Assembly (NCBI GenBank): GCA_049599475.1
Contig: JBMYOQ010000019.1
Span: forward strand, 1 to 56,055
DNA length: 56,055 bases
Direction of reading: 5' to 3'
From: Opitutales bacterium
GTDB taxonomy: Bacteria; Verrucomicrobiota; Verrucomicrobiia; Opitutales; JABSRG01
The notes beneath the pieces are model-generated. The model was not told the origin of the DNA, made no database searches, and saw nothing but the letters and a program-made list of their open reading frames with translations. The position numbers were made by a program, and so were the translations under genes. This document shows, in pieces, positions 1 through 56,055 of the stretch (position 1 is its first letter; each line of letters begins with the position of its first letter).

Positions 1-93
1 GTAAACGCTTCTTAGACAACCTTAAGGCTCTTTAATTTTTAGAATCGGTATCAGGAGCAAGAGGGTGGACGCTTTGGAAAAGTCCTGGGAAAG

Positions 94-942
94 TTGAAAG
101 GGGAGGTAGATCGGCCGCTTGCCGCTATTTTGAGTCTCAATACGATTGCTCATACGGTAGGAGCTGCCGGAGTGGGTGCGCAGGCTCAAGTGGTGTTTCA
201 GAGTCTACCGGTTTCCGTTGTCTCGGGTGTTCTGACATTACTGATACTAGTCCTTTCGGAGATCATTCCGAAGACCCTTGGGGCGACGTATTGGCGCGAA
301 TTGGCGAAGCCGTCAGCATACCTCATTCATTATCTTACCGCGCTTTTATTGCCTTTCGTTCTTCTTTCTAATCAGATTTCACGCTTCATTAAACCGGATA
401 AGGAAGGCCCAGCGACAAGTATCGAGGAGCTGGCAGCGCTCGCTCGCCTAGGGCACAACGAGGGTATTTTTGATTCGCTTGATGAGACGATGCTGCAGAG
501 CGCGATCCACTTTCAGTCGGTTCAAATATCCGAAATATTTACGCCGCGGAGTCAGGTCCAATTTCTCAAACCAGATGAGTCGATCAGGGAGGTTGCAAAA
601 CGCTTCGAGGAGATGAAGCACTCGCGCTATCCGATACTTGGAGATCGGGGGAAAATCGAAGGGTTTGCCCTCAGGGCGGATCTCTTGGAAGCTGCAGCTC
701 GTGACAATTTCGGTGCCCAGGTTATTGCCTTCAAGCGTGATGTCTTCGTAGTCCCGGAAACTGCGAAAGTGAAACACGCGCTTTCCTATTTTCTAAAAGC
801 GCGCGAACACCTTGCAGTCGTTGTGGACGAGTTTGGTAGTTTCGCAGGCATCCTCACAATGGAGGACGTGTTAGAAGTCCTTACTGGCCTTCAAATCGTG
901 GACGAACTCGACGAAGTAGAGTCTTACCGGAAGCGAGATTGA
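94..942 (+). CDS. CNNM/CorB-family (DUF21 + tandem CBS) membrane protein, apparently 5'-truncated
   Basis: DRPLAAILSLNTIAHTVGAAGVG and LVLSEIIPKTLG (DUF21); IFTPR, HSRYPI and VVVDEFGSFAGILTMEDVLE (CBS pair). TTG start; in-frame TAG at 40-42 removes the usual first TM helix. Confidence 0.8.
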   Translation: MKGEVDRPLAAILSLNTIAHTVGAAGVGAQAQVVFQSLPVSVVSGVLTLLILVLSEIIPKTLGATYWRELAKPSAYLIHYLTALLLPFVLLSNQISRFIKPDKEGPATSIEELAALARLGHNEGIFDSLDETMLQSAIHFQSVQISEIFTPRSQVQFLKPDESIREVAKRFEEMKHSRYPILGDRGKIEGFALRADLLEAAARDNFGAQVIAFKRDVFVVPETAKVKHALSYFLKAREHLAVVVDEFGSFAGILTMEDVLEVLTGLQIVDELDEVESYRKRD

Positions 943-958
943 ACAGGATGATGGAAAA

Positions 959-1339
959 CTATCCTACGACCGCAACTGCATCGATTTCGACGAGGGCATT
1001 CTTAGCTAGACCCGAGATCTCTACCGTTGCCCGCGCTGGTGGGTTTTCAGGGAAATAGCGGGCGTAGATCTCGTTGACAGTCGCGAAATCGCTCAAGTTC
1101 TGGATAAATACGTTGCACTTTACGACGTCGCTCATTGAGGCACCGGAAGCTTCGACGATGGCCTTTAGGTTGTCCAAAACCAGAACGGTTTGGGCTTCGA
1201 TGCCCTCTGGCACTTCTCCGGTCTCTGGGTGCATAGGAAGCTGGCCCGATGTGAAGAGGAAGCCTCCGGCGACGGTGCCTTGGTTGTAAGGGCCGATAGC
1301 TGCAGGAGCTTTGGAAGTAGAAATGATTTTCTTAGACAT
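959..1339 (-). CDS. ridA: RidA-family reactive enamine/imine deaminase
   Basis: APAAIGPYNQG, FTSGQLP, DVVKCNVF, PPARATVEI (catalytic Arg), VEIDAVA; 126 aa. Confidence 0.92.
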   Translation of the reverse strand: MSKKIISTSKAPAAIGPYNQGTVAGGFLFTSGQLPMHPETGEVPEGIEAQTVLVLDNLKAIVEASGASMSDVVKCNVFIQNLSDFATVNEIYARYFPENPPARATVEISGLAKNALVEIDAVAVVG

Positions 1340-1344
1340 AAAGG

Positions 1345-2310
1345 TCAGGGATTAACGACGTTTATCGCTTTCCCGTCAATGAAAGCTCCTAAGTTTTCTA
1401 TGGCTGTCTGCATGAGGCGAATACGTGATTCTTTGGGGGCCCAGGCAATGTGTGGAGTGATGATACAATTCTTCGCCTTGAGGAGTGGGTTGTCGGCTGG
1501 TATGGGTTCCTTGGAGACTACATCCACTGCAGCATAGGACACCTTGCCGGTTTCCAGGGCATTGGCGAGGTCTTGCTCATTTACGAGGGGGCCGCGTGAG
1601 GTGTTTATGATGATCACGCCGTCTTTCATTTTGGCGATTGTATCTTTATTTATGATACATTCGGTATCCGGCGTGAGGGGACAGTGGAGGCTAATGATGT
1701 CTGATTTTTCGAATACTTCTTCGAGCCCCGCATATTTGCAGGTTTCGCTTTCAAGCGATAGGTTTTTGGAGCGATTGTAGGCCAGAATGTTGAGGCCGAA
1801 TGCCCCCGCGACCTTTGCGGTTGCCTGTCCGATCCGGCCGAATCCGATACAGCCCATAGTTTTTCCTGCAAGCTCGATGAGAGGGGAATTCCAGTAGCAG
1901 AAATCGACGCTCTTTGTCCAATCGCCGCGTTTCACGGAATTGCTGTGGTCTCCGACATTGTGGCAGATTTCGAGAATCAGTGCCATAGTGAATTGAGCCA
2001 CTGAGAGGGTGCTATAGCTCGGTATGTTGGTCACTACGATCCCGAATTCTTTGGCGGTTTTGATGTCTACCACATTGAAACCGGTCGCCAAGACTCCGAT
2101 ATACTTTACAGAAGGGACCTTCTCGATGACTTCGCGAGGGATGAGGGTCTTGTTTGTGAAGACGATCTCAGCATCGCCGATGGCGCTGATCACCTTTTCG
2201 GGTGCTTGATCGGTGCGATCGTAGACTGTGCACTCTCCGTGTGCTTTGAGGCCATTCCAGTCCAGGTCGCCAGGATTGAGGGTGTATCCATCGAGGATCA
2301 CAATTTTCAT
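1345..2310 (-). CDS. D-2-hydroxyacid dehydrogenase (glycerate dehydrogenase/hydroxypyruvate reductase-like)
   Basis: MKIVILDGYTLNPGDL start, GFGRIG NAD-binding motif, SLHCPLT, INTSRG, AVDVVSKEP, TPHIAWA; start moved to ATG at 2310. Confidence 0.9.
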   Translation of the reverse strand: MKIVILDGYTLNPGDLDWNGLKAHGECTVYDRTDQAPEKVISAIGDAEIVFTNKTLIPREVIEKVPSVKYIGVLATGFNVVDIKTAKEFGIVVTNIPSYSTLSVAQFTMALILEICHNVGDHSNSVKRGDWTKSVDFCYWNSPLIELAGKTMGCIGFGRIGQATAKVAGAFGLNILAYNRSKNLSLESETCKYAGLEEVFEKSDIISLHCPLTPDTECIINKDTIAKMKDGVIIINTSRGPLVNEQDLANALETGKVSYAAVDVVSKEPIPADNPLLKAKNCIITPHIAWAPKESRIRLMQTAIENLGAFIDGKAINVVNP

Positions 2311-2468
2311 AGATATAAAAAGTTGGATGGATTTTCTGAGTCTATTCCAAGCTAGCCTCAATGTGCGGCTTCAGTTCTCGATGACAATATCAGTATCTCT
2401 GCGAATTGAAAATATGCCGCAAATTTTAAGTCATCTTTTCATGTCCCACTCCGTATCTACCTGTGATT

Positions 2469-3029
2469 ATGAAGACTATTCTACTCTCTCTTGTATCCCT
2501 CTTGTGTTTTAACGCCGCTCATGCCGAATGGGTTTCCCTCTTCGATGGGAAGACATTGAACGGCTGGACCTCCCAGGCAGAAGCGATCAACTGGCGGGTC
2601 GAAGACGGCGCAATCGTCGCTAATTCGGGTCCGAAAGGATTGCTCACAACGCCTCAGCTTTTCGAAAATTATACCCTGGAATTGGATTTCAAGGCAGCGA
2701 TCGGCACAAATAGCGGCATATTTCTAAACACCGAGCCGGTTGTGAAAAATGAGGCGACCCAGTGTTATGAAGTGAACATCGCTCCACAGACGAATGGATT
2801 CCCTTTGGGCAGTCTGGTGAAATTTCATAAGATTGAAGGTATCGAAGAAAAGGATACTTGGCGGACCTATTCGATTACTCTGAATGAAGGCACCATCACA
2901 GTGGTTCTCGACGGAGAGAAGCTTTACGAACACACACCGAGTCACGTGCGTCCAGTGAGCCTGATTGGCCTGCAGAAGAATCGAGGTCCAATTGCTTTCC
3001 GAAATATCCGAATGAAGGAAATTCAGTAG
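2469..3029 (+). CDS. Secreted DUF1080 (3-keto-disaccharide hydrolase-like) protein
   Basis: Signal peptide MKTILLSLVSLLCFNAAHA; WVSLFDGKTLNGW, WRVEDGAI, NSGIF, IGLQ...IAFRNIRMKE. Confidence 0.85.
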   Translation: MKTILLSLVSLLCFNAAHAEWVSLFDGKTLNGWTSQAEAINWRVEDGAIVANSGPKGLLTTPQLFENYTLELDFKAAIGTNSGIFLNTEPVVKNEATQCYEVNIAPQTNGFPLGSLVKFHKIEGIEEKDTWRTYSITLNEGTITVVLDGEKLYEHTPSHVRPVSLIGLQKNRGPIAFRNIRMKEIQ

Positions 3030-3130
3030 CCGCATCCTGCAAGTTTGGTTAGCACGCCTCTGCTTGAGCACAGGCGTCTTCCCATTATCCTGTCTTGATT
3101 ATACCCGTTGTTATCTGTAACTCGAAATCC

Positions 3131-3592
3131 ATGAGTTACGAAGCACGCATTCAAGAATTGGGCCTTGAGGTCCCGCCCGCTCCGGCTCCCGGGGGTAATT
3201 ACGTTCCGACGATGAAGGTCGGAAATCTCGTCTATACCGCTGGGACGATTTGTATCCAAAACGGGGAGATGACCCATACGGGTCAAGTTGGGGGCGAACG
3301 AACGATCGAGGAAGGCTATGAGGGTGCCAAGGTCTGTGCGCTCAATCTACTGGCAGCCATTCGTGCGGCAGTGGGGAGCTTGGACAAGGTCGACCATTTT
3401 GTCTCGGTATCTGGATATGTGAACGGTGTTTCGGGATTTCCCGATAGTCCGGCAGTGATCAACGGAACCTCCGATCTGCTCTTAGATATTTTTGGAGATG
3501 CAGGGAAACACGTGCGTGCGGCGGTATCCGTGGCAGGTTTGCCGAAAAATTCTACTGTAGAAGTTCAGTGTGTGGTCGCTATTAAAGAGTAG
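3131..3592 (+). CDS. Rid (YjgF/YER057c/UK114) family protein, non-RidA subfamily
   Basis: ELGLEVPPAPAPGGNYVP, GQVG, VINGTSDLLLDIFGDAGKHVRAAVSVAGLP, VEV; start at ATG 3131. Confidence 0.88.
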   Translation: MSYEARIQELGLEVPPAPAPGGNYVPTMKVGNLVYTAGTICIQNGEMTHTGQVGGERTIEEGYEGAKVCALNLLAAIRAAVGSLDKVDHFVSVSGYVNGVSGFPDSPAVINGTSDLLLDIFGDAGKHVRAAVSVAGLPKNSTVEVQCVVAIKE

Positions 3593-3601
3593 CGCACTCT
3601 C

Positions 3602-4099
3602 ATGCCGAAACCTCTAGATCCAGACGATCTCAAGAAACAGATAGCCAGCACGCGGGCCCATCTCGCGTGGCTGGAGTCCTTGCTGGGCGAAAAGGAAGAA
3701 ACAGCCGCTGCGCCCAAACCGGCGGAGGCTGCGGATAGTGTCTCAAAACCGGTAGCAGAAGAGCCCACGGTTGAAGCCCCTGTTGAGCAGGAAGCACCTG
3801 CTCAAGCTTCCGAACCTTCCGAAAGCTTGGCAAAGCCTGAGGAGCCGAAACCGGCCAAACCTGAGGTTCCGGAAATTTCCGAGGAAGACATGCGTCGCAT
3901 GGCCGAGGGCGATGTGAGTGTCTCGGCGCAAGTCGCGCAGGTCCGCAACGGCTGTATCGGCTTAGCGGTGTTTGGTATTATCGTGATCGCGGTGATCTAC
4001 TGGGTATGGTCCGTAAAGCAGGACGAAAAGCGGGCCGAGGAGGATGCTACATCCTCTTCAGCACTGGAATACCGAGTAGACCCAGACCAATGGTCATAA
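3602..4099 (+). CDS. Hypothetical single-pass membrane protein with Pro/Glu/Ala-rich linker
   Basis: ATG 9 bp after the Rid gene; helical N-terminus, low-complexity linker, hydrophobic segment IGLAVFGIIVIAVIYWVW; 3' end overlaps argS by 53 bp. Confidence 0.65.
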   Translation: MPKPLDPDDLKKQIASTRAHLAWLESLLGEKEETAAAPKPAEAADSVSKPVAEEPTVEAPVEQEAPAQASEPSESLAKPEEPKPAKPEVPEISEEDMRRMAEGDVSVSAQVAQVRNGCIGLAVFGIIVIAVIYWVWSVKQDEKRAEEDATSSSALEYRVDPDQWS

Positions 4100-5810
4100 C
4101 GGTCAAAGTACGATTGCAAAGCGCGAGTCGGCGCGCTTTCACATCGGGAGCTTCACCCTGCACGCGGTCGGCGTTGTAAAAAGAGCTGAAGGCCCCGGCT
4201 AGCTCGTAGAGGTAGGCGCACATGAAGTGTGGGCGTAGATCGGAAAGTGTCTGTTTGAAAGCGTCCATGAAGCCCATGAGCTTACGCGCGAGTGCCAGTT
4301 CGGTCTCGGTCTCCAAGTCGGATGCGCCGTCTTCTCCGGTGCCGGGCTCCATTTCGAGCTTCCGGAAAATGTTCTGAATGCGCGCCGTTGCGTAGAGCAG
4401 GTACGGCGCGGTATTCCCCTCAAAGCTCAGCAGTTTTTCCCAGCTGAACAAATAGTCGCTCGCGCGGTTTTGGCTGAGGTCCACATAGCGGACCGCATTG
4501 ACTCCGACTACTTCGGCGATGTGCTTCCGCTCGTCTTCGGGAAGGTCAGGGTTCTTCTCGGCGACGATTTTCTCAGAGCGCTCGATGGCTTCGGCTAAAA
4601 GTTCCTTCAGCTTTACAGATGTGCCTTCCTTGGTTTTGAGAGGCTTTCCATTTTCGCCGAGAATGGTTCCGAAGCTCACATGCTTGAGGCCCGGGACATC
4701 CCAGCCTTGTTTTTCATACCACTTGCCGGCGGTGAGGAAGAGCTGCTCAAAATGGTCGCTCTGGCGAGAGTCTACGACGTAGATCGACTCGTCTACTCCA
4801 AGTTCGTGGGTCCGGTGGTAGATCGTAGCCAGATCGGTAGTCGCATAGTTGGACGCACCATCTGCTTTGCGAATGATGAAGGGCTGCTTCTTGAAACGCT
4901 TGTGCTCCGGGTGGAAGACGACGACAGCGCCATCGCTCTCTTCGGAGAGGCCCGATTTTTCCATCGCCTCATAGATGAAGTCCACCTTGTCGCGGTAGAA
5001 ACTCTCGCCCAAGACGAGATCGAAGGAGATGCCGAGCTGCTGGTAAATCTTATCAAAAGCGCTCCAGCTTAGATCGGTGATCTTTTGCCAGATTGCCAAG
5101 TTCTCGGGATCACCTGACTGTAGTTTGACGAGCTCCTGGCGCACGGCGTCGGCGGTCTCGTCGGAAGATTTGTATGCGGCATTTCCGGCTTTGTAGAGAG
5201 CCTCGAGATCGGCAATGACATCCTCGTGCTCGGCATCGAGATCGAATCCGCTGTCCTTGATTCCCCAGATGATCATTCCGAACTGAGTGCCCCAATCGCC
5301 AATATGATTGTCGCTCAATACTTCAGCACCTGCGAATTTCAGAATGCGTGCAATAGCGTCTCCGATGACCGTGGAGCGGATATGGCCGACGTGCATCTCC
5401 TTCGCTGTGTTCGGAGATGAGTAGTCGACTACGATCTTGCGTCCGGCCTTGAGTTTGCTGGCCGCATCCGCGAAGGCGCTACTTTCCTTGTAAGTCTCGA
5501 CCCATTTGGACAGGGCGGCATTGGAAAATTTGAAATTGATGAACCCCGGCCCTGCTAGCTCCATCGACACGCCAGCCTCGGCGAAAAATGAATCGGCCTG
5601 CAGGGCATCCATGAGAGCTTGTCCGAGCGCGCGTGGGTTGGTGCGTTGTCGCTTCGCATAGGGAAGCACGCCGTTGGCCTGGTAGTCACCAAAGCGCGGA
5701 TCTGCGGGACGGACATCGGGTTCGAAGGACGCATCGAAGCCTTCGACACCGGAAGCGGTCTCGCGGATTTTTTCAGCTAGAGTCTCTGCAGGGTCAAACC
5801 AAGCGATCAT
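4047..5810 (-). CDS. argS: Arginine--tRNA ligase
   Basis: FGDYQAN, AGPGFINF, VDYSSPNTAKEMHVGHIRSTVIGD (HIGH), NHIGDWGTQFG, GNTAPYLLYATARI, C-terminal LGLLGIPVLKRM. Confidence 0.97.
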   Translation of the reverse strand: MIAWFDPAETLAEKIRETASGVEGFDASFEPDVRPADPRFGDYQANGVLPYAKRQRTNPRALGQALMDALQADSFFAEAGVSMELAGPGFINFKFSNAALSKWVETYKESSAFADAASKLKAGRKIVVDYSSPNTAKEMHVGHIRSTVIGDAIARILKFAGAEVLSDNHIGDWGTQFGMIIWGIKDSGFDLDAEHEDVIADLEALYKAGNAAYKSSDETADAVRQELVKLQSGDPENLAIWQKITDLSWSAFDKIYQQLGISFDLVLGESFYRDKVDFIYEAMEKSGLSEESDGAVVVFHPEHKRFKKQPFIIRKADGASNYATTDLATIYHRTHELGVDESIYVVDSRQSDHFEQLFLTAGKWYEKQGWDVPGLKHVSFGTILGENGKPLKTKEGTSVKLKELLAEAIERSEKIVAEKNPDLPEDERKHIAEVVGVNAVRYVDLSQNRASDYLFSWEKLLSFEGNTAPYLLYATARIQNIFRKLEMEPGTGEDGASDLETETELALARKLMGFMDAFKQTLSDLRPHFMCAYLYELAGAFSSFYNADRVQGEAPDVKARRLALCNRTLTVMTIGLGLLGIPVLKRM

Positions 5811-6056
5811 CCGCGTATGCAATTGGGAGCGGGGCAGAGGTCAAAGGGATTCCGCTGCGGGATGTGCTTTTGTATGCGTTGCGGAAAAGAGCTATGCTGG
5901 AGTGTCGGGGAGCGGAAATTAGGGTTCGATAATCAGATTAGGATAAGTTTTGTTAAGATTAAATCGATTAATAGTAAGTAAAACTTATGGAAGGTGCCTC
6001 GCATCCTATTGCAATTCGGTCTGCTAATGGCTAGCGGTAGAGCCTTATTCTGCATC

Positions 6057-7250
6057 ATGTCTATGAAACCTGCGATCCTTGTAATAAACTGTGGGAGCTC
6101 CTCGATTAAGTTCGCGGTGATTGCTCCTGAGACTGGAGAGGTGTTTCTCTCGGGAATCGCGGAACGTCTCGGTGATGCCGATGGCCAGATGTCCGTGAAA
6201 TATGGAGATAAGGCCTCGGAAATTGACTTAGGTAACGCTGATCATGCTCAGGCCATGGATCGTATCCTCGTCGAGCTCGATGGCTGGCTGGGTGGCGGCG
6301 CCGAAGTCGTCGCTGTCGGTCACCGAGTAGTGCATGGAGGGGAGGCCTTTTCTGGAGCTGCCAGTATCACCCCCGAGGTGATTGAATCGATCGAAGCCTG
6401 TAGCACGCTGGCACCCTTGCATAATCCCATGAATCTTTTGGGGATTCGAGCTGTTCAGGCATCGCGCCCCGAATTGCCCCAAGTCGCGGTATTTGATACG
6501 GCATTCCACCAGACTTTACCGGAGCAGGCTTACTTGTATGCGATACCCTACAAGCTATACGAGGAGGCATCGATTCGTCGTTATGGGTTTCATGGTACAA
6601 GTCACCAATATGTGGCGCAGGCGGTCGCTAAAGAAATGGACAAGCCGCTGGGCGAGATTGGTATCGTGACTCTTCATCTGGGTAACGGTTGTAGTGCTTG
6701 TGCCATACAGGGAGGAATGAGTGTGGATACGACAATGGGACTGTCTCCGCTAGAAGGAATGGCCATGGGAACGCGTTCAGGTAATGTCGACCCAGACCTG
6801 CCGCGCTTTTTAAATGAGCAGCAAGGCATGGCCTTTTCTGAAATTTCAAAAATGCTGAACAAGGAGTCCGGGCTTCTTGGGCTCTCCGGGACGAGCAACG
6901 ATATGCGCACCTTGTCTGAAGCTGCCGAGGGTGGAGATATGGCGGCCAAGCGAGCCATCGATGTCTTCTGTTACCGCGCAGCAAAGGCTGTGATGGAAAT
7001 GGCGGTGGCCTTGGATCATCTCGATGCAGTTGTATTTACCGGAGGCATAGGGGAAAATGCCCGAGGCGTGCGTGCGCAGATTATTCAGAATTTACGCGTG
7101 CTTGGCTTCGAGGTCTCCCAAGTCTTGAATCAGCAAGTTCCGCGCGGAGTTGCGTGCTGCATTAGCACGGAGCGTAGCCGCAGCGAAGTGTGGGTCGTGC
7201 CCACCAATGAGGAGCTCATGATCGCGCAACAAACTTTCAATATCCACTAG
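6057..7250 (+). CDS. ackA: Acetate kinase
   Basis: LVINCGSSSIKF, GHRVVHGG, APLHNP, VFDTAFHQT, RRYGFHGTSH, HLGNG, FTGGIGEN, PTNEEL. Confidence 0.97.
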   Translation: MSMKPAILVINCGSSSIKFAVIAPETGEVFLSGIAERLGDADGQMSVKYGDKASEIDLGNADHAQAMDRILVELDGWLGGGAEVVAVGHRVVHGGEAFSGAASITPEVIESIEACSTLAPLHNPMNLLGIRAVQASRPELPQVAVFDTAFHQTLPEQAYLYAIPYKLYEEASIRRYGFHGTSHQYVAQAVAKEMDKPLGEIGIVTLHLGNGCSACAIQGGMSVDTTMGLSPLEGMAMGTRSGNVDPDLPRFLNEQQGMAFSEISKMLNKESGLLGLSGTSNDMRTLSEAAEGGDMAAKRAIDVFCYRAAKAVMEMAVALDHLDAVVFTGGIGENARGVRAQIIQNLRVLGFEVSQVLNQQVPRGVACCISTERSRSEVWVVPTNEELMIAQQTFNIH

Positions 7251-7260
7251 CCCTAGACGT

Positions 7261-9438
7261 ATGCACATCTTCTTCCTCTGTTCTTCTAGCTTGAATGCGG
7301 GCCTGACCACGGTATCGCTGGGTTTGGCTCGCTGCCTAGACCGCCAGGGCGTCCGAGTCGCCTTTTGTAAACCGATCAGTCAAAAGCCCATTGATGTAAA
7401 CCATCCTGACTCGTCGATCGAGTTTGCGGAAAAGCTCTTTGGGATTCGCCCCCCGGAGCCGATTTCGATTGATGATGCCGAGGACCATTTGCGGCGCGAT
7501 GCAGTGGATGATCTTATGGAGCGTGTCGTGGCGATGGTTGAGTCGCTCGAAGGCCGTGCGGATGTGGTAGTCGTGGAAGGGCTTTTGCCTGAGGCAGCGC
7601 AATCGTTCAAAGGGCGCTTAAATAGCGCAGTCGCTCGAACTCTGGGTGCAGATGTGATTATCGTCGGGCGTCACAAGGTGGGCGAGTATGGACCCTTTGA
7701 GAAAAATATAGATGTATCCGCCACGACATACGGTAGTCATGGGGATTATTCGAGTGTCGCGGGCTGTATCGCCAATCGCGTGAAATTCGAGGGGGTCGGG
7801 GATGCTGAAGTGGCTGAAGGCTTGCCGGTGCTTACTGAAGCCTCGGGCGATAGCGGCATCAATGAGCTTGAGATCGTTGAAAAGAGTGAGTCGGAAGCTG
7901 AGGCCATTTGGAAAAATTGTGAGCTGCTGAAGCGGCATGATATTTCGTTTCTAGGCTGTATCCCGGATAATCCGGCTATGCGTTCGGTGCGCATGGTGGA
8001 TATTGCCTCGGAGTTGAATGCCGAAGTGCTTTACGAAGGCGACTTGAAAAAACGTCGCGTGGCTTCAATCGCCTTGACCGCGCGGAATCTACCGAACGTG
8101 CTCAGGTCATTACGCCCAGGGGCTCTTATAATTGCCCCTGCAGATCGTCATGATTTAATCCTCACGGTATCGCTTGCCGCTATTAATAAAGTGGCTCTCG
8201 CGGGGCTAGTGCTTACGGGCTCAATGGAGCTGGACAAGCGCACTATGGAGTTGTGTGAAATTGGGTTTAAGACGTCGGGTTTGCCGGTATTGCGTGTGCG
8301 TACCGATAGTTTTAGGACGGCTTCTATTTTGGCGAGTGTGTCTCCTGAGGTGCCCGTCGATGACTTTAGACGCTTGGAGCGTGTCATTGATTTTGTAGCA
8401 CGGAGCCTGAGTAGTGATTGGTTCCGTGATCGGGTGGCACAGCACATCAAGACGCGTATGTCGCCTGCGGCCTTCCGTCACATGGTCAGCAAAATGGCGC
8501 GTGCGAATCCGCGGAAAATTGTCCTTCCGGAAGGTGAAGAGCCGCGGACAATCGAAGCTGCGGCGGCCTGTGAGGCTCGGGGCATCGCACAGTGTGTCCT
8601 TCTGGGTAATCCGGATAACGTACGCCGTATTGCAGATGCTGGGGGTGTGCAATTGCCGAGCTCGTTGACAATTATTGATCCGGTCGCAGTCAGAGAGAAT
8701 TATTTGGCCCCCCTTCTGGAGCGTCGCGCGCACAAGGGGCTGTCTGAAGAACGTGCCCGTGAAGGCTTGGAAGATACCGTAGTCCTCGGGACAATGATGC
8801 TCGAGTTGGGTGAGGTGGACGGCCTGGTGTCGGGAGCCGTGCACTCTTCTGCGAATACGATTCGCCCGGCACTTCAAATTATCAAGACCAAGCCAGATGC
8901 TGGAATTGTGTCATCGGTGTTCTTCATGTGTCTGCCTGATCAAGTATTGGTCTACGGCGACTGTGCGGTTAATCCAGACCCGAAGGCGTCTGAGCTGGCC
9001 GATATTGCGATTCAGAGTGCGGATACTGCGGTGAAATTTGGCATCGAGCCGATCGTGGCATTGATCAGCTACAGTACAGGCTCATCGGGCTCAGGGGCGG
9101 ATGTTGAAAAGGTCGTTGAAGCCGTGAAAATGGTGAAAGAGCGCAGACCAGATCTTTTAGTAGATGGACCTCTACAATACGACTCTGCATCCACACCGGA
9201 TGTGGCGGCGAAAAAGGCTCCGGACAGCCCAGTCGCGGGCAAGGCGACCGTGTTTGTGTTCCCTGATTTAAATACAGGGAATACAACGTATAAAGCGGTT
9301 CAGCGCAGTGCGAATTTGATCTCCATTGGTCCCGTGCTGCAGGGCTTAAAGAAGCCAGTTAATGATCTGAGCCGCGGTGCCTTGGTCGATGATATTATCT
9401 ATACAATCGCTGTGACTGCGATCCAAGCGGTTGAGTAG
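7261..9438 (+). CDS. pta: Phosphate acetyltransferase, long form (BioD-like/DRTGG + PTA domains)
   Basis: N-terminal AFCKPI and VVVEG, IVLPEGEEPRT, YGDCAVNPDP, DGPLQYD, FPDLNTGN, KPVNDLSRG; follows ackA. Confidence 0.96.
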   Translation: MHIFFLCSSSLNAGLTTVSLGLARCLDRQGVRVAFCKPISQKPIDVNHPDSSIEFAEKLFGIRPPEPISIDDAEDHLRRDAVDDLMERVVAMVESLEGRADVVVVEGLLPEAAQSFKGRLNSAVARTLGADVIIVGRHKVGEYGPFEKNIDVSATTYGSHGDYSSVAGCIANRVKFEGVGDAEVAEGLPVLTEASGDSGINELEIVEKSESEAEAIWKNCELLKRHDISFLGCIPDNPAMRSVRMVDIASELNAEVLYEGDLKKRRVASIALTARNLPNVLRSLRPGALIIAPADRHDLILTVSLAAINKVALAGLVLTGSMELDKRTMELCEIGFKTSGLPVLRVRTDSFRTASILASVSPEVPVDDFRRLERVIDFVARSLSSDWFRDRVAQHIKTRMSPAAFRHMVSKMARANPRKIVLPEGEEPRTIEAAAACEARGIAQCVLLGNPDNVRRIADAGGVQLPSSLTIIDPVAVRENYLAPLLERRAHKGLSEERAREGLEDTVVLGTMMLELGEVDGLVSGAVHSSANTIRPALQIIKTKPDAGIVSSVFFMCLPDQVLVYGDCAVNPDPKASELADIAIQSADTAVKFGIEPIVALISYSTGSSGSGADVEKVVEAVKMVKERRPDLLVDGPLQYDSASTPDVAAKKAPDSPVAGKATVFVFPDLNTGNTTYKAVQRSANLISIGPVLQGLKKPVNDLSRGALVDDIIYTIAVTAIQAVE

Positions 9439-9465
9439 TAGCAGTATTCTTTGCTACTTGGGCGG

Positions 9466-10725
9466 CTATCTGGTTTCGTTGCTGATGTCTCTCAACACCA
9501 TGTCGATTCTCTGCTCAAGGAGCTGGGAGCCGTTGTATTTGTTTAGCTTGAAATAATCAATGGAGAGTTGGGCGTTGTTTAGGCGATAGAAACTGTCCTT
9601 CTGCTTTTGAAGGTAGCGTTCAAGGGCGCGTAGGTTGGTGCGTCTTGAAGCATTCTTACTTCCTTGGTGTGAGCGCCTTTGGGGGATCAAGTAGTATCCG
9701 TCCTGGTAATACGTTGTAGTCGAATTGGGGCGCTGTTGCCGACGGTTATGATTTTTGAGAATGTCAGTAATTTCGCGGTCCCAGTCGCCCGGGATCTGCG
9801 TGTATTGATTTTGCCCTTTGGTAAGTACTTGGAAAGTCCAGAGGCCTTGGTAGAGCTTGTATTCTGCTTCTTCCAGAAGTTTGTATTGTTTGCTGTATTC
9901 GGCTGGGTCGACTTGCTTCCAGTCGTTAATCCTTGAGGGGCGTAGCGTAAATCGTCGAGCTTCAGCATAGCGGGTGTCCTCGGTGATTTCGTCGGGGTTT
10001 TCTTTGGCGGTGCGGACATAGGTGGCCATACCGACGACTTCTCCATCTTTATTGATAGCTGGCCCGCCGCTATTGCCCGGAACGAAATCGGTATCTACTT
10101 CCACCTCAAAAGGTCCGACGCCTTTCACGACTGCATTGGCGCTGGTGATCACTCCGGCGCCTTCGCTATTTCCCAAAACTTTAAGCACCTCATCGGCTCG
10201 AATTGCGTCACTGATAGGAAGTGCCTCGTCAACGTCGACACGGTAGCGGGCCATATCTTGGGTATTCGACACCTCGAGTGCTCCCAGGTCGATATAGTTT
10301 CCGCGGGAATCTAAAGCCCGCACGTTGAGCGTGTCTGAAATGACGTGCTGATTGGTGTACAAATAAGTTTTGCCCCGGTCGTAAGCGAAGAACCCGCTAC
10401 CTGAGGATTCTCCGGCTTTAATGATGACCACGCTATCGATCGGATTATCGGGTGTTTTGTGGTTGGGGGTCCAGGCCTCCAGATAATCTTGGTCGGGCCA
10501 AGACAAGTTCTTTAAAGGGATGTCAAACTCGCGCCCGTCGGCCATTTCCACAAGAACGCTCGTATCCGTAACATGTAGGATACGCACCTCGATAGATCGC
10601 CCCTGGTTGTCTGTCAGCTTTTTGAGAGCTTGCGCATGGGAAACTGCAGTTGCTGCCCAAAACGTGATGATAACGACAATTAGGCTGTTGAGAAACTTGG
10701 ATATGGTGAGTCTGTGAGGGTGCAT
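9466..10725 (-). CDS. Secreted trypsin-like (S1) serine protease with N-terminal SHD1-like domain
   Basis: Signal peptide; LTDNQGRSIEV...FDIPLKNLSWPDQDYL module; GSGFF, TNQHVI (His), DMARY (Asp), GNSGGP (Ser). Confidence 0.8.
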   Translation of the reverse strand: MHPHRLTISKFLNSLIVVIITFWAATAVSHAQALKKLTDNQGRSIEVRILHVTDTSVLVEMADGREFDIPLKNLSWPDQDYLEAWTPNHKTPDNPIDSVVIIKAGESSGSGFFAYDRGKTYLYTNQHVISDTLNVRALDSRGNYIDLGALEVSNTQDMARYRVDVDEALPISDAIRADEVLKVLGNSEGAGVITSANAVVKGVGPFEVEVDTDFVPGNSGGPAINKDGEVVGMATYVRTAKENPDEITEDTRYAEARRFTLRPSRINDWKQVDPAEYSKQYKLLEEAEYKLYQGLWTFQVLTKGQNQYTQIPGDWDREITDILKNHNRRQQRPNSTTTYYQDGYYLIPQRRSHQGSKNASRRTNLRALERYLQKQKDSFYRLNNAQLSIDYFKLNKYNGSQLLEQRIDMVLRDISNETR

Positions 10726-10943
10726 TTGGGTGGTTGGTTAAACTATACTCCCTTGTTTGGCTGATTGGTAAACATTACATTTGGTTGTGGGCTAAGTCCA
10801 GAAAGATGAAGCAGGTAAAACGCTGAGTATCGCGTTTAAAGGGGCGACGGTGTCTTGATATTTCGGATTCTGAGTGTAGGAATTGAGAAGGGTTCATGCC
10901 TTTCATGGATCTATTTTTTGAGCTATCAACTGGAGAGATTTTT

Positions 10944-11582
10944 ATGGAAATACCGTTTACGCTGACGATTGATGCTTGGGCAGATGGATCTGCAATCCCC
11001 GCCAAATATGCATTTGGCAAACCGGGAACGGACGGTCCGTTTGCGACGAGCGATAATGTGAGTCCGGCCCTGAGTTGGGCAAATGTACCCGAGGGCACAC
11101 GCTCGTTCGCCCTTGTTTGTCGCGATCCTGATGTGCCCTCATCGGGCGAAGATGTGAACCAAGAAGGTAAGACAGTGCCTGCCGACCTGCCGCGTGTGGA
11201 CTTCTTCCACTGGGTGTTGGTCGATATCCCGGCTACGGTTTCGTCGATCGAGGAAGGGGTCGGCGGTGCTGGAGTGGTCGGTGGAGGAAAGCCAATTGGC
11301 GCGACTCCGCTCGGAATTACTGGAAAAAATGACTACACTGGCTGGTTTGCAGGTGATCCTGATATGGGAGGTGTCTATGGCGGCTACGATGGCCCCTGTC
11401 CTCCATGGAATGACAGCATCGTGCACCACTATCATTTTGAGCTCTATGCGCTCGATGTGGAATCGCTTGGGCTCTCCGGAGAGTTTGGTGGAGCCGAGAT
11501 GCTAAGCGCGTTGAAAGACCATGTTCTCGCCAAAGCGACCTACATGGGCACCTATTCGATGAATCCGAGTGTGCCTGCCTAG
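10944..11582 (+). CDS. YbhB/YbcL (PEBP/RKIP-like) protein
   Basis: NVSPALSW, RSFALVCRDPDVP, FFHWVLVDIP, GYDGPCPPWND, HHYHFELYALDV. Confidence 0.92.
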   Translation: MEIPFTLTIDAWADGSAIPAKYAFGKPGTDGPFATSDNVSPALSWANVPEGTRSFALVCRDPDVPSSGEDVNQEGKTVPADLPRVDFFHWVLVDIPATVSSIEEGVGGAGVVGGGKPIGATPLGITGKNDYTGWFAGDPDMGGVYGGYDGPCPPWNDSIVHHYHFELYALDVESLGLSGEFGGAEMLSALKDHVLAKATYMGTYSMNPSVPA

Positions 11583-11725
11583 GCGCCTTATTCTTGTGGC
11601 CCGGCGCGGCGAATGGTTCTGGAAAATAGTAAGCTCTGCGGCCCTGGATCTATTGAAAGGATGCGGGCATTTTGATCTGAGCACAAATCGCTTGAGTATC
11701 AGATGTTTCATGAGAATCTGGATCT

Positions 11726-12478
11726 ATGCCACGGTGCGTTGCTTTTGACCCAAAACTGTCTGCAGACGACACGTCGATTACATTGAACAAGGCTGAGAGC
11801 CACCACATCGCGCGGGTGCTACGGGCGCGCGTGGGTCAGCGGGTCAAAGTATTGAATGGTCGGGGTGTACTCGCTGAGACTGAGCTTGTGACTGCAAACC
11901 CAAGCGCTTGTGAACTCGCCGTGAAGGAAGTCACGGTTTCTCCGCCGGCGCCGTATGGGCTCACCTTGGCACCCGCCGTGATCAAAGGCAAAAGCATGGA
12001 TAATCTGATTCGCATGGCGACGGAGCTAGGCGTGAGTGCGATTCAGCCCATATACACTCAGCATGGTGATGTCCCACTCAGCGCCTTCGATTCCGGCTCG
12101 AAACTCGACAAGTGGCGGACCGTTGCGATTGAAGCGAGCAAGCAGTGTGAAAACCCCTGGGTACCTGAGATTCGGTCTGGGTTAAATCTGACAGCTTGGA
12201 TCCAGCAGCTGGGTTCCGAGGAGTCTTTGATTTACGGGTCTCTCGAGGACGGGGCTCGGGATTTCCGCGGCTGGCGTGCGACTTTTGAAGAATCGAAAAA
12301 TTCTGGTAAATCTTTCGCGCTAACCATTGGGCCCGAAGGCGATTTTACCCCAGATGAATATGCATTGATGCGGGAACATGGGGGATTTGCAGTTTTCTTG
12401 GGAAGATGCATCTTACGGTCCGAGACGGCGACGCCTGCGCTACTGGCTGGACTGATCGCTACATTACCGTCTACATGA
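11726..12478 (+). CDS. rsmE: 16S rRNA m3U1498 methyltransferase
   Basis: HHIARVLRAR, ATELGV, EASKQC, IGPEGDF, LGRCILRSETA. Confidence 0.93.
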   Translation: MPRCVAFDPKLSADDTSITLNKAESHHIARVLRARVGQRVKVLNGRGVLAETELVTANPSACELAVKEVTVSPPAPYGLTLAPAVIKGKSMDNLIRMATELGVSAIQPIYTQHGDVPLSAFDSGSKLDKWRTVAIEASKQCENPWVPEIRSGLNLTAWIQQLGSEESLIYGSLEDGARDFRGWRATFEESKNSGKSFALTIGPEGDFTPDEYALMREHGGFAVFLGRCILRSETATPALLAGLIATLPST

Positions 12479-12491
12479 CTTTTAAAAACTA

Positions 12492-13331
12492 ATGGCAAAT
12501 TGGATAGACAAGCTAGAGCGCCGTATTGGAGGCCTGGCAGTACCGAATCTCACATTCACTCTTTTGATGGCGCAAGTGGCCACGGTTGGGCTGTCACTGA
12601 TGGGACAAATTTCACCGATGGATATGGTGCTGAATGTCCTACTGGTGTTTGATGGGGAATGGTGGCGATTGGTGACCTTCATGGTTCTTCCGCGGATCAC
12701 GCCTGAAACGGTCAGTCCCTTGAGTATCATTTTTACGGGTTTTGCACTCTACATTTTTTATCTGATGGGCACTACGCTCGAGGCGCTTTGGAAGCATTTT
12801 AAGTTCAACCTCTTTGTGTTCCTGGGTTGGTTATTCACTGTGTTGGCTGCCTGCATAGTCCCTTCAGGATTCATGACCAACACATTCCTGATCTCCGCGT
12901 TGTTTCTAGCTTTCGCTCGCTACAACGGGGAAATGCAGTTCCTGATATTTTTCGTAATCCCAGTAAAGGTGAAGTGGTTGGCTTGGTTCACATGGGGACT
13001 TTTTGCACTCACGCTGATCATTGGTCCAATCAGCCAAAAGCTCGAGGTGCTCGCCGCGATAGCGCCCTTGGTTCTTTTCTTCGGCAAAGATCTTTTCGGA
13101 GAGGTAAAGGCTCAGGTCCGTTCCAATCAGTGGAAGAAGAAACGTGCGGCCGAGGCTGCCGAACCCATGCATACCTGCACCGTCTGTGGGCGGACTGATA
13201 TTTCTAACCCTGAATTAGCCTTTCGCTACGACGATGGGTACGCCTTTTGCGAGGATCATATCCACATGTCGGAAGAATATATTTCGATGAAAGATAAAAC
13301 TCCCGAAGAAGATATCGAAACACCTAAGTGA
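12492..13331 (+). CDS. Rhomboid/Derlin-like polytopic membrane protein with C-terminal Cys/His zinc-ribbon-like motif
   Basis: GEWWRLVTF (WR motif), GTTLEALW, FFVIPVKVKWL, multiple TM helices, CTVC...FCEDH tail; no catalytic GxSG or His recognised. Confidence 0.7.
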   Translation: MANWIDKLERRIGGLAVPNLTFTLLMAQVATVGLSLMGQISPMDMVLNVLLVFDGEWWRLVTFMVLPRITPETVSPLSIIFTGFALYIFYLMGTTLEALWKHFKFNLFVFLGWLFTVLAACIVPSGFMTNTFLISALFLAFARYNGEMQFLIFFVIPVKVKWLAWFTWGLFALTLIIGPISQKLEVLAAIAPLVLFFGKDLFGEVKAQVRSNQWKKKRAAEAAEPMHTCTVCGRTDISNPELAFRYDDGYAFCEDHIHMSEEYISMKDKTPEEDIETPK

Positions 13332-14182
13332 TGGATACAGATAGCCCCTTATTGACGATTGAAGACCTGCGCATCCGATTCCGCGATCGGGATCGTGTGA
13401 ACGAAGCAGTCAAGGGTATTAACTTCGAGTTACAAAAGGGGGAGACGCTGGCCGTGGTCGGGGAGAGTGGATCTGGAAAGAGTGTCTCAGCGATGTCTAT
13501 TACCAAATTGCTCCCAGCTCCTCCAGCCTGCGAGATCACGGGGAAGATCGAATTCGAAGGGCGCAATATGCTCGAATTGAGCAAGAATGATCTACGCTCA
13601 ATTCGAGGGAAGGATATTGCTTATATATTTCAAGAGCCCTCGAGTTCGCTCAACCCTTACATGCGTGTAAGTGACCAGATTGGCGAGGCCATCAAGCTGC
13701 ACCGCCCCGACGTGAAAGATGTGCGGGGTAAGATTATTGAGACGCTCGACTTGGTAGGTATTCGTGATGCCGCGAAACGCTATCGAGACTACCCGCACCA
13801 GATGAGTGGAGGGATGAAGCAGCGTGTAATGATTGCGATGGCTTTAGTATGTGAGCCCAAGATCTTGATCGCGGACGAGCCGACTACGGCGTTGGATGTA
13901 ACCATTCAGGCGCAGATCTTGGATCTCATGGCAGAGCTCAAAAGCCGTCTCGATATGTCTATTATTCTCATTACCCACAATTTCGGAATTGTGGATGGCT
14001 TCGCTGACCGCCTCGTCGTGATGTTCCGTGGCAATATTGTAGAATTTGGAAAAACTGAAGAAGTGCTTCAGAATCCTCAACACCCCTACACGAAAGCCTT
14101 GATCGACTGTATCCCTAAGCTGGGTACAAAACAAGAGCGCCTCGCGACCATTGATCACGCTGCGCTCGTAGAGATTACCTAG
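13331..14182 (+). CDS. Oligopeptide/dipeptide ABC transporter ATP-binding subunit (DppD/OppD-like)
   Basis: Walker [50 protein letters not shown] stop/start overlap with the upstream gene. Confidence 0.93.
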
Positions 14183-14208
14183 TCGAATTGAGGACCGGAA
14201 AAATTTGC

Positions 14209-14751
14209 TTAGGCGACTTCCGGTTCTTCTTCTGCGGCTCCCGCTTCTCCGCGGGAGTATTTGTATCCCGAATACAGAGCTAGTCCGTAAAATAGAAGAT
14301 CCATTGGTGATGCCGTATCCATCATGATTTCAGGGAGGTAGGCGTAGTCTACCGAAGTGAGAGCCTCCATGATGCCGAGCTCGTACTCTTGTGCGATGAA
14401 ACCTACGATTGTGAATACGTTGCCGAGGACGCATCCGAGTAGTGCGAATACGGCTCCGATCACTCCGAAGGTAGGGGTATTGCCCTTACCCCACATTCTG
14501 ACTATGTAGGCGACGAGGAACCCTACGCCTATCGCGACCCACCCGATTTGGTAACCGGTGACGACTGAAATCGTTGCCCAGATAATTCCGGCTACGATGG
14601 AAGAAAGCACGCCGCCGATGATGCCAGCAATTACATTGCCGTGCACCTCCGTGACTACGCTTGTGGCACCCGGCGAATAAGTCGTGGGTGTTGTATTGGA
14701 TTCTTCAGCAGCAGATGACTCCGAGGAGTCTTTAGTTAGATCAACGCTCAT
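14209..14751 (-). CDS. Hypothetical membrane protein (about 4 TM helices)
   Basis: Gly-rich hydrophobic segments GIIGGVLSSIVAGIIW, GWVAIGVGFLV, GAVFALLGCVLG, DLLFYGLALYSGY. Confidence 0.75.
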   Translation of the reverse strand: MSVDLTKDSSESSAAEESNTTPTTYSPGATSVVTEVHGNVIAGIIGGVLSSIVAGIIWATISVVTGYQIGWVAIGVGFLVAYIVRMWGKGNTPTFGVIGAVFALLGCVLGNVFTIVGFIAQEYELGIMEALTSVDYAYLPEIMMDTASPMDLLFYGLALYSGYKYSRGEAGAAEEEPEVA

Positions 14752-14800
14752 TTTATTTTTTTTGGTTAACTTGGTTTCAGGAAAGGATGGGGGTGTTAGA

Positions 14801-16120
14801 TCATTTTACCCCAATAGCTTCAATCTCTATTACCGCGCTTCCGGGGATACTTTTTACGGGGAAGGCGGTGCGGATTGGTTTTTCGGGATTTACCGAAGGT
14901 GCATTGAAGAAGCGCTTGTATGCGGTATTCCAATTCCCGAAATCGGTACGGAATCCATTTTCGATCTGAAGGTAGGCTCTTAGCTGTACGATATTTTCAA
15001 AGCTAACGCCTGCAGTTGCCATGCGCTCTTGTATATTTAAGAGGGACTCCACTGCTTGGCCGTGAATGTTATCGCGGTCTTGGTCGATCACTCCGGCAAA
15101 CCAAACCATACTGGCATCACGGGCGATAATTGCGCTGCGATTCAGAAAGCTAGTAGGGGACCCTTCACGGCGGAACAGTGGACTTGCTTCAGGATCGTCC
15201 AGAGTGGAAAACTGTGCGGTAGCGCCGTCTGGAAAGGCTGCGTAGAATTCTATTTCGACGAGGCGTCCGGATGTGTTGAAGCCGGGTGCGGCTAAAACGG
15301 CTGTGGGCGGAACCGGAAGGTATTGTTCTTCCCAAAATTCTACGTAGGCCTCTTGGTATCCTGCAACGTCTACCTCTGGCATGTCCTCGGAATCCTCGGG
15401 AAGGGGAGGGGATAGTAGGGAGCGGATGTAGACGACATCGGTCGCACTCAGGCCCCAGCTATTGAGGGCTGCCTCTAATTTTTCGAGGGCATTTGTGGTC
15501 TGGCGTGCCATCGAGCCCATAGAGCCGTCGGCTTGCGCGCTAGCCAAAATTCCGGAGGTCAGGGCCATCGCGCTGAAGGGCTTTACGTAGCTGAGCTTGG
15601 AATCCTCTTTGGGGAGCAGAATGCGAGGATTTGCCGGGTGCTCGGACATAGATTCAGAAATATCTGTATCGATCGCGAGAACGGCTTCGACGGCGATCAG
15701 GGCCTCGGGATCTTCAAGGGTGGTTACGCCGAATGTTGTGCGCGTGGGCGGCACAGTGTTTTCCGCGAATGCTGGGGTGAATGCCTTATTCCACTCGGCC
15801 ATCGCAGTGGCATTCTCCTCGGGGTCGGTGCCTGATACTTTCAGGTATCCCCGGACGTTGATGACGTCTGTAAGGTCGAGCCCGATTTCGACTAAATCTT
15901 TCTCCATGGCTGCAAGGGCTCCCATGGCCTGGATCTCTCGAGAGCTTCCGGCAGCCGTGTAAGTGCCAGTAAACACTTTCCCCAGATTAGGAGTGACGGT
16001 CGCAGACGCTGAGTAAGGGGGCCCCTCCAAGGGCTCGATGTGAGCACTTTGCCCGAATAGGCTGAGTGCGGAAAAAAGACAAAGAACGAAGGTCGATACG
16101 GACTGGTTGTGAGTGGGCAT
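14801..16120 (-). CDS. Exported protein composed of three tandem Rid (YjgF/UK114) domains
   Basis: Signal-like N-terminus (FVLCLFSALSLFG); three repeats of GLxxxDVxxxRxYL...WNxAF/Y...PxRT...IEIExxA (GLDLTDVINVRGYL, GLSATDVVYIRSLL, GVSFENIVQLRAYL). Confidence 0.8.
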   Translation of the reverse strand: MPTHNQSVSTFVLCLFSALSLFGQSAHIEPLEGPPYSASATVTPNLGKVFTGTYTAAGSSREIQAMGALAAMEKDLVEIGLDLTDVINVRGYLKVSGTDPEENATAMAEWNKAFTPAFAENTVPPTRTTFGVTTLEDPEALIAVEAVLAIDTDISESMSEHPANPRILLPKEDSKLSYVKPFSAMALTSGILASAQADGSMGSMARQTTNALEKLEAALNSWGLSATDVVYIRSLLSPPLPEDSEDMPEVDVAGYQEAYVEFWEEQYLPVPPTAVLAAPGFNTSGRLVEIEFYAAFPDGATAQFSTLDDPEASPLFRREGSPTSFLNRSAIIARDASMVWFAGVIDQDRDNIHGQAVESLLNIQERMATAGVSFENIVQLRAYLQIENGFRTDFGNWNTAYKRFFNAPSVNPEKPIRTAFPVKSIPGSAVIEIEAIGVK

Positions 16121-16348
16121 ACCAGTATTCAGCACGATCTGTGCATTATTCTAACTTAAATACCGAGAGTCGGCTGAGTGGCCTTTTGCTAATAATTTTC
16201 GAATCCATCTCTCGGATATAAATCTAGTTTTGAGTCAACCGTAAGGGAGGTGCTGCCAATGAGTTCGACGTTTTTCAGAGCGCTATGTGAAACCCGTGTG
16301 CCTTTCTCCAAAAGGGCCAAATTATCATCGCGGGATGGATCCAGGGGA

Positions 16349-16738
16349 ATGCCTGGAGGCGAGGCGGTCTCTCGAATTCTCATCATCGGAGGGCATCCAC
16401 GGCAGATCCAAGATATCAGCTCTATTGCGCGCTCGATGATGGGCGGGGCTGAAGTAGAATCGACGGACTCTTTAATGGCTGCTTATGAGCGGCTTGTCCG
16501 TGGAGGGAAGTTCGATTGGGCTATCGCCGCGATTCGCCCGTTTGATCCGGGCTACGTTTCTACTTTGTGCAAATTGCACATGCGAGCGATGAGCCGTTGT
16601 GATGTGCGCTGGATGGCGCTCTGGCCTGGTCTGCGTCCACTGCAGAGTGAGCTAGATGCCTGGGACGTGCACCTAAGCTACCCAGCGTCTGTCGGGCAGA
16701 TCCACCGCGCCTTGCTCGAGGAAAAAGTAGAGGCCTAA
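16349..16738 (+). CDS. Hypothetical protein, degenerate receiver (CheY-like) fold
   Basis: SRILIIGGH, STDSLMAAYERL..GKFDWAIAA and HLSYPASVGQI patterns resemble a REC domain without the acidic pocket, phospho-Asp or Lys; AGGGGA precedes ATG 16349. Confidence 0.5.
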   Translation: MPGGEAVSRILIIGGHPRQIQDISSIARSMMGGAEVESTDSLMAAYERLVRGGKFDWAIAAIRPFDPGYVSTLCKLHMRAMSRCDVRWMALWPGLRPLQSELDAWDVHLSYPASVGQIHRALLEEKVEA

Positions 16739-16833
16739 CCGAGTTTTAGAGCAAACTGAATGGGCTCCGCCGGGATGAAACGACACTCGCGAGTCATGCC
16801 GTTTTAGGTCTCAGACTGCAGCTCTGGATTGTT

Positions 16834-18465
16834 CTAAGATTCTGTTTTCTCAGACTCGTCTTCAGGCGCCTTTTTAGCCGGAGCACGCTTCTTTTTCGCG
16901 GCGACCTTCTTCTTTGCCGGGGTCTTCTTTTTGGCTGCTTTTTTCTTGGGGGCTGCTCGTTTTTTAGCGGCAGGCTTCTCCTCTGAGAGTTCTGAATTCT
17001 CGACTTTAGGCTCCTGCTCGGACTCAGTGACCTTTTTAGCCGGAGCGCGCTTCTTTTTTGGAGCGGCCTTTTTGCGTGGTGCTTTCTTCGGCGCTGCTTG
17101 CTGCTTTTCGGGCTCTTCGCTTTTAGTCGGTTCAGCAGCGCTTGCCGAATCTGTGGAAGACTCGGTGTCCTCTGAGCTGGATTTCGCGGCTGCGATCGCG
17201 GCCGCGTGTCCTTTAAGTGCCGGATCTACAGAAGGTTTTTCTTCGGAGGGTGGCGTGTCTTGAGTTGTCTCAGAGGATCCGTCCTGGTCTTTCTTTTCAC
17301 GAGCCTCGGCCCGTTCCTTAGCCTTGCGTTCCTTCCATTTGCGTCGGCGCTCACGGTTGCGGAGGGTTTTGGCGCTTACCGGTTTGTCTTCTGAGTCGCC
17401 CTTATCCTCTTTTTCTTTTTTGGGCTTAGGCTCGCGCTGCTTCTTAGGCTTTCTGCGATTGTCTTTCTCGCGGTGTTCTTCGCGGGAGACATTTTCGGAA
17501 GCCTCCGGCTCATCGCCTTCGAAGTCCTCGTCTTCCGGATCGTCATTGGAAACTCCGGAAATGCGGCGTTCAAATTCTTCTTCGGCCTCCTCGTCGTAGG
17601 AGTCGATTACGTCCGCGTAGGTGACGGGGCGATCTTTGACGTCCACTGGGGTCGTCGGCTTCGCTGTTGGGATAAGTTCTTGCCCAGGGGCCGCCTTTTC
17701 TGGAGGAGGGAGCGTGATCGCAGAATATCCGCTTGGTTTTACGAGTGTCCTTGCAAGTGGTGCGGCATCGCGCGGGGTGCGCGGTCGGATGTGGATCTCA
17801 GTCGCGAAATTGCCTTCGCGGCCGGTAACCAGCTCTTCGATGACGTCCGCGACAGACTCGGGATCGAGGCGTGATTGCGAATCCATACCGACTTTGACTT
17901 CTTCTGTGCTGGTGCCGGCGAGTTCGCTTTTTGAAGATCCAAGGAAATAAGGGTATACGTGAGTGATGCGTAGCCCGGTGTGATGGCGCTCAGACTGCAG
18001 AGCATTGAGGGCTGCCTTTAAGGGCTCTTGTGCTGCCAGGACGGATACGGATGGTGCAGTTCCGGCGGGAACTGAAGGCACGATGTGGACGAAATTGCCG
18101 TGACTTTGGGAAAGGTCGTTCAGCGTTAGGCGTGCGGCAATTATTGGAAGATTGAGATGCAGGCGAAGAACTGCTTCGAGCTCGCCCACAGGTATATGAT
18201 CGAATTCAGATTGGCTGGGAAGGTAATGGATGGCATTTACCACCAGGCTAAACACACCTCCCGCATCGTGAATGTCGTCGATTTGTTTGGCGACGGCCGC
18301 TGTATCGGTGAGGTCGATCGGCAGCTTTACGAAATCTGGGTGCTCCCAGGGGTTATTGTCGAAGTCGCGAGCTAGAGCAAATACGCGAAAGCCGCGGCTG
18401 GTGAGTCGTCTGCAGATAGCTTGTCCGAAACGAGTGTCAGCGCCTAAAACGAGGGCGTGGTCCAT
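16834..18465 (-). CDS. Atypical SDR-fold protein fused to an acidic region and a Lys/Ala/Pro-rich histone-H1-like tail
   Basis: HALVLGADTRFGQAICRRL, IDLTD, LVVNA, LDPESVADVI, TEIHIRP in the first ~230 aa; then Asp/Glu-rich and PAKK/KKAA-rich low-complexity segments. Confidence 0.75.
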   Translation of the reverse strand: MDHALVLGADTRFGQAICRRLTSRGFRVFALARDFDNNPWEHPDFVKLPIDLTDTAAVAKQIDDIHDAGGVFSLVVNAIHYLPSQSEFDHIPVGELEAVLRLHLNLPIIAARLTLNDLSQSHGNFVHIVPSVPAGTAPSVSVLAAQEPLKAALNALQSERHHTGLRITHVYPYFLGSSKSELAGTSTEEVKVGMDSQSRLDPESVADVIEELVTGREGNFATEIHIRPRTPRDAAPLARTLVKPSGYSAITLPPPEKAAPGQELIPTAKPTTPVDVKDRPVTYADVIDSYDEEAEEEFERRISGVSNDDPEDEDFEGDEPEASENVSREEHREKDNRRKPKKQREPKPKKEKEDKGDSEDKPVSAKTLRNRERRRKWKERKAKERAEAREKKDQDGSSETTQDTPPSEEKPSVDPALKGHAAAIAAAKSSSEDTESSTDSASAAEPTKSEEPEKQQAAPKKAPRKKAAPKKKRAPAKKVTESEQEPKVENSELSEEKPAAKKRAAPKKKAAKKKTPAKKKVAAKKKRAPAKKAPEDESEKTES

Positions 18466-18720
18466 ATGAATTTTGGGAAAGTGTCTAATTTATTAACTGC
18501 AGAACGTTGGCCTAGTGCCTCCTCGAAAGGGGCGTAGGGTGCTTTCACAACGTCGCAGATAAAGTGTTGAATAAAAAGCGAGACTGTGGGCGGGACTCCA
18601 GTGAAGTAAAGTCCGTATTGTCCGCTGTCTTGGGAATCCCCAAGATGTTTCATACTTGTTTCATGCATGCAAAGCTTATCGAAGTGCGCTGTAGGCTTGA
18701 ATGGCTGCACCTGGATGCAC

Positions 18721-20733
18721 ATGAGTAAAGGTGTGTCTTCCACATCTTCATCATCGAAAGCTCAAGACCGAAAGCAGGATGTGTCGTCGGTAAGCTGTGC
18801 GGCGTGTTGCGCGGTTGATGGCAATCATGGTGATGACGCAGATTTGGAGACTTTGATTTTCGCAGCGGTTATTGGTGGCCAGAGTATGGTGTGGGGGCTT
18901 GCGGTGAATTTGACGCCTCCCGATCTTTTCTCGAAGCCCTACTGGATGTTACATGGTTGGCTCGCAGCCTCGGCGTTTATCGTGGCTATTTCGCTCGGGC
19001 GACCTCTAGTGAAGACTCTGTTTGCGAATCTAGCGGCCCGCCGCCTGTCGGTCGAAGGGCTGTTTTTTGTGACGGCATTGGGCGGCTTCGTGGCTTCCTT
19101 GATCGCGACATTCACTGGCGTGGGCGATGTGTATTATGAAGTCGTCGCGATCGTTTTAGCGATTTATACTGTCGGTAAGCGGATAGGGCGCCGAACGCGC
19201 GAAAAGATTGCCGCCGAGGTAAAGCAGGCTGAACAGGCTTTTCATTTTTGCACTCTGATTGAGGATGATGGCCAGCACCAACGGGTTCCGGTCGACGAGG
19301 TGGTGTCGGGGTCGCGAGTTCTTGTAGGAGCTGGCGAGCAAGTTACAGTAGACGGAATTGTCGAAGAGGGGAACGGTTGGCTGGACGCATCGATGGTCAA
19401 CGGCGAACCTGAGCCCATATATGTGGCTTACGGCGAATCTGTAAAAGCGGGCTCTTGGTTGCGGAGTGGGGAGCTGCGTGTAAAGGTAGAACGAGCAGGG
19501 GGTAGTCGAGAACTCGACTCGATATTTGCATCGCTTCGGGAGGCTTTCGAACATGCTTCACAGATTGAAAAATGGACCGACCGCCTGACGCAGCGTTTTT
19601 TACCCTTCGTGCTCACAGTCAGTCTCCTCACGGGGGTTGCCTGGACTTTGATTAGTGGATGGGCGGTTGGCTTATTCAACGCCATGGCGGTGTTGCTAGT
19701 GGCCTGTCCCTGTGCCTTAGGTCTGGCGACACCGATCGCAGTCTGGCGGGGCTTGGTCAGGCTGGCATCGAAGGGGATTGTCTCGCGAGATGTGCATTTA
19801 CTCGATGCCTTGGGGACTACCCGCGAGATTTTCTGGGATAAGACGGGGACTTTAACGGAGACACGCTCAGAGATTGTAGAGACTCGGTTCGCGCTCAGTC
19901 AGGAATGGAGTGAGTCTGCTCTATTGGATTTGGTAAGCACGGTCGAAAGTGCGTTTGACCATCCTATTGCGGAGACCCTTCAAGCGGTTGGGGAGTCTCG
20001 GTCGGATTGGACTTTAAAGAGCCCCGAATGGAATGCGGGCAGCGGGATCCGAGTCGAAGTAAAGACGGGTCAAGAGCAAGTGCATCAGGTGCGAATCGGT
20101 GCGATGTCTGCGTTGATGAGTGCGGGTGTCGAGCTTGATGAGACACTGGCTATTGGCGGACTTCCTGAAGGAAAACGGATTGCTCTAGCAGTAGATGGGC
20201 GTGTTTTAGCCCTCTTTATTATCCGTGAGACGCTCCGCAGCGATGCGCTGCAAACCCTCTCTGATTTGAAGGCTTTGGGAGTGCGCTCTACAATACTAAC
20301 AGGAGACCCTGAACCGGTCTGGGGGAACGGTATAGGAATGGCCCGTATGCATAGCGGTCTGTCTGCGATGACTAAAGCGGAGTTTGTTGAACGCTCGGCT
20401 GAGAACGGATCGAGTCCTGTATTAATCGGGGACGGGATCAATGATGCTCCTGGTATGCATGTGGCAGCAGCCTCTATTTCAATGGCATCGGGCACGCCTT
20501 TGACTCAGGCTGTCGGTAGCGGCGTTTTGGTGACCAATCGATTGAGCGCCTTACCCGATGCAATTCGGCTGTCGCGGGAGACTTTGAGACGTATTCATCA
20601 GAATTTGTATTTCTCTGCTGGGTACAATGCCATCGGAATCGGACTCGCTGCGATGGGCTGGCTGCACCCAGTGGTTGCTGCTGTATTGATGCTAGGCTCG
20701 AGCTTCTGGGTGAGTTGGCGAGCTGTTCGCTAG
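18721..20733 (+). CDS. Heavy-metal (Cu+) translocating P1B-type ATPase, CcoI/FixI-like
   Basis: VACPCALGLATP, WDKTGTLT, HPIA, LTGD, IGDGINDAP, GYN and MLGSS Cu+-type motifs; immediately upstream of the ACIII-cbb3 operon. Confidence 0.88.
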   Translation: MSKGVSSTSSSSKAQDRKQDVSSVSCAACCAVDGNHGDDADLETLIFAAVIGGQSMVWGLAVNLTPPDLFSKPYWMLHGWLAASAFIVAISLGRPLVKTLFANLAARRLSVEGLFFVTALGGFVASLIATFTGVGDVYYEVVAIVLAIYTVGKRIGRRTREKIAAEVKQAEQAFHFCTLIEDDGQHQRVPVDEVVSGSRVLVGAGEQVTVDGIVEEGNGWLDASMVNGEPEPIYVAYGESVKAGSWLRSGELRVKVERAGGSRELDSIFASLREAFEHASQIEKWTDRLTQRFLPFVLTVSLLTGVAWTLISGWAVGLFNAMAVLLVACPCALGLATPIAVWRGLVRLASKGIVSRDVHLLDALGTTREIFWDKTGTLTETRSEIVETRFALSQEWSESALLDLVSTVESAFDHPIAETLQAVGESRSDWTLKSPEWNAGSGIRVEVKTGQEQVHQVRIGAMSALMSAGVELDETLAIGGLPEGKRIALAVDGRVLALFIIRETLRSDALQTLSDLKALGVRSTILTGDPEPVWGNGIGMARMHSGLSAMTKAEFVERSAENGSSPVLIGDGINDAPGMHVAAASISMASGTPLTQAVGSGVLVTNRLSALPDAIRLSRETLRRIHQNLYFSAGYNAIGIGLAAMGWLHPVVAAVLMLGSSFWVSWRAVR

Positions 20734-20833
20734 TACATCTTGCGCAGGTACTTGGAGAATCTCGGATGCATCTAGATGTCTCTGAGAGGCTTACTGTTAT
20801 CAGATTTTTAAATACCTGTAATTAGGGGATGTG

Positions 20834-21126
20834 TGAGACTCTGTCTCATTTGAAAAAGATCTATTAAAATGTAAAAATAACCATTGATCTCATAATTAAT
20901 TTTACCTAAACCTCCGCGGCTTAATGGTATCTCTTCGGAGACTGACTCAATCTGCCTACATGCTCTTATCTCAAAAATTAGCTCTGCTGCTATGTGCACA
21001 GGTCTCACACTGGATGTGTGGGTTTGCTAGCGTATGGGAAGAGTTTGTGTCTCAGTTTGAGCGACTTCGACTGATCGGTTCTCCGTTCAATTTACCATCC
21101 TCACAGCTTTCTAGCGCTTCATCTCA
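20834..21126 (+). promoter_or_regulatory. Putative regulator-binding region upstream of actA (TGAGAC-N3-GTCTCA palindrome plus repeated RTCTCA)
   Basis: Palindrome at 20834-20848; RTCTCA starts at 20843, 20887, 20968, 21002, 21049 and 21121 in a 426-bp intergenic region. Confidence 0.4.
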
Positions 21127-21159
21127 ATTATCGCAGACAGGCCGAGATCTTTTCTGACC

Positions 21160-21813
21160 ATGGCGAATATCTTTCCAAGATGGGTTAACACCATACCGCT
21201 CAAGGTAATCGTAGGAATACTCCTCACGGTTACCTCGATTATTGCGGGTATCACTTATTACTTCACTCCGAAGTATTCCCGTGTGGGATACGCTCCGACT
21301 CAGCCAGTGGCTTTCGACCACAGTCTGCACGTCAATCAGCTCGGGATGGATTGTCTTTACTGTCACCAGGACGTGGACAAAGCAGCTCACTCAAATGTTC
21401 CGTCGACGAACACATGTATGAACTGCCATAGTATCGTGAAGACAGATAGTCCGAAGCTTGCGCCTATCCGCAACAGCTACGAGTCGGGTGAGCCAGTCGA
21501 TTGGGTACAGATCCACAAGACGCCGGATTACGTATACTTCAACCACGCTGTTCACGTGAATCGTGGTATCAGCTGTGTGCATTGTCATGGTCGTGTCGAC
21601 GAAATGGAAGTCGTGCACCACGCCGAGTCTCACTCTATGGCGTTCTGTTTGGAGTGTCACCGCGAGCCTGAGAAATTTATTCGTCCTGTTGATGAAGTCA
21701 CAAACTTGGCTTGGTCAGCTGGAAGCGAAGCTGAACAACTCGAACTGGGCAAGAAGCTCGTTCATGAATGGAACGTAAACCCTCCACTGAGCTGCTCAGG
21801 CTGCCACCGATGA
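21160..21813 (+). CDS. actA: Alternative complex III pentaheme cytochrome c subunit
   Basis: N-terminal TM, QPVAFDHSLH, five CxxCH motifs (CLYCH, CMNCH, CVHCH, CLECH, CSGCH), PDYVYFNH. Confidence 0.93.
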   Translation: MANIFPRWVNTIPLKVIVGILLTVTSIIAGITYYFTPKYSRVGYAPTQPVAFDHSLHVNQLGMDCLYCHQDVDKAAHSNVPSTNTCMNCHSIVKTDSPKLAPIRNSYESGEPVDWVQIHKTPDYVYFNHAVHVNRGISCVHCHGRVDEMEVVHHAESHSMAFCLECHREPEKFIRPVDEVTNLAWSAGSEAEQLELGKKLVHEWNVNPPLSCSGCHR

Positions 21814-24800
21814 GTAAGAAAATTTATACACATCCCGAACCTGCTGAAGGCGATTTGGTAGGACCACGCTACTGGAAAAGCTTGGACGAGCGCGCGGAGA
21901 CTCCTGAATTCAAGGAGTGGCTTGAGCGCGAATTCCCGGAAGGCGCTTCCGAGATCGAAGGCGTTGATCGACGCAACTTCCTAAAGTTGATGTCAGCATC
22001 TTTTGGTTTGGCTGGACTCGGTATGGCTGGCTGCCGCAAGCCGCGCCGCCACATCCTGCCATACTCAAAACAGCCTGAATACACGCCAGTCGGTGTCCCT
22101 GCTTACTACTCCACATCGTTCGAGATGGCCGGAGAAGCTACACCGCTCATCGTGGAAACGCACGGTGCGCGCCCTACTAAGATTGAAGGCAACCCGAGTT
22201 ACTTGCCTTATGGCGGTTCCACAGGATCTCACGCTCAGGCGAGCATCCTTGAGATGTATGATCCAGAGCGTTTGACTGATTCAATCGTGGATGGTGGAGC
22301 AGCTTCTAAGGCAGCTGTTGTTGATTCTTTCAAAGCAATCTCGGCGTCAATGATGGCGAGCAAGGGTGCAGGATACGCAATTGTTTCGCGCAAGAGTTCC
22401 TCACCGACACGCCATCGCTTGATCTCTAAGGTCAAGGCGTCCTGCCCAGAACTTTCTGTCCTCGAGTATGAGGCTGCTGATCAGACAACACCTGAAGCGG
22501 CCCTCTCGAAATATGCGGGCAAGCCAGTTAAGCCTATTTATAAATTGGCGAAGGCGAAGCGTGTTTTGTCTCTAGCAAGTGACTTTGTAGGAGGTGAATC
22601 AGGTAACTTAGCGCTTTCCCGCGGTTTTGCGGATGGTCGACGCGTAGATACTCCAGAAGAAGCTAAGAAGATGAACCGCCTGTACATGGTGGAGCCAAAC
22701 TTCACGCTCACTGGCGGTATGGCAGATCACCGTTTGCGTCTTGGCCTTTCTCAAATTCCTGCATTTACAGCTCTCGTAGCTGCGGAGGTTTTCGAGCTCG
22801 CTCACTTCGGATCAGACCTAGTTGCGACACTCAAGGCAAAGGGCGCTTCACTTAAGGTAGATGCTGCTTGGGTAAAAACATGTGCTGCAGACCTTTTTGA
22901 AAACAAGGGATCTTCAGTTGTCGTCGCTGGAGCCAGCCTATCGGAAGAAGTGCATGTTCTGGTCGCCGCTATGAATGCGGTGCTCCAAGCGGAAGGTAGT
23001 CTCGTAAAGTATGTCGAGAGTCAGCCATCTGCATCGACTACAGAACTTTCATCGCTTGTATCCAGTCTCCAGGACGGAAGCGTAAAGCACGTCATCATCC
23101 TTGAAGGTAATCCTGTATTCGATACGCCAGCCGGTAGTGGATTTGCAGATGCCGTCAAGTCTGCTGAGACCGTGACTGCACTTTCTTACTACGAGACTGA
23201 AACGACTTCTGTCGCGACTTCGTGTATCGCTGAATCTCACTATCTTGAATCTTGGGGTGACGGTCGTGCTTACGATGGAGCAGTGGTTCCTGTCCAGCCC
23301 ATGATCGATCCTCTCTTCAAGACGTTTACAGCTATCGAGTTGTTGGCAGTCTTGGCGGGTGAGTCTGATATCAGTGGATATAATCTTGTCCGATCGACTG
23401 TAGACGGATTGGCCTCTGGCGATAAGGGCAAAGCATTCAAGCGCTTCCTCACTGAAGGTGTTCTGGATGACAGCGAATATCCAAAGGCTAAGCTCAGCAT
23501 TGCTGCTGAGAAGCTCGCAACTTACGCTTCGGCGATTGTAGACGCACCGATGTTGGGTAGTGACACACTCGAGGCGGTGTTCACTCCGAGTGCTCAACTT
23601 TTCGACGGACGTTACGCCAACAATGGATGGTTGCTCGAGTGTCCAGATTCCATGACCAAGCTTACTTGGGACAATGCGATTCTGATCAGCCCACGTTTGG
23701 CTAAGGAGCTGCAAGAACGTGATGGCGTGCAAATTATGCCCGGTGCCGGTCTCATGCAGTCATGGGGTAAATTCCGCACAAATGTCGACAATGCGAAATT
23801 CAAGCGCGGTAAGCAAGAGGCTCCTGTTGCCGAGCTTACAGTCGAAGGTCGCACAATCAAAGCACCCGTTTACGTGCTCCCCGGTTTGGCAAATTACAGT
23901 CTGGTGCTCCCGTGTGGATACGGTCGCAAGGTTGTCGGTCGCGTAGGCACTGGCGCTGGTTTTGATTTTTATTCAGTTAAGCCATCCGAGGCTTCTGTTT
24001 CCACAGATGTTCAGATCAAGCTTACAGAAGAGGTCCACATTCTTGCTAATACACAAGAGCACTGGTCCATGGAAGGCCGCGCGATCGTGCGTGAGTCTAC
24101 TGCGCAATATTTCAAGAAGACTCCAGATTTCGTTTCCCAAATGGGTATGGAGTCACACTCACCACCGGTGTATGGAGCCGATAAGGACAAGCCTATTGAA
24201 TATAAGGCTACCGAAATCCCTCGTGGTGGCTCGCTCTATAAGACTCCTGAATTCACTTACCCACAGCAGTGGGGAATGACCGTAGACTTGAATGTGTGCA
24301 CCGGCTGCAATGCTTGTGTCATTGCGTGTCAGAGTGAAAATAATATTCCGATCGTCGGTAAGGACCAAGTCCTTCGTGGACGTGAAATGCACTGGGTGCG
24401 CCTGGACCGCTATTTTGCTGCAGATGTAGATTCTGATCCACACATCAACCACAGTGCTTCTGCCGATCACGGTAGCGCTATGGATGGTTGGCATGACGGT
24501 GTTCCTGAAGATGTCCAAGTGACATTCATGAACGTAGCTTGTCAGCAGTGTGAGCTCGCCCCATGTGAGCAGGTTTGCCCGGTAAATGCGACCGTTCACG
24601 ATGACCAAGGGTTGAATGTAATGGCTTACAACCGTTGTGTGGGAACTCGCTACTGCGCGAACAACTGCCCATACAAGGTGCGCCGCTTTAACTTCTTTGA
24701 TTGGAACAAGCGCATGATTGGTGACTTCTACAAGGGACCGGTCGGAAAGCAAAGCCTCGAGCAGCCAAATGGCGAATTGCTCAAGATGCGCGCAAATCCG

Positions 24801-25262
24801 GACGTTACAGTCCGTATGCGTGGTGTCATGGAAAAGTGCACATATTGTGTGCAACGTATTCAAGGCGCTAAGATCCGCCAGAAGAGCCGAGCTAAGAACT
24901 CGGATGATATCCTAGTTCGCGACGGAGCGTTCAAGGTGGCGTGTCAGCAAGTCTGCCCAGTCGATGCTATCGAGTTTGGTGATATTGCTGACCCTAACAC
25001 GAAGGTCTCTAAGGCAAAACGCAGCAAGCGCGACTACTCGCTTCTGGGTTACCTAAATGCACGCCCTCGCACGACTTACCTTGCTAAGCTGCGTAATCCA
25101 AACCCAGCGATGCCGGGTGCTTACGCGAAACCTTACACCTACAAGGACTACAAAGAACGCTATGGTCATAAGGACCACGGAAGTTCCGGTGGGGACAAGC
25201 ACAGTGATCATGGTCACGACCACGATCATGACCACAACCACGATCACCATCCTGCACATTAA
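21810..25262 (+). CDS. actB: Alternative complex III subunit B (Tat-exported molybdopterin-oxidoreductase-like + Fe-S domains)
   Basis: YWKSLDE, EFPEGA, DRRNFLKLM Tat motif with MAGC lipobox, RPTKIEGNP, CTGCNACVIAC, CQQCELAPCEQVCP, CVGTRYCANNCP, MEKCTYC; ATGA overlap with actA; His-rich C-terminus. Confidence 0.94.
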   Translation: MSKKIYTHPEPAEGDLVGPRYWKSLDERAETPEFKEWLEREFPEGASEIEGVDRRNFLKLMSASFGLAGLGMAGCRKPRRHILPYSKQPEYTPVGVPAYYSTSFEMAGEATPLIVETHGARPTKIEGNPSYLPYGGSTGSHAQASILEMYDPERLTDSIVDGGAASKAAVVDSFKAISASMMASKGAGYAIVSRKSSSPTRHRLISKVKASCPELSVLEYEAADQTTPEAALSKYAGKPVKPIYKLAKAKRVLSLASDFVGGESGNLALSRGFADGRRVDTPEEAKKMNRLYMVEPNFTLTGGMADHRLRLGLSQIPAFTALVAAEVFELAHFGSDLVATLKAKGASLKVDAAWVKTCAADLFENKGSSVVVAGASLSEEVHVLVAAMNAVLQAEGSLVKYVESQPSASTTELSSLVSSLQDGSVKHVIILEGNPVFDTPAGSGFADAVKSAETVTALSYYETETTSVATSCIAESHYLESWGDGRAYDGAVVPVQPMIDPLFKTFTAIELLAVLAGESDISGYNLVRSTVDGLASGDKGKAFKRFLTEGVLDDSEYPKAKLSIAAEKLATYASAIVDAPMLGSDTLEAVFTPSAQLFDGRYANNGWLLECPDSMTKLTWDNAILISPRLAKELQERDGVQIMPGAGLMQSWGKFRTNVDNAKFKRGKQEAPVAELTVEGRTIKAPVYVLPGLANYSLVLPCGYGRKVVGRVGTGAGFDFYSVKPSEASVSTDVQIKLTEEVHILANTQEHWSMEGRAIVRESTAQYFKKTPDFVSQMGMESHSPPVYGADKDKPIEYKATEIPRGGSLYKTPEFTYPQQWGMTVDLNVCTGCNACVIACQSENNIPIVGKDQVLRGREMHWVRLDRYFAADVDSDPHINHSASADHGSAMDGWHDGVPEDVQVTFMNVACQQCELAPCEQVCPVNATVHDDQGLNVMAYNRCVGTRYCANNCPYKVRRFNFFDWNKRMIGDFYKGPVGKQSLEQPNGELLKMRANPDVTVRMRGVMEKCTYCVQRIQGAKIRQKSRAKNSDDILVRDGAFKVACQQVCPVDAIEFGDIADPNTKVSKAKRSKRDYSLLGYLNARPRTTYLAKLRNPNPAMPGAYAKPYTYKDYKERYGHKDHGSSGGDKHSDHGHDHDHDHNHDHHPAH

Positions 25263-25273
25263 TTTGATACGTC

Positions 25274-26758
<1,485 letters not shown>

Positions 26759-26761
26759 GAC

Positions 26762-27316
26762 ATGGCTGAAGATACACTACTTTCAGAAGAGACTTTCGGA
26801 GTGATCGGCACTTTTCATTCTGCGCCGGACATTTACGAAGCCTGTAAAAAGACCCACAAGGCCGGTTTCACCAAGTGGGACTCTTACACACCGTATCCTG
26901 TTCACGGTCTCGACAAGGCGAGCGGACAGAAGCGATCGATGGTCGGGGCTTTCTCGCTCGTCGGCGGTGTTACTGGGTTCACAGTGGCGAACATCATGGT
27001 TTGGTTCATGAACGCATTCGATTACCCATTGATCGTTGGCGGAAAGCCTTTCTACAGCCCAATTTTCCCTTTCCCAATTGCATACGAGATGACTATTCTC
27101 TTCGCCGCTTTCGGGACGCTGTTTGGGATGTTTGCCTTGAATCGTCTACCTCAGCACCACAACCCTCTGTTTAACTACAAAGAGTTCTATAAGTGCACCG
27201 ACGACACTTTTGCTATCTGTATCGAAGCGAAAGATCCGAAATTTGATGCGCGGGAAACCACCAAGTTCCTCGAAGATCTCGGAGCGCAAAACATTAAATT
27301 AATTCCTATTCTGTAG
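26762..27316 (+). CDS. actD: Alternative complex III subunit D (DUF3341)
   Basis: WDSYTPYPVHGLD, DYPLIVGGKP, PIAYEMTILFAA; position in operon. Confidence 0.92.
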   Translation: MAEDTLLSEETFGVIGTFHSAPDIYEACKKTHKAGFTKWDSYTPYPVHGLDKASGQKRSMVGAFSLVGGVTGFTVANIMVWFMNAFDYPLIVGGKPFYSPIFPFPIAYEMTILFAAFGTLFGMFALNRLPQHHNPLFNYKEFYKCTDDTFAICIEAKDPKFDARETTKFLEDLGAQNIKLIPIL

Positions 27317-27320
27317 GCTG

Positions 27321-27977
27321 ATGCGAATTTATCTAGCAATACTAGCTTTTGTCATCGTTGCGGTGATATCCTTCGCGGGATTCCGGGGCTCTCTGACAGA
27401 GAAAGAGAACATTATGATCTTCCCTGATATGGACTTCCAAGCGAAGTATCATCCACAGGGAGAGAGCGGCTTCTTCGCCGACGGTCGTGCGGATCGCCCA
27501 GCGCCCGCCGGGACAATCAAGCGAGGCGATGAACTCGCGCTCGCAGCTGTCTTCAGCTCTGAATACGAGAATGAAGCCATCGAAAATCCAGAGATGTATT
27601 CTGGTAAAGATGCCTCTGACGCATGGCTCAAAGAATTCCCAGTGACCGTTGACCGCTCGCTGATTGAGTTGGGCCAGAAGAAATACGACATCTACTGTCA
27701 AGTCTGTCACGGTGCAGCGGGTGATGGGAAAGGCATCACTGCTAATTACGGAATCGCTGCGGCTGCCAACTTCCACTCTGACCTCTATCGCCAGATGTCA
27801 CATGGTGAGATTTTCAACACTGTCCGCATGGGTAAAAACACCATGAAGGGCTACGGCGACAAACTGAACGCTGAGGAAAGCTGGGCAGTGGTCGCATACG
27901 TAAGAGCGCTTCAACAAGCCTTCTACACAACTGAGGCGGAACTTACTCCTGAATTGAAAGCAAAGCTGGGTCTATGA
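27321..27977 (+). CDS. actE: Alternative complex III monoheme cytochrome c subunit
   Basis: DMDFQAKYHPQ, FFADGRADR.PAGTIKRG, YCQVCHG, MKGYG, WAVVAYVRALQ. Confidence 0.92.
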   Translation: MRIYLAILAFVIVAVISFAGFRGSLTEKENIMIFPDMDFQAKYHPQGESGFFADGRADRPAPAGTIKRGDELALAAVFSSEYENEAIENPEMYSGKDASDAWLKEFPVTVDRSLIELGQKKYDIYCQVCHGAAGDGKGITANYGIAAAANFHSDLYRQMSHGEIFNTVRMGKNTMKGYGDKLNAEESWAVVAYVRALQQAFYTTEAELTPELKAKLGL

Positions 27978-29218
27978 ACGCTGAAGCTATATCTAAGAAA
28001 TTTTCCGGTCTGAGCCTGGGTATCGGTGTCGCTGGTATCGTGATCGCACTTGTGGGTGTGTTCATGGGAATCAACGAACACGAGCCACGCAACTTGATCA
28101 GCTATCTCATTGGAATCGCATTCTGGCTCTCCATTTTGGTGGGCATGCTTTTCCTTACCATGATTTGGCACACATTCGACGCTGGGTGGTCGGTGGTTGT
28201 TCGCCGCCAACTTGAGCACTTTATGGGAGGATTTAAATTCCTTCTGGTCCTTTTCTTGCCGCTCCTCGCGATCCCATTCTTGGACGATAAATACCAAGTG
28301 CTGTGGAAGTGGATGAAGTCCAGCTATGTTGCTGGTGATGTCATCTACGAAGCAAAAGCGATCTATCTCGACGAGATGTGGTTCGTCGTGCGCGCCCTGC
28401 TTTACTTTGCGGTCTGGATCGGTTTGGCGGAATGCTTCCGTCGCTTCTCTTTCACTCAAGATAAGGACGGAGATGCTAAGTGGACCTCCTTTAGCCGTAA
28501 GCTCGCCGCTCCAGGTCTCTTCTTCGGTGCACTCGCTACAACCTTCGCAGCTTTCGATTGGTTGAAGGGCCTCGAGTTTCACTGGTTCTCTACCATGTAT
28601 GGTGTCTGGTTCTTCGCAGGCAGTATGCGGGCAGCCCTTGCTGTGACAGTCTTGATATGTGTGTTCCTCGCGACCAAGGGATATTTGAAGGGGCTCTTCA
28701 ATCAAGCTCATCGCTACTTTCTCGGATGTCTCTGTCTGGCTTTCACAGTCTTCTGGGCCTACATCACTTTCTCCCAGTATTTCTTGATCTACATGGCGAA
28801 CATTCCGGAAGAGACTTTCTGGTATAATATCCGTGAGATGAGCGAGGACGGAGTGAAGAACTCATGGTGGTGGGTTAGTATGGCTCTGATCTTCGGACAC
28901 TTCTTCGGACCTTTCATCTACCTCCTTTTCTACAACTCAAAGATCCGTGTGAAGGCACTTGTTTTTGCCGCAGTTTGGATTCTTTGCTTCGGCCACATCG
29001 CCGATCTTTATTTCAACATCTTGCCTGGAAAAATTTACGACTCAGGAAGCATCTTGGGTTATCAAATTCGCCAGTTCATGCCGAATATCTTCGACCTCGC
29101 ATCCATCCTTGGTATCGGCGGTCTGATTTTCTGGGGATTCTTTCAGAGCATGAAGAAGCAGGAGATCATCCCAATTCGCGACCCACGTATTTTGGAGTCC
29201 ATCAACTACCACGAATAG
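27974..29218 (+). CDS. actF: Alternative complex III membrane subunit F
   Basis: AGWSVVVRR, AFDWLKGLEFHWFSTMYG, FWAYITFSQYFLIYMANIPEETFWY, PIRDPRI; ATGA overlap with actE. Confidence 0.92.
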   Translation: MNAEAISKKFSGLSLGIGVAGIVIALVGVFMGINEHEPRNLISYLIGIAFWLSILVGMLFLTMIWHTFDAGWSVVVRRQLEHFMGGFKFLLVLFLPLLAIPFLDDKYQVLWKWMKSSYVAGDVIYEAKAIYLDEMWFVVRALLYFAVWIGLAECFRRFSFTQDKDGDAKWTSFSRKLAAPGLFFGALATTFAAFDWLKGLEFHWFSTMYGVWFFAGSMRAALAVTVLICVFLATKGYLKGLFNQAHRYFLGCLCLAFTVFWAYITFSQYFLIYMANIPEETFWYNIREMSEDGVKNSWWWVSMALIFGHFFGPFIYLLFYNSKIRVKALVFAAVWILCFGHIADLYFNILPGKIYDSGSILGYQIRQFMPNIFDLASILGIGGLIFWGFFQSMKKQEIIPIRDPRILESINYHE

Positions 29219-29230
29219 TAAGGATTTAGA

Positions 29231-29533
29231 ATGGATCACGATTCACATAACGAGCCCTCTCAATACTCAAAGGTGTTCTCCTTTGTTGGTGTTCTTGGCT
29301 CGATGCTACTCTTTTTGGTCATCTTGATGATCACTTACATCCCGTCAGATAAAGAACCAGTTGGTGCCAATGTCAGTTCTCTACGTGAGGCGACCTTGGA
29401 AGAAAATTCTGCCGCGGATCGTAGGAAACTGAACGAAGTGAAGGCTGTGGACCCTGTCGCTGGTATTTACAAGATTCCAGTGTCGGATGCCATAGAACTC
29501 ACCGTAGCCAAATTGGAAGGAGCGGCCCGCTAA
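29231..29533 (+). CDS. ActG-like small single-TM subunit of alternative complex III
   Basis: One TM helix followed by VDPVAGIYKIPVSDAIEL, resembling the (W)VD...G.vrIPi..Am.l motif of proteins encoded after actF. Confidence 0.7.
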   Translation: MDHDSHNEPSQYSKVFSFVGVLGSMLLFLVILMITYIPSDKEPVGANVSSLREATLEENSAADRRKLNEVKAVDPVAGIYKIPVSDAIELTVAKLEGAAR

Positions 29534-29540
29534 CCATAAC

Positions 29541-29741
29541 ATGGGGTGGATCGGTTATCTTCTAGTATTATTCTTTATCGCCGGCGTATTCTTCGTCGTC
29601 GCAATCTTCGCTTTGACCTGGGCTGCCAAGCGGGGTCATCTTCAACATTTCGAGGAGCAGTCAAAATCAATCTTTGATGAAGATGAGCCCGAGGGCATGG
29701 AACAAGATGCCTTTCCAACCAAGCGACCCAAGCATATCTGA
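29541..29741 (+). CDS. ccoS: cbb3-type cytochrome oxidase maturation protein CcoS/FixS
   Basis: TM helix then WAAKRGHLQHFEEQSKSIFDEDEP; directly upstream of ccoN. Confidence 0.8.
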   Translation: MGWIGYLLVLFFIAGVFFVVAIFALTWAAKRGHLQHFEEQSKSIFDEDEPEGMEQDAFPTKRPKHI

Positions 29742-29754
29742 CTTTTAATTACTA

Positions 29755-31218
29755 ATGAGCACTGTAGCTACAGCGCCATCTTCTGATGAGCCAATCACCA
29801 GCCCGCTTCCTAAGGAGCGAGTGACTTTGGCGCAGATCGATGAATCTGTGCGGGGTCCGGCTATCCTCTTTATTTCGACAGCCTGTGCATGGCTTCTCAT
29901 CGGAACCGTTTTCGCCTTGATTACCGCTTTCAAGGCTCACTCGCCTACCTTTTTGGGTAACACCGAGTGGCTGACGTTTGGCCGTGTTCGTGCGGCGCAC
30001 TTGAATTCCGTAGCATTCGGATGGTCCAACAACGCAGCGTTCGCGGTAATCCTTTGGCTGATGGCACGTCTTAGCAAAGTGCCTATGCAGCACGGCGGCC
30101 TCTTGTATGTAGCAGGGGCTTTTTGGAATGTCGGCGTGTTTGTCGGGGTGATCGGAATTTTGGCTGGCCAGTCGACCAGCGTTGAGTGGTTGGAAATGCC
30201 TAAGTATGTAGCTCCTCTGCTTGCCGTAGCTTATGTCTGCATCGCGGTTTGGGGCGTTCAGGTTTTCATTCACCGTCGTCAGCACTTCGTTTACGTATCG
30301 CAGTGGTACATCCTGGCTGCAATTTTCTGGCTTCCATGGCTCTACGTGATTGCCCAGATCATGATCCTTTATTTCCCCGCTCGAGGGGTGACGCAAAGTC
30401 TCACAAACTGGTGGTTTGCGCATAATGTCCTCGGTCTTTGGTTGTCGCCGATTGGGCTGGCTGCGGCTTATTACTTTATTCCAAAGGTCCTTGGTAAACC
30501 GATCCACAGTTACTACCTCTCGGTTCTCGGCTTCTGGTCCTTAGCGCTCTTCTACAACTGGGCAGGTGTGCACCACTTGATCGGTGGACCGCTTCCAGTG
30601 TGGATGGTCACAGCAGGAATCGTAGGATCTGTCATGATGGTGATTCCTGTAATCGTCACAGCCGTGAACCACCACTTAACTGTCGTGGGAAGTTTCAAAC
30701 AGGTCTGGGCGAGTCCTACGCTGCGCTTTATCGTGTTTGGTGCGATGTCTTACACTTTGGCGAGTTTGATCGGCTCATTCATGGCGATCCGCGATGTGAA
30801 CGAGATCACTCACTTTACCCACTTCACTGTCGGGCACGCTCACCATGGTGCCTACGCCTTCTTCACTATGGTGATGTTTGGAAGCATCTACTTTATGATG
30901 CCTCGACTTCTCAAACGGGAGTGGCCCTCTGCTACTTTAATCAAGGTTCACTTCTGGGCGTGTTCGGTAGGAATCACCGTGATGGTTGTGGCCTTGAGTG
31001 TCGGTGGTTGGATCCAAGGCTTGGAGATGAATAACCCTGAAATCACCTTCATCGAAACAGTCCGGAATACAATTCCTTGGCTGCAAGCTCGTTCAGTTTC
31101 TGGTGTCATGCTTACTGTAGGACACATTGCATTTGGTCTTAACTTCGCCTGGATGTTGGTCGGCTTCTTTGGCGCAAGTGAGAAAAAGGGCCCCACGCTT
31201 TTGTCATCAGACGCATAA
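29755..31218 (+). CDS. ccoN: cbb3-type (C-family) heme-copper oxidase subunit I
   Basis: FGRVRAAHLN, YVSQWY, WWFAHN, PIHSYYLS, FYNWAGVHH (helix VII Tyr + CuB His pair), HFTHFTVGHAH. Confidence 0.92.
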   Translation: MSTVATAPSSDEPITSPLPKERVTLAQIDESVRGPAILFISTACAWLLIGTVFALITAFKAHSPTFLGNTEWLTFGRVRAAHLNSVAFGWSNNAAFAVILWLMARLSKVPMQHGGLLYVAGAFWNVGVFVGVIGILAGQSTSVEWLEMPKYVAPLLAVAYVCIAVWGVQVFIHRRQHFVYVSQWYILAAIFWLPWLYVIAQIMILYFPARGVTQSLTNWWFAHNVLGLWLSPIGLAAAYYFIPKVLGKPIHSYYLSVLGFWSLALFYNWAGVHHLIGGPLPVWMVTAGIVGSVMMVIPVIVTAVNHHLTVVGSFKQVWASPTLRFIVFGAMSYTLASLIGSFMAIRDVNEITHFTHFTVGHAHHGAYAFFTMVMFGSIYFMMPRLLKREWPSATLIKVHFWACSVGITVMVVALSVGGWIQGLEMNNPEITFIETVRNTIPWLQARSVSGVMLTVGHIAFGLNFAWMLVGFFGASEKKGPTLLSSDA

Positions 31219-31239
31219 GGCCTTCGGAGGATTCGCATT

Positions 31240-31971
31240 ATGATGAAGAATTTTTATACTCTCTTTTTCGGGATCTTCTTTGCCCTGGCATTCTCCTTCA
31301 CAGGTTTGATTGTCAGTTCTGAGATCCAGCTTGGAGACCTGCAGCCAACCACCTCGACTCTCTTAGATGACGAAGGTAACGAAATTTTAGGCACCACTTA
31401 CTTCAAGACTCTTGAAGATGGTGAAAACATCGAGATTCCTGGCCTCTTAAATGTGGGTGAGCCCATGTATCCACAGGCTCCACTTGGACTCGCCCAGCGC
31501 GGTAAACAAATCTACATCGAGCAAGGCTGCATGTATTGCCACTCGCAGCAGGTGCGTGAGAAGGGGTTCGGTGCTGACTACGAACGTGGTTGGGGTGAAC
31601 GCCAATCTGTTGCCCGCGACTACATCTTGCAAGAGCGCGTACTTCTCGGGACGATGCGCACCGGACCAGATCTTTTGAACGTCGGTGACCGCGGTATTTC
31701 CCAGGATGGTGGAAAATGGCACCATCTCCATCTCTACAGTCCACAGATGGTTGTCGAGGGGTCTACGATGCCCCCGTTTGCCTATCTCTACGAAGAGCAA
31801 CCTATCAATGGAGCGGGATCTCCAGATGCCTTGGCAATCGACCCGGCTTCAGAATATGCTCCTCAAGAAGGCTACGAAATTGTGCCTACTGAAGATGCGG
31901 AGGCTTTGGTCGCTTATTTGTTGAGCCTCAAATTTAACTACGCTCTTCCTGAGTCGAAGATGGCCGAATAA
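31240..31971 (+). CDS. ccoO: cbb3-type oxidase monoheme subunit II
   Basis: [60 protein letters not shown]. Confidence 0.9.
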
Positions 31972-31983
31972 GGATATACTGAA

Positions 31984-32673
31984 ATGTCTGACAAAAACAC
32001 AGCGCATCCATTTTCCACAACGACCATTGAGCACGCGAAGGTCGGAGATGATGAAATCCAAACAATTCATGATCAGCTAGGCCGTGAGAAATCAGAGCCC
32101 AGCGAAGGATTTACTCCAGTTCCTATCTTTCTGCTTTTTGTTTTTTCAGGTCTCATCTTTTGGGGTGGTCTGTATTTAGAAAAAGCTTCAGGGCATTTCC
32201 GTTGGGATGCTTATTCGCCCGATTTCAAATTGGCGGGTCCGGGAGCTGGACCAACTGTAGATTACGAATCTGAAGAGTGGCTCATGTCGCGGGGTGAGCG
32301 CATTTATGCGCAGCAGTGTGTGCAGTGCCACCAAGAAGACGGTAATGGTCAAGTGGGAGCCTTCCCTCCTCTCGTGAACTCAGGCTGGGTTACAGGATCT
32401 GAAGAGAGAGTGTCTGCAATTTTGATTTCAGGTCTTGCCGGACCAATTGAGGTGAACGGCAACACATACAACGGAAACATGCCAGCCTTCGGAGGCGTTA
32501 TTCGCGATCGCGATATAGCCGCCGTTTTGTCTTATATTCGCCGCTCTTGGGGGAATTCAGCTGATCTGATTACCCCTTCTGAGTTTGATACTTACAAGGC
32601 GGGTGCTTCTGGAAGCAGCAGTGGGCAATGGTCTGCTGAAGGGCTCGTCGCTGAGTTTGGTCCAGTAAACTAG
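31984..32673 (+). CDS. Membrane-anchored monoheme cytochrome c (occupies the ccoP position)
   Basis: TM helix, single CVQCH, GAFPPL, YNGNMPAF, IAAVLSYIRRSWGN. Confidence 0.85.
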   Translation: MSDKNTAHPFSTTTIEHAKVGDDEIQTIHDQLGREKSEPSEGFTPVPIFLLFVFSGLIFWGGLYLEKASGHFRWDAYSPDFKLAGPGAGPTVDYESEEWLMSRGERIYAQQCVQCHQEDGNGQVGAFPPLVNSGWVTGSEERVSAILISGLAGPIEVNGNTYNGNMPAFGGVIRDRDIAAVLSYIRRSWGNSADLITPSEFDTYKAGASGSSSGQWSAEGLVAEFGPVN

Positions 32674-32828
32674 CCGTCTCGCCCTTGTCTGTAAACGGGG
32701 AGCAGACAATTCGTGGCTACTGCAAGATTTCTGTCTCTCGCCTGTAGTCACATTTAGAATGGCGACGTAGCACGTGATACTTTTCGAAAGTTCGCGTGTT
32801 CCTATTGATGGTTTTTAACAAAACTATC

Positions 32829-34688
32829 ATGTCTCCCCTCAGAACTTTATTCGCCCTGTCTGTGGGCTTTTGTCTCTCGTTATTCTCCAATGTCTGCGCG
32901 ACGCCTACCAAGGTGCTTCTTTACGAAGACGACTTTTCTGATGATTTGAGCCAATGGCGGGTCGAGCAGATGCCTCAAGGAACAGCAGAGGTTGAAGATG
33001 GGAAGCTGGTTATTGTGGATGCCAAAGGTTGTACGGTCTGGTTTCAAGAGAAGCTGAATGGGCCGACCATGATTGAATTCGAGGCCACTCTGATTGATCA
33101 AGGTGGGAAGCGTGATAGAGTCAGCGACCTGAACTGTTTTTGGATGGCCCAGGATCCAAAGAATCCGGCAGATATATTCGCGAATAAAAAACGTGGTGGC
33201 TCATTTAAGAATTACCATTCGCTCCGCCTCTACTACGTCGGCTATGGCGCGAACAATAACACCACTACGCGGTTCCGGAGATATCCCGGTGATGGCACTC
33301 GTGAGGTATTACCGGAGCATGACTTGAGGGATAAGAAGTTCATGAACGTCGCCAACAAGACGATCACGATACAGATAATAGCCGATGGCAGCACGATCCA
33401 GTATTTGCGAGATGGGGAAATCGTGTTCGATTACGTCGATGAAAATCCGTTTACCGAAGGATGGTTTGGATTCCGAACCGTGAGAAATCATATCCAGTTT
33501 GATAACTTCAAAGTGTATCGGCTCGAGGATACTCAGAAAAAGATCACTCAAAATGTAGGCTCGGAAAATCTAAATGAGATCGAAGCCTACTCGGGATGGA
33601 AGTGCCATGTGATTAGCGCCGATCCGAATGATGACGGTCCGGACGGAATTAACTTTCACGACTGGGATGGAGACGGCGATATCGACCTTTTTGTGAATTA
33701 CGAAGAAGGTGCTTATAGTCGCTTATTCTTTAATCCTGGAAGTGCCGACATTCGTAGCTCGTGGAGTGATTATATCGAATTTCGCCACGGAAAGTGTGAA
33801 GACTCCGGGATCGGTGACCTGGATAACGATGGCGATATCGACTATGTTGCTAACGGAGGGTGGGTGTATTTTAATCCTGGTACTTCGGAGGTTCGTGGCC
33901 CTCAAGCATGGAAGAGGATGACTTTGTTTAACCGAGAGGAGCGGGTGCCCAAGGTTGCTGATATTGATGGCGATGGACTCAATGACTTACTCGTCGGAGC
34001 CCATAGGTGGTTCAAACAACCCGCAGAGAATAAGCACGATGCATCAGAATGGAGAGAATATAAGATTGGCAAAAATAAATGGGCGATGACCAGTATTCTA
34101 AACGATCTAGATCATGACGGCGACGAGGATCTAATCGTGGCAGATCGTGGTGTGAATGTTTGTTGGTATGTAAATCCTGGGGCTGGTAAGCATGCCGCCA
34201 TTTGGGAGCGTCGTGTTCTGCATCGACATACTGAGCCCATGTTCATGAAAGTCTTTGATATCGATTCAGACGGCCTGGATGATCTGATTATTGCTGGGGG
34301 ACAAAAGGGAGAGTGGTCTCACAAACTTATTGTGCTTCTGAGAAAAAATAAGGGAGCAGATCCAAAATTCACGGAGATTGTAATTGATCAGCCGAGCGGG
34401 TTATTTCCGAAAGGAATCGGCATTCTTGAGATTGATGGGGATCTCACAAAAAATGAAATTGTAGTCATACCGAAGAGTGGAGACATCTGGGCTGCTAATT
34501 ATTCTGGTGATCCTGAAAAGCCTAAAAACTGGAGAGCTCGCCCAATCGATGTCCCTGGAGCCAAATCTCGAAAAAAAATGGATAACGCTTACCTCGCTGA
34601 CTTAGATGGAGACGGTGATATAGATGTAGCGACGACCGAAGAAAACGGTGGCTGGGGCGTCATTTGGTTTGAGAACCCTTTGATGTAA
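32829..34688 (+). CDS. Secreted protein: DUF6250/YesU-like beta-sandwich fused to FG-GAP/VCBS-type repeats
   Basis: Signal peptide; GCTVWF, RVSDLNCFWMA, LYYVGYGAN.NTTTRFRRY, GWFGFRT; repeated DxDGDGDxD loops (DWDGDGDID, DLDNDGDID, DIDGDGLND, DLDHDGDED, DLDGDGDID). Confidence 0.75.
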   Translation: MSPLRTLFALSVGFCLSLFSNVCATPTKVLLYEDDFSDDLSQWRVEQMPQGTAEVEDGKLVIVDAKGCTVWFQEKLNGPTMIEFEATLIDQGGKRDRVSDLNCFWMAQDPKNPADIFANKKRGGSFKNYHSLRLYYVGYGANNNTTTRFRRYPGDGTREVLPEHDLRDKKFMNVANKTITIQIIADGSTIQYLRDGEIVFDYVDENPFTEGWFGFRTVRNHIQFDNFKVYRLEDTQKKITQNVGSENLNEIEAYSGWKCHVISADPNDDGPDGINFHDWDGDGDIDLFVNYEEGAYSRLFFNPGSADIRSSWSDYIEFRHGKCEDSGIGDLDNDGDIDYVANGGWVYFNPGTSEVRGPQAWKRMTLFNREERVPKVADIDGDGLNDLLVGAHRWFKQPAENKHDASEWREYKIGKNKWAMTSILNDLDHDGDEDLIVADRGVNVCWYVNPGAGKHAAIWERRVLHRHTEPMFMKVFDIDSDGLDDLIIAGGQKGEWSHKLIVLLRKNKGADPKFTEIVIDQPSGLFPKGIGILEIDGDLTKNEIVVIPKSGDIWAANYSGDPEKPKNWRARPIDVPGAKSRKKMDNAYLADLDGDGDIDVATTEENGGWGVIWFENPLM

Positions 34689-34720
34689 ACGTGGTGTTGA
34701 ATTTCGAGAGCGCGGATCTA

Positions 34721-35761
34721 TCAGATCTTCTCGAGTTCAACGGGTGCTGCTGGGACCTCTCCTGATTCTTCGGTCTTCGCAGGTGCATATTTGTGGCGCC
34801 ATCGCAACATCCCATAGAAGGAAAGTGCCGAGCAAATCATGAGTACGCACATGATACCGGCGCGCTGAGGAGTTAGCTCTATCAATAACAGAGTGGATAG
34901 GAGATCTATTGTAATCAGCAAGGAAAGCACGACGAGTATCCAGTCTCTACTCACTCTGGATGCTACGTAGGCTCCTAGAGGCGCGCCGATAGCAACGATG
35001 GGGACGCACACTGCCCAGTAGCTCCACTCAATTGTAATGTTTTGTTCAATCGCACCGTGCCAGAAGAATCCATACAGAGAAATCGCAGTCATCGTGACAA
35101 CGCTTGTGGGGATGGCTTTTTTCTCATGCATCCCGTATGCGAGTGTCATCACAATAAACGCGATCATATCGATCCCCGAACCGCAGAATGAGGAGAGGAT
35201 TCCTCCAAAAATGCCTGTAAGGAAAAAATGGAGATTACTCGAAGAACCCCATCGATGTGTTTTTAGGCAAGGCTGATGGTTGAGGAATTTATGCGAGATA
35301 TAAAACGCAATTCCGAATGCAGTGAGCATGCACGTGAAGAGCACTCGCGGGTATGGGAACGGAAGATCGATAAAAAGGGCCCCTATTGTCATCCCGAGAA
35401 TACCTCCGGGGACGGCGCGTAGGATCACCTTAGTGTAGACGGGTATCCCTTTCGAAAAAATGAACAGAGAAGCCATCGTCATCCCTATTGACTGAATCAT
35501 TAGGCCGAATGTTCGTGCTTCATCTGCAGGAACATTCAGCAGCTTAGTGAAGACAGGAAACGCTACCGCTCCGCCCCCTGCGGGAGTTGATCCAGCTACA
35601 AACGAGCCAAGCATCATGGTGATGGACATAGCCCACCAATCCACAAATAGGTCCCACGCATTCATAGCTGTCATCGCTACGGCCCATACCGTAACGACGA
35701 CAATAAATGCAGTGGAGAATACGCGTTTCAAAAGCTCCCTTCGGTTACTCCATTGCGGCAA
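34721..35761 (-). CDS. Sulfite exporter TauE/SafE-family membrane protein
   Basis: GSFVAGSTPAGGGAVAFPVFT, ARTFGLMIQSIGM, GSGIDM, AIPTSVV, PIVAIGAPLGA; start uncertain. Confidence 0.82.
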   Translation of the reverse strand: MPQWSNRRELLKRVFSTAFIVVVTVWAVAMTAMNAWDLFVDWWAMSITMMLGSFVAGSTPAGGGAVAFPVFTKLLNVPADEARTFGLMIQSIGMTMASLFIFSKGIPVYTKVILRAVPGGILGMTIGALFIDLPFPYPRVLFTCMLTAFGIAFYISHKFLNHQPCLKTHRWGSSSNLHFFLTGIFGGILSSFCGSGIDMIAFIVMTLAYGMHEKKAIPTSVVTMTAISLYGFFWHGAIEQNITIEWSYWAVCVPIVAIGAPLGAYVASRVSRDWILVVLSLLITIDLLSTLLLIELTPQRAGIMCVLMICSALSFYGMLRWRHKYAPAKTEESGEVPAAPVELEKI

Positions 35762-37844
35762 CTTCTTCGCGCATCACAGGAATCGATTTCCTGAGATTCA
35801 TGATCTTCGCGATGACAACTGCGTAAATGGCTGGCACGAACAACAGCTCAAGGCTGAGGCCGAAGCCGTTGAGAAAATAACATGCTGCCGCATGCACCAG
35901 GCCGATGCCCAGTAGGACTTTGCGTTTCTTTGGTTTGAGCGCGAAAAGCCCTGCGATGAAAATCGGTGCGGCCAAGAAGCTCGGTAAATTGAAGCCCAAA
36001 TTACCTACCAGGTTGGCGCCGAAAAACAGGCCGAGGAGTAACGCGGCAATCGCCAATTTATCCGATGTAGGCGTTGTTGCGAAATCCACGCCCTTGTAAG
36101 TGAAGTAGGGGTGGGTGCGTGGGAATGGGCCGCAATTTCCACGGGACTGCTTATCGATTAGCTTCTGAAGGAGTGGGAATTTTTTGCGGATCAAGTGGCG
36201 GCGGTGCAATGAACCGCTACGGTTGATCAATAGATTGGCCGCATTTTTCTTCTTAAAGAAGGCATCTATCTTGTGCAGCTTCGGAATCATTTTAGTTCCG
36301 ATGATACTGTTCTTGTGGAGAGCGTTTCTCAATCGAACGGTCAGCGGAGAGATGTGAATACTGTCGATGAATGCCTTGCGTTTTTTCTCATCTCCCACCC
36401 AAAGGAACAGGCCAGAATTGTAAGAGGTGTGCATTACCTTTTCTTTTTCCTCTTCGGAGAGGCCATCAAGGTGATCCTCGGGTGATCGACCCATATCCTT
36501 GGACATTACGTATGGGTAATGCGTATACCCATCCAGAATATCACGACGGAATCGGCGGCATCCCTCGAAAACGTTGCGGTGGTATTCAGCGTCTTCAGCG
36601 ATGCGCTCCATCATCACTTCCTTGCTCGGAAGCTCGATTTTCCCTGTGTAGAGATCTACCAGATATTGGCTTTGATACTCTACGAAGGCTGGTACCGAAC
36701 CTATCATAGGGCGGACGAGACCGAGATACCAGATCGATTGATCCTCGATGTTGATGAAATTGCGGTAGAGCTTGTCGTAGTCGATCATCGCATACGATTG
36801 GTCCTCAAAATACTTGTATGATTTTTTGTAACCGGTGGATTCGATAATCATATCGATTTCTTCGGTCTTTCCATTTTCGAAGGTAACCGTCTTGCCTTGA
36901 ATGTTTTCTACCCGACTGTAGGGCTGGATCATACCCTCGTGCACGAGGTAGATCACTTCACCGTTCTTGATCGGAAATTTGTTGCCGTAGTAATTGGGCA
37001 CGACCCATTCCTTCACGCCGTGTCCATTAGCGCCGAAGCTCTTCTCAACATAGTAAAGATTGTTGTGCTCCTTGTCGCTCATGTGCTGGGTGTGTTTGTG
37101 GTTCCGAGTCAGGCTGGGGCCTTCGTCGAATACCATTTCCTGCGGCATAGCTGGATCCTCTGGATTGTCCACTGCGATACAGCGATCAATTGAGTGGAGA
37201 CCATCTGGAATTGCCCAGTAAGCTTTGTCGGCAACACATGCTGCGTGTGAGGCCATATCGGAAGCAGTTTCTCCTCCACCGGTAATCAAGACACGCTTAC
37301 CACGGAACTTGATCTTGTTGTTCATTTTCACCTGTTGCGCGTGATAGATTTCTCCATCGAACTGATCGCCAAATTTGTCAGCGATCGGAGTCATCTTCTG
37401 TGTGAAGGCTCCTCCGGCGATCACGAAATTCTTTGAATAAACGGTTTTAACGGGTTCACCCTCTGTTTGGTAGTCTACCTTCCATAGGCCGTCTTCTTGC
37501 TTGGCAACGCCGACAATCTCGGTGTTCAGAGCGATGTGCTCATTGATGCCGTAATGTTCTGCATATTCCTCAATGTGGGTAAGGAGTTGTCGCCAGGTCA
37601 TGAATTCACCCCAGTCTTCGTGCGGTGCGAAATCAGAGAATGTAGTCACACGTCGACCGGATGTAGTGATCGTATTTTTCGTGACCGTCGTAACGTTTTC
37701 ATCGTCCGTGTACCTCCACAGGCCACCGATGCCATCTCGTTTCTCCATGGTCATGAAGGAGATGCCGTTTTCCTTGAGGTACTTGCTGATAATGACTCCG
37801 GACATGCCCGCGCCGGAAACAACGAAGTCGAGAGGTGTATTCAT
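35745..37844 (-). CDS. Flavin-containing monooxygenase (FMO, class B) with long C-terminal membrane-associated extension
   Basis: VSGAGMSG (FAD), GGLWRY, TFSDF, FDGEIYHA (FMO fingerprint), GGGETASD (NADPH), ESTGY, GLVRPMIGSVP; three hydrophobic segments at the C-terminus; start moved to ATG 37844. Confidence 0.85.
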   Translation of the reverse strand: MNTPLDFVVSGAGMSGVIISKYLKENGISFMTMEKRDGIGGLWRYTDDENVTTVTKNTITTSGRRVTTFSDFAPHEDWGEFMTWRQLLTHIEEYAEHYGINEHIALNTEIVGVAKQEDGLWKVDYQTEGEPVKTVYSKNFVIAGGAFTQKMTPIADKFGDQFDGEIYHAQQVKMNNKIKFRGKRVLITGGGETASDMASHAACVADKAYWAIPDGLHSIDRCIAVDNPEDPAMPQEMVFDEGPSLTRNHKHTQHMSDKEHNNLYYVEKSFGANGHGVKEWVVPNYYGNKFPIKNGEVIYLVHEGMIQPYSRVENIQGKTVTFENGKTEEIDMIIESTGYKKSYKYFEDQSYAMIDYDKLYRNFINIEDQSIWYLGLVRPMIGSVPAFVEYQSQYLVDLYTGKIELPSKEVMMERIAEDAEYHRNVFEGCRRFRRDILDGYTHYPYVMSKDMGRSPEDHLDGLSEEEKEKVMHTSYNSGLFLWVGDEKKRKAFIDSIHISPLTVRLRNALHKNSIIGTKMIPKLHKIDAFFKKKNAANLLINRSGSLHRRHLIRKKFPLLQKLIDKQSRGNCGPFPRTHPYFTYKGVDFATTPTSDKLAIAALLLGLFFGANLVGNLGFNLPSFLAAPIFIAGLFALKPKKRKVLLGIGLVHAAACYFLNGFGLSLELLFVPAIYAVVIAKIMNLRKSIPVMREEVAAME

Positions 37845-37902
37845 AGCTATTGAGAGATTAAAAGGAAAGTCAGATACTTTGAGTAAACGTTGTTGAGAGA
37901 CC

Positions 37903-39306
37903 TCAGCCTCCGGCCGCCTTAACTTCTGGAGCGGGCCTGTGCGTTGGATCGCGTTCTTCGCCAAAGTGCATACTGTCCAAAGCGCCAGCCACTTCCATCC
38001 ATGGAGTGCCATCGGTATGAGAAATCCATTCCCAAGATAGTTTGCAGACTGAGTCTACGACCCACAGGTCCTCATAGTATTCAGGAGCTATCTTGCGAAC
38101 TTCGTAAATTTTATTGAACGGGATATTTGGGAAATCGTGGTGCTCAACGTGATACAGCTCGCCAAATGTCATCCAGTTCCAGAGGTATGAACCTCCGTAA
38201 GAAACTGTCGGTTGGTATCCATTCTTAGGATGTGACATATGCTGCATGAGCCAAAACCCTGCATAAGGATGGCCAAAGGCGCCCATTGCGAATCCGCCTG
38301 CCAGCTTGAAATAGAGGAAGCACCAGAAACCGCCGAGCCACCAGGTGAGTGCCATGAAGGCATACTTCATCAACACCAGGGCTAAGATCTTCTTACCTGG
38401 CTTTTTGATGTGCGGCACATTGTAACGGCCGAGCCAGTGCTCAATTTGCATGAACTCAAAGGTAAATAGCGAGAACAGGGTAATCCACGTAAGCCTTCCC
38501 AAGCGACTCTTCCCAAACATTTTTGGAAGGATAGCCCAGTGGGAGTGGAGCACGTAATCGGGGTCTCCGACACCGCCAGTGTTTTTGTGGTGGGTGAGGT
38601 GCCCTGCGAAATAGTAGATCGATAGATTCGGGCCGGATGTCCCTACGGTGATGTCTCCTGCAACGGCAAATAGCTTGGCGAAAAGTGTTCCACCGTTGGG
38701 AGAATGGCATACCTCGTGGGTGAGCTGTTGAAAGGCATAAGCGAAATAGGCTCCCACAGTCGCGGCCAGAGCGATGGTCCATAGGACAACCGCCCACATC
38801 GAGACTTCGGTGAATTTGTCTAGAAAGAAAATTCCAGCCCCGACGGCGAGGTGTAGCACGAGAAAGCTCCCGAGAATTGTCGGATAAACCCATTTAGGGA
38901 GTGCTTTGAGCTTTCTTATTTCAGGGTGTTTACGGGCGATTTCTTTCTTTCTGAGGCGATGCCACTCATGACCGCAAAGATTGCTTGGCTCATCACTGCC
39001 CTTGCGAATCAATGAACTCGCAACAGAATCCTTTGCGTCGGTTTCGTCTTCGAATGCAACGGTGAATGAGCGGTCCTGGTCGCTTTCAGGAGAACTAGCT
39101 TCGTTTTCGTCCTCGACGGTCGCCTTCCTGAATTTCCCGTTTTGCCAGGCCCAGAGGGTCTCTCCTTTGTCGACCCCGCCCAGGCCGTCTTTGTAGCGAC
39201 GGCGGCCCATTGTACTAAGAACACGCTGGCTGATCTTGCGATCAATCACCAAAATAATTCCCGCAAAAACTAGTGCTACGAGGGTAATGGTAAGTTCGAG
39301 GCCCAT
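37903..39306 (-). CDS. Membrane fatty-acid desaturase/hydroxylase resembling sphingolipid delta-4 desaturase (DEGS/DES1), with N-terminal extension
   Basis: His boxes HEVCH, HLTHH, HVEHH; HRLRKKEIARKHPEIRKL and YHVEHHDFPNIP...VRKIAPEYY match DEGS motifs as I recall them. Confidence 0.85.
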   Translation of the reverse strand: MGLELTITLVALVFAGIILVIDRKISQRVLSTMGRRRYKDGLGGVDKGETLWAWQNGKFRKATVEDENEASSPESDQDRSFTVAFEDETDAKDSVASSLIRKGSDEPSNLCGHEWHRLRKKEIARKHPEIRKLKALPKWVYPTILGSFLVLHLAVGAGIFFLDKFTEVSMWAVVLWTIALAATVGAYFAYAFQQLTHEVCHSPNGGTLFAKLFAVAGDITVGTSGPNLSIYYFAGHLTHHKNTGGVGDPDYVLHSHWAILPKMFGKSRLGRLTWITLFSLFTFEFMQIEHWLGRYNVPHIKKPGKKILALVLMKYAFMALTWWLGGFWCFLYFKLAGGFAMGAFGHPYAGFWLMQHMSHPKNGYQPTVSYGGSYLWNWMTFGELYHVEHHDFPNIPFNKIYEVRKIAPEYYEDLWVVDSVCKLSWEWISHTDGTPWMEVAGALDSMHFGEERDPTHRPAPEVKAAGG

Positions 39307-39311
39307 TGTTT

Positions 39312-39848
39312 TTAACTCTTAGCTGCTGAAAAGAAGGGGTGCGCTCCAAATTGATCTTCGGTGACGATTTTTCCTGTCTCCAAATGATACTTGAAGCCCT
39401 GCATAATAGGCTGCCAATACTTGACCCACATTGGCTTCATTTTTAGCCAGAAAAATAAATACGCCTTTATACCCGAGCGACCTTTCATGCGATGTGGATA
39501 TATTGTCGTCTCGAGCTCGCATGAATTCTCATTGATGGGCTTGATGCGCCACTCGATCTCAATGGTTGTTTTCCCTCCGGAACCGTCTTCGATCAGAGGT
39601 TTTGCTTCAATATCGAAGCCGACACCGTCTTGCCACGCTGTGATTGTGCGACGAAGTTTACGGCCACTATGGTAGACTATAACATCGGTGGAACCTACGC
39701 CAGACCACTCATCACAGGTGTTGTCCGCAAGAAAAGGATGTATCTTTTTTAGGTAACACGGTGAGGAGATTAGGTTCCATACGGATTCCGCCCCAACGTT
39801 AATCACGATGGAATTCGGAATTTTCCACTTAGGATCGCAAGAGGACAT
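39312..39848 (-). CDS. SRPBCC (START/Bet v1/polyketide cyclase-like) family protein
   Basis: SIVINVGAESVWNLIS, GVGS, RTITAWQDG, EWRIKPI, MQGFKYHLETG. Confidence 0.78.
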   Translation of the reverse strand: MSSCDPKWKIPNSIVINVGAESVWNLISSPCYLKKIHPFLADNTCDEWSGVGSTDVIVYHSGRKLRRTITAWQDGVGFDIEAKPLIEDGSGGKTTIEIEWRIKPINENSCELETTIYPHRMKGRSGIKAYLFFWLKMKPMWVKYWQPIMQGFKYHLETGKIVTEDQFGAHPFFSAAKS

Positions 39849-40099
39849 AGTAATGAGAGAGAAAGAAAAATTAAAGCAAACGAGGGATTAAAAAAGTTGT
39901 TAGCAGATTCCAATCCACAAATTTCGTTAACTTGGCGAGTAGAATATTTTATTGGAGCAAAATTGTCACATCTCCAGATTCTCGTGTCCCCTTCATATCA
40001 AGACTTCTAATCTAAGCGGACTTTGGGTCGTCTCGAATTTTTTGAGCATAGGGAAATTTTCGCTGAAAATCATCACTGAGGATTCTGTCTACTCTTGAT

Positions 40100-41638
40100 A
40101 TGCTAGCGATAACACATTCAGCCACGATTATCGGGATCGATGCCCATCCGGTTCAGGTTGAGGTAAACACGGGTGAAGACGGTGAGCCACGGATAGTGGT
40201 GGTCGGCCTTCCGGATACTGCAGTAAAGGAGGCGACGGACCGTATTTCGAGCGCACTGGTAAACAGTGGTTTTCGTCGCCCCGCCTATCACACGACCGTG
40301 AATCTTGCACCGGGAGGATTGCGTAAGGAGGGGCCCAGCTTTGATTTGCCCATGGCCTTGGCTATGCTCGAGGCGATGGCTCTGCTGCCTAAGGGGATTT
40401 TGGAGCCTTATCTCATAGCGGGTGAGCTGAGTCTTTCCGGAAAAACACGTACCGTACGCGGGGGATTGTCCATGGCGCGTCAGGCGAAGAGTTTAGGGAA
40501 ATCGGGGCTTTTGGTTCCTGTCGAGACTGCCCGTGAGGCTGCTCTGGTGAATGATGTGAATGTCTTCGCGATTGGTTCCCTCGATCAGGCTGTGCGGTTT
40601 CTACGAGGCGATCTGAATTTGGAGCCCGTTCGTAACCAACAGGATGTAGACGAAATGGACGCGGATTCGTCCGCTGAACTCGATTTTGCAGACGTCAAGG
40701 GACAGCATACGGTGCGTCGTGCAGTGGAGGTCGCTGTGGCCGGATCGCACAATTTTCTAATGATTGGGCCGCCTGGGTCAGGCAAAAGCATGATTGCCAA
40801 GCGTATTCCATCGATCATGCCTCCCTTGCAAGAAGACGAGTTTTTGGAAATTCTACAAATCCATTCAGCTGCTGGAAAGACGATTGATCCGCGCTCTTCA
40901 GCGAGTCGCTTGAGGCCCTATCGCTCGCCGCATCATACCATTTCCGATGTCGGCTTGTTGGGGGGTGGATCCATCCCGGGACCTGGAGAGATTTCGATGG
41001 CGCATAATGGAGTGCTTTTCTTGGACGAATTGCCCGAATTTCGCCGGAGTGTTTTGGAGGTCCTACGGCAACCGATGGAGGATGGCGAAGTCACCATCTC
41101 ACGCAGTGCCGCTAAAATCACATTGCCTTGTGACTTTATGCTCATCGCGGCCATGAACCCGACTCCATCTGGATTTGCACCAGGACATGAGCAATCCCGG
41201 GACACACCTGCTCAGATTGAGCGCTATCGTTCCAAAATCAGCGGCCCTCTTCTGGATCGCATTGATATCCAAGTGGAAGCTCCTGCCTTGAGCTTGGACG
41301 AGCTGCAATCGAAGCGAGCTGGCGAAAGCTCTGCGGTGATGCGAGGACGGATCCAGAAAGCGCGCGCCGTCCAGGCAGGTCGTTTTTCCGAAACAACAGG
41401 TATTCGATGTAACGCTGCAATGGGCCATCGGCAGCTCGAGACTCATTGTGCACTCAGCGCTGAAAATCAACGGATTCTCAAGCAGGCAATGGAGCAGCTA
41501 AAGCTATCAGCTCGCGCCTATGACCGCATTCGAAAAGTCGCGCGGACCATCGCGGATCTAGAGGGCTTTGAAAATATCGAATCTCCCCACCTCTTGGAAG
41601 CTATTCAATACCGGTCCTTGGACAGAGATCTGTTGTAA
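40100..41638 (+). CDS. comM: ComM/YifB Mg-chelatase-like AAA+ ATPase (intact)
   Basis: [87 protein letters not shown]. Confidence 0.93.
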
Positions 41639-41671
41639 GTCTGATTCTTAAAAATAGGCAGGATTATATAC

Positions 41672-43117
41672 TTACTTCACCCCGGCCATTGCCTCGAGCT
41701 CTACCTTTGCGCCACCTGGAAGGTCTACAATCGGTAGGACGGTGAGTGCTGGGCGGTGAGTGGTCTCGGCTGCCTTAAAGAAATCTTCCAGCGCTTTTTT
41801 GACTGCGTCGGTATCGCGTTTGGTATTCGTCGCTTCGAGATAAACGCGAAGGTGGACGAGGTCGTCGAGAGTCGCTTCTGCCTCAGCAAGGCGTTCGGTA
41901 AGCTTCTCGAAACAAGCTTTTGTCTCCTCGGCTAGACTGAGTTCCTCTCCGGGTGCGATGACTCCAGACATCCACACTGTGCTGGCCTCGGCTGATACGG
42001 CGACCGCAGGGCTGGAAATCGCGTCGGACGTCCCAATAGCAGCGATGTGCGCATCCTCTTTGAAAAGTGATTCAGGCTCGGGGACGATCCCATACATTTC
42101 GAGGCTCATCAGAGGCCCAAGCTCGGCGTAACCAGGAGCCGACATGACGGTCCGCGTGGGTTTGTTTGTATTGCTGCTGTTGTTAAAATGTTTGCTGTAT
42201 TCGCGTCCGAACAGGCCGAAATTGCGGCCGATGGCTTGGCCCTTTTCAGGATACATGATGGTACGCATGAAGAATACATCACGGTAGCTGAGGTCGCCTG
42301 CTTTGAGGGATGCTGCTGTCTTGGAAAGGATCGATTTAGCCTGATCGGGCACCTTGCCATACATCATCGGGTTTACCGGCATGCCGGGAGGCATCTTGAA
42401 TTTGGTATCTCCCATGACTGCGGATCCAAAGAAGAGTGATTGGCCCGAGTCGACGGCTTTACCTGTGCTCATTGGGAAGTGCGAACGTCCGTATGATTTC
42501 CAAATAGGATGGGTTTCCTCAGCAGCACGCCCCGAGCGCTCGTAGTCGAGCCAGTGGCGACTGCCCTCTAAAAATGGGCCGCGACCATCTGGGAATACGG
42601 CCACGAATTCCACTTCGATTTTATATTGGGAAATGAACAAACGGCTGATGCCGACGGTTGTCCTTGCCGGTTTGTGAGGATTGTCCGGTGTTCCGAAAAA
42701 CTCGGTAAAAGCGCGATTCCAGCCATCGAAGTCGGGTGGAGACTCAGCATCGCCCACGACATATGCGCGTACATTCACGACGTCTCTTAGCGTCAGACCG
42801 ACTTCGTCGAGGTCGGAGGTGAGGGTAGTCATCACCTTGTGAGCCTGGGTGTAGGTGTCGCCATAGCGATCGTCATCATCCAAGGACTCGCGAGCGATCA
42901 CTTTGGAACGCGGACTCGCGGTAATACCCCACGTGAAGAATTTTGAGGCTCCTGGCTCGACTTTGACATATTTTGCGTAAGGTGCGCCGTCGAGGTCGAT
43001 CGACTCAATTTTGTCATTATAATTTGTGACCTGTGTGCCGAGAATAATTCTCAGGACGATCGCTGCCGCCAGGAGGACCAGCACGATCCAGAGGCGATGC
43101 ATGGGAAGTATTTTCAT
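41672..43117 (-). CDS. Membrane-anchored/exported protein composed of three tandem Rid domains
   Basis: N-terminal hydrophobic helix; repeats YGDTYTQ...GLTLRDVVNVRAYV...KPARTTV...IEVEFVA, YGKVPDQ...DLSYRDVFFMRTIM...KPTRTVM...LEMYG, and ATLDDLVHLRVYL...RPALTVL...VELEAMA. Confidence 0.82.
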   Translation of the reverse strand: MKILPMHRLWIVLVLLAAAIVLRIILGTQVTNYNDKIESIDLDGAPYAKYVKVEPGASKFFTWGITASPRSKVIARESLDDDDRYGDTYTQAHKVMTTLTSDLDEVGLTLRDVVNVRAYVVGDAESPPDFDGWNRAFTEFFGTPDNPHKPARTTVGISRLFISQYKIEVEFVAVFPDGRGPFLEGSRHWLDYERSGRAAEETHPIWKSYGRSHFPMSTGKAVDSGQSLFFGSAVMGDTKFKMPPGMPVNPMMYGKVPDQAKSILSKTAASLKAGDLSYRDVFFMRTIMYPEKGQAIGRNFGLFGREYSKHFNNSSNTNKPTRTVMSAPGYAELGPLMSLEMYGIVPEPESLFKEDAHIAAIGTSDAISSPAVAVSAEASTVWMSGVIAPGEELSLAEETKACFEKLTERLAEAEATLDDLVHLRVYLEATNTKRDTDAVKKALEDFFKAAETTHRPALTVLPIVDLPGGAKVELEAMAGVK

Positions 43118-43140
43118 TCTACGCTAAGTTGAAGTTGAGA

Positions 43141-44508
43141 CTAGCGTGATTGAAATTCTGGATACGCTTCTTGGCCGTGCTCTGCGATGTCGAGGCCCTC
43201 GATTTCTTCTTCCTCTGATACGCGGACTCCCATGACGATTTTGATGATGTAGAATAGGATGAAGGCTAAGACGAAGGCGAATATCGCGTAGCTCAAGCAG
43301 CCAACGAGTTGCCAAAGGAATTCGCTCGGCCCGAAAATGCCGACTGCGAGAGTGCCCCATGACCCACAGATACCGTGGACAGAAACTGCGCCCACAGGAT
43401 CATCTATACGGAGGCGGTCGAAGAATAGGATGGATAGGACTACGATGATTCCGGAAATGAAGCCGACGACGAGAGACATGGACGGCTCGATGCTGTCGGC
43501 CCCAGCGGTGATACCTACGAGTCCCGCTAAGACACCGTTCAGGGCCATAGAGAGGTCTGGCTTTTTCATTACGATCACAGTGGTGATCATACAGCCGATT
43601 GCGCCTGCTGCTGCAGACAAGGCGGTGGTCACAAACACACGGCCTACGAGCTCGGGGTCTGCACTGAGGACGGAGCCACCATTGAACCCGAACCAACCGA
43701 ACCAGAGAAGGAATACTCCGACGGCGGCCAGCGGCATGGAGTGGCCGAGGATAGGTTTTATGATTTTACCGTCTGCTCCGTATTTCCCGTGACGGGGTCC
43801 CAGGATTAAGATGGCTGCCAAGGCGGCGTAGCCTCCGAATGCGTGGACGATGGATGATCCTGCGAAATCGGTGAATCCTTTTTCGGCGAGCCAGCCACCG
43901 GAGCCCCAGGTCCATGATCCAGCCATCGGATATCCGAACATCACTATGAGTGCTGCGAACACCATGAAGCTGGTGAGCTTAATACGCTCAGCGACTGCAC
44001 CAGAGATAATCGAGGCGGCCGTCGCGGCGAACATTGCTTGGAAAATGAAGTCGGTCCAATAGGCGTAATACACGCCGGATTTGGTGGTCATCACCTCGAT
44101 GTTTTTCTCGGGGTCGATTCCTAGCCAGCCGCCGGTGTGGAAGAAGCCGTTGAAATTTTCCGCGGGATACATCGCGGAATAGCCCCATACCGCGTAGGTG
44201 ATCAAGCCGATCGAGATAATGAATACGTTTTTATAAATGATGTTTACCGTATTCTTGCTCTGGGTGAGGCCCGACTCGAGAGTAGCGAAGCCGAGGTGCA
44301 TCATAAACACCATTGCGGCCGATACGAGTAGCCAGAGGTTACTGACTGTGAAAAATGACTTCTCTCCGCTTAGGCTATCCTGCCATTCCTTGTAGGTTTT
44401 CTCGCTGGGAATAATTGGATCCGATATGGCGTGAAGGCCCGAATGGGCGGCGAGCAGAACTATGGCGATTCCGAGGAATCTTAGGAGGAGAGAAGCGGGC
44501 ATCTTCAT
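43141..44508 (-). CDS. amt: Ammonium transporter (Amt family) with N-terminal signal/extension
   Basis: MHLGFATLESG, FQAMFAATA, SGAVAER, DFAGSSIVH, LWFGWFGFNGGS, NGVLAGLVGITA, IDDPVGAVSVHG (twin His), EEEIEGLDIAEHG. Confidence 0.96.
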   Translation of the reverse strand: MKMPASLLLRFLGIAIVLLAAHSGLHAISDPIIPSEKTYKEWQDSLSGEKSFFTVSNLWLLVSAAMVFMMHLGFATLESGLTQSKNTVNIIYKNVFIISIGLITYAVWGYSAMYPAENFNGFFHTGGWLGIDPEKNIEVMTTKSGVYYAYWTDFIFQAMFAATAASIISGAVAERIKLTSFMVFAALIVMFGYPMAGSWTWGSGGWLAEKGFTDFAGSSIVHAFGGYAALAAILILGPRHGKYGADGKIIKPILGHSMPLAAVGVFLLWFGWFGFNGGSVLSADPELVGRVFVTTALSAAAGAIGCMITTVIVMKKPDLSMALNGVLAGLVGITAGADSIEPSMSLVVGFISGIIVVLSILFFDRLRIDDPVGAVSVHGICGSWGTLAVGIFGPSEFLWQLVGCLSYAIFAFVLAFILFYIIKIVMGVRVSEEEEIEGLDIAEHGQEAYPEFQSR

Positions 44509-44545
44509 ATTGACTGTAATTGTGAGAGAGTGGTTTTGATAAAAT

Positions 44546-45232
44546 CTATTCAGCCTGATTGGCTAAGAGGTAGGCGACCATAACGCCTGTGACTTCAGCG
44601 GGTAGCACGCCTTCCCAGGGTGGCATGCCTTTTTCGATGATGCCTTTCCAGAGGAGTTGCTCCATCTGTGAAGGCGTGGCGGCGTAATACCATTCGTTGT
44701 CGAACAATACGGTTGGACCTTCGCCTGGCATGTCTGGGCCGCCGTGACATTGTAGGCAGTAGGCCTCATACTGGTAGAAACCTTCTTCGACTTTCTCGGC
44801 GTCTTTGGACCATGCGAGGAGTTCGGCATCGCGGGCATCGTCTTGGGCGAGCGGTGGAATCTCAACCAAAGTAAATGGGCCCGTAGAGAGCTTGGTGCCT
44901 ACCGTTGGTGCAGCTTTACCAGCGAATGAAATATTGCCAGAGTCCTCAACCTTCGCAAGGACCAGATCGACTGCAGAGTCGATGGGGATCCGAGCGATTT
45001 TCTCTTCTGGGTTGATCCATTCGACCTTTCCGGCATCGCGTTTAGCTTTGGCAACATGGCTAGCCAGGGTTTCTTCGCGTTGAAGCTTGGTGGCTGGAGG
45101 CATGCTGGCGTCGCCGTCGTCAGACTTCAGGAAGCTGACACCAAAAATGGTTAACAGGATAAGAGCGCTTCCTGACAATCCGGTTAGGGTGAGGAGTCGC
45201 TCTTTTTTAGGAGATGTTTCTTCTGAATGCAT
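44546..45232 (-). CDS. Membrane-anchored monoheme cytochrome c with ActG-like N-terminal domain
   Basis: TM helix; WINPEEKIARIPIDSAVDL; single CLQCH; GP..FDNEWYY...KGIIEKGMPPW resembles CcoP-type cytochrome domains. Confidence 0.82.
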   Translation of the reverse strand: MHSEETSPKKERLLTLTGLSGSALILLTIFGVSFLKSDDGDASMPPATKLQREETLASHVAKAKRDAGKVEWINPEEKIARIPIDSAVDLVLAKVEDSGNISFAGKAAPTVGTKLSTGPFTLVEIPPLAQDDARDAELLAWSKDAEKVEEGFYQYEAYCLQCHGGPDMPGEGPTVLFDNEWYYAATPSQMEQLLWKGIIEKGMPPWEGVLPAEVTGVMVAYLLANQAE

Positions 45233-45295
45233 AGCGTGTGGTCTAAGGGTTAGATCCCTTTATCCAACCCTTTGTCTCGCGTCGTAGTTGCGCGA

Positions 45296-46888
45296 TCAAG
45301 CATTTACCCGGTCATAAATTTTCTTCACGGTGAAACGAGCGGCTTCGAAGGCGCCTGCTTGCCAACCACCCAGGTGAGACGCCCAGCTCGCGGCTATGTA
45401 AGTCTCGCGATCTCCATTTATGAGAAGCGGGTAGAAGGTCTTGATCATGGCCTTCGGGAAGTGCGCGAGGCAGCCCTCGATATTTGGCATAGTAGCCCAG
45501 TTGAAGGCGACGGCGCTCTCGAATTCTTCTCGATACTGCGGGTGGACTTTTTCGCCATGAGACATCGCAAATTCTATACGCTCCTGTGGGCTCATGCGGC
45601 CGACTTGGTCGCTGATTGGACCAAATATGTAGTAGCCGATCATGATACCCTTTTTGCTAAAGAAGCCATTGGAGGGATACCACTGCTCACCGATTGGAAG
45701 GTTGTTCCAAGAGATGCCGCCGTAGACGCTATCGTCCTCTTCCCAGAAGCGACGTTTGAACTGAATGCCGATTTTTCCTGAATTTTGGAAAGGAACGACA
45801 TTGAGCGCGTTCTTCATCATGAAGGGTAAGTCGCTCTGGAGCTTGCGAAGAATTGTGGGCGGAATGGTGCAAATGCAGTAGTCGCCCTCCATTTCTTTGG
45901 TCTGTCCGTCTTGTTCGTAGACGATTCGTGAACCGCCGCCGGAACGATGGCGGATTTCGGTGACCTTAGCTCCGTGAATGATCTTGCTGCCCACCTTGAC
46001 CTCAAAGGCTTTGGCAATCTTGTCCATGCCTCCAACGGGGGTAAACATTTGAGACATATACTCTACCTCGTTGGCGCGGTGGAAGTAGTTCCCGTATCCG
46101 GCTTTAAGGAGGTCCTCAAGCGCATATGGGTCGGCTAATTTACCTTCGTCGAATCCGCCGCCAGGCCATGTGTCATAGCCGCGCCGCGCGTGTCCTTCGT
46201 ATTTCTTACTGCGTCGGCCGAGGCCTCCTTCGTAGCGAAGGTAGTCTTGGAGCCGTTCGACATCTTCGGCAGTCATCGGAGAGTCGAGAGCCTCCTGATC
46301 GATACACTTGGAAAGTAACTCGGCGGTGTAGCCGCGGAGGTCTGTTTTGGCCTCGCGAATGCGGACGCGTTTGCCGGAGAGCGGGCCGCGATCGTCTCCT
46401 TCAGTATAATAAAATGCGTTTTCGTTGAGATTTACGAAAGGTTGGATCTCGACTCCCAATTCACGGCAATAATCCATGGTGATATGCCATTGGGGGAAAC
46501 GAGACGGCCCGGGGTTGAAATATTGCCCTTCGTCAAATTCACAGGTCTGGGTGGCGCCTGTTGTTTCGACAATTTTATCGCCGCGACGGATCGTGAGGCA
46601 GCGCCCGCCCGCCTTTGCTGCGGGCTCTAGAATCACGCTATCGATCCCGAGCTTCTCTAGTTCATAGGCCGCGCACATACCTGCGACGCCGGCGCCGAGG
46701 ATAATTACCTTGGCAGATTTTTCAGTGGGCACGCTATCCAGCTTTTCAAGAGCCACACCTTGACCAGAAGCGCGTGACATGAGGCCTAGGGCCGTCATAG
46801 CTGAAATGGCGGAACCGCCGTATTGACCGAGCCGAGCGACAAAGGCACGACGGCTCATCGGAGTAAAACCGTTGGGAAATTGGGACAT
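45296..46888 (-). CDS. Tat-exported flavin amine oxidase, L-amino acid oxidase family
   Basis: MSRRAFV twin-Arg signal; ILGAGVAGMCAAYEL, GGRC, QTCEFDEGQYFNPGPSRFPQWHITMDYCRELGV, MFTPVGGMD, RRFWEEDD.VYGG, WQAGA; resembles Rhodococcus-type LAAO as recalled. Confidence 0.88.
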   Translation of the reverse strand: MSQFPNGFTPMSRRAFVARLGQYGGSAISAMTALGLMSRASGQGVALEKLDSVPTEKSAKVIILGAGVAGMCAAYELEKLGIDSVILEPAAKAGGRCLTIRRGDKIVETTGATQTCEFDEGQYFNPGPSRFPQWHITMDYCRELGVEIQPFVNLNENAFYYTEGDDRGPLSGKRVRIREAKTDLRGYTAELLSKCIDQEALDSPMTAEDVERLQDYLRYEGGLGRRSKKYEGHARRGYDTWPGGGFDEGKLADPYALEDLLKAGYGNYFHRANEVEYMSQMFTPVGGMDKIAKAFEVKVGSKIIHGAKVTEIRHRSGGGSRIVYEQDGQTKEMEGDYCICTIPPTILRKLQSDLPFMMKNALNVVPFQNSGKIGIQFKRRFWEEDDSVYGGISWNNLPIGEQWYPSNGFFSKKGIMIGYYIFGPISDQVGRMSPQERIEFAMSHGEKVHPQYREEFESAVAFNWATMPNIEGCLAHFPKAMIKTFYPLLINGDRETYIAASWASHLGGWQAGAFEAARFTVKKIYDRVNA

Positions 46889-46927
46889 CTTATTCGTGCA
46901 GGTTGGTGTGTGGACGGTGTCGGTTAC

Positions 46928-46944
46928 CGCAGGTAAGATGCCAG
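46928..46944 (-). promoter_or_regulatory. Putative sigma54 (-24/-12) promoter of the LAAO operon
   Basis: Minus strand CTGGCATCTTACCTGCG has exact GG-N10-GC spacing with TGGCA and TGC, 40 bp upstream of the ATG at 46888. Confidence 0.65.
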
Positions 46945-46995
46945 AACTGGGATCTCCAGAAAATCGGTTGCTCCCCGGAGTTCCTTGAGGGGGGC

Positions 46996-49900
46996 TTAGC
47001 GGATCGTCAGGGCTGAGAGGCTTTGCGCTGAATCTGTTTTATTGAGGGGGCCAAAAACGGGGTAAGCATATGCGTCGGGGGAAAAATACAGGTTTCCATC
47101 GTCGAGTACCCATAGGAGTTTTTCGATTTTTGTCTCATCTTGATAATGCATTGCTTTATCGAGTGATTCTACACCTATGGAATGGTTAGACAGGTCGGAT
47201 GATATTCTTATCCAGACCCTATTAGATCCTTCATCAGTGAAATTTTGCAGTGTTTCAAAATCTGAACTCTGCTCGATTACGAAGACTTCTCGGTCGAATT
47301 GAGCATCGAGCGCCTTGAGGTCGTCGGCGTTCATCTCTGAATGTAATTTGATAATGGACATTTGCGGGTTTGAGGCGTCCTCAAGAGCTTGAGCTTGTCT
47401 TGCCCATTCGGTTTGGCCTGAGGTCATGAATCTTCGTATTGCTTTTTTTCGGGAATCAGGATTCTGCCAATGTGCAGAAAATTCCCATTCGAGGTTTGGG
47501 GTCTGTAAGGCTGCATTGAACGATTCCAGAGGGACGCCGAGAGTCCTGAGGTGCTTGAGTGAATGTGTGGGTAAAAATTCTAGATTCTCAAGAGCAGTAA
47601 AGCTGAGATCGAGATCTGTCAGGGAGGTCTGTGCTATATGCGGGAAAGTTTCTATGGGGGTGTGAGATACGTCGAGTGTGCGCAGGTTTGGGGTGCGCGT
47701 TATAAATTCCGTATCCGAGATTCGAGTGTGGCTGAGCTCAAGTATGCGCAAATTGGGTAGAGGGCGGCTCCAGAAAATCTCGGCAATGGGCGTGTGAGAG
47801 GCCGATAGCTTACTGATGCCTTGGATCTCCTGGATCGATTGTATATCACTAATTTTGGTATGAGAAAGGTCTAGGGAATCGATTGAGAGGCCTGCTATGG
47901 CGTCTATGTCCTCAATAGGGTTTTCACTCAGATTGAGAGTCTCCAGCTTTTTTATATTGCTTGGGTTAAAGCCTTGTATGGAAGAGACTCGGTTTGATGC
48001 GAGGTTGAGTTCCTTTAGGGGGAGTGCGTTGAGTGGCTTTAAGTCTTCGATTCTATTGCCGCTGAGATCTAGGTGCTCGATAGGCATTTGGGCAATAGGT
48101 GATAGATCTGAAATACCACTGTTTCTGATTTTGAGAGCTTTCAGATTTAGGCTTTGTATTGGCCAAAAACTTACGGGCCCAATGGAACGATTCGTTTCGA
48201 TTTCTGTGAGTCCTTTGGTTTGTCCTAACCAATATATGAGCCTTTGTCCTTCTGAAACTATGGCATCCCGAGGCATGTTTCTCGCAAGCGTATCGGCGAT
48301 TTTCGTTTCAGGGTTGCTTCTAAATATATTGGGTAGCTTGGCGAGGGCCTGATCATATTTTCCGTCGTCCCAGAGCTTCCAGGTCTTGGCTTCCTCTTCG
48401 GTGCGTAAGAATTCGCTCTTTGCTGTACCTAAATATCCCGCTTCTCGAATCAGCAAATTTCTGTATGCGGATCCGTGTTTGTGATGAAGGTAGGCCGCCC
48501 TCTCGAATGCATCCGAGTACCATTTTCCCATTTCGGGATTTTGCATGATTGCTAGATATTCTCGTATGAGCTCTGTGGGGCCTGCGTTTGTCGCGAGGAT
48601 GTCGAGGCTTTGGATCGGGTCAGTATAAGCAGGACGGCGATATTGGTTGATCTCGAGATTTTGAATACTGATTGTCGAATTCTCTGAGAATTTGAAGGAT
48701 AGGTAGTTTTCACCGAAAGGCATCCATGGTAAATGGGGTGTTTTCAAAATCGTGCTGTTATCGATTTGGATGAGTAGGCCGTTCGGGGTGCTCTCAATTG
48801 TTAGCGGAACCGGACTTTGGTCCGTGGCTAATTGATAGGTATGCTCGCGTGTGATATTGAGGGTGGGGAGGCCGGGTGCAGACGATGAAACACTGTGAGG
48901 AGTCGATGGGTCTGCTGAAATGTGAATTTCGAGTATAGGTTGTTGAGTTTCTTCGATTGTGTTTTCGTTTACTAGTGTTACCTCAAATCCCCCTTTGAGC
49001 TCGCTGGTCGCTAGGTCGGCTTTTAACTGAAAGTATTTAAATTGTGGATGTGTGCTGAGGAATTCAATTGAACCGTTATCAGATTTTATAGCCTCAAAGT
49101 ATTTCGATATGTTGAAGTCTGCTGAGGTGAGATTCCCTGGATGGTTCAGTAATGGTGTCCAGTCGGTGTCGAATTTCTCGCGCGTAGATAGGGTGAAGTA
49201 GAAGAGGAGTGCTGTAAGGATGATGGATGCGATAGCAGTGTGCACGCGTGATTTGTTTCTGGAGTATGAACGGTCTACTCGATAGAGCCAGGTGCGCTTT
49301 CTTGCTGAAACTTCTTTGTTTTCTATTATCTTTCGAAGGTCGAGCGCTAGTTCGTTTAGGTCTTTGTATCTGTTCTCTGGATGTTCCTGACAGGCCTTCT
49401 GGCTTACGGCTTCTAGGTCTTTGTTGAATAGCCTGTTTTGCAGAAGTGCTATCCTTTGCTCCTCTTTGTGGATAGTTTTATTTGTCTTTAACTTCTCAAT
49501 GTTTGGCGTCAGGTGGGTTTGCGAGAGTTCTGTAGGGCAAGGGGTTTCCAGTAGGTGGGTGACCCATCTTAATATAATGCCGAGTGTGTATATGTGAGAA
49601 ACTTCAAGGACGGGTTCGTTATACCTTGAAACCTCAGGTGGGCTAAACAGGCACATCCCTTTGACTGTATCAAAATTTGCGTGACGATTTGTTAGTATTT
49701 TTGAGAACTGCCCTCTGCGCATTGATTCGGGAGCCCATCGAAAACATGATAGAAGCCAGCCGCGTTGTTCGTCTGCTAGGATATCATCCCACTGCAAGAT
49801 CGGGCGCGTGAGTTCGTTGTTGTAGGCAAAGCTGAGTCCGTCGCAGATCTGGATTATTTTTTGTAAGTAATAATCTCTGGTTGATATCTTGCGAATAGTT

Positions 49901-50295
49901 TGATTGCGCGTGAGGGATGGCAGGGTGGCGCGTGTCCACGATGTGGTTTTCGGCTTGGCGTTTTCTTCAATTGACGGATCAATTGGATGCTCGTGCCAAT
50001 CGGTGCGTGGGCCTTCTAAAATACTGTTTGCGGCTGTTGAACCATCGATAAAATCTGAGGCCAGGAAAAAGAGACCATCTGATTTCCCCATCTCGAATAT
50101 GCGAGCGAAACTATTGTGCTTGAGCTTCGTAAGGAGGGAAACCCAGCGCGTGAGGTCTGTATCGAAATTCTCGTCCTTATGTTTCGGTATCTCGAATGTT
50201 TTTAGTGCGGCGGTATTTCCGTAGCCGTCGCGTGCTTTCCACATTTTCCCTTCCTGGAGGTCGCCGATCCGGTGAAGGAGATGGTATTTGCCCAA
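46996..50295 (-). CDS. Degenerate Ser/Thr kinase-like domain + TM helix + leucine-rich-repeat protein (probable C-terminal part of a split gene)
   Basis: GKYHLLHRIG...AALK, FSPPE, HIYTLGIIL, KACQEHPENRY; TM AIASIILTALLFYF; LRRs LDLSGNRIEDL, LNLASNRV, LNLSENPIEDI, LDLSHTKISDI, LELSHTRISD, LDVSHTPI. Confidence 0.78.
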   Translation of the reverse strand: MGKYHLLHRIGDLQEGKMWKARDGYGNTAALKTFEIPKHKDENFDTDLTRWVSLLTKLKHNSFARIFEMGKSDGLFFLASDFIDGSTAANSILEGPRTDWHEHPIDPSIEENAKPKTTSWTRATLPSLTRNQTIRKISTRDYYLQKIIQICDGLSFAYNNELTRPILQWDDILADEQRGWLLSCFRWAPESMRRGQFSKILTNRHANFDTVKGMCLFSPPEVSRYNEPVLEVSHIYTLGIILRWVTHLLETPCPTELSQTHLTPNIEKLKTNKTIHKEEQRIALLQNRLFNKDLEAVSQKACQEHPENRYKDLNELALDLRKIIENKEVSARKRTWLYRVDRSYSRNKSRVHTAIASIILTALLFYFTLSTREKFDTDWTPLLNHPGNLTSADFNISKYFEAIKSDNGSIEFLSTHPQFKYFQLKADLATSELKGGFEVTLVNENTIEETQQPILEIHISADPSTPHSVSSSAPGLPTLNITREHTYQLATDQSPVPLTIESTPNGLLIQIDNSTILKTPHLPWMPFGENYLSFKFSENSTISIQNLEINQYRRPAYTDPIQSLDILATNAGPTELIREYLAIMQNPEMGKWYSDAFERAAYLHHKHGSAYRNLLIREAGYLGTAKSEFLRTEEEAKTWKLWDDGKYDQALAKLPNIFRSNPETKIADTLARNMPRDAIVSEGQRLIYWLGQTKGLTEIETNRSIGPVSFWPIQSLNLKALKIRNSGISDLSPIAQMPIEHLDLSGNRIEDLKPLNALPLKELNLASNRVSSIQGFNPSNIKKLETLNLSENPIEDIDAIAGLSIDSLDLSHTKISDIQSIQEIQGISKLSASHTPIAEIFWSRPLPNLRILELSHTRISDTEFITRTPNLRTLDVSHTPIETFPHIAQTSLTDLDLSFTALENLEFLPTHSLKHLRTLGVPLESFNAALQTPNLEWEFSAHWQNPDSRKKAIRRFMTSGQTEWARQAQALEDASNPQMSIIKLHSEMNADDLKALDAQFDREVFVIEQSSDFETLQNFTDEGSNRVWIRISSDLSNHSIGVESLDKAMHYQDETKIEKLLWVLDDGNLYFSPDAYAYPVFGPLNKTDSAQSLSALTIR

Positions 50296-50331
50296 AATCC
50301 TCTTTTGTTCATCTGGGCTCTTCGCTTCCTC

Positions 50332-51564
50332 CTAGGGCAACTCGTATTCATTGCTCAATGGATCGGTCTGGAGCTGCCTGGCTTCGATGAGCGGAATCGG
50401 GCGGATAATACCTTTAACAACGACCCGACACCGATAGGTAAAGTGATAGATCGCGCGCTCTTGTTCGGTAAGGACGTTGGGGCCAACGGCAATGGCTTTG
50501 CCTTCTTGATCCGGGGATAGTGGTAGGAGCTCGTCGACAAATTGACGGCGTTTATCTTCGAGTCCATGGCCGGATCCGCCACGTTTGATAATTTCTCGGC
50601 ACTCCCAGTCGGGAGGCAGGGCGTCTAGGAAAGCATCTAGGGTTTCTTCGGTGAGCAAAATTTGACCGGGTCCGGCGACGTTAGCGATTCGCGATGTCAG
50701 ATTCACTACGGAACCTATGACCGTAAATTCTTGGTAGGACTCGGAACCAATATTCCCGATAAGCATGTTTCCCGAGTGGATGCCGATGCCGCACGGGAGC
50801 ATAGGCCGACCGCGTTTTTTACAGTCTTCACGAATTTGATCCATGCGTTTGATCTGTGAACAAGCACTTCTCACTGCGTTGAATGCATGCGGCCGGGTAA
50901 AGGTATCGGCTCCATATAGAGCCATGACTTCGTCTCCGATGAGTTTGTCGATCCAGCCCTTGTGCTGCCAAACCCGATCCATAATTGTCTCGAGGTAGGT
51001 GTTTAGAAGATCACGGCTTTCCTCAGGCTCAAGGGACTCGCTTAGAGCAGTGAATCCGCGAAGGTCGGTGAACGAGACTGTGAGAATGCGTCTCTCAGGT
51101 AGTCGCATTTGATCCAGTTTTGACTCCGACATACGGAGGATTTCAGGAGACACGAAGCGTTCCAAGATACGTTGTCGGCGAACGAGTCCAGTCTGGGGGA
51201 AAAAGTGGATTTCGATGTCGTCACCACTCCTCAGCCAGCGAACCAGCATTTTTGAGCTGTCTCCGGCTTCTGACCAAAAAGCGTCCGAAAGGGTGTCATC
51301 GCCCGCGATCTGATCCAGAATCCGCAGGACTGTCCTGAAATATCGTTTGGGTAAGACTGCCTGAGTATTTTCGATTTGCTTCTCTCTGAGTGCACCGGGA
51401 GGCAAATTTAGCTCATCGAGGAGAGATTGACTCACCCAGCGAATCGAACCGTGTTTGCTAACATGTATTACGAACGGGACGGGCATGTCGGCCCCGCTCG
51501 ATGAATCCCCTCGATTTGAGGGTTCAGACGGATGTGTGCTGGACTGAGGTTTGTTTGGATTCAC
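50332..51564 (-). CDS. Class III adenylate/guanylate cyclase with PAS-like N-terminus (in frame with the downstream kinase-LRR ORF)
   Basis: TVSFTDLRGFTALSE, IDKLIGDEVMALYG, GIGIHSG, FTVIGSVVNLTSRI, VKG; Lys and Thr specificity positions suggest ATP as substrate. Confidence 0.85.
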   Translation of the reverse strand: MNPNKPQSSTHPSEPSNRGDSSSGADMPVPFVIHVSKHGSIRWVSQSLLDELNLPPGALREKQIENTQAVLPKRYFRTVLRILDQIAGDDTLSDAFWSEAGDSSKMLVRWLRSGDDIEIHFFPQTGLVRRQRILERFVSPEILRMSESKLDQMRLPERRILTVSFTDLRGFTALSESLEPEESRDLLNTYLETIMDRVWQHKGWIDKLIGDEVMALYGADTFTRPHAFNAVRSACSQIKRMDQIREDCKKRGRPMLPCGIGIHSGNMLIGNIGSESYQEFTVIGSVVNLTSRIANVAGPGQILLTEETLDAFLDALPPDWECREIIKRGGSGHGLEDKRRQFVDELLPLSPDQEGKAIAVGPNVLTEQERAIYHFTYRCRVVVKGIIRPIPLIEARQLQTDPLSNEYELP

Positions 51565-51649
51565 CGGTTTTAGAGAGTCCGCGATTCGGACACTCTAAAA
51601 TTCGGTAGCAAGGGGCGCTGTATTGAGCGCTAAGGAGAGAATGAGATCT

Positions 51650-52594
51650 CTATTTCAGTCCTAGTTCGGACTGGAAGTAGGCAATTGTTTTCTCCAGCCC
51701 TTGGCGCAGTGCGATTTGCGGCTCCCAATCGAGCAGTTCTTTCGCTTTGGCGATATCTGGTCTGCGCTGCATCGGATCATCCTGCGGGAGCGGGTGGAAA
51801 ACGAGTTTGGAAGACGAGCCTGTGATTTCGATCACGAGTTCTGCTAGCTGTAGCATCGTGAATTCGCCTGGATTTCCGATATTTACCGGGGTGATGACGT
51901 CCTCGGTATTCATCAAGCGCATCATGCCTTCTAGCAAGTCGTCGACAAAGCAGAAAGAGCGAGTTTGGGTTCCATCGCCGAAAATGGTGATGTCTTGCCC
52001 TTGAAGTGCTTGGACAATGAAGTTCGATACTACGCGTCCATCCTCAGGGTGCATGCGTGGTCCGTAGGTGTTGAAAATTCGCATAATGCGAACATCCACG
52101 CCGTTCTGACGGTTATAGTCGGTAAAGAGTGTTTCGGCGCAGCGTTTGCCTTCATCGTAGCAAGAGCGTGGGCCAATGGTGTTCACATTTCCCCAATATG
52201 CTTCGTTCTGTGGGTGCTGGTCCGGATCTCCATAGATTTCCGAAGTAGAGGCCTGAAGCACGCGTGCATTCACACGTTTGGCCAAACCTAGGGCGTTGAT
52301 GGCTCCCATTACGGAAGTCTTGATCGTCTTGATCGGGTTATACTGGTAATGAACGGGTGAAGCTGGGCAGGCGAGATTGTAGATCTGATCAACCTCGAAC
52401 TTGAAAGGGTCCACCACGTCATGGCGCACGAACTCGAAATTTGGGTTCTGGAGCAGGTGGTGAATATTAGATTTCCGACCTGTAAACAGATTGTCCAGGC
52501 AGATGACACTATGTCCTTGTGCCAGAAGCTTGTCACATAGATGGCTTCCAAGGAAACCCGCTCCACCGGTTACGAGAATGGTTTTTTGACCCAT
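51650..52594 (-). CDS. UDP-glucuronate decarboxylase (UDP-xylose synthase)
   Basis: [78 protein letters not shown]; start at ATG 52594. Confidence 0.94.
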
Positions 52595-52711
52595 ACCGCG
52601 AGTAAGTTCCCTAGAAATCAATTATCAATATAAAATCTAGCCTCAGCGAAAATATTCTGAAGCCCTCAAATAATTAATCAGACTTTTTATTGTTGAATCG
52701 TTTTAATGTAC

Positions 52712-52744
52712 AAAAAAGGCCCACCGTTCGAGACGGTGGGCCTT
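52712..52744 (-). terminator. Rho-independent terminator of fusA
   Basis: 12-bp perfect stem AAGGCCCACCGT / ACGGTGGGCCTT with 5-nt loop and a T-run on the minus strand, 24 bp after the fusA stop. Confidence 0.88.
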
Positions 52745-52768
52745 GGGGAAGTGTCTAAGCGTTCGCGC

Positions 52769-54856
<2,088 letters not shown>

Positions 54857-55101
54857 GATTTTGGATTTTTGGATTAGTAAATTGCTTTCTGTTCCCGGCC
54901 CGCCTCGTGCAAAATGGGGTTTCTTTACGGTGAGTCGTGCGAGGAGCCTGAAGTCTCTTGGGCTCTTCAACCGAGAAATGAAAAGGGGAGACAATGATGA
55001 CGAATTCGAAAATGGCACGTATTTTCTTGAGAAAACTGCATTTTCTTACCTGGAGCAAAGGTAGTGTTGACTTCTCACCAGAGAACTTTGAATCGAAAGG
55101 G

Positions 55102-55779
55102 ATGGTGAGGTTATACGAAAAATTTACACGAGGACGGTTGCTTAGTGCGGCTATCGTTACTGTTTTGATGATGCTTGGCGGCTGCTACACGCTTGAGCAG
55201 GCGACGATTTCGAAGAATTCCATGAGCAATGGGCAGGTAGGCTATAACGGATATAAGATTAGCGTGCCCCATGGCTACGTGTCTATCGATGATCCCAGTG
55301 TTGCAGACCTTGATTTCTCATTTCTGAGAGAAAGTTCAAAGGAGCAAATCCATAGCTTTAGCAGTAGTGCTCTAATCAGAGATGTTCATCACTTTTATAA
55401 TCGCGATAGAGAAGCGATTATAACGGTTAAAGTTAGCGAAAAGCGGGGAGGCATTAGCCGAGCATTCTCGGATACTGTATATTATGAGAGTCAAACCGTT
55501 TCAGGTCAGCCAGTAAAAAATCGTATGGAGTATTGGTATGCAAATGCCCAGGAGCGAATTTACACCAATGTGGTAGGTGAGTGGGAGAAAATTTCAGGTG
55601 AGGGGACTGCTGCTTTCCTAAAGTCAGGTTACTTTAATGGCAGTAATAGGTATTTCGCTGGCTGTGTTTTGTATGGTAATTACAACGAGGCTTTTTTTAT
55701 CTCCGGTGAAATTTTAAATGGCGATCTTGAAACGATTCGCCGCGATGTGATTGCTACAGTGAGCTCGCTTCAGCTCTAG
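55102..55779 (+). CDS. Hypothetical lipoprotein
   Basis: Hydrophobic stretch ending in lipobox LGGC; start ATG 55102 chosen to avoid overlap with the fusA leader. Confidence 0.6.
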   Translation: MVRLYEKFTRGRLLSAAIVTVLMMLGGCYTLEQATISKNSMSNGQVGYNGYKISVPHGYVSIDDPSVADLDFSFLRESSKEQIHSFSSSALIRDVHHFYNRDREAIITVKVSEKRGGISRAFSDTVYYESQTVSGQPVKNRMEYWYANAQERIYTNVVGEWEKISGEGTAAFLKSGYFNGSNRYFAGCVLYGNYNEAFFISGEILNGDLETIRRDVIATVSSLQL

Positions 55780-55826
55780 GTTCTGATAGCTCCCAGATTC
55801 TTCGAATCTCAACCCTTTAAAATGAT

Positions 55827-55864
55827 GACGCGCGGCTTACCCCTAAGCCGCGCGTCTTTATTTC
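55827..55864 (+). terminator. GC-rich hairpin (13-bp stem, CCCC loop) followed by a T-rich tract; terminator or part of an ncRNA
   Basis: GACGCGCGGCTTA-CCCC-TAAGCCGCGCGTC-TTTATTTC, 47 bp after the lipoprotein stop. Confidence 0.65.
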
Positions 55865-55986
55865 TACTTCACTATACGTTGTTACCCCAAACTCCCATAG
55901 GGAGAATATCTCGATCAAGGTAGGTCCCAATTGGACTGACAAGCTTTTTTGCAAAATCTTTCTCAAAATTGTTCAGAAAATAAATA

Positions 55987-56015
55987 AGCGCGCGGATCCC
56001 CCCGGTCCGCGCGCT
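55987..56015. repeat. Second GC-rich hairpin with C-run loop, related to the 55827 hairpin
   Basis: AGCGCGCGGATC-CCCCC-GGTCCGCGCGCT (12-bp stem with one G-T pair), preceded by AAATAAATA. Confidence 0.6.
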
Positions 56016-56055
56016 CTAAGTGGTCTTATACCAGTTCGAATAATTATTGAGCTTT

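Follow-up and report, generated by a model that had tools for sequence, protein, structure and literature searches.

An ActG paralogue at the N-terminus of a cytochrome c from an amino-acid oxidation operon, and its possible docking on alternative complex III

Why does a cytochrome c encoded in an amino-acid oxidation operon begin with a segment that resembles a small subunit of the respiratory alternative complex III (ACIII)? The question is raised by one gene of the window, i.e. the whole stretch of 56,055 nucleotides analysed here. The original prediction proposed that this N-terminus replaces the ActG-like subunit of ACIII, docks an extra haem on ACIII/cbb3 and wires amino-acid oxidation into respiration. 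In our analysis, residues 1-97 of the fusion are a genuine ActG paralogue spanning the entire small protein. As to function, we lean towards a reading in which the fusion would accept electrons from an amino-acid dehydrogenase exported by the Tat route, while being held at the ActG site, close to where electrons enter the oxidase.

Gene clusters of the window

The fusion gene belongs to an operon in which flavoenzyme, cytochrome, Amt and Rid genes follow each other with gaps of 63, 37 and 23 bases. Its features, together with the domains of the fusion, are the following.

45296..46888, minus strand: L-amino-acid oxidase/dehydrogenase family (LAAO) flavoprotein with a twin-arginine signal, SRRAFV (PF01593; Tat motif read from the sequence)
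44546..45232, minus strand: ActG-cytochrome c fusion gene, 228 aa (relatives 40-73% identical over the full length)
44942..45232, minus strand: ActG-like domain, residues 1-97 (TM helix at about 14-32, long helix, beta-hairpin, C-terminal helix)
44921..45088, minus strand: predicted ActE/ActA-docking segment, residues 49-104 (co-fold interface list and conservation)
44840..44920, minus strand: linker, residues 105-131, no regular structure predicted (monomer model)
44549..44839, minus strand: monohaem class I cytochrome c domain, residues 132-228 (PF13442; CcoP chains as top PDB matches)
43141..44508, minus strand: ammonium transporter, Amt (PF00909; TIGR00836 above cut-off)
41672..43117, minus strand: multi-domain Rid-family protein with an N-terminal hydrophobic anchor (PF01042, two stretches)

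The ActG-like domain has no cofactor, the sole CXXCH of the fusion being located at residues 159-163, and a hydropathy peak of 1.9 starting at residue 14 corresponds to one N-terminal TM helix. Its secondary structure (helices 11-31, 49-68 and 84-98, strand 72-74) comes from a low-confidence model and agrees with the prediction for the stand-alone protein. The monomer model of the fusion has a mean pLDDT of 54, with values below 50 for residues 66-125; the linker differs among copies and is variable in G003 and G005. In the haem domain, M203 is invariant across copies and is likely the sixth haem ligand. This domain had been called CcoP-like, which agrees with its PF13442 match and with its best PDB matches, which are CcoP chains. 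However, compared with a canonical dihaem CcoP with a FixP N-terminal domain, the fusion has one CXXCH, matches PF13442 only and scores 18.9 bits with TIGR00782 against a cut-off of 180.

The best PDB match of the flavoprotein is 2jae, deposited as 'L-amino acid oxidase' (E 1.6e-97). Tat-exported flavoprotein amine oxidoreductases encoded beside a cytochrome c gene are mostly cytochrome-using dehydrogenases (PMC12224317), and both parts of this published predictor, the Tat signal and the cytochrome c gene 63 bases away, are found here. The sample of that study consists of NicA2-like enzymes, a clade other than the LAAO of the window, so the dehydrogenase assignment is carried over to the latter by extrapolation. 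Alternatively, the flavoenzyme could be a true O2-using oxidase for nitrogen scavenging, with the cytochrome in a side role such as peroxide handling or redox sensing. The oxidase name of 2jae would fit, as would the distant relative in G267, which has no adjacent cytochrome (another, in G230, has a dihaem neighbour); moreover, switches between oxidase and dehydrogenase are frequent and unreadable from sequence (PMC12224317). Yet the adjacent cytochrome c together with the Tat signal is the stronger predictor, and it points to dehydrogenase activity (PMC12224317), and mutants of Gluconacetobacter diazotrophicus in cytochrome c maturation lose most of the lao-dependent product (cited in PMC5053998). 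We regard a true oxidase as very improbable.

Two multi-domain Rid-family proteins are present in the window (41672-43117 and 14801-16135, both on the minus strand) and are 27% identical. The N-terminal anchor of the operon copy is kept in sister operons, suggesting a periplasm-facing imine hydrolase. Upstream of the flavoenzyme, a cyclase-like ORF (50332-51564) and a kinase-like/LRR ORF (46996-50295), both on the minus strand, form one 1,523-codon frame with a single in-frame stop at codon 411. The same adenylate/guanylate-cyclase-like/kinase locus is one 1,537-aa ORF in G003 and is split at another place in G001. As it lies immediately upstream of the flavoenzyme in all three, it may regulate the operon; a promoter scan gave a result at chance level.

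The respiratory genes are located on the opposite strand.

21160..29218, plus strand: actA-actF, alternative complex III core (Pfam/NCBIfam, synteny)
21160-21813, plus strand: ActA
26762-27316, plus strand: ActD
27321-27977, plus strand: ActE
29231..29533, plus strand: stand-alone actG, 100 aa (profile match to 8k9e_G; gene position)
29541..31971, plus strand: ccoS-like, ccoN and ccoO of a cbb3-type oxidase (Pfam/NCBIfam)
31984..32673, plus strand: monohaem CcoP-like subunit (PF13442; TIGR00782 45 bits, below the 180-bit cut-off)

Here actF is named by position and by weak likeness to ActC. The cbb3 operon had been said to lack a canonical CcoP, leaving a vacancy for the fusion. A dihaem CcoP is indeed absent from it, yet the P position is occupied by a gene for a monohaem CcoP-like protein. 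We found this gene in 31/32 loci, and the one locus without it runs into a contig end; most of those genomes have no LAAO operon, its flavoenzyme being found in 10 of 301 genomes of the order. Therefore, the fusion fills no vacancy, and we reject the reasoning from a missing CcoP. BLASTP between the fusion and the CcoP-like gene of the operon (31984-32673) gave negligible similarity. Across the order, the P subunit of the act-linked cbb3 operon (L025-L029, L077-L083, L108-L127) is CcoP-like and monohaem, and its CcoN is divergent, scoring under the NCBIfam cut-offs. Two act-like clusters from metagenomes (L205:3214-4731 and L207:4151-5668) show another arrangement: ActD and ActE are fused, and next comes a small monohaem cytochrome that is lipoprotein-like and akin to the haem domain of the 228-aa fusion.

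The ActG copy and its predicted docking site

The 100-aa protein is ActG, as filed by sequence and gene position. No Pfam or NCBIfam model matches it, and a PDB search with the single sequence gave no match; a 25-row profile returned ActG of Chloroflexus aurantiacus (8k9e_G) on top (E 4.7e-4), with E 0.016 for a 10-row profile. In all 32 loci read, the gene is flanked by actF directly upstream and by the cco genes downstream, and within the order the ActG profile finds a match in 156 of 301 genomes. A further act cluster, divergent and equipped with an actG, exists in three of the order's genomes (L242, L243 and L244), and these second copies also follow actF (3/3). The stand-alone model is extended (pTM 0.32), which makes fold searches uninformative: 8k9e_G ranks 50th with Z 4.3, level with unrelated coiled coils, and Foldseek found no match. 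Since ActG alone is not compact in this model, its conserved motif would more likely serve a partner than its own fold. Published ActG has no cofactor and one TM helix; it was unresolved in ACIII of R. marinus and called not essential (PMC5928083).

The relationship between the fusion and this protein was claimed on a gapless match of 46 residues with 16 identities, which our recount reproduces. Significance testing of the N-terminal domains supports it by three routes. BLASTP of the fusion against the 100-aa ORF aligns 26/96 identities (27%) with E 1e-11 in a single comparison. The local score of 109 was reached by none of 20,000 shuffles (maximum 64), and without the first 40 residues, which contain the TM helix, the score of 78 was again reached by none of 20,000 (maximum 61). 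Profile-profile comparison of the fusion domain with the ActG family gave a probability of 98.7% and E 1.9e-16, and HHalign 99.3% and E 3.1e-20 over 98 columns. Furthermore, a scan of the own genome (9,935 ORFs) with the ActG profile matched only these two proteins (E 9.6e-35 and 1.2e-15; next 0.29). With the fusion profile alone, 8k9e_G is absent among the 60 of 66 PDB matches listed, hence the link from the fusion to the Chloroflexus subunit runs via the stand-alone family. The fusion domain lies outside the act cluster, 15 kb from actG and on the opposite strand in the window, and on a separate contig in G001, G003 and G005.

What did the copy keep? We compared 8 fusion copies with 150 stand-alone ActG representatives (the best 150 of 6,317 matches). 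At overall identities down to 33%, the fusion copies keep R52, L56 and A87 in 8/8, and W72, I82, P83 and L90 in 7/8 each. The two glycines of the TM pattern quoted in the original prediction are family features and are retained, but its 'SD' is not common to the other copies. Towards the membrane the picture differs: Y36, found in 97% of the stand-alone proteins, occurs in 0-1 of 8 fusions, with loss of the membrane-end Y-[LI]-P-x-R-P motif and of the N-R-P stretch at 39-41, and F28 drops from 87% to 2/8. Also largely lost are G78 (88% versus 1/8) and Y70 (91% versus 0/8), the latter being absent from the ActG of the window as well. Conservation in fusions and stand-alone proteins correlates over positions 41-96 (Spearman 0.40, p 0.003), compared with 0.06 over the TM helix. 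The family's own plain ActGs, including 29231-29533, lost W72 and R81 typical of other ActGs, and fusion copies keep both, hinting at an old duplication or at a donor from outside the family.

Purifying selection acts on segment 49-97, which changes about as fast as plain ActG: between G000 and G001 the identities are 59% and 67%, respectively, with synonymous sites saturated. For other genome pairs, the periplasmic part of the fusion and plain ActG show 26 versus 41% and 29 versus 24% identity. Seven of the 8 copies score 46-57 bits with the ActG profile; the G003 copy, at 6.4 bits, is eroded and has neither W72 nor P83. From sequence, the retention pattern fits one binding surface kept and another relaxed, and it is also compatible with slow decay.

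The most serious competitor of the docking reading is a recycled anchor, in which the ActG copy would be a membrane anchor and spacer only, swappable with the N-termini of sister cytochromes, with no ACIII binding and a haem that finds the oxidase by membrane diffusion. The missing Y36/NRP membrane-end motif and the erosion in G003 speak for it. For a mere anchor, however, the periplasmic motif is superfluous, yet R52, L56, W72, I82-P83, A87 and L90 persist on the predicted ActE interface, and segment 49-97 is better conserved than the adjacent 37-48 (10/49 versus 0/12 positions conserved in at least 7/8 copies).

This interface comes from a co-fold of ActA, ActD and ActE (26, 32 and 32 alignment rows) with residues 1-104 of the fusion. 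The partner alignment comprised the 8 fusion rows only, which keeps the signal of stand-alone ActG out. A co-fold with ACIII subunits had been proposed as a check, and in this form it passed its controls: the score was 0.69, the best of 3 controls reached 0.00, the runs shared at least 83% of contacts and the partner pLDDT was at least 74. The score mark was reached by 116/157 solved complexes and 2/215 mismatched pairs, rates that are only rough for the present co-fold. The predicted interface involves mainly ActE (104-115, 131-142, 157-161 and 192-216) and an ActA patch (55-62), and the score falls to 0.00 when ActE is replaced. On the fusion side, the predicted interface residues of the docking segment are R52, L56, W72, R81-I82-P83, A87, L90, V91, G99 and F103. 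Partner interface positions are conserved in at least 7/8 copies more often than others (11/32 versus 1/24, Fisher p 0.006), an enrichment that is partly circular because the same alignment had been given to the model and the copies are related to one another.

Other observations weigh against docking. The TM helix and ActD lie outside the confident interface, and the interface positions of ActE show no extra conservation compared with the rest of ActE (0.60 versus 0.60, p 0.41). In addition, close cousins of true partners also pass such a co-fold (10/12 colicin pairs). Since a like complex, ACIII with ActG from Chloroflexus, is solved, the pass shows likeness rather than binding by the fusion copy, and it may derive from that likeness.

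Sister operons and distribution

The full-length fusion is found in 4 of 7 family genomes (G000, G001, G003 and G005). In all four it is located between the genes for the flavoenzyme, upstream, and Amt, downstream; Rid is next in three, and the contig of G005 ends before it. The flavoenzyme has no match in the other 3 family genomes (91-97% complete). Four more full-length proteins from the protein database (P0003-P0006) bring the total to 8 distinct copies. Plain actG is retained after actF in all 4 fusion genomes, which also have act and cco genes. The expected restriction of the fusion to ACIII genomes thus holds in 4/4, but the test has no power since actG is present in 7/7 family genomes.

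Outside the family, 6 operons (G054, G078, G118, G201, G611 and L101) have the same gene order and a related haem domain with another N-terminus. These N-termini are of three types, being either an unrelated TM helix or a start that resembles a signal peptide. With the ActG profile, five of the sister cytochromes score at most 3.9 bits and that of G611 has no match; ActG itself is present in all five of these genomes that were checked (G054, G078, G118, G201 and L101). Six sister operons with unrelated N-termini, five of them in ActG genomes, imply that ActG docking is dispensable. The ActG arm is a lineage-specific option and not a requirement, contrary to what the original prediction implied for the wiring of the flavoenzyme to respiration. 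Of the proposed adaptor at the ActG site, there remain a real paralogue, kept residues that lie mostly on the predicted ActE interface and a co-fold that passes; the need for the arm and the CcoP vacancy do not survive.

In the tree, 7/8 fusion domains group together (support 87/86) outside the family's own actG, on long branches, and the G003 domain is unplaced. In the LAAO tree a single origin is allowed, with weak support (59/65), and in the Amt tree 2 changes are required. These long branches and the three other N-terminal types that serve in sister operons add to the case for the recycled anchor, which we consider unlikely but worth keeping in view beside tethering at the ActG site.

The gene with the haem domain adjoins that of the flavoenzyme in 10/10 such operons examined, with or without ActG. 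A phylum search over 401 genomes (7 candidates scored per genome) matched 59, with the N-terminal domain covered in the own genome only, and the best four non-self matches of the haem domain are cytochromes of LAAO-Amt-Rid operons. Both facts stand against an inducible exit shuttle, which would dock at the ActG site and mainly carry electrons from ActE to another oxidase, the link to the flavoenzyme being co-regulation. For such a shuttle speaks that ActE was proposed as the exit haem of ACIII (PMC8552683) and that the genome encodes another cbb3 (G000:C91:104-3217), in which CcoN and CcoO are fused and CcoP is short and monohaem, as well as a third haem-copper oxidase subunit I (G000:C30:27092-28504). 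Overall, the shuttle appears quite improbable. These two further haem-copper oxidases could take electrons, which also weighs against docking, and cytochrome b/bc1 gave no match in the own genome.

Further searches for ActG fused to haem domains returned little. Among longer ActG-containing proteins there was 1 match, without a haem motif; as this search missed the known 228-aa fusions, it is insensitive. None of the metagenome loci (80/83 kept) has an ActG domain or a LAAO neighbour in the scan, none of 29 Acidobacteriota loci examined of 30 (one left out) has a haem motif after ActG, and no fusion occurs among the best 150 of 6,317 stand-alone ActG matches. Second ActG copies in G027, G102 and G185 were rejected as fusions because they sit in second act clusters.

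Proposed electron route and known systems

In the tethered-acceptor reading towards which we lean, the flavoenzyme would work as a periplasmic dehydrogenase that oxidises amino acids; hydrolysis of the imino acids would fall to the anchored Rid and import of the ammonium to Amt, as gene families and literature suggest. The reduced flavin would pass electrons to the monohaem domain. The ActG copy would anchor the protein by its TM helix and, as modelled, bind the region of the C-terminal helix of ActE at the usual site of ActG. On a tether of roughly 27 residues, the haem would then come within range of ActE or of the haems of CcoO/CcoP in the cbb3 oxidase encoded alongside. If the haem hands over at either place, amino-acid electrons would enter after quinol oxidation and ACIII would act as a mooring next to the oxidase. 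Upon operon induction, plain ActG may face competition from the fusion, or give way to it, on some complexes. This scheme assumes an ACIII-cbb3 supercomplex; the published ACIII supercomplexes are with aa3/caa3, not cbb3 (PMC8552683, PMC5928083). The replacement of the cytochrome N-terminus by an ActG copy in one family would be an optional refinement.

A bolder version, which we put forward tentatively and hold to be somewhat doubtful, treats the ActG site on ActE as an exchangeable socket: a substrate-induced paralogue would displace ActG and plug a dehydrogenase haem onto the ACIII-cbb3 supercomplex. If true, a respiratory chain would be re-wired by subunit swap, and the cofactor-free, 'non-essential' ActG would gain a role as docking module. 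That a second ActG copy keeps the predicted ActE face while bearing a haem of other origin points to ActG as the mark of a docking site and singles out the residues concerned. It would also offer a route for electrons of periplasmic amine dehydrogenases into respiration where ACIII is present and bc1 undetected. Sister operons with plain anchors provide built-in controls. The scope is narrow, as the fusion is limited to one small family, known here from genome assemblies alone.

Both building blocks have precedents, and the LAAO-cytochrome-Rid module is an already published kind of system. A lao-cccA-ridA cluster was described in G. diazotrophicus, where the cytochrome was proposed to help the redox reaction (PMC5053998). 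Judged by that description, in both a LAAO-family gene of the Tat type is clustered with genes for a cytochrome c and a Rid protein, and the window adds Amt, a multi-domain anchored Rid and an ActG-bearing cytochrome. In NicA2/Pnao-CycN and related cytochrome-c-using amine dehydrogenases, a flavoprotein amine oxidoreductase is likewise exported by Tat and its acceptor, a cytochrome c, is encoded in the operon (PMC12224317). In contrast to the fusion, these cytochromes are described with Sec signal peptides, none is described there as docking on a respiratory complex, and the substrate clade is different. We found neither an ActG-cytochrome fusion nor the operon of the window, nor an out-of-operon second ActG carrying the acceptor haem of a catabolic enzyme, in the literature, whose coverage was thin for subscription papers, including the main ACIII subunit surveys.

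ActG of Chloroflexus aurantiacus (8k9e chain G; also 8k9f, 8x2j and 9ilt) has, as here, a single TM helix followed by a helix, a hairpin and an 'IP..A..L' helix, and its gene follows actF as that of the stand-alone copy does here. The fusion differs as a second copy outside the act operon, with a haem domain attached and without the tyrosine motif that ActGs of its lineage have at the TM end. A parallel is found in Flavobacterium johnsoniae, where the N-terminal monohaem domain of ActA likewise places a haem c, tethered and membrane-anchored, where ACIII meets the oxidase; it is proposed to be mobile and to carry electrons from ACIII to the oxidase (PMC8552683). That domain, however, is part of a core ACIII subunit and carries the complex's own electrons to aa3 (PMC8552683), whereas the fusion is a separate paralogue from a catabolic operon.
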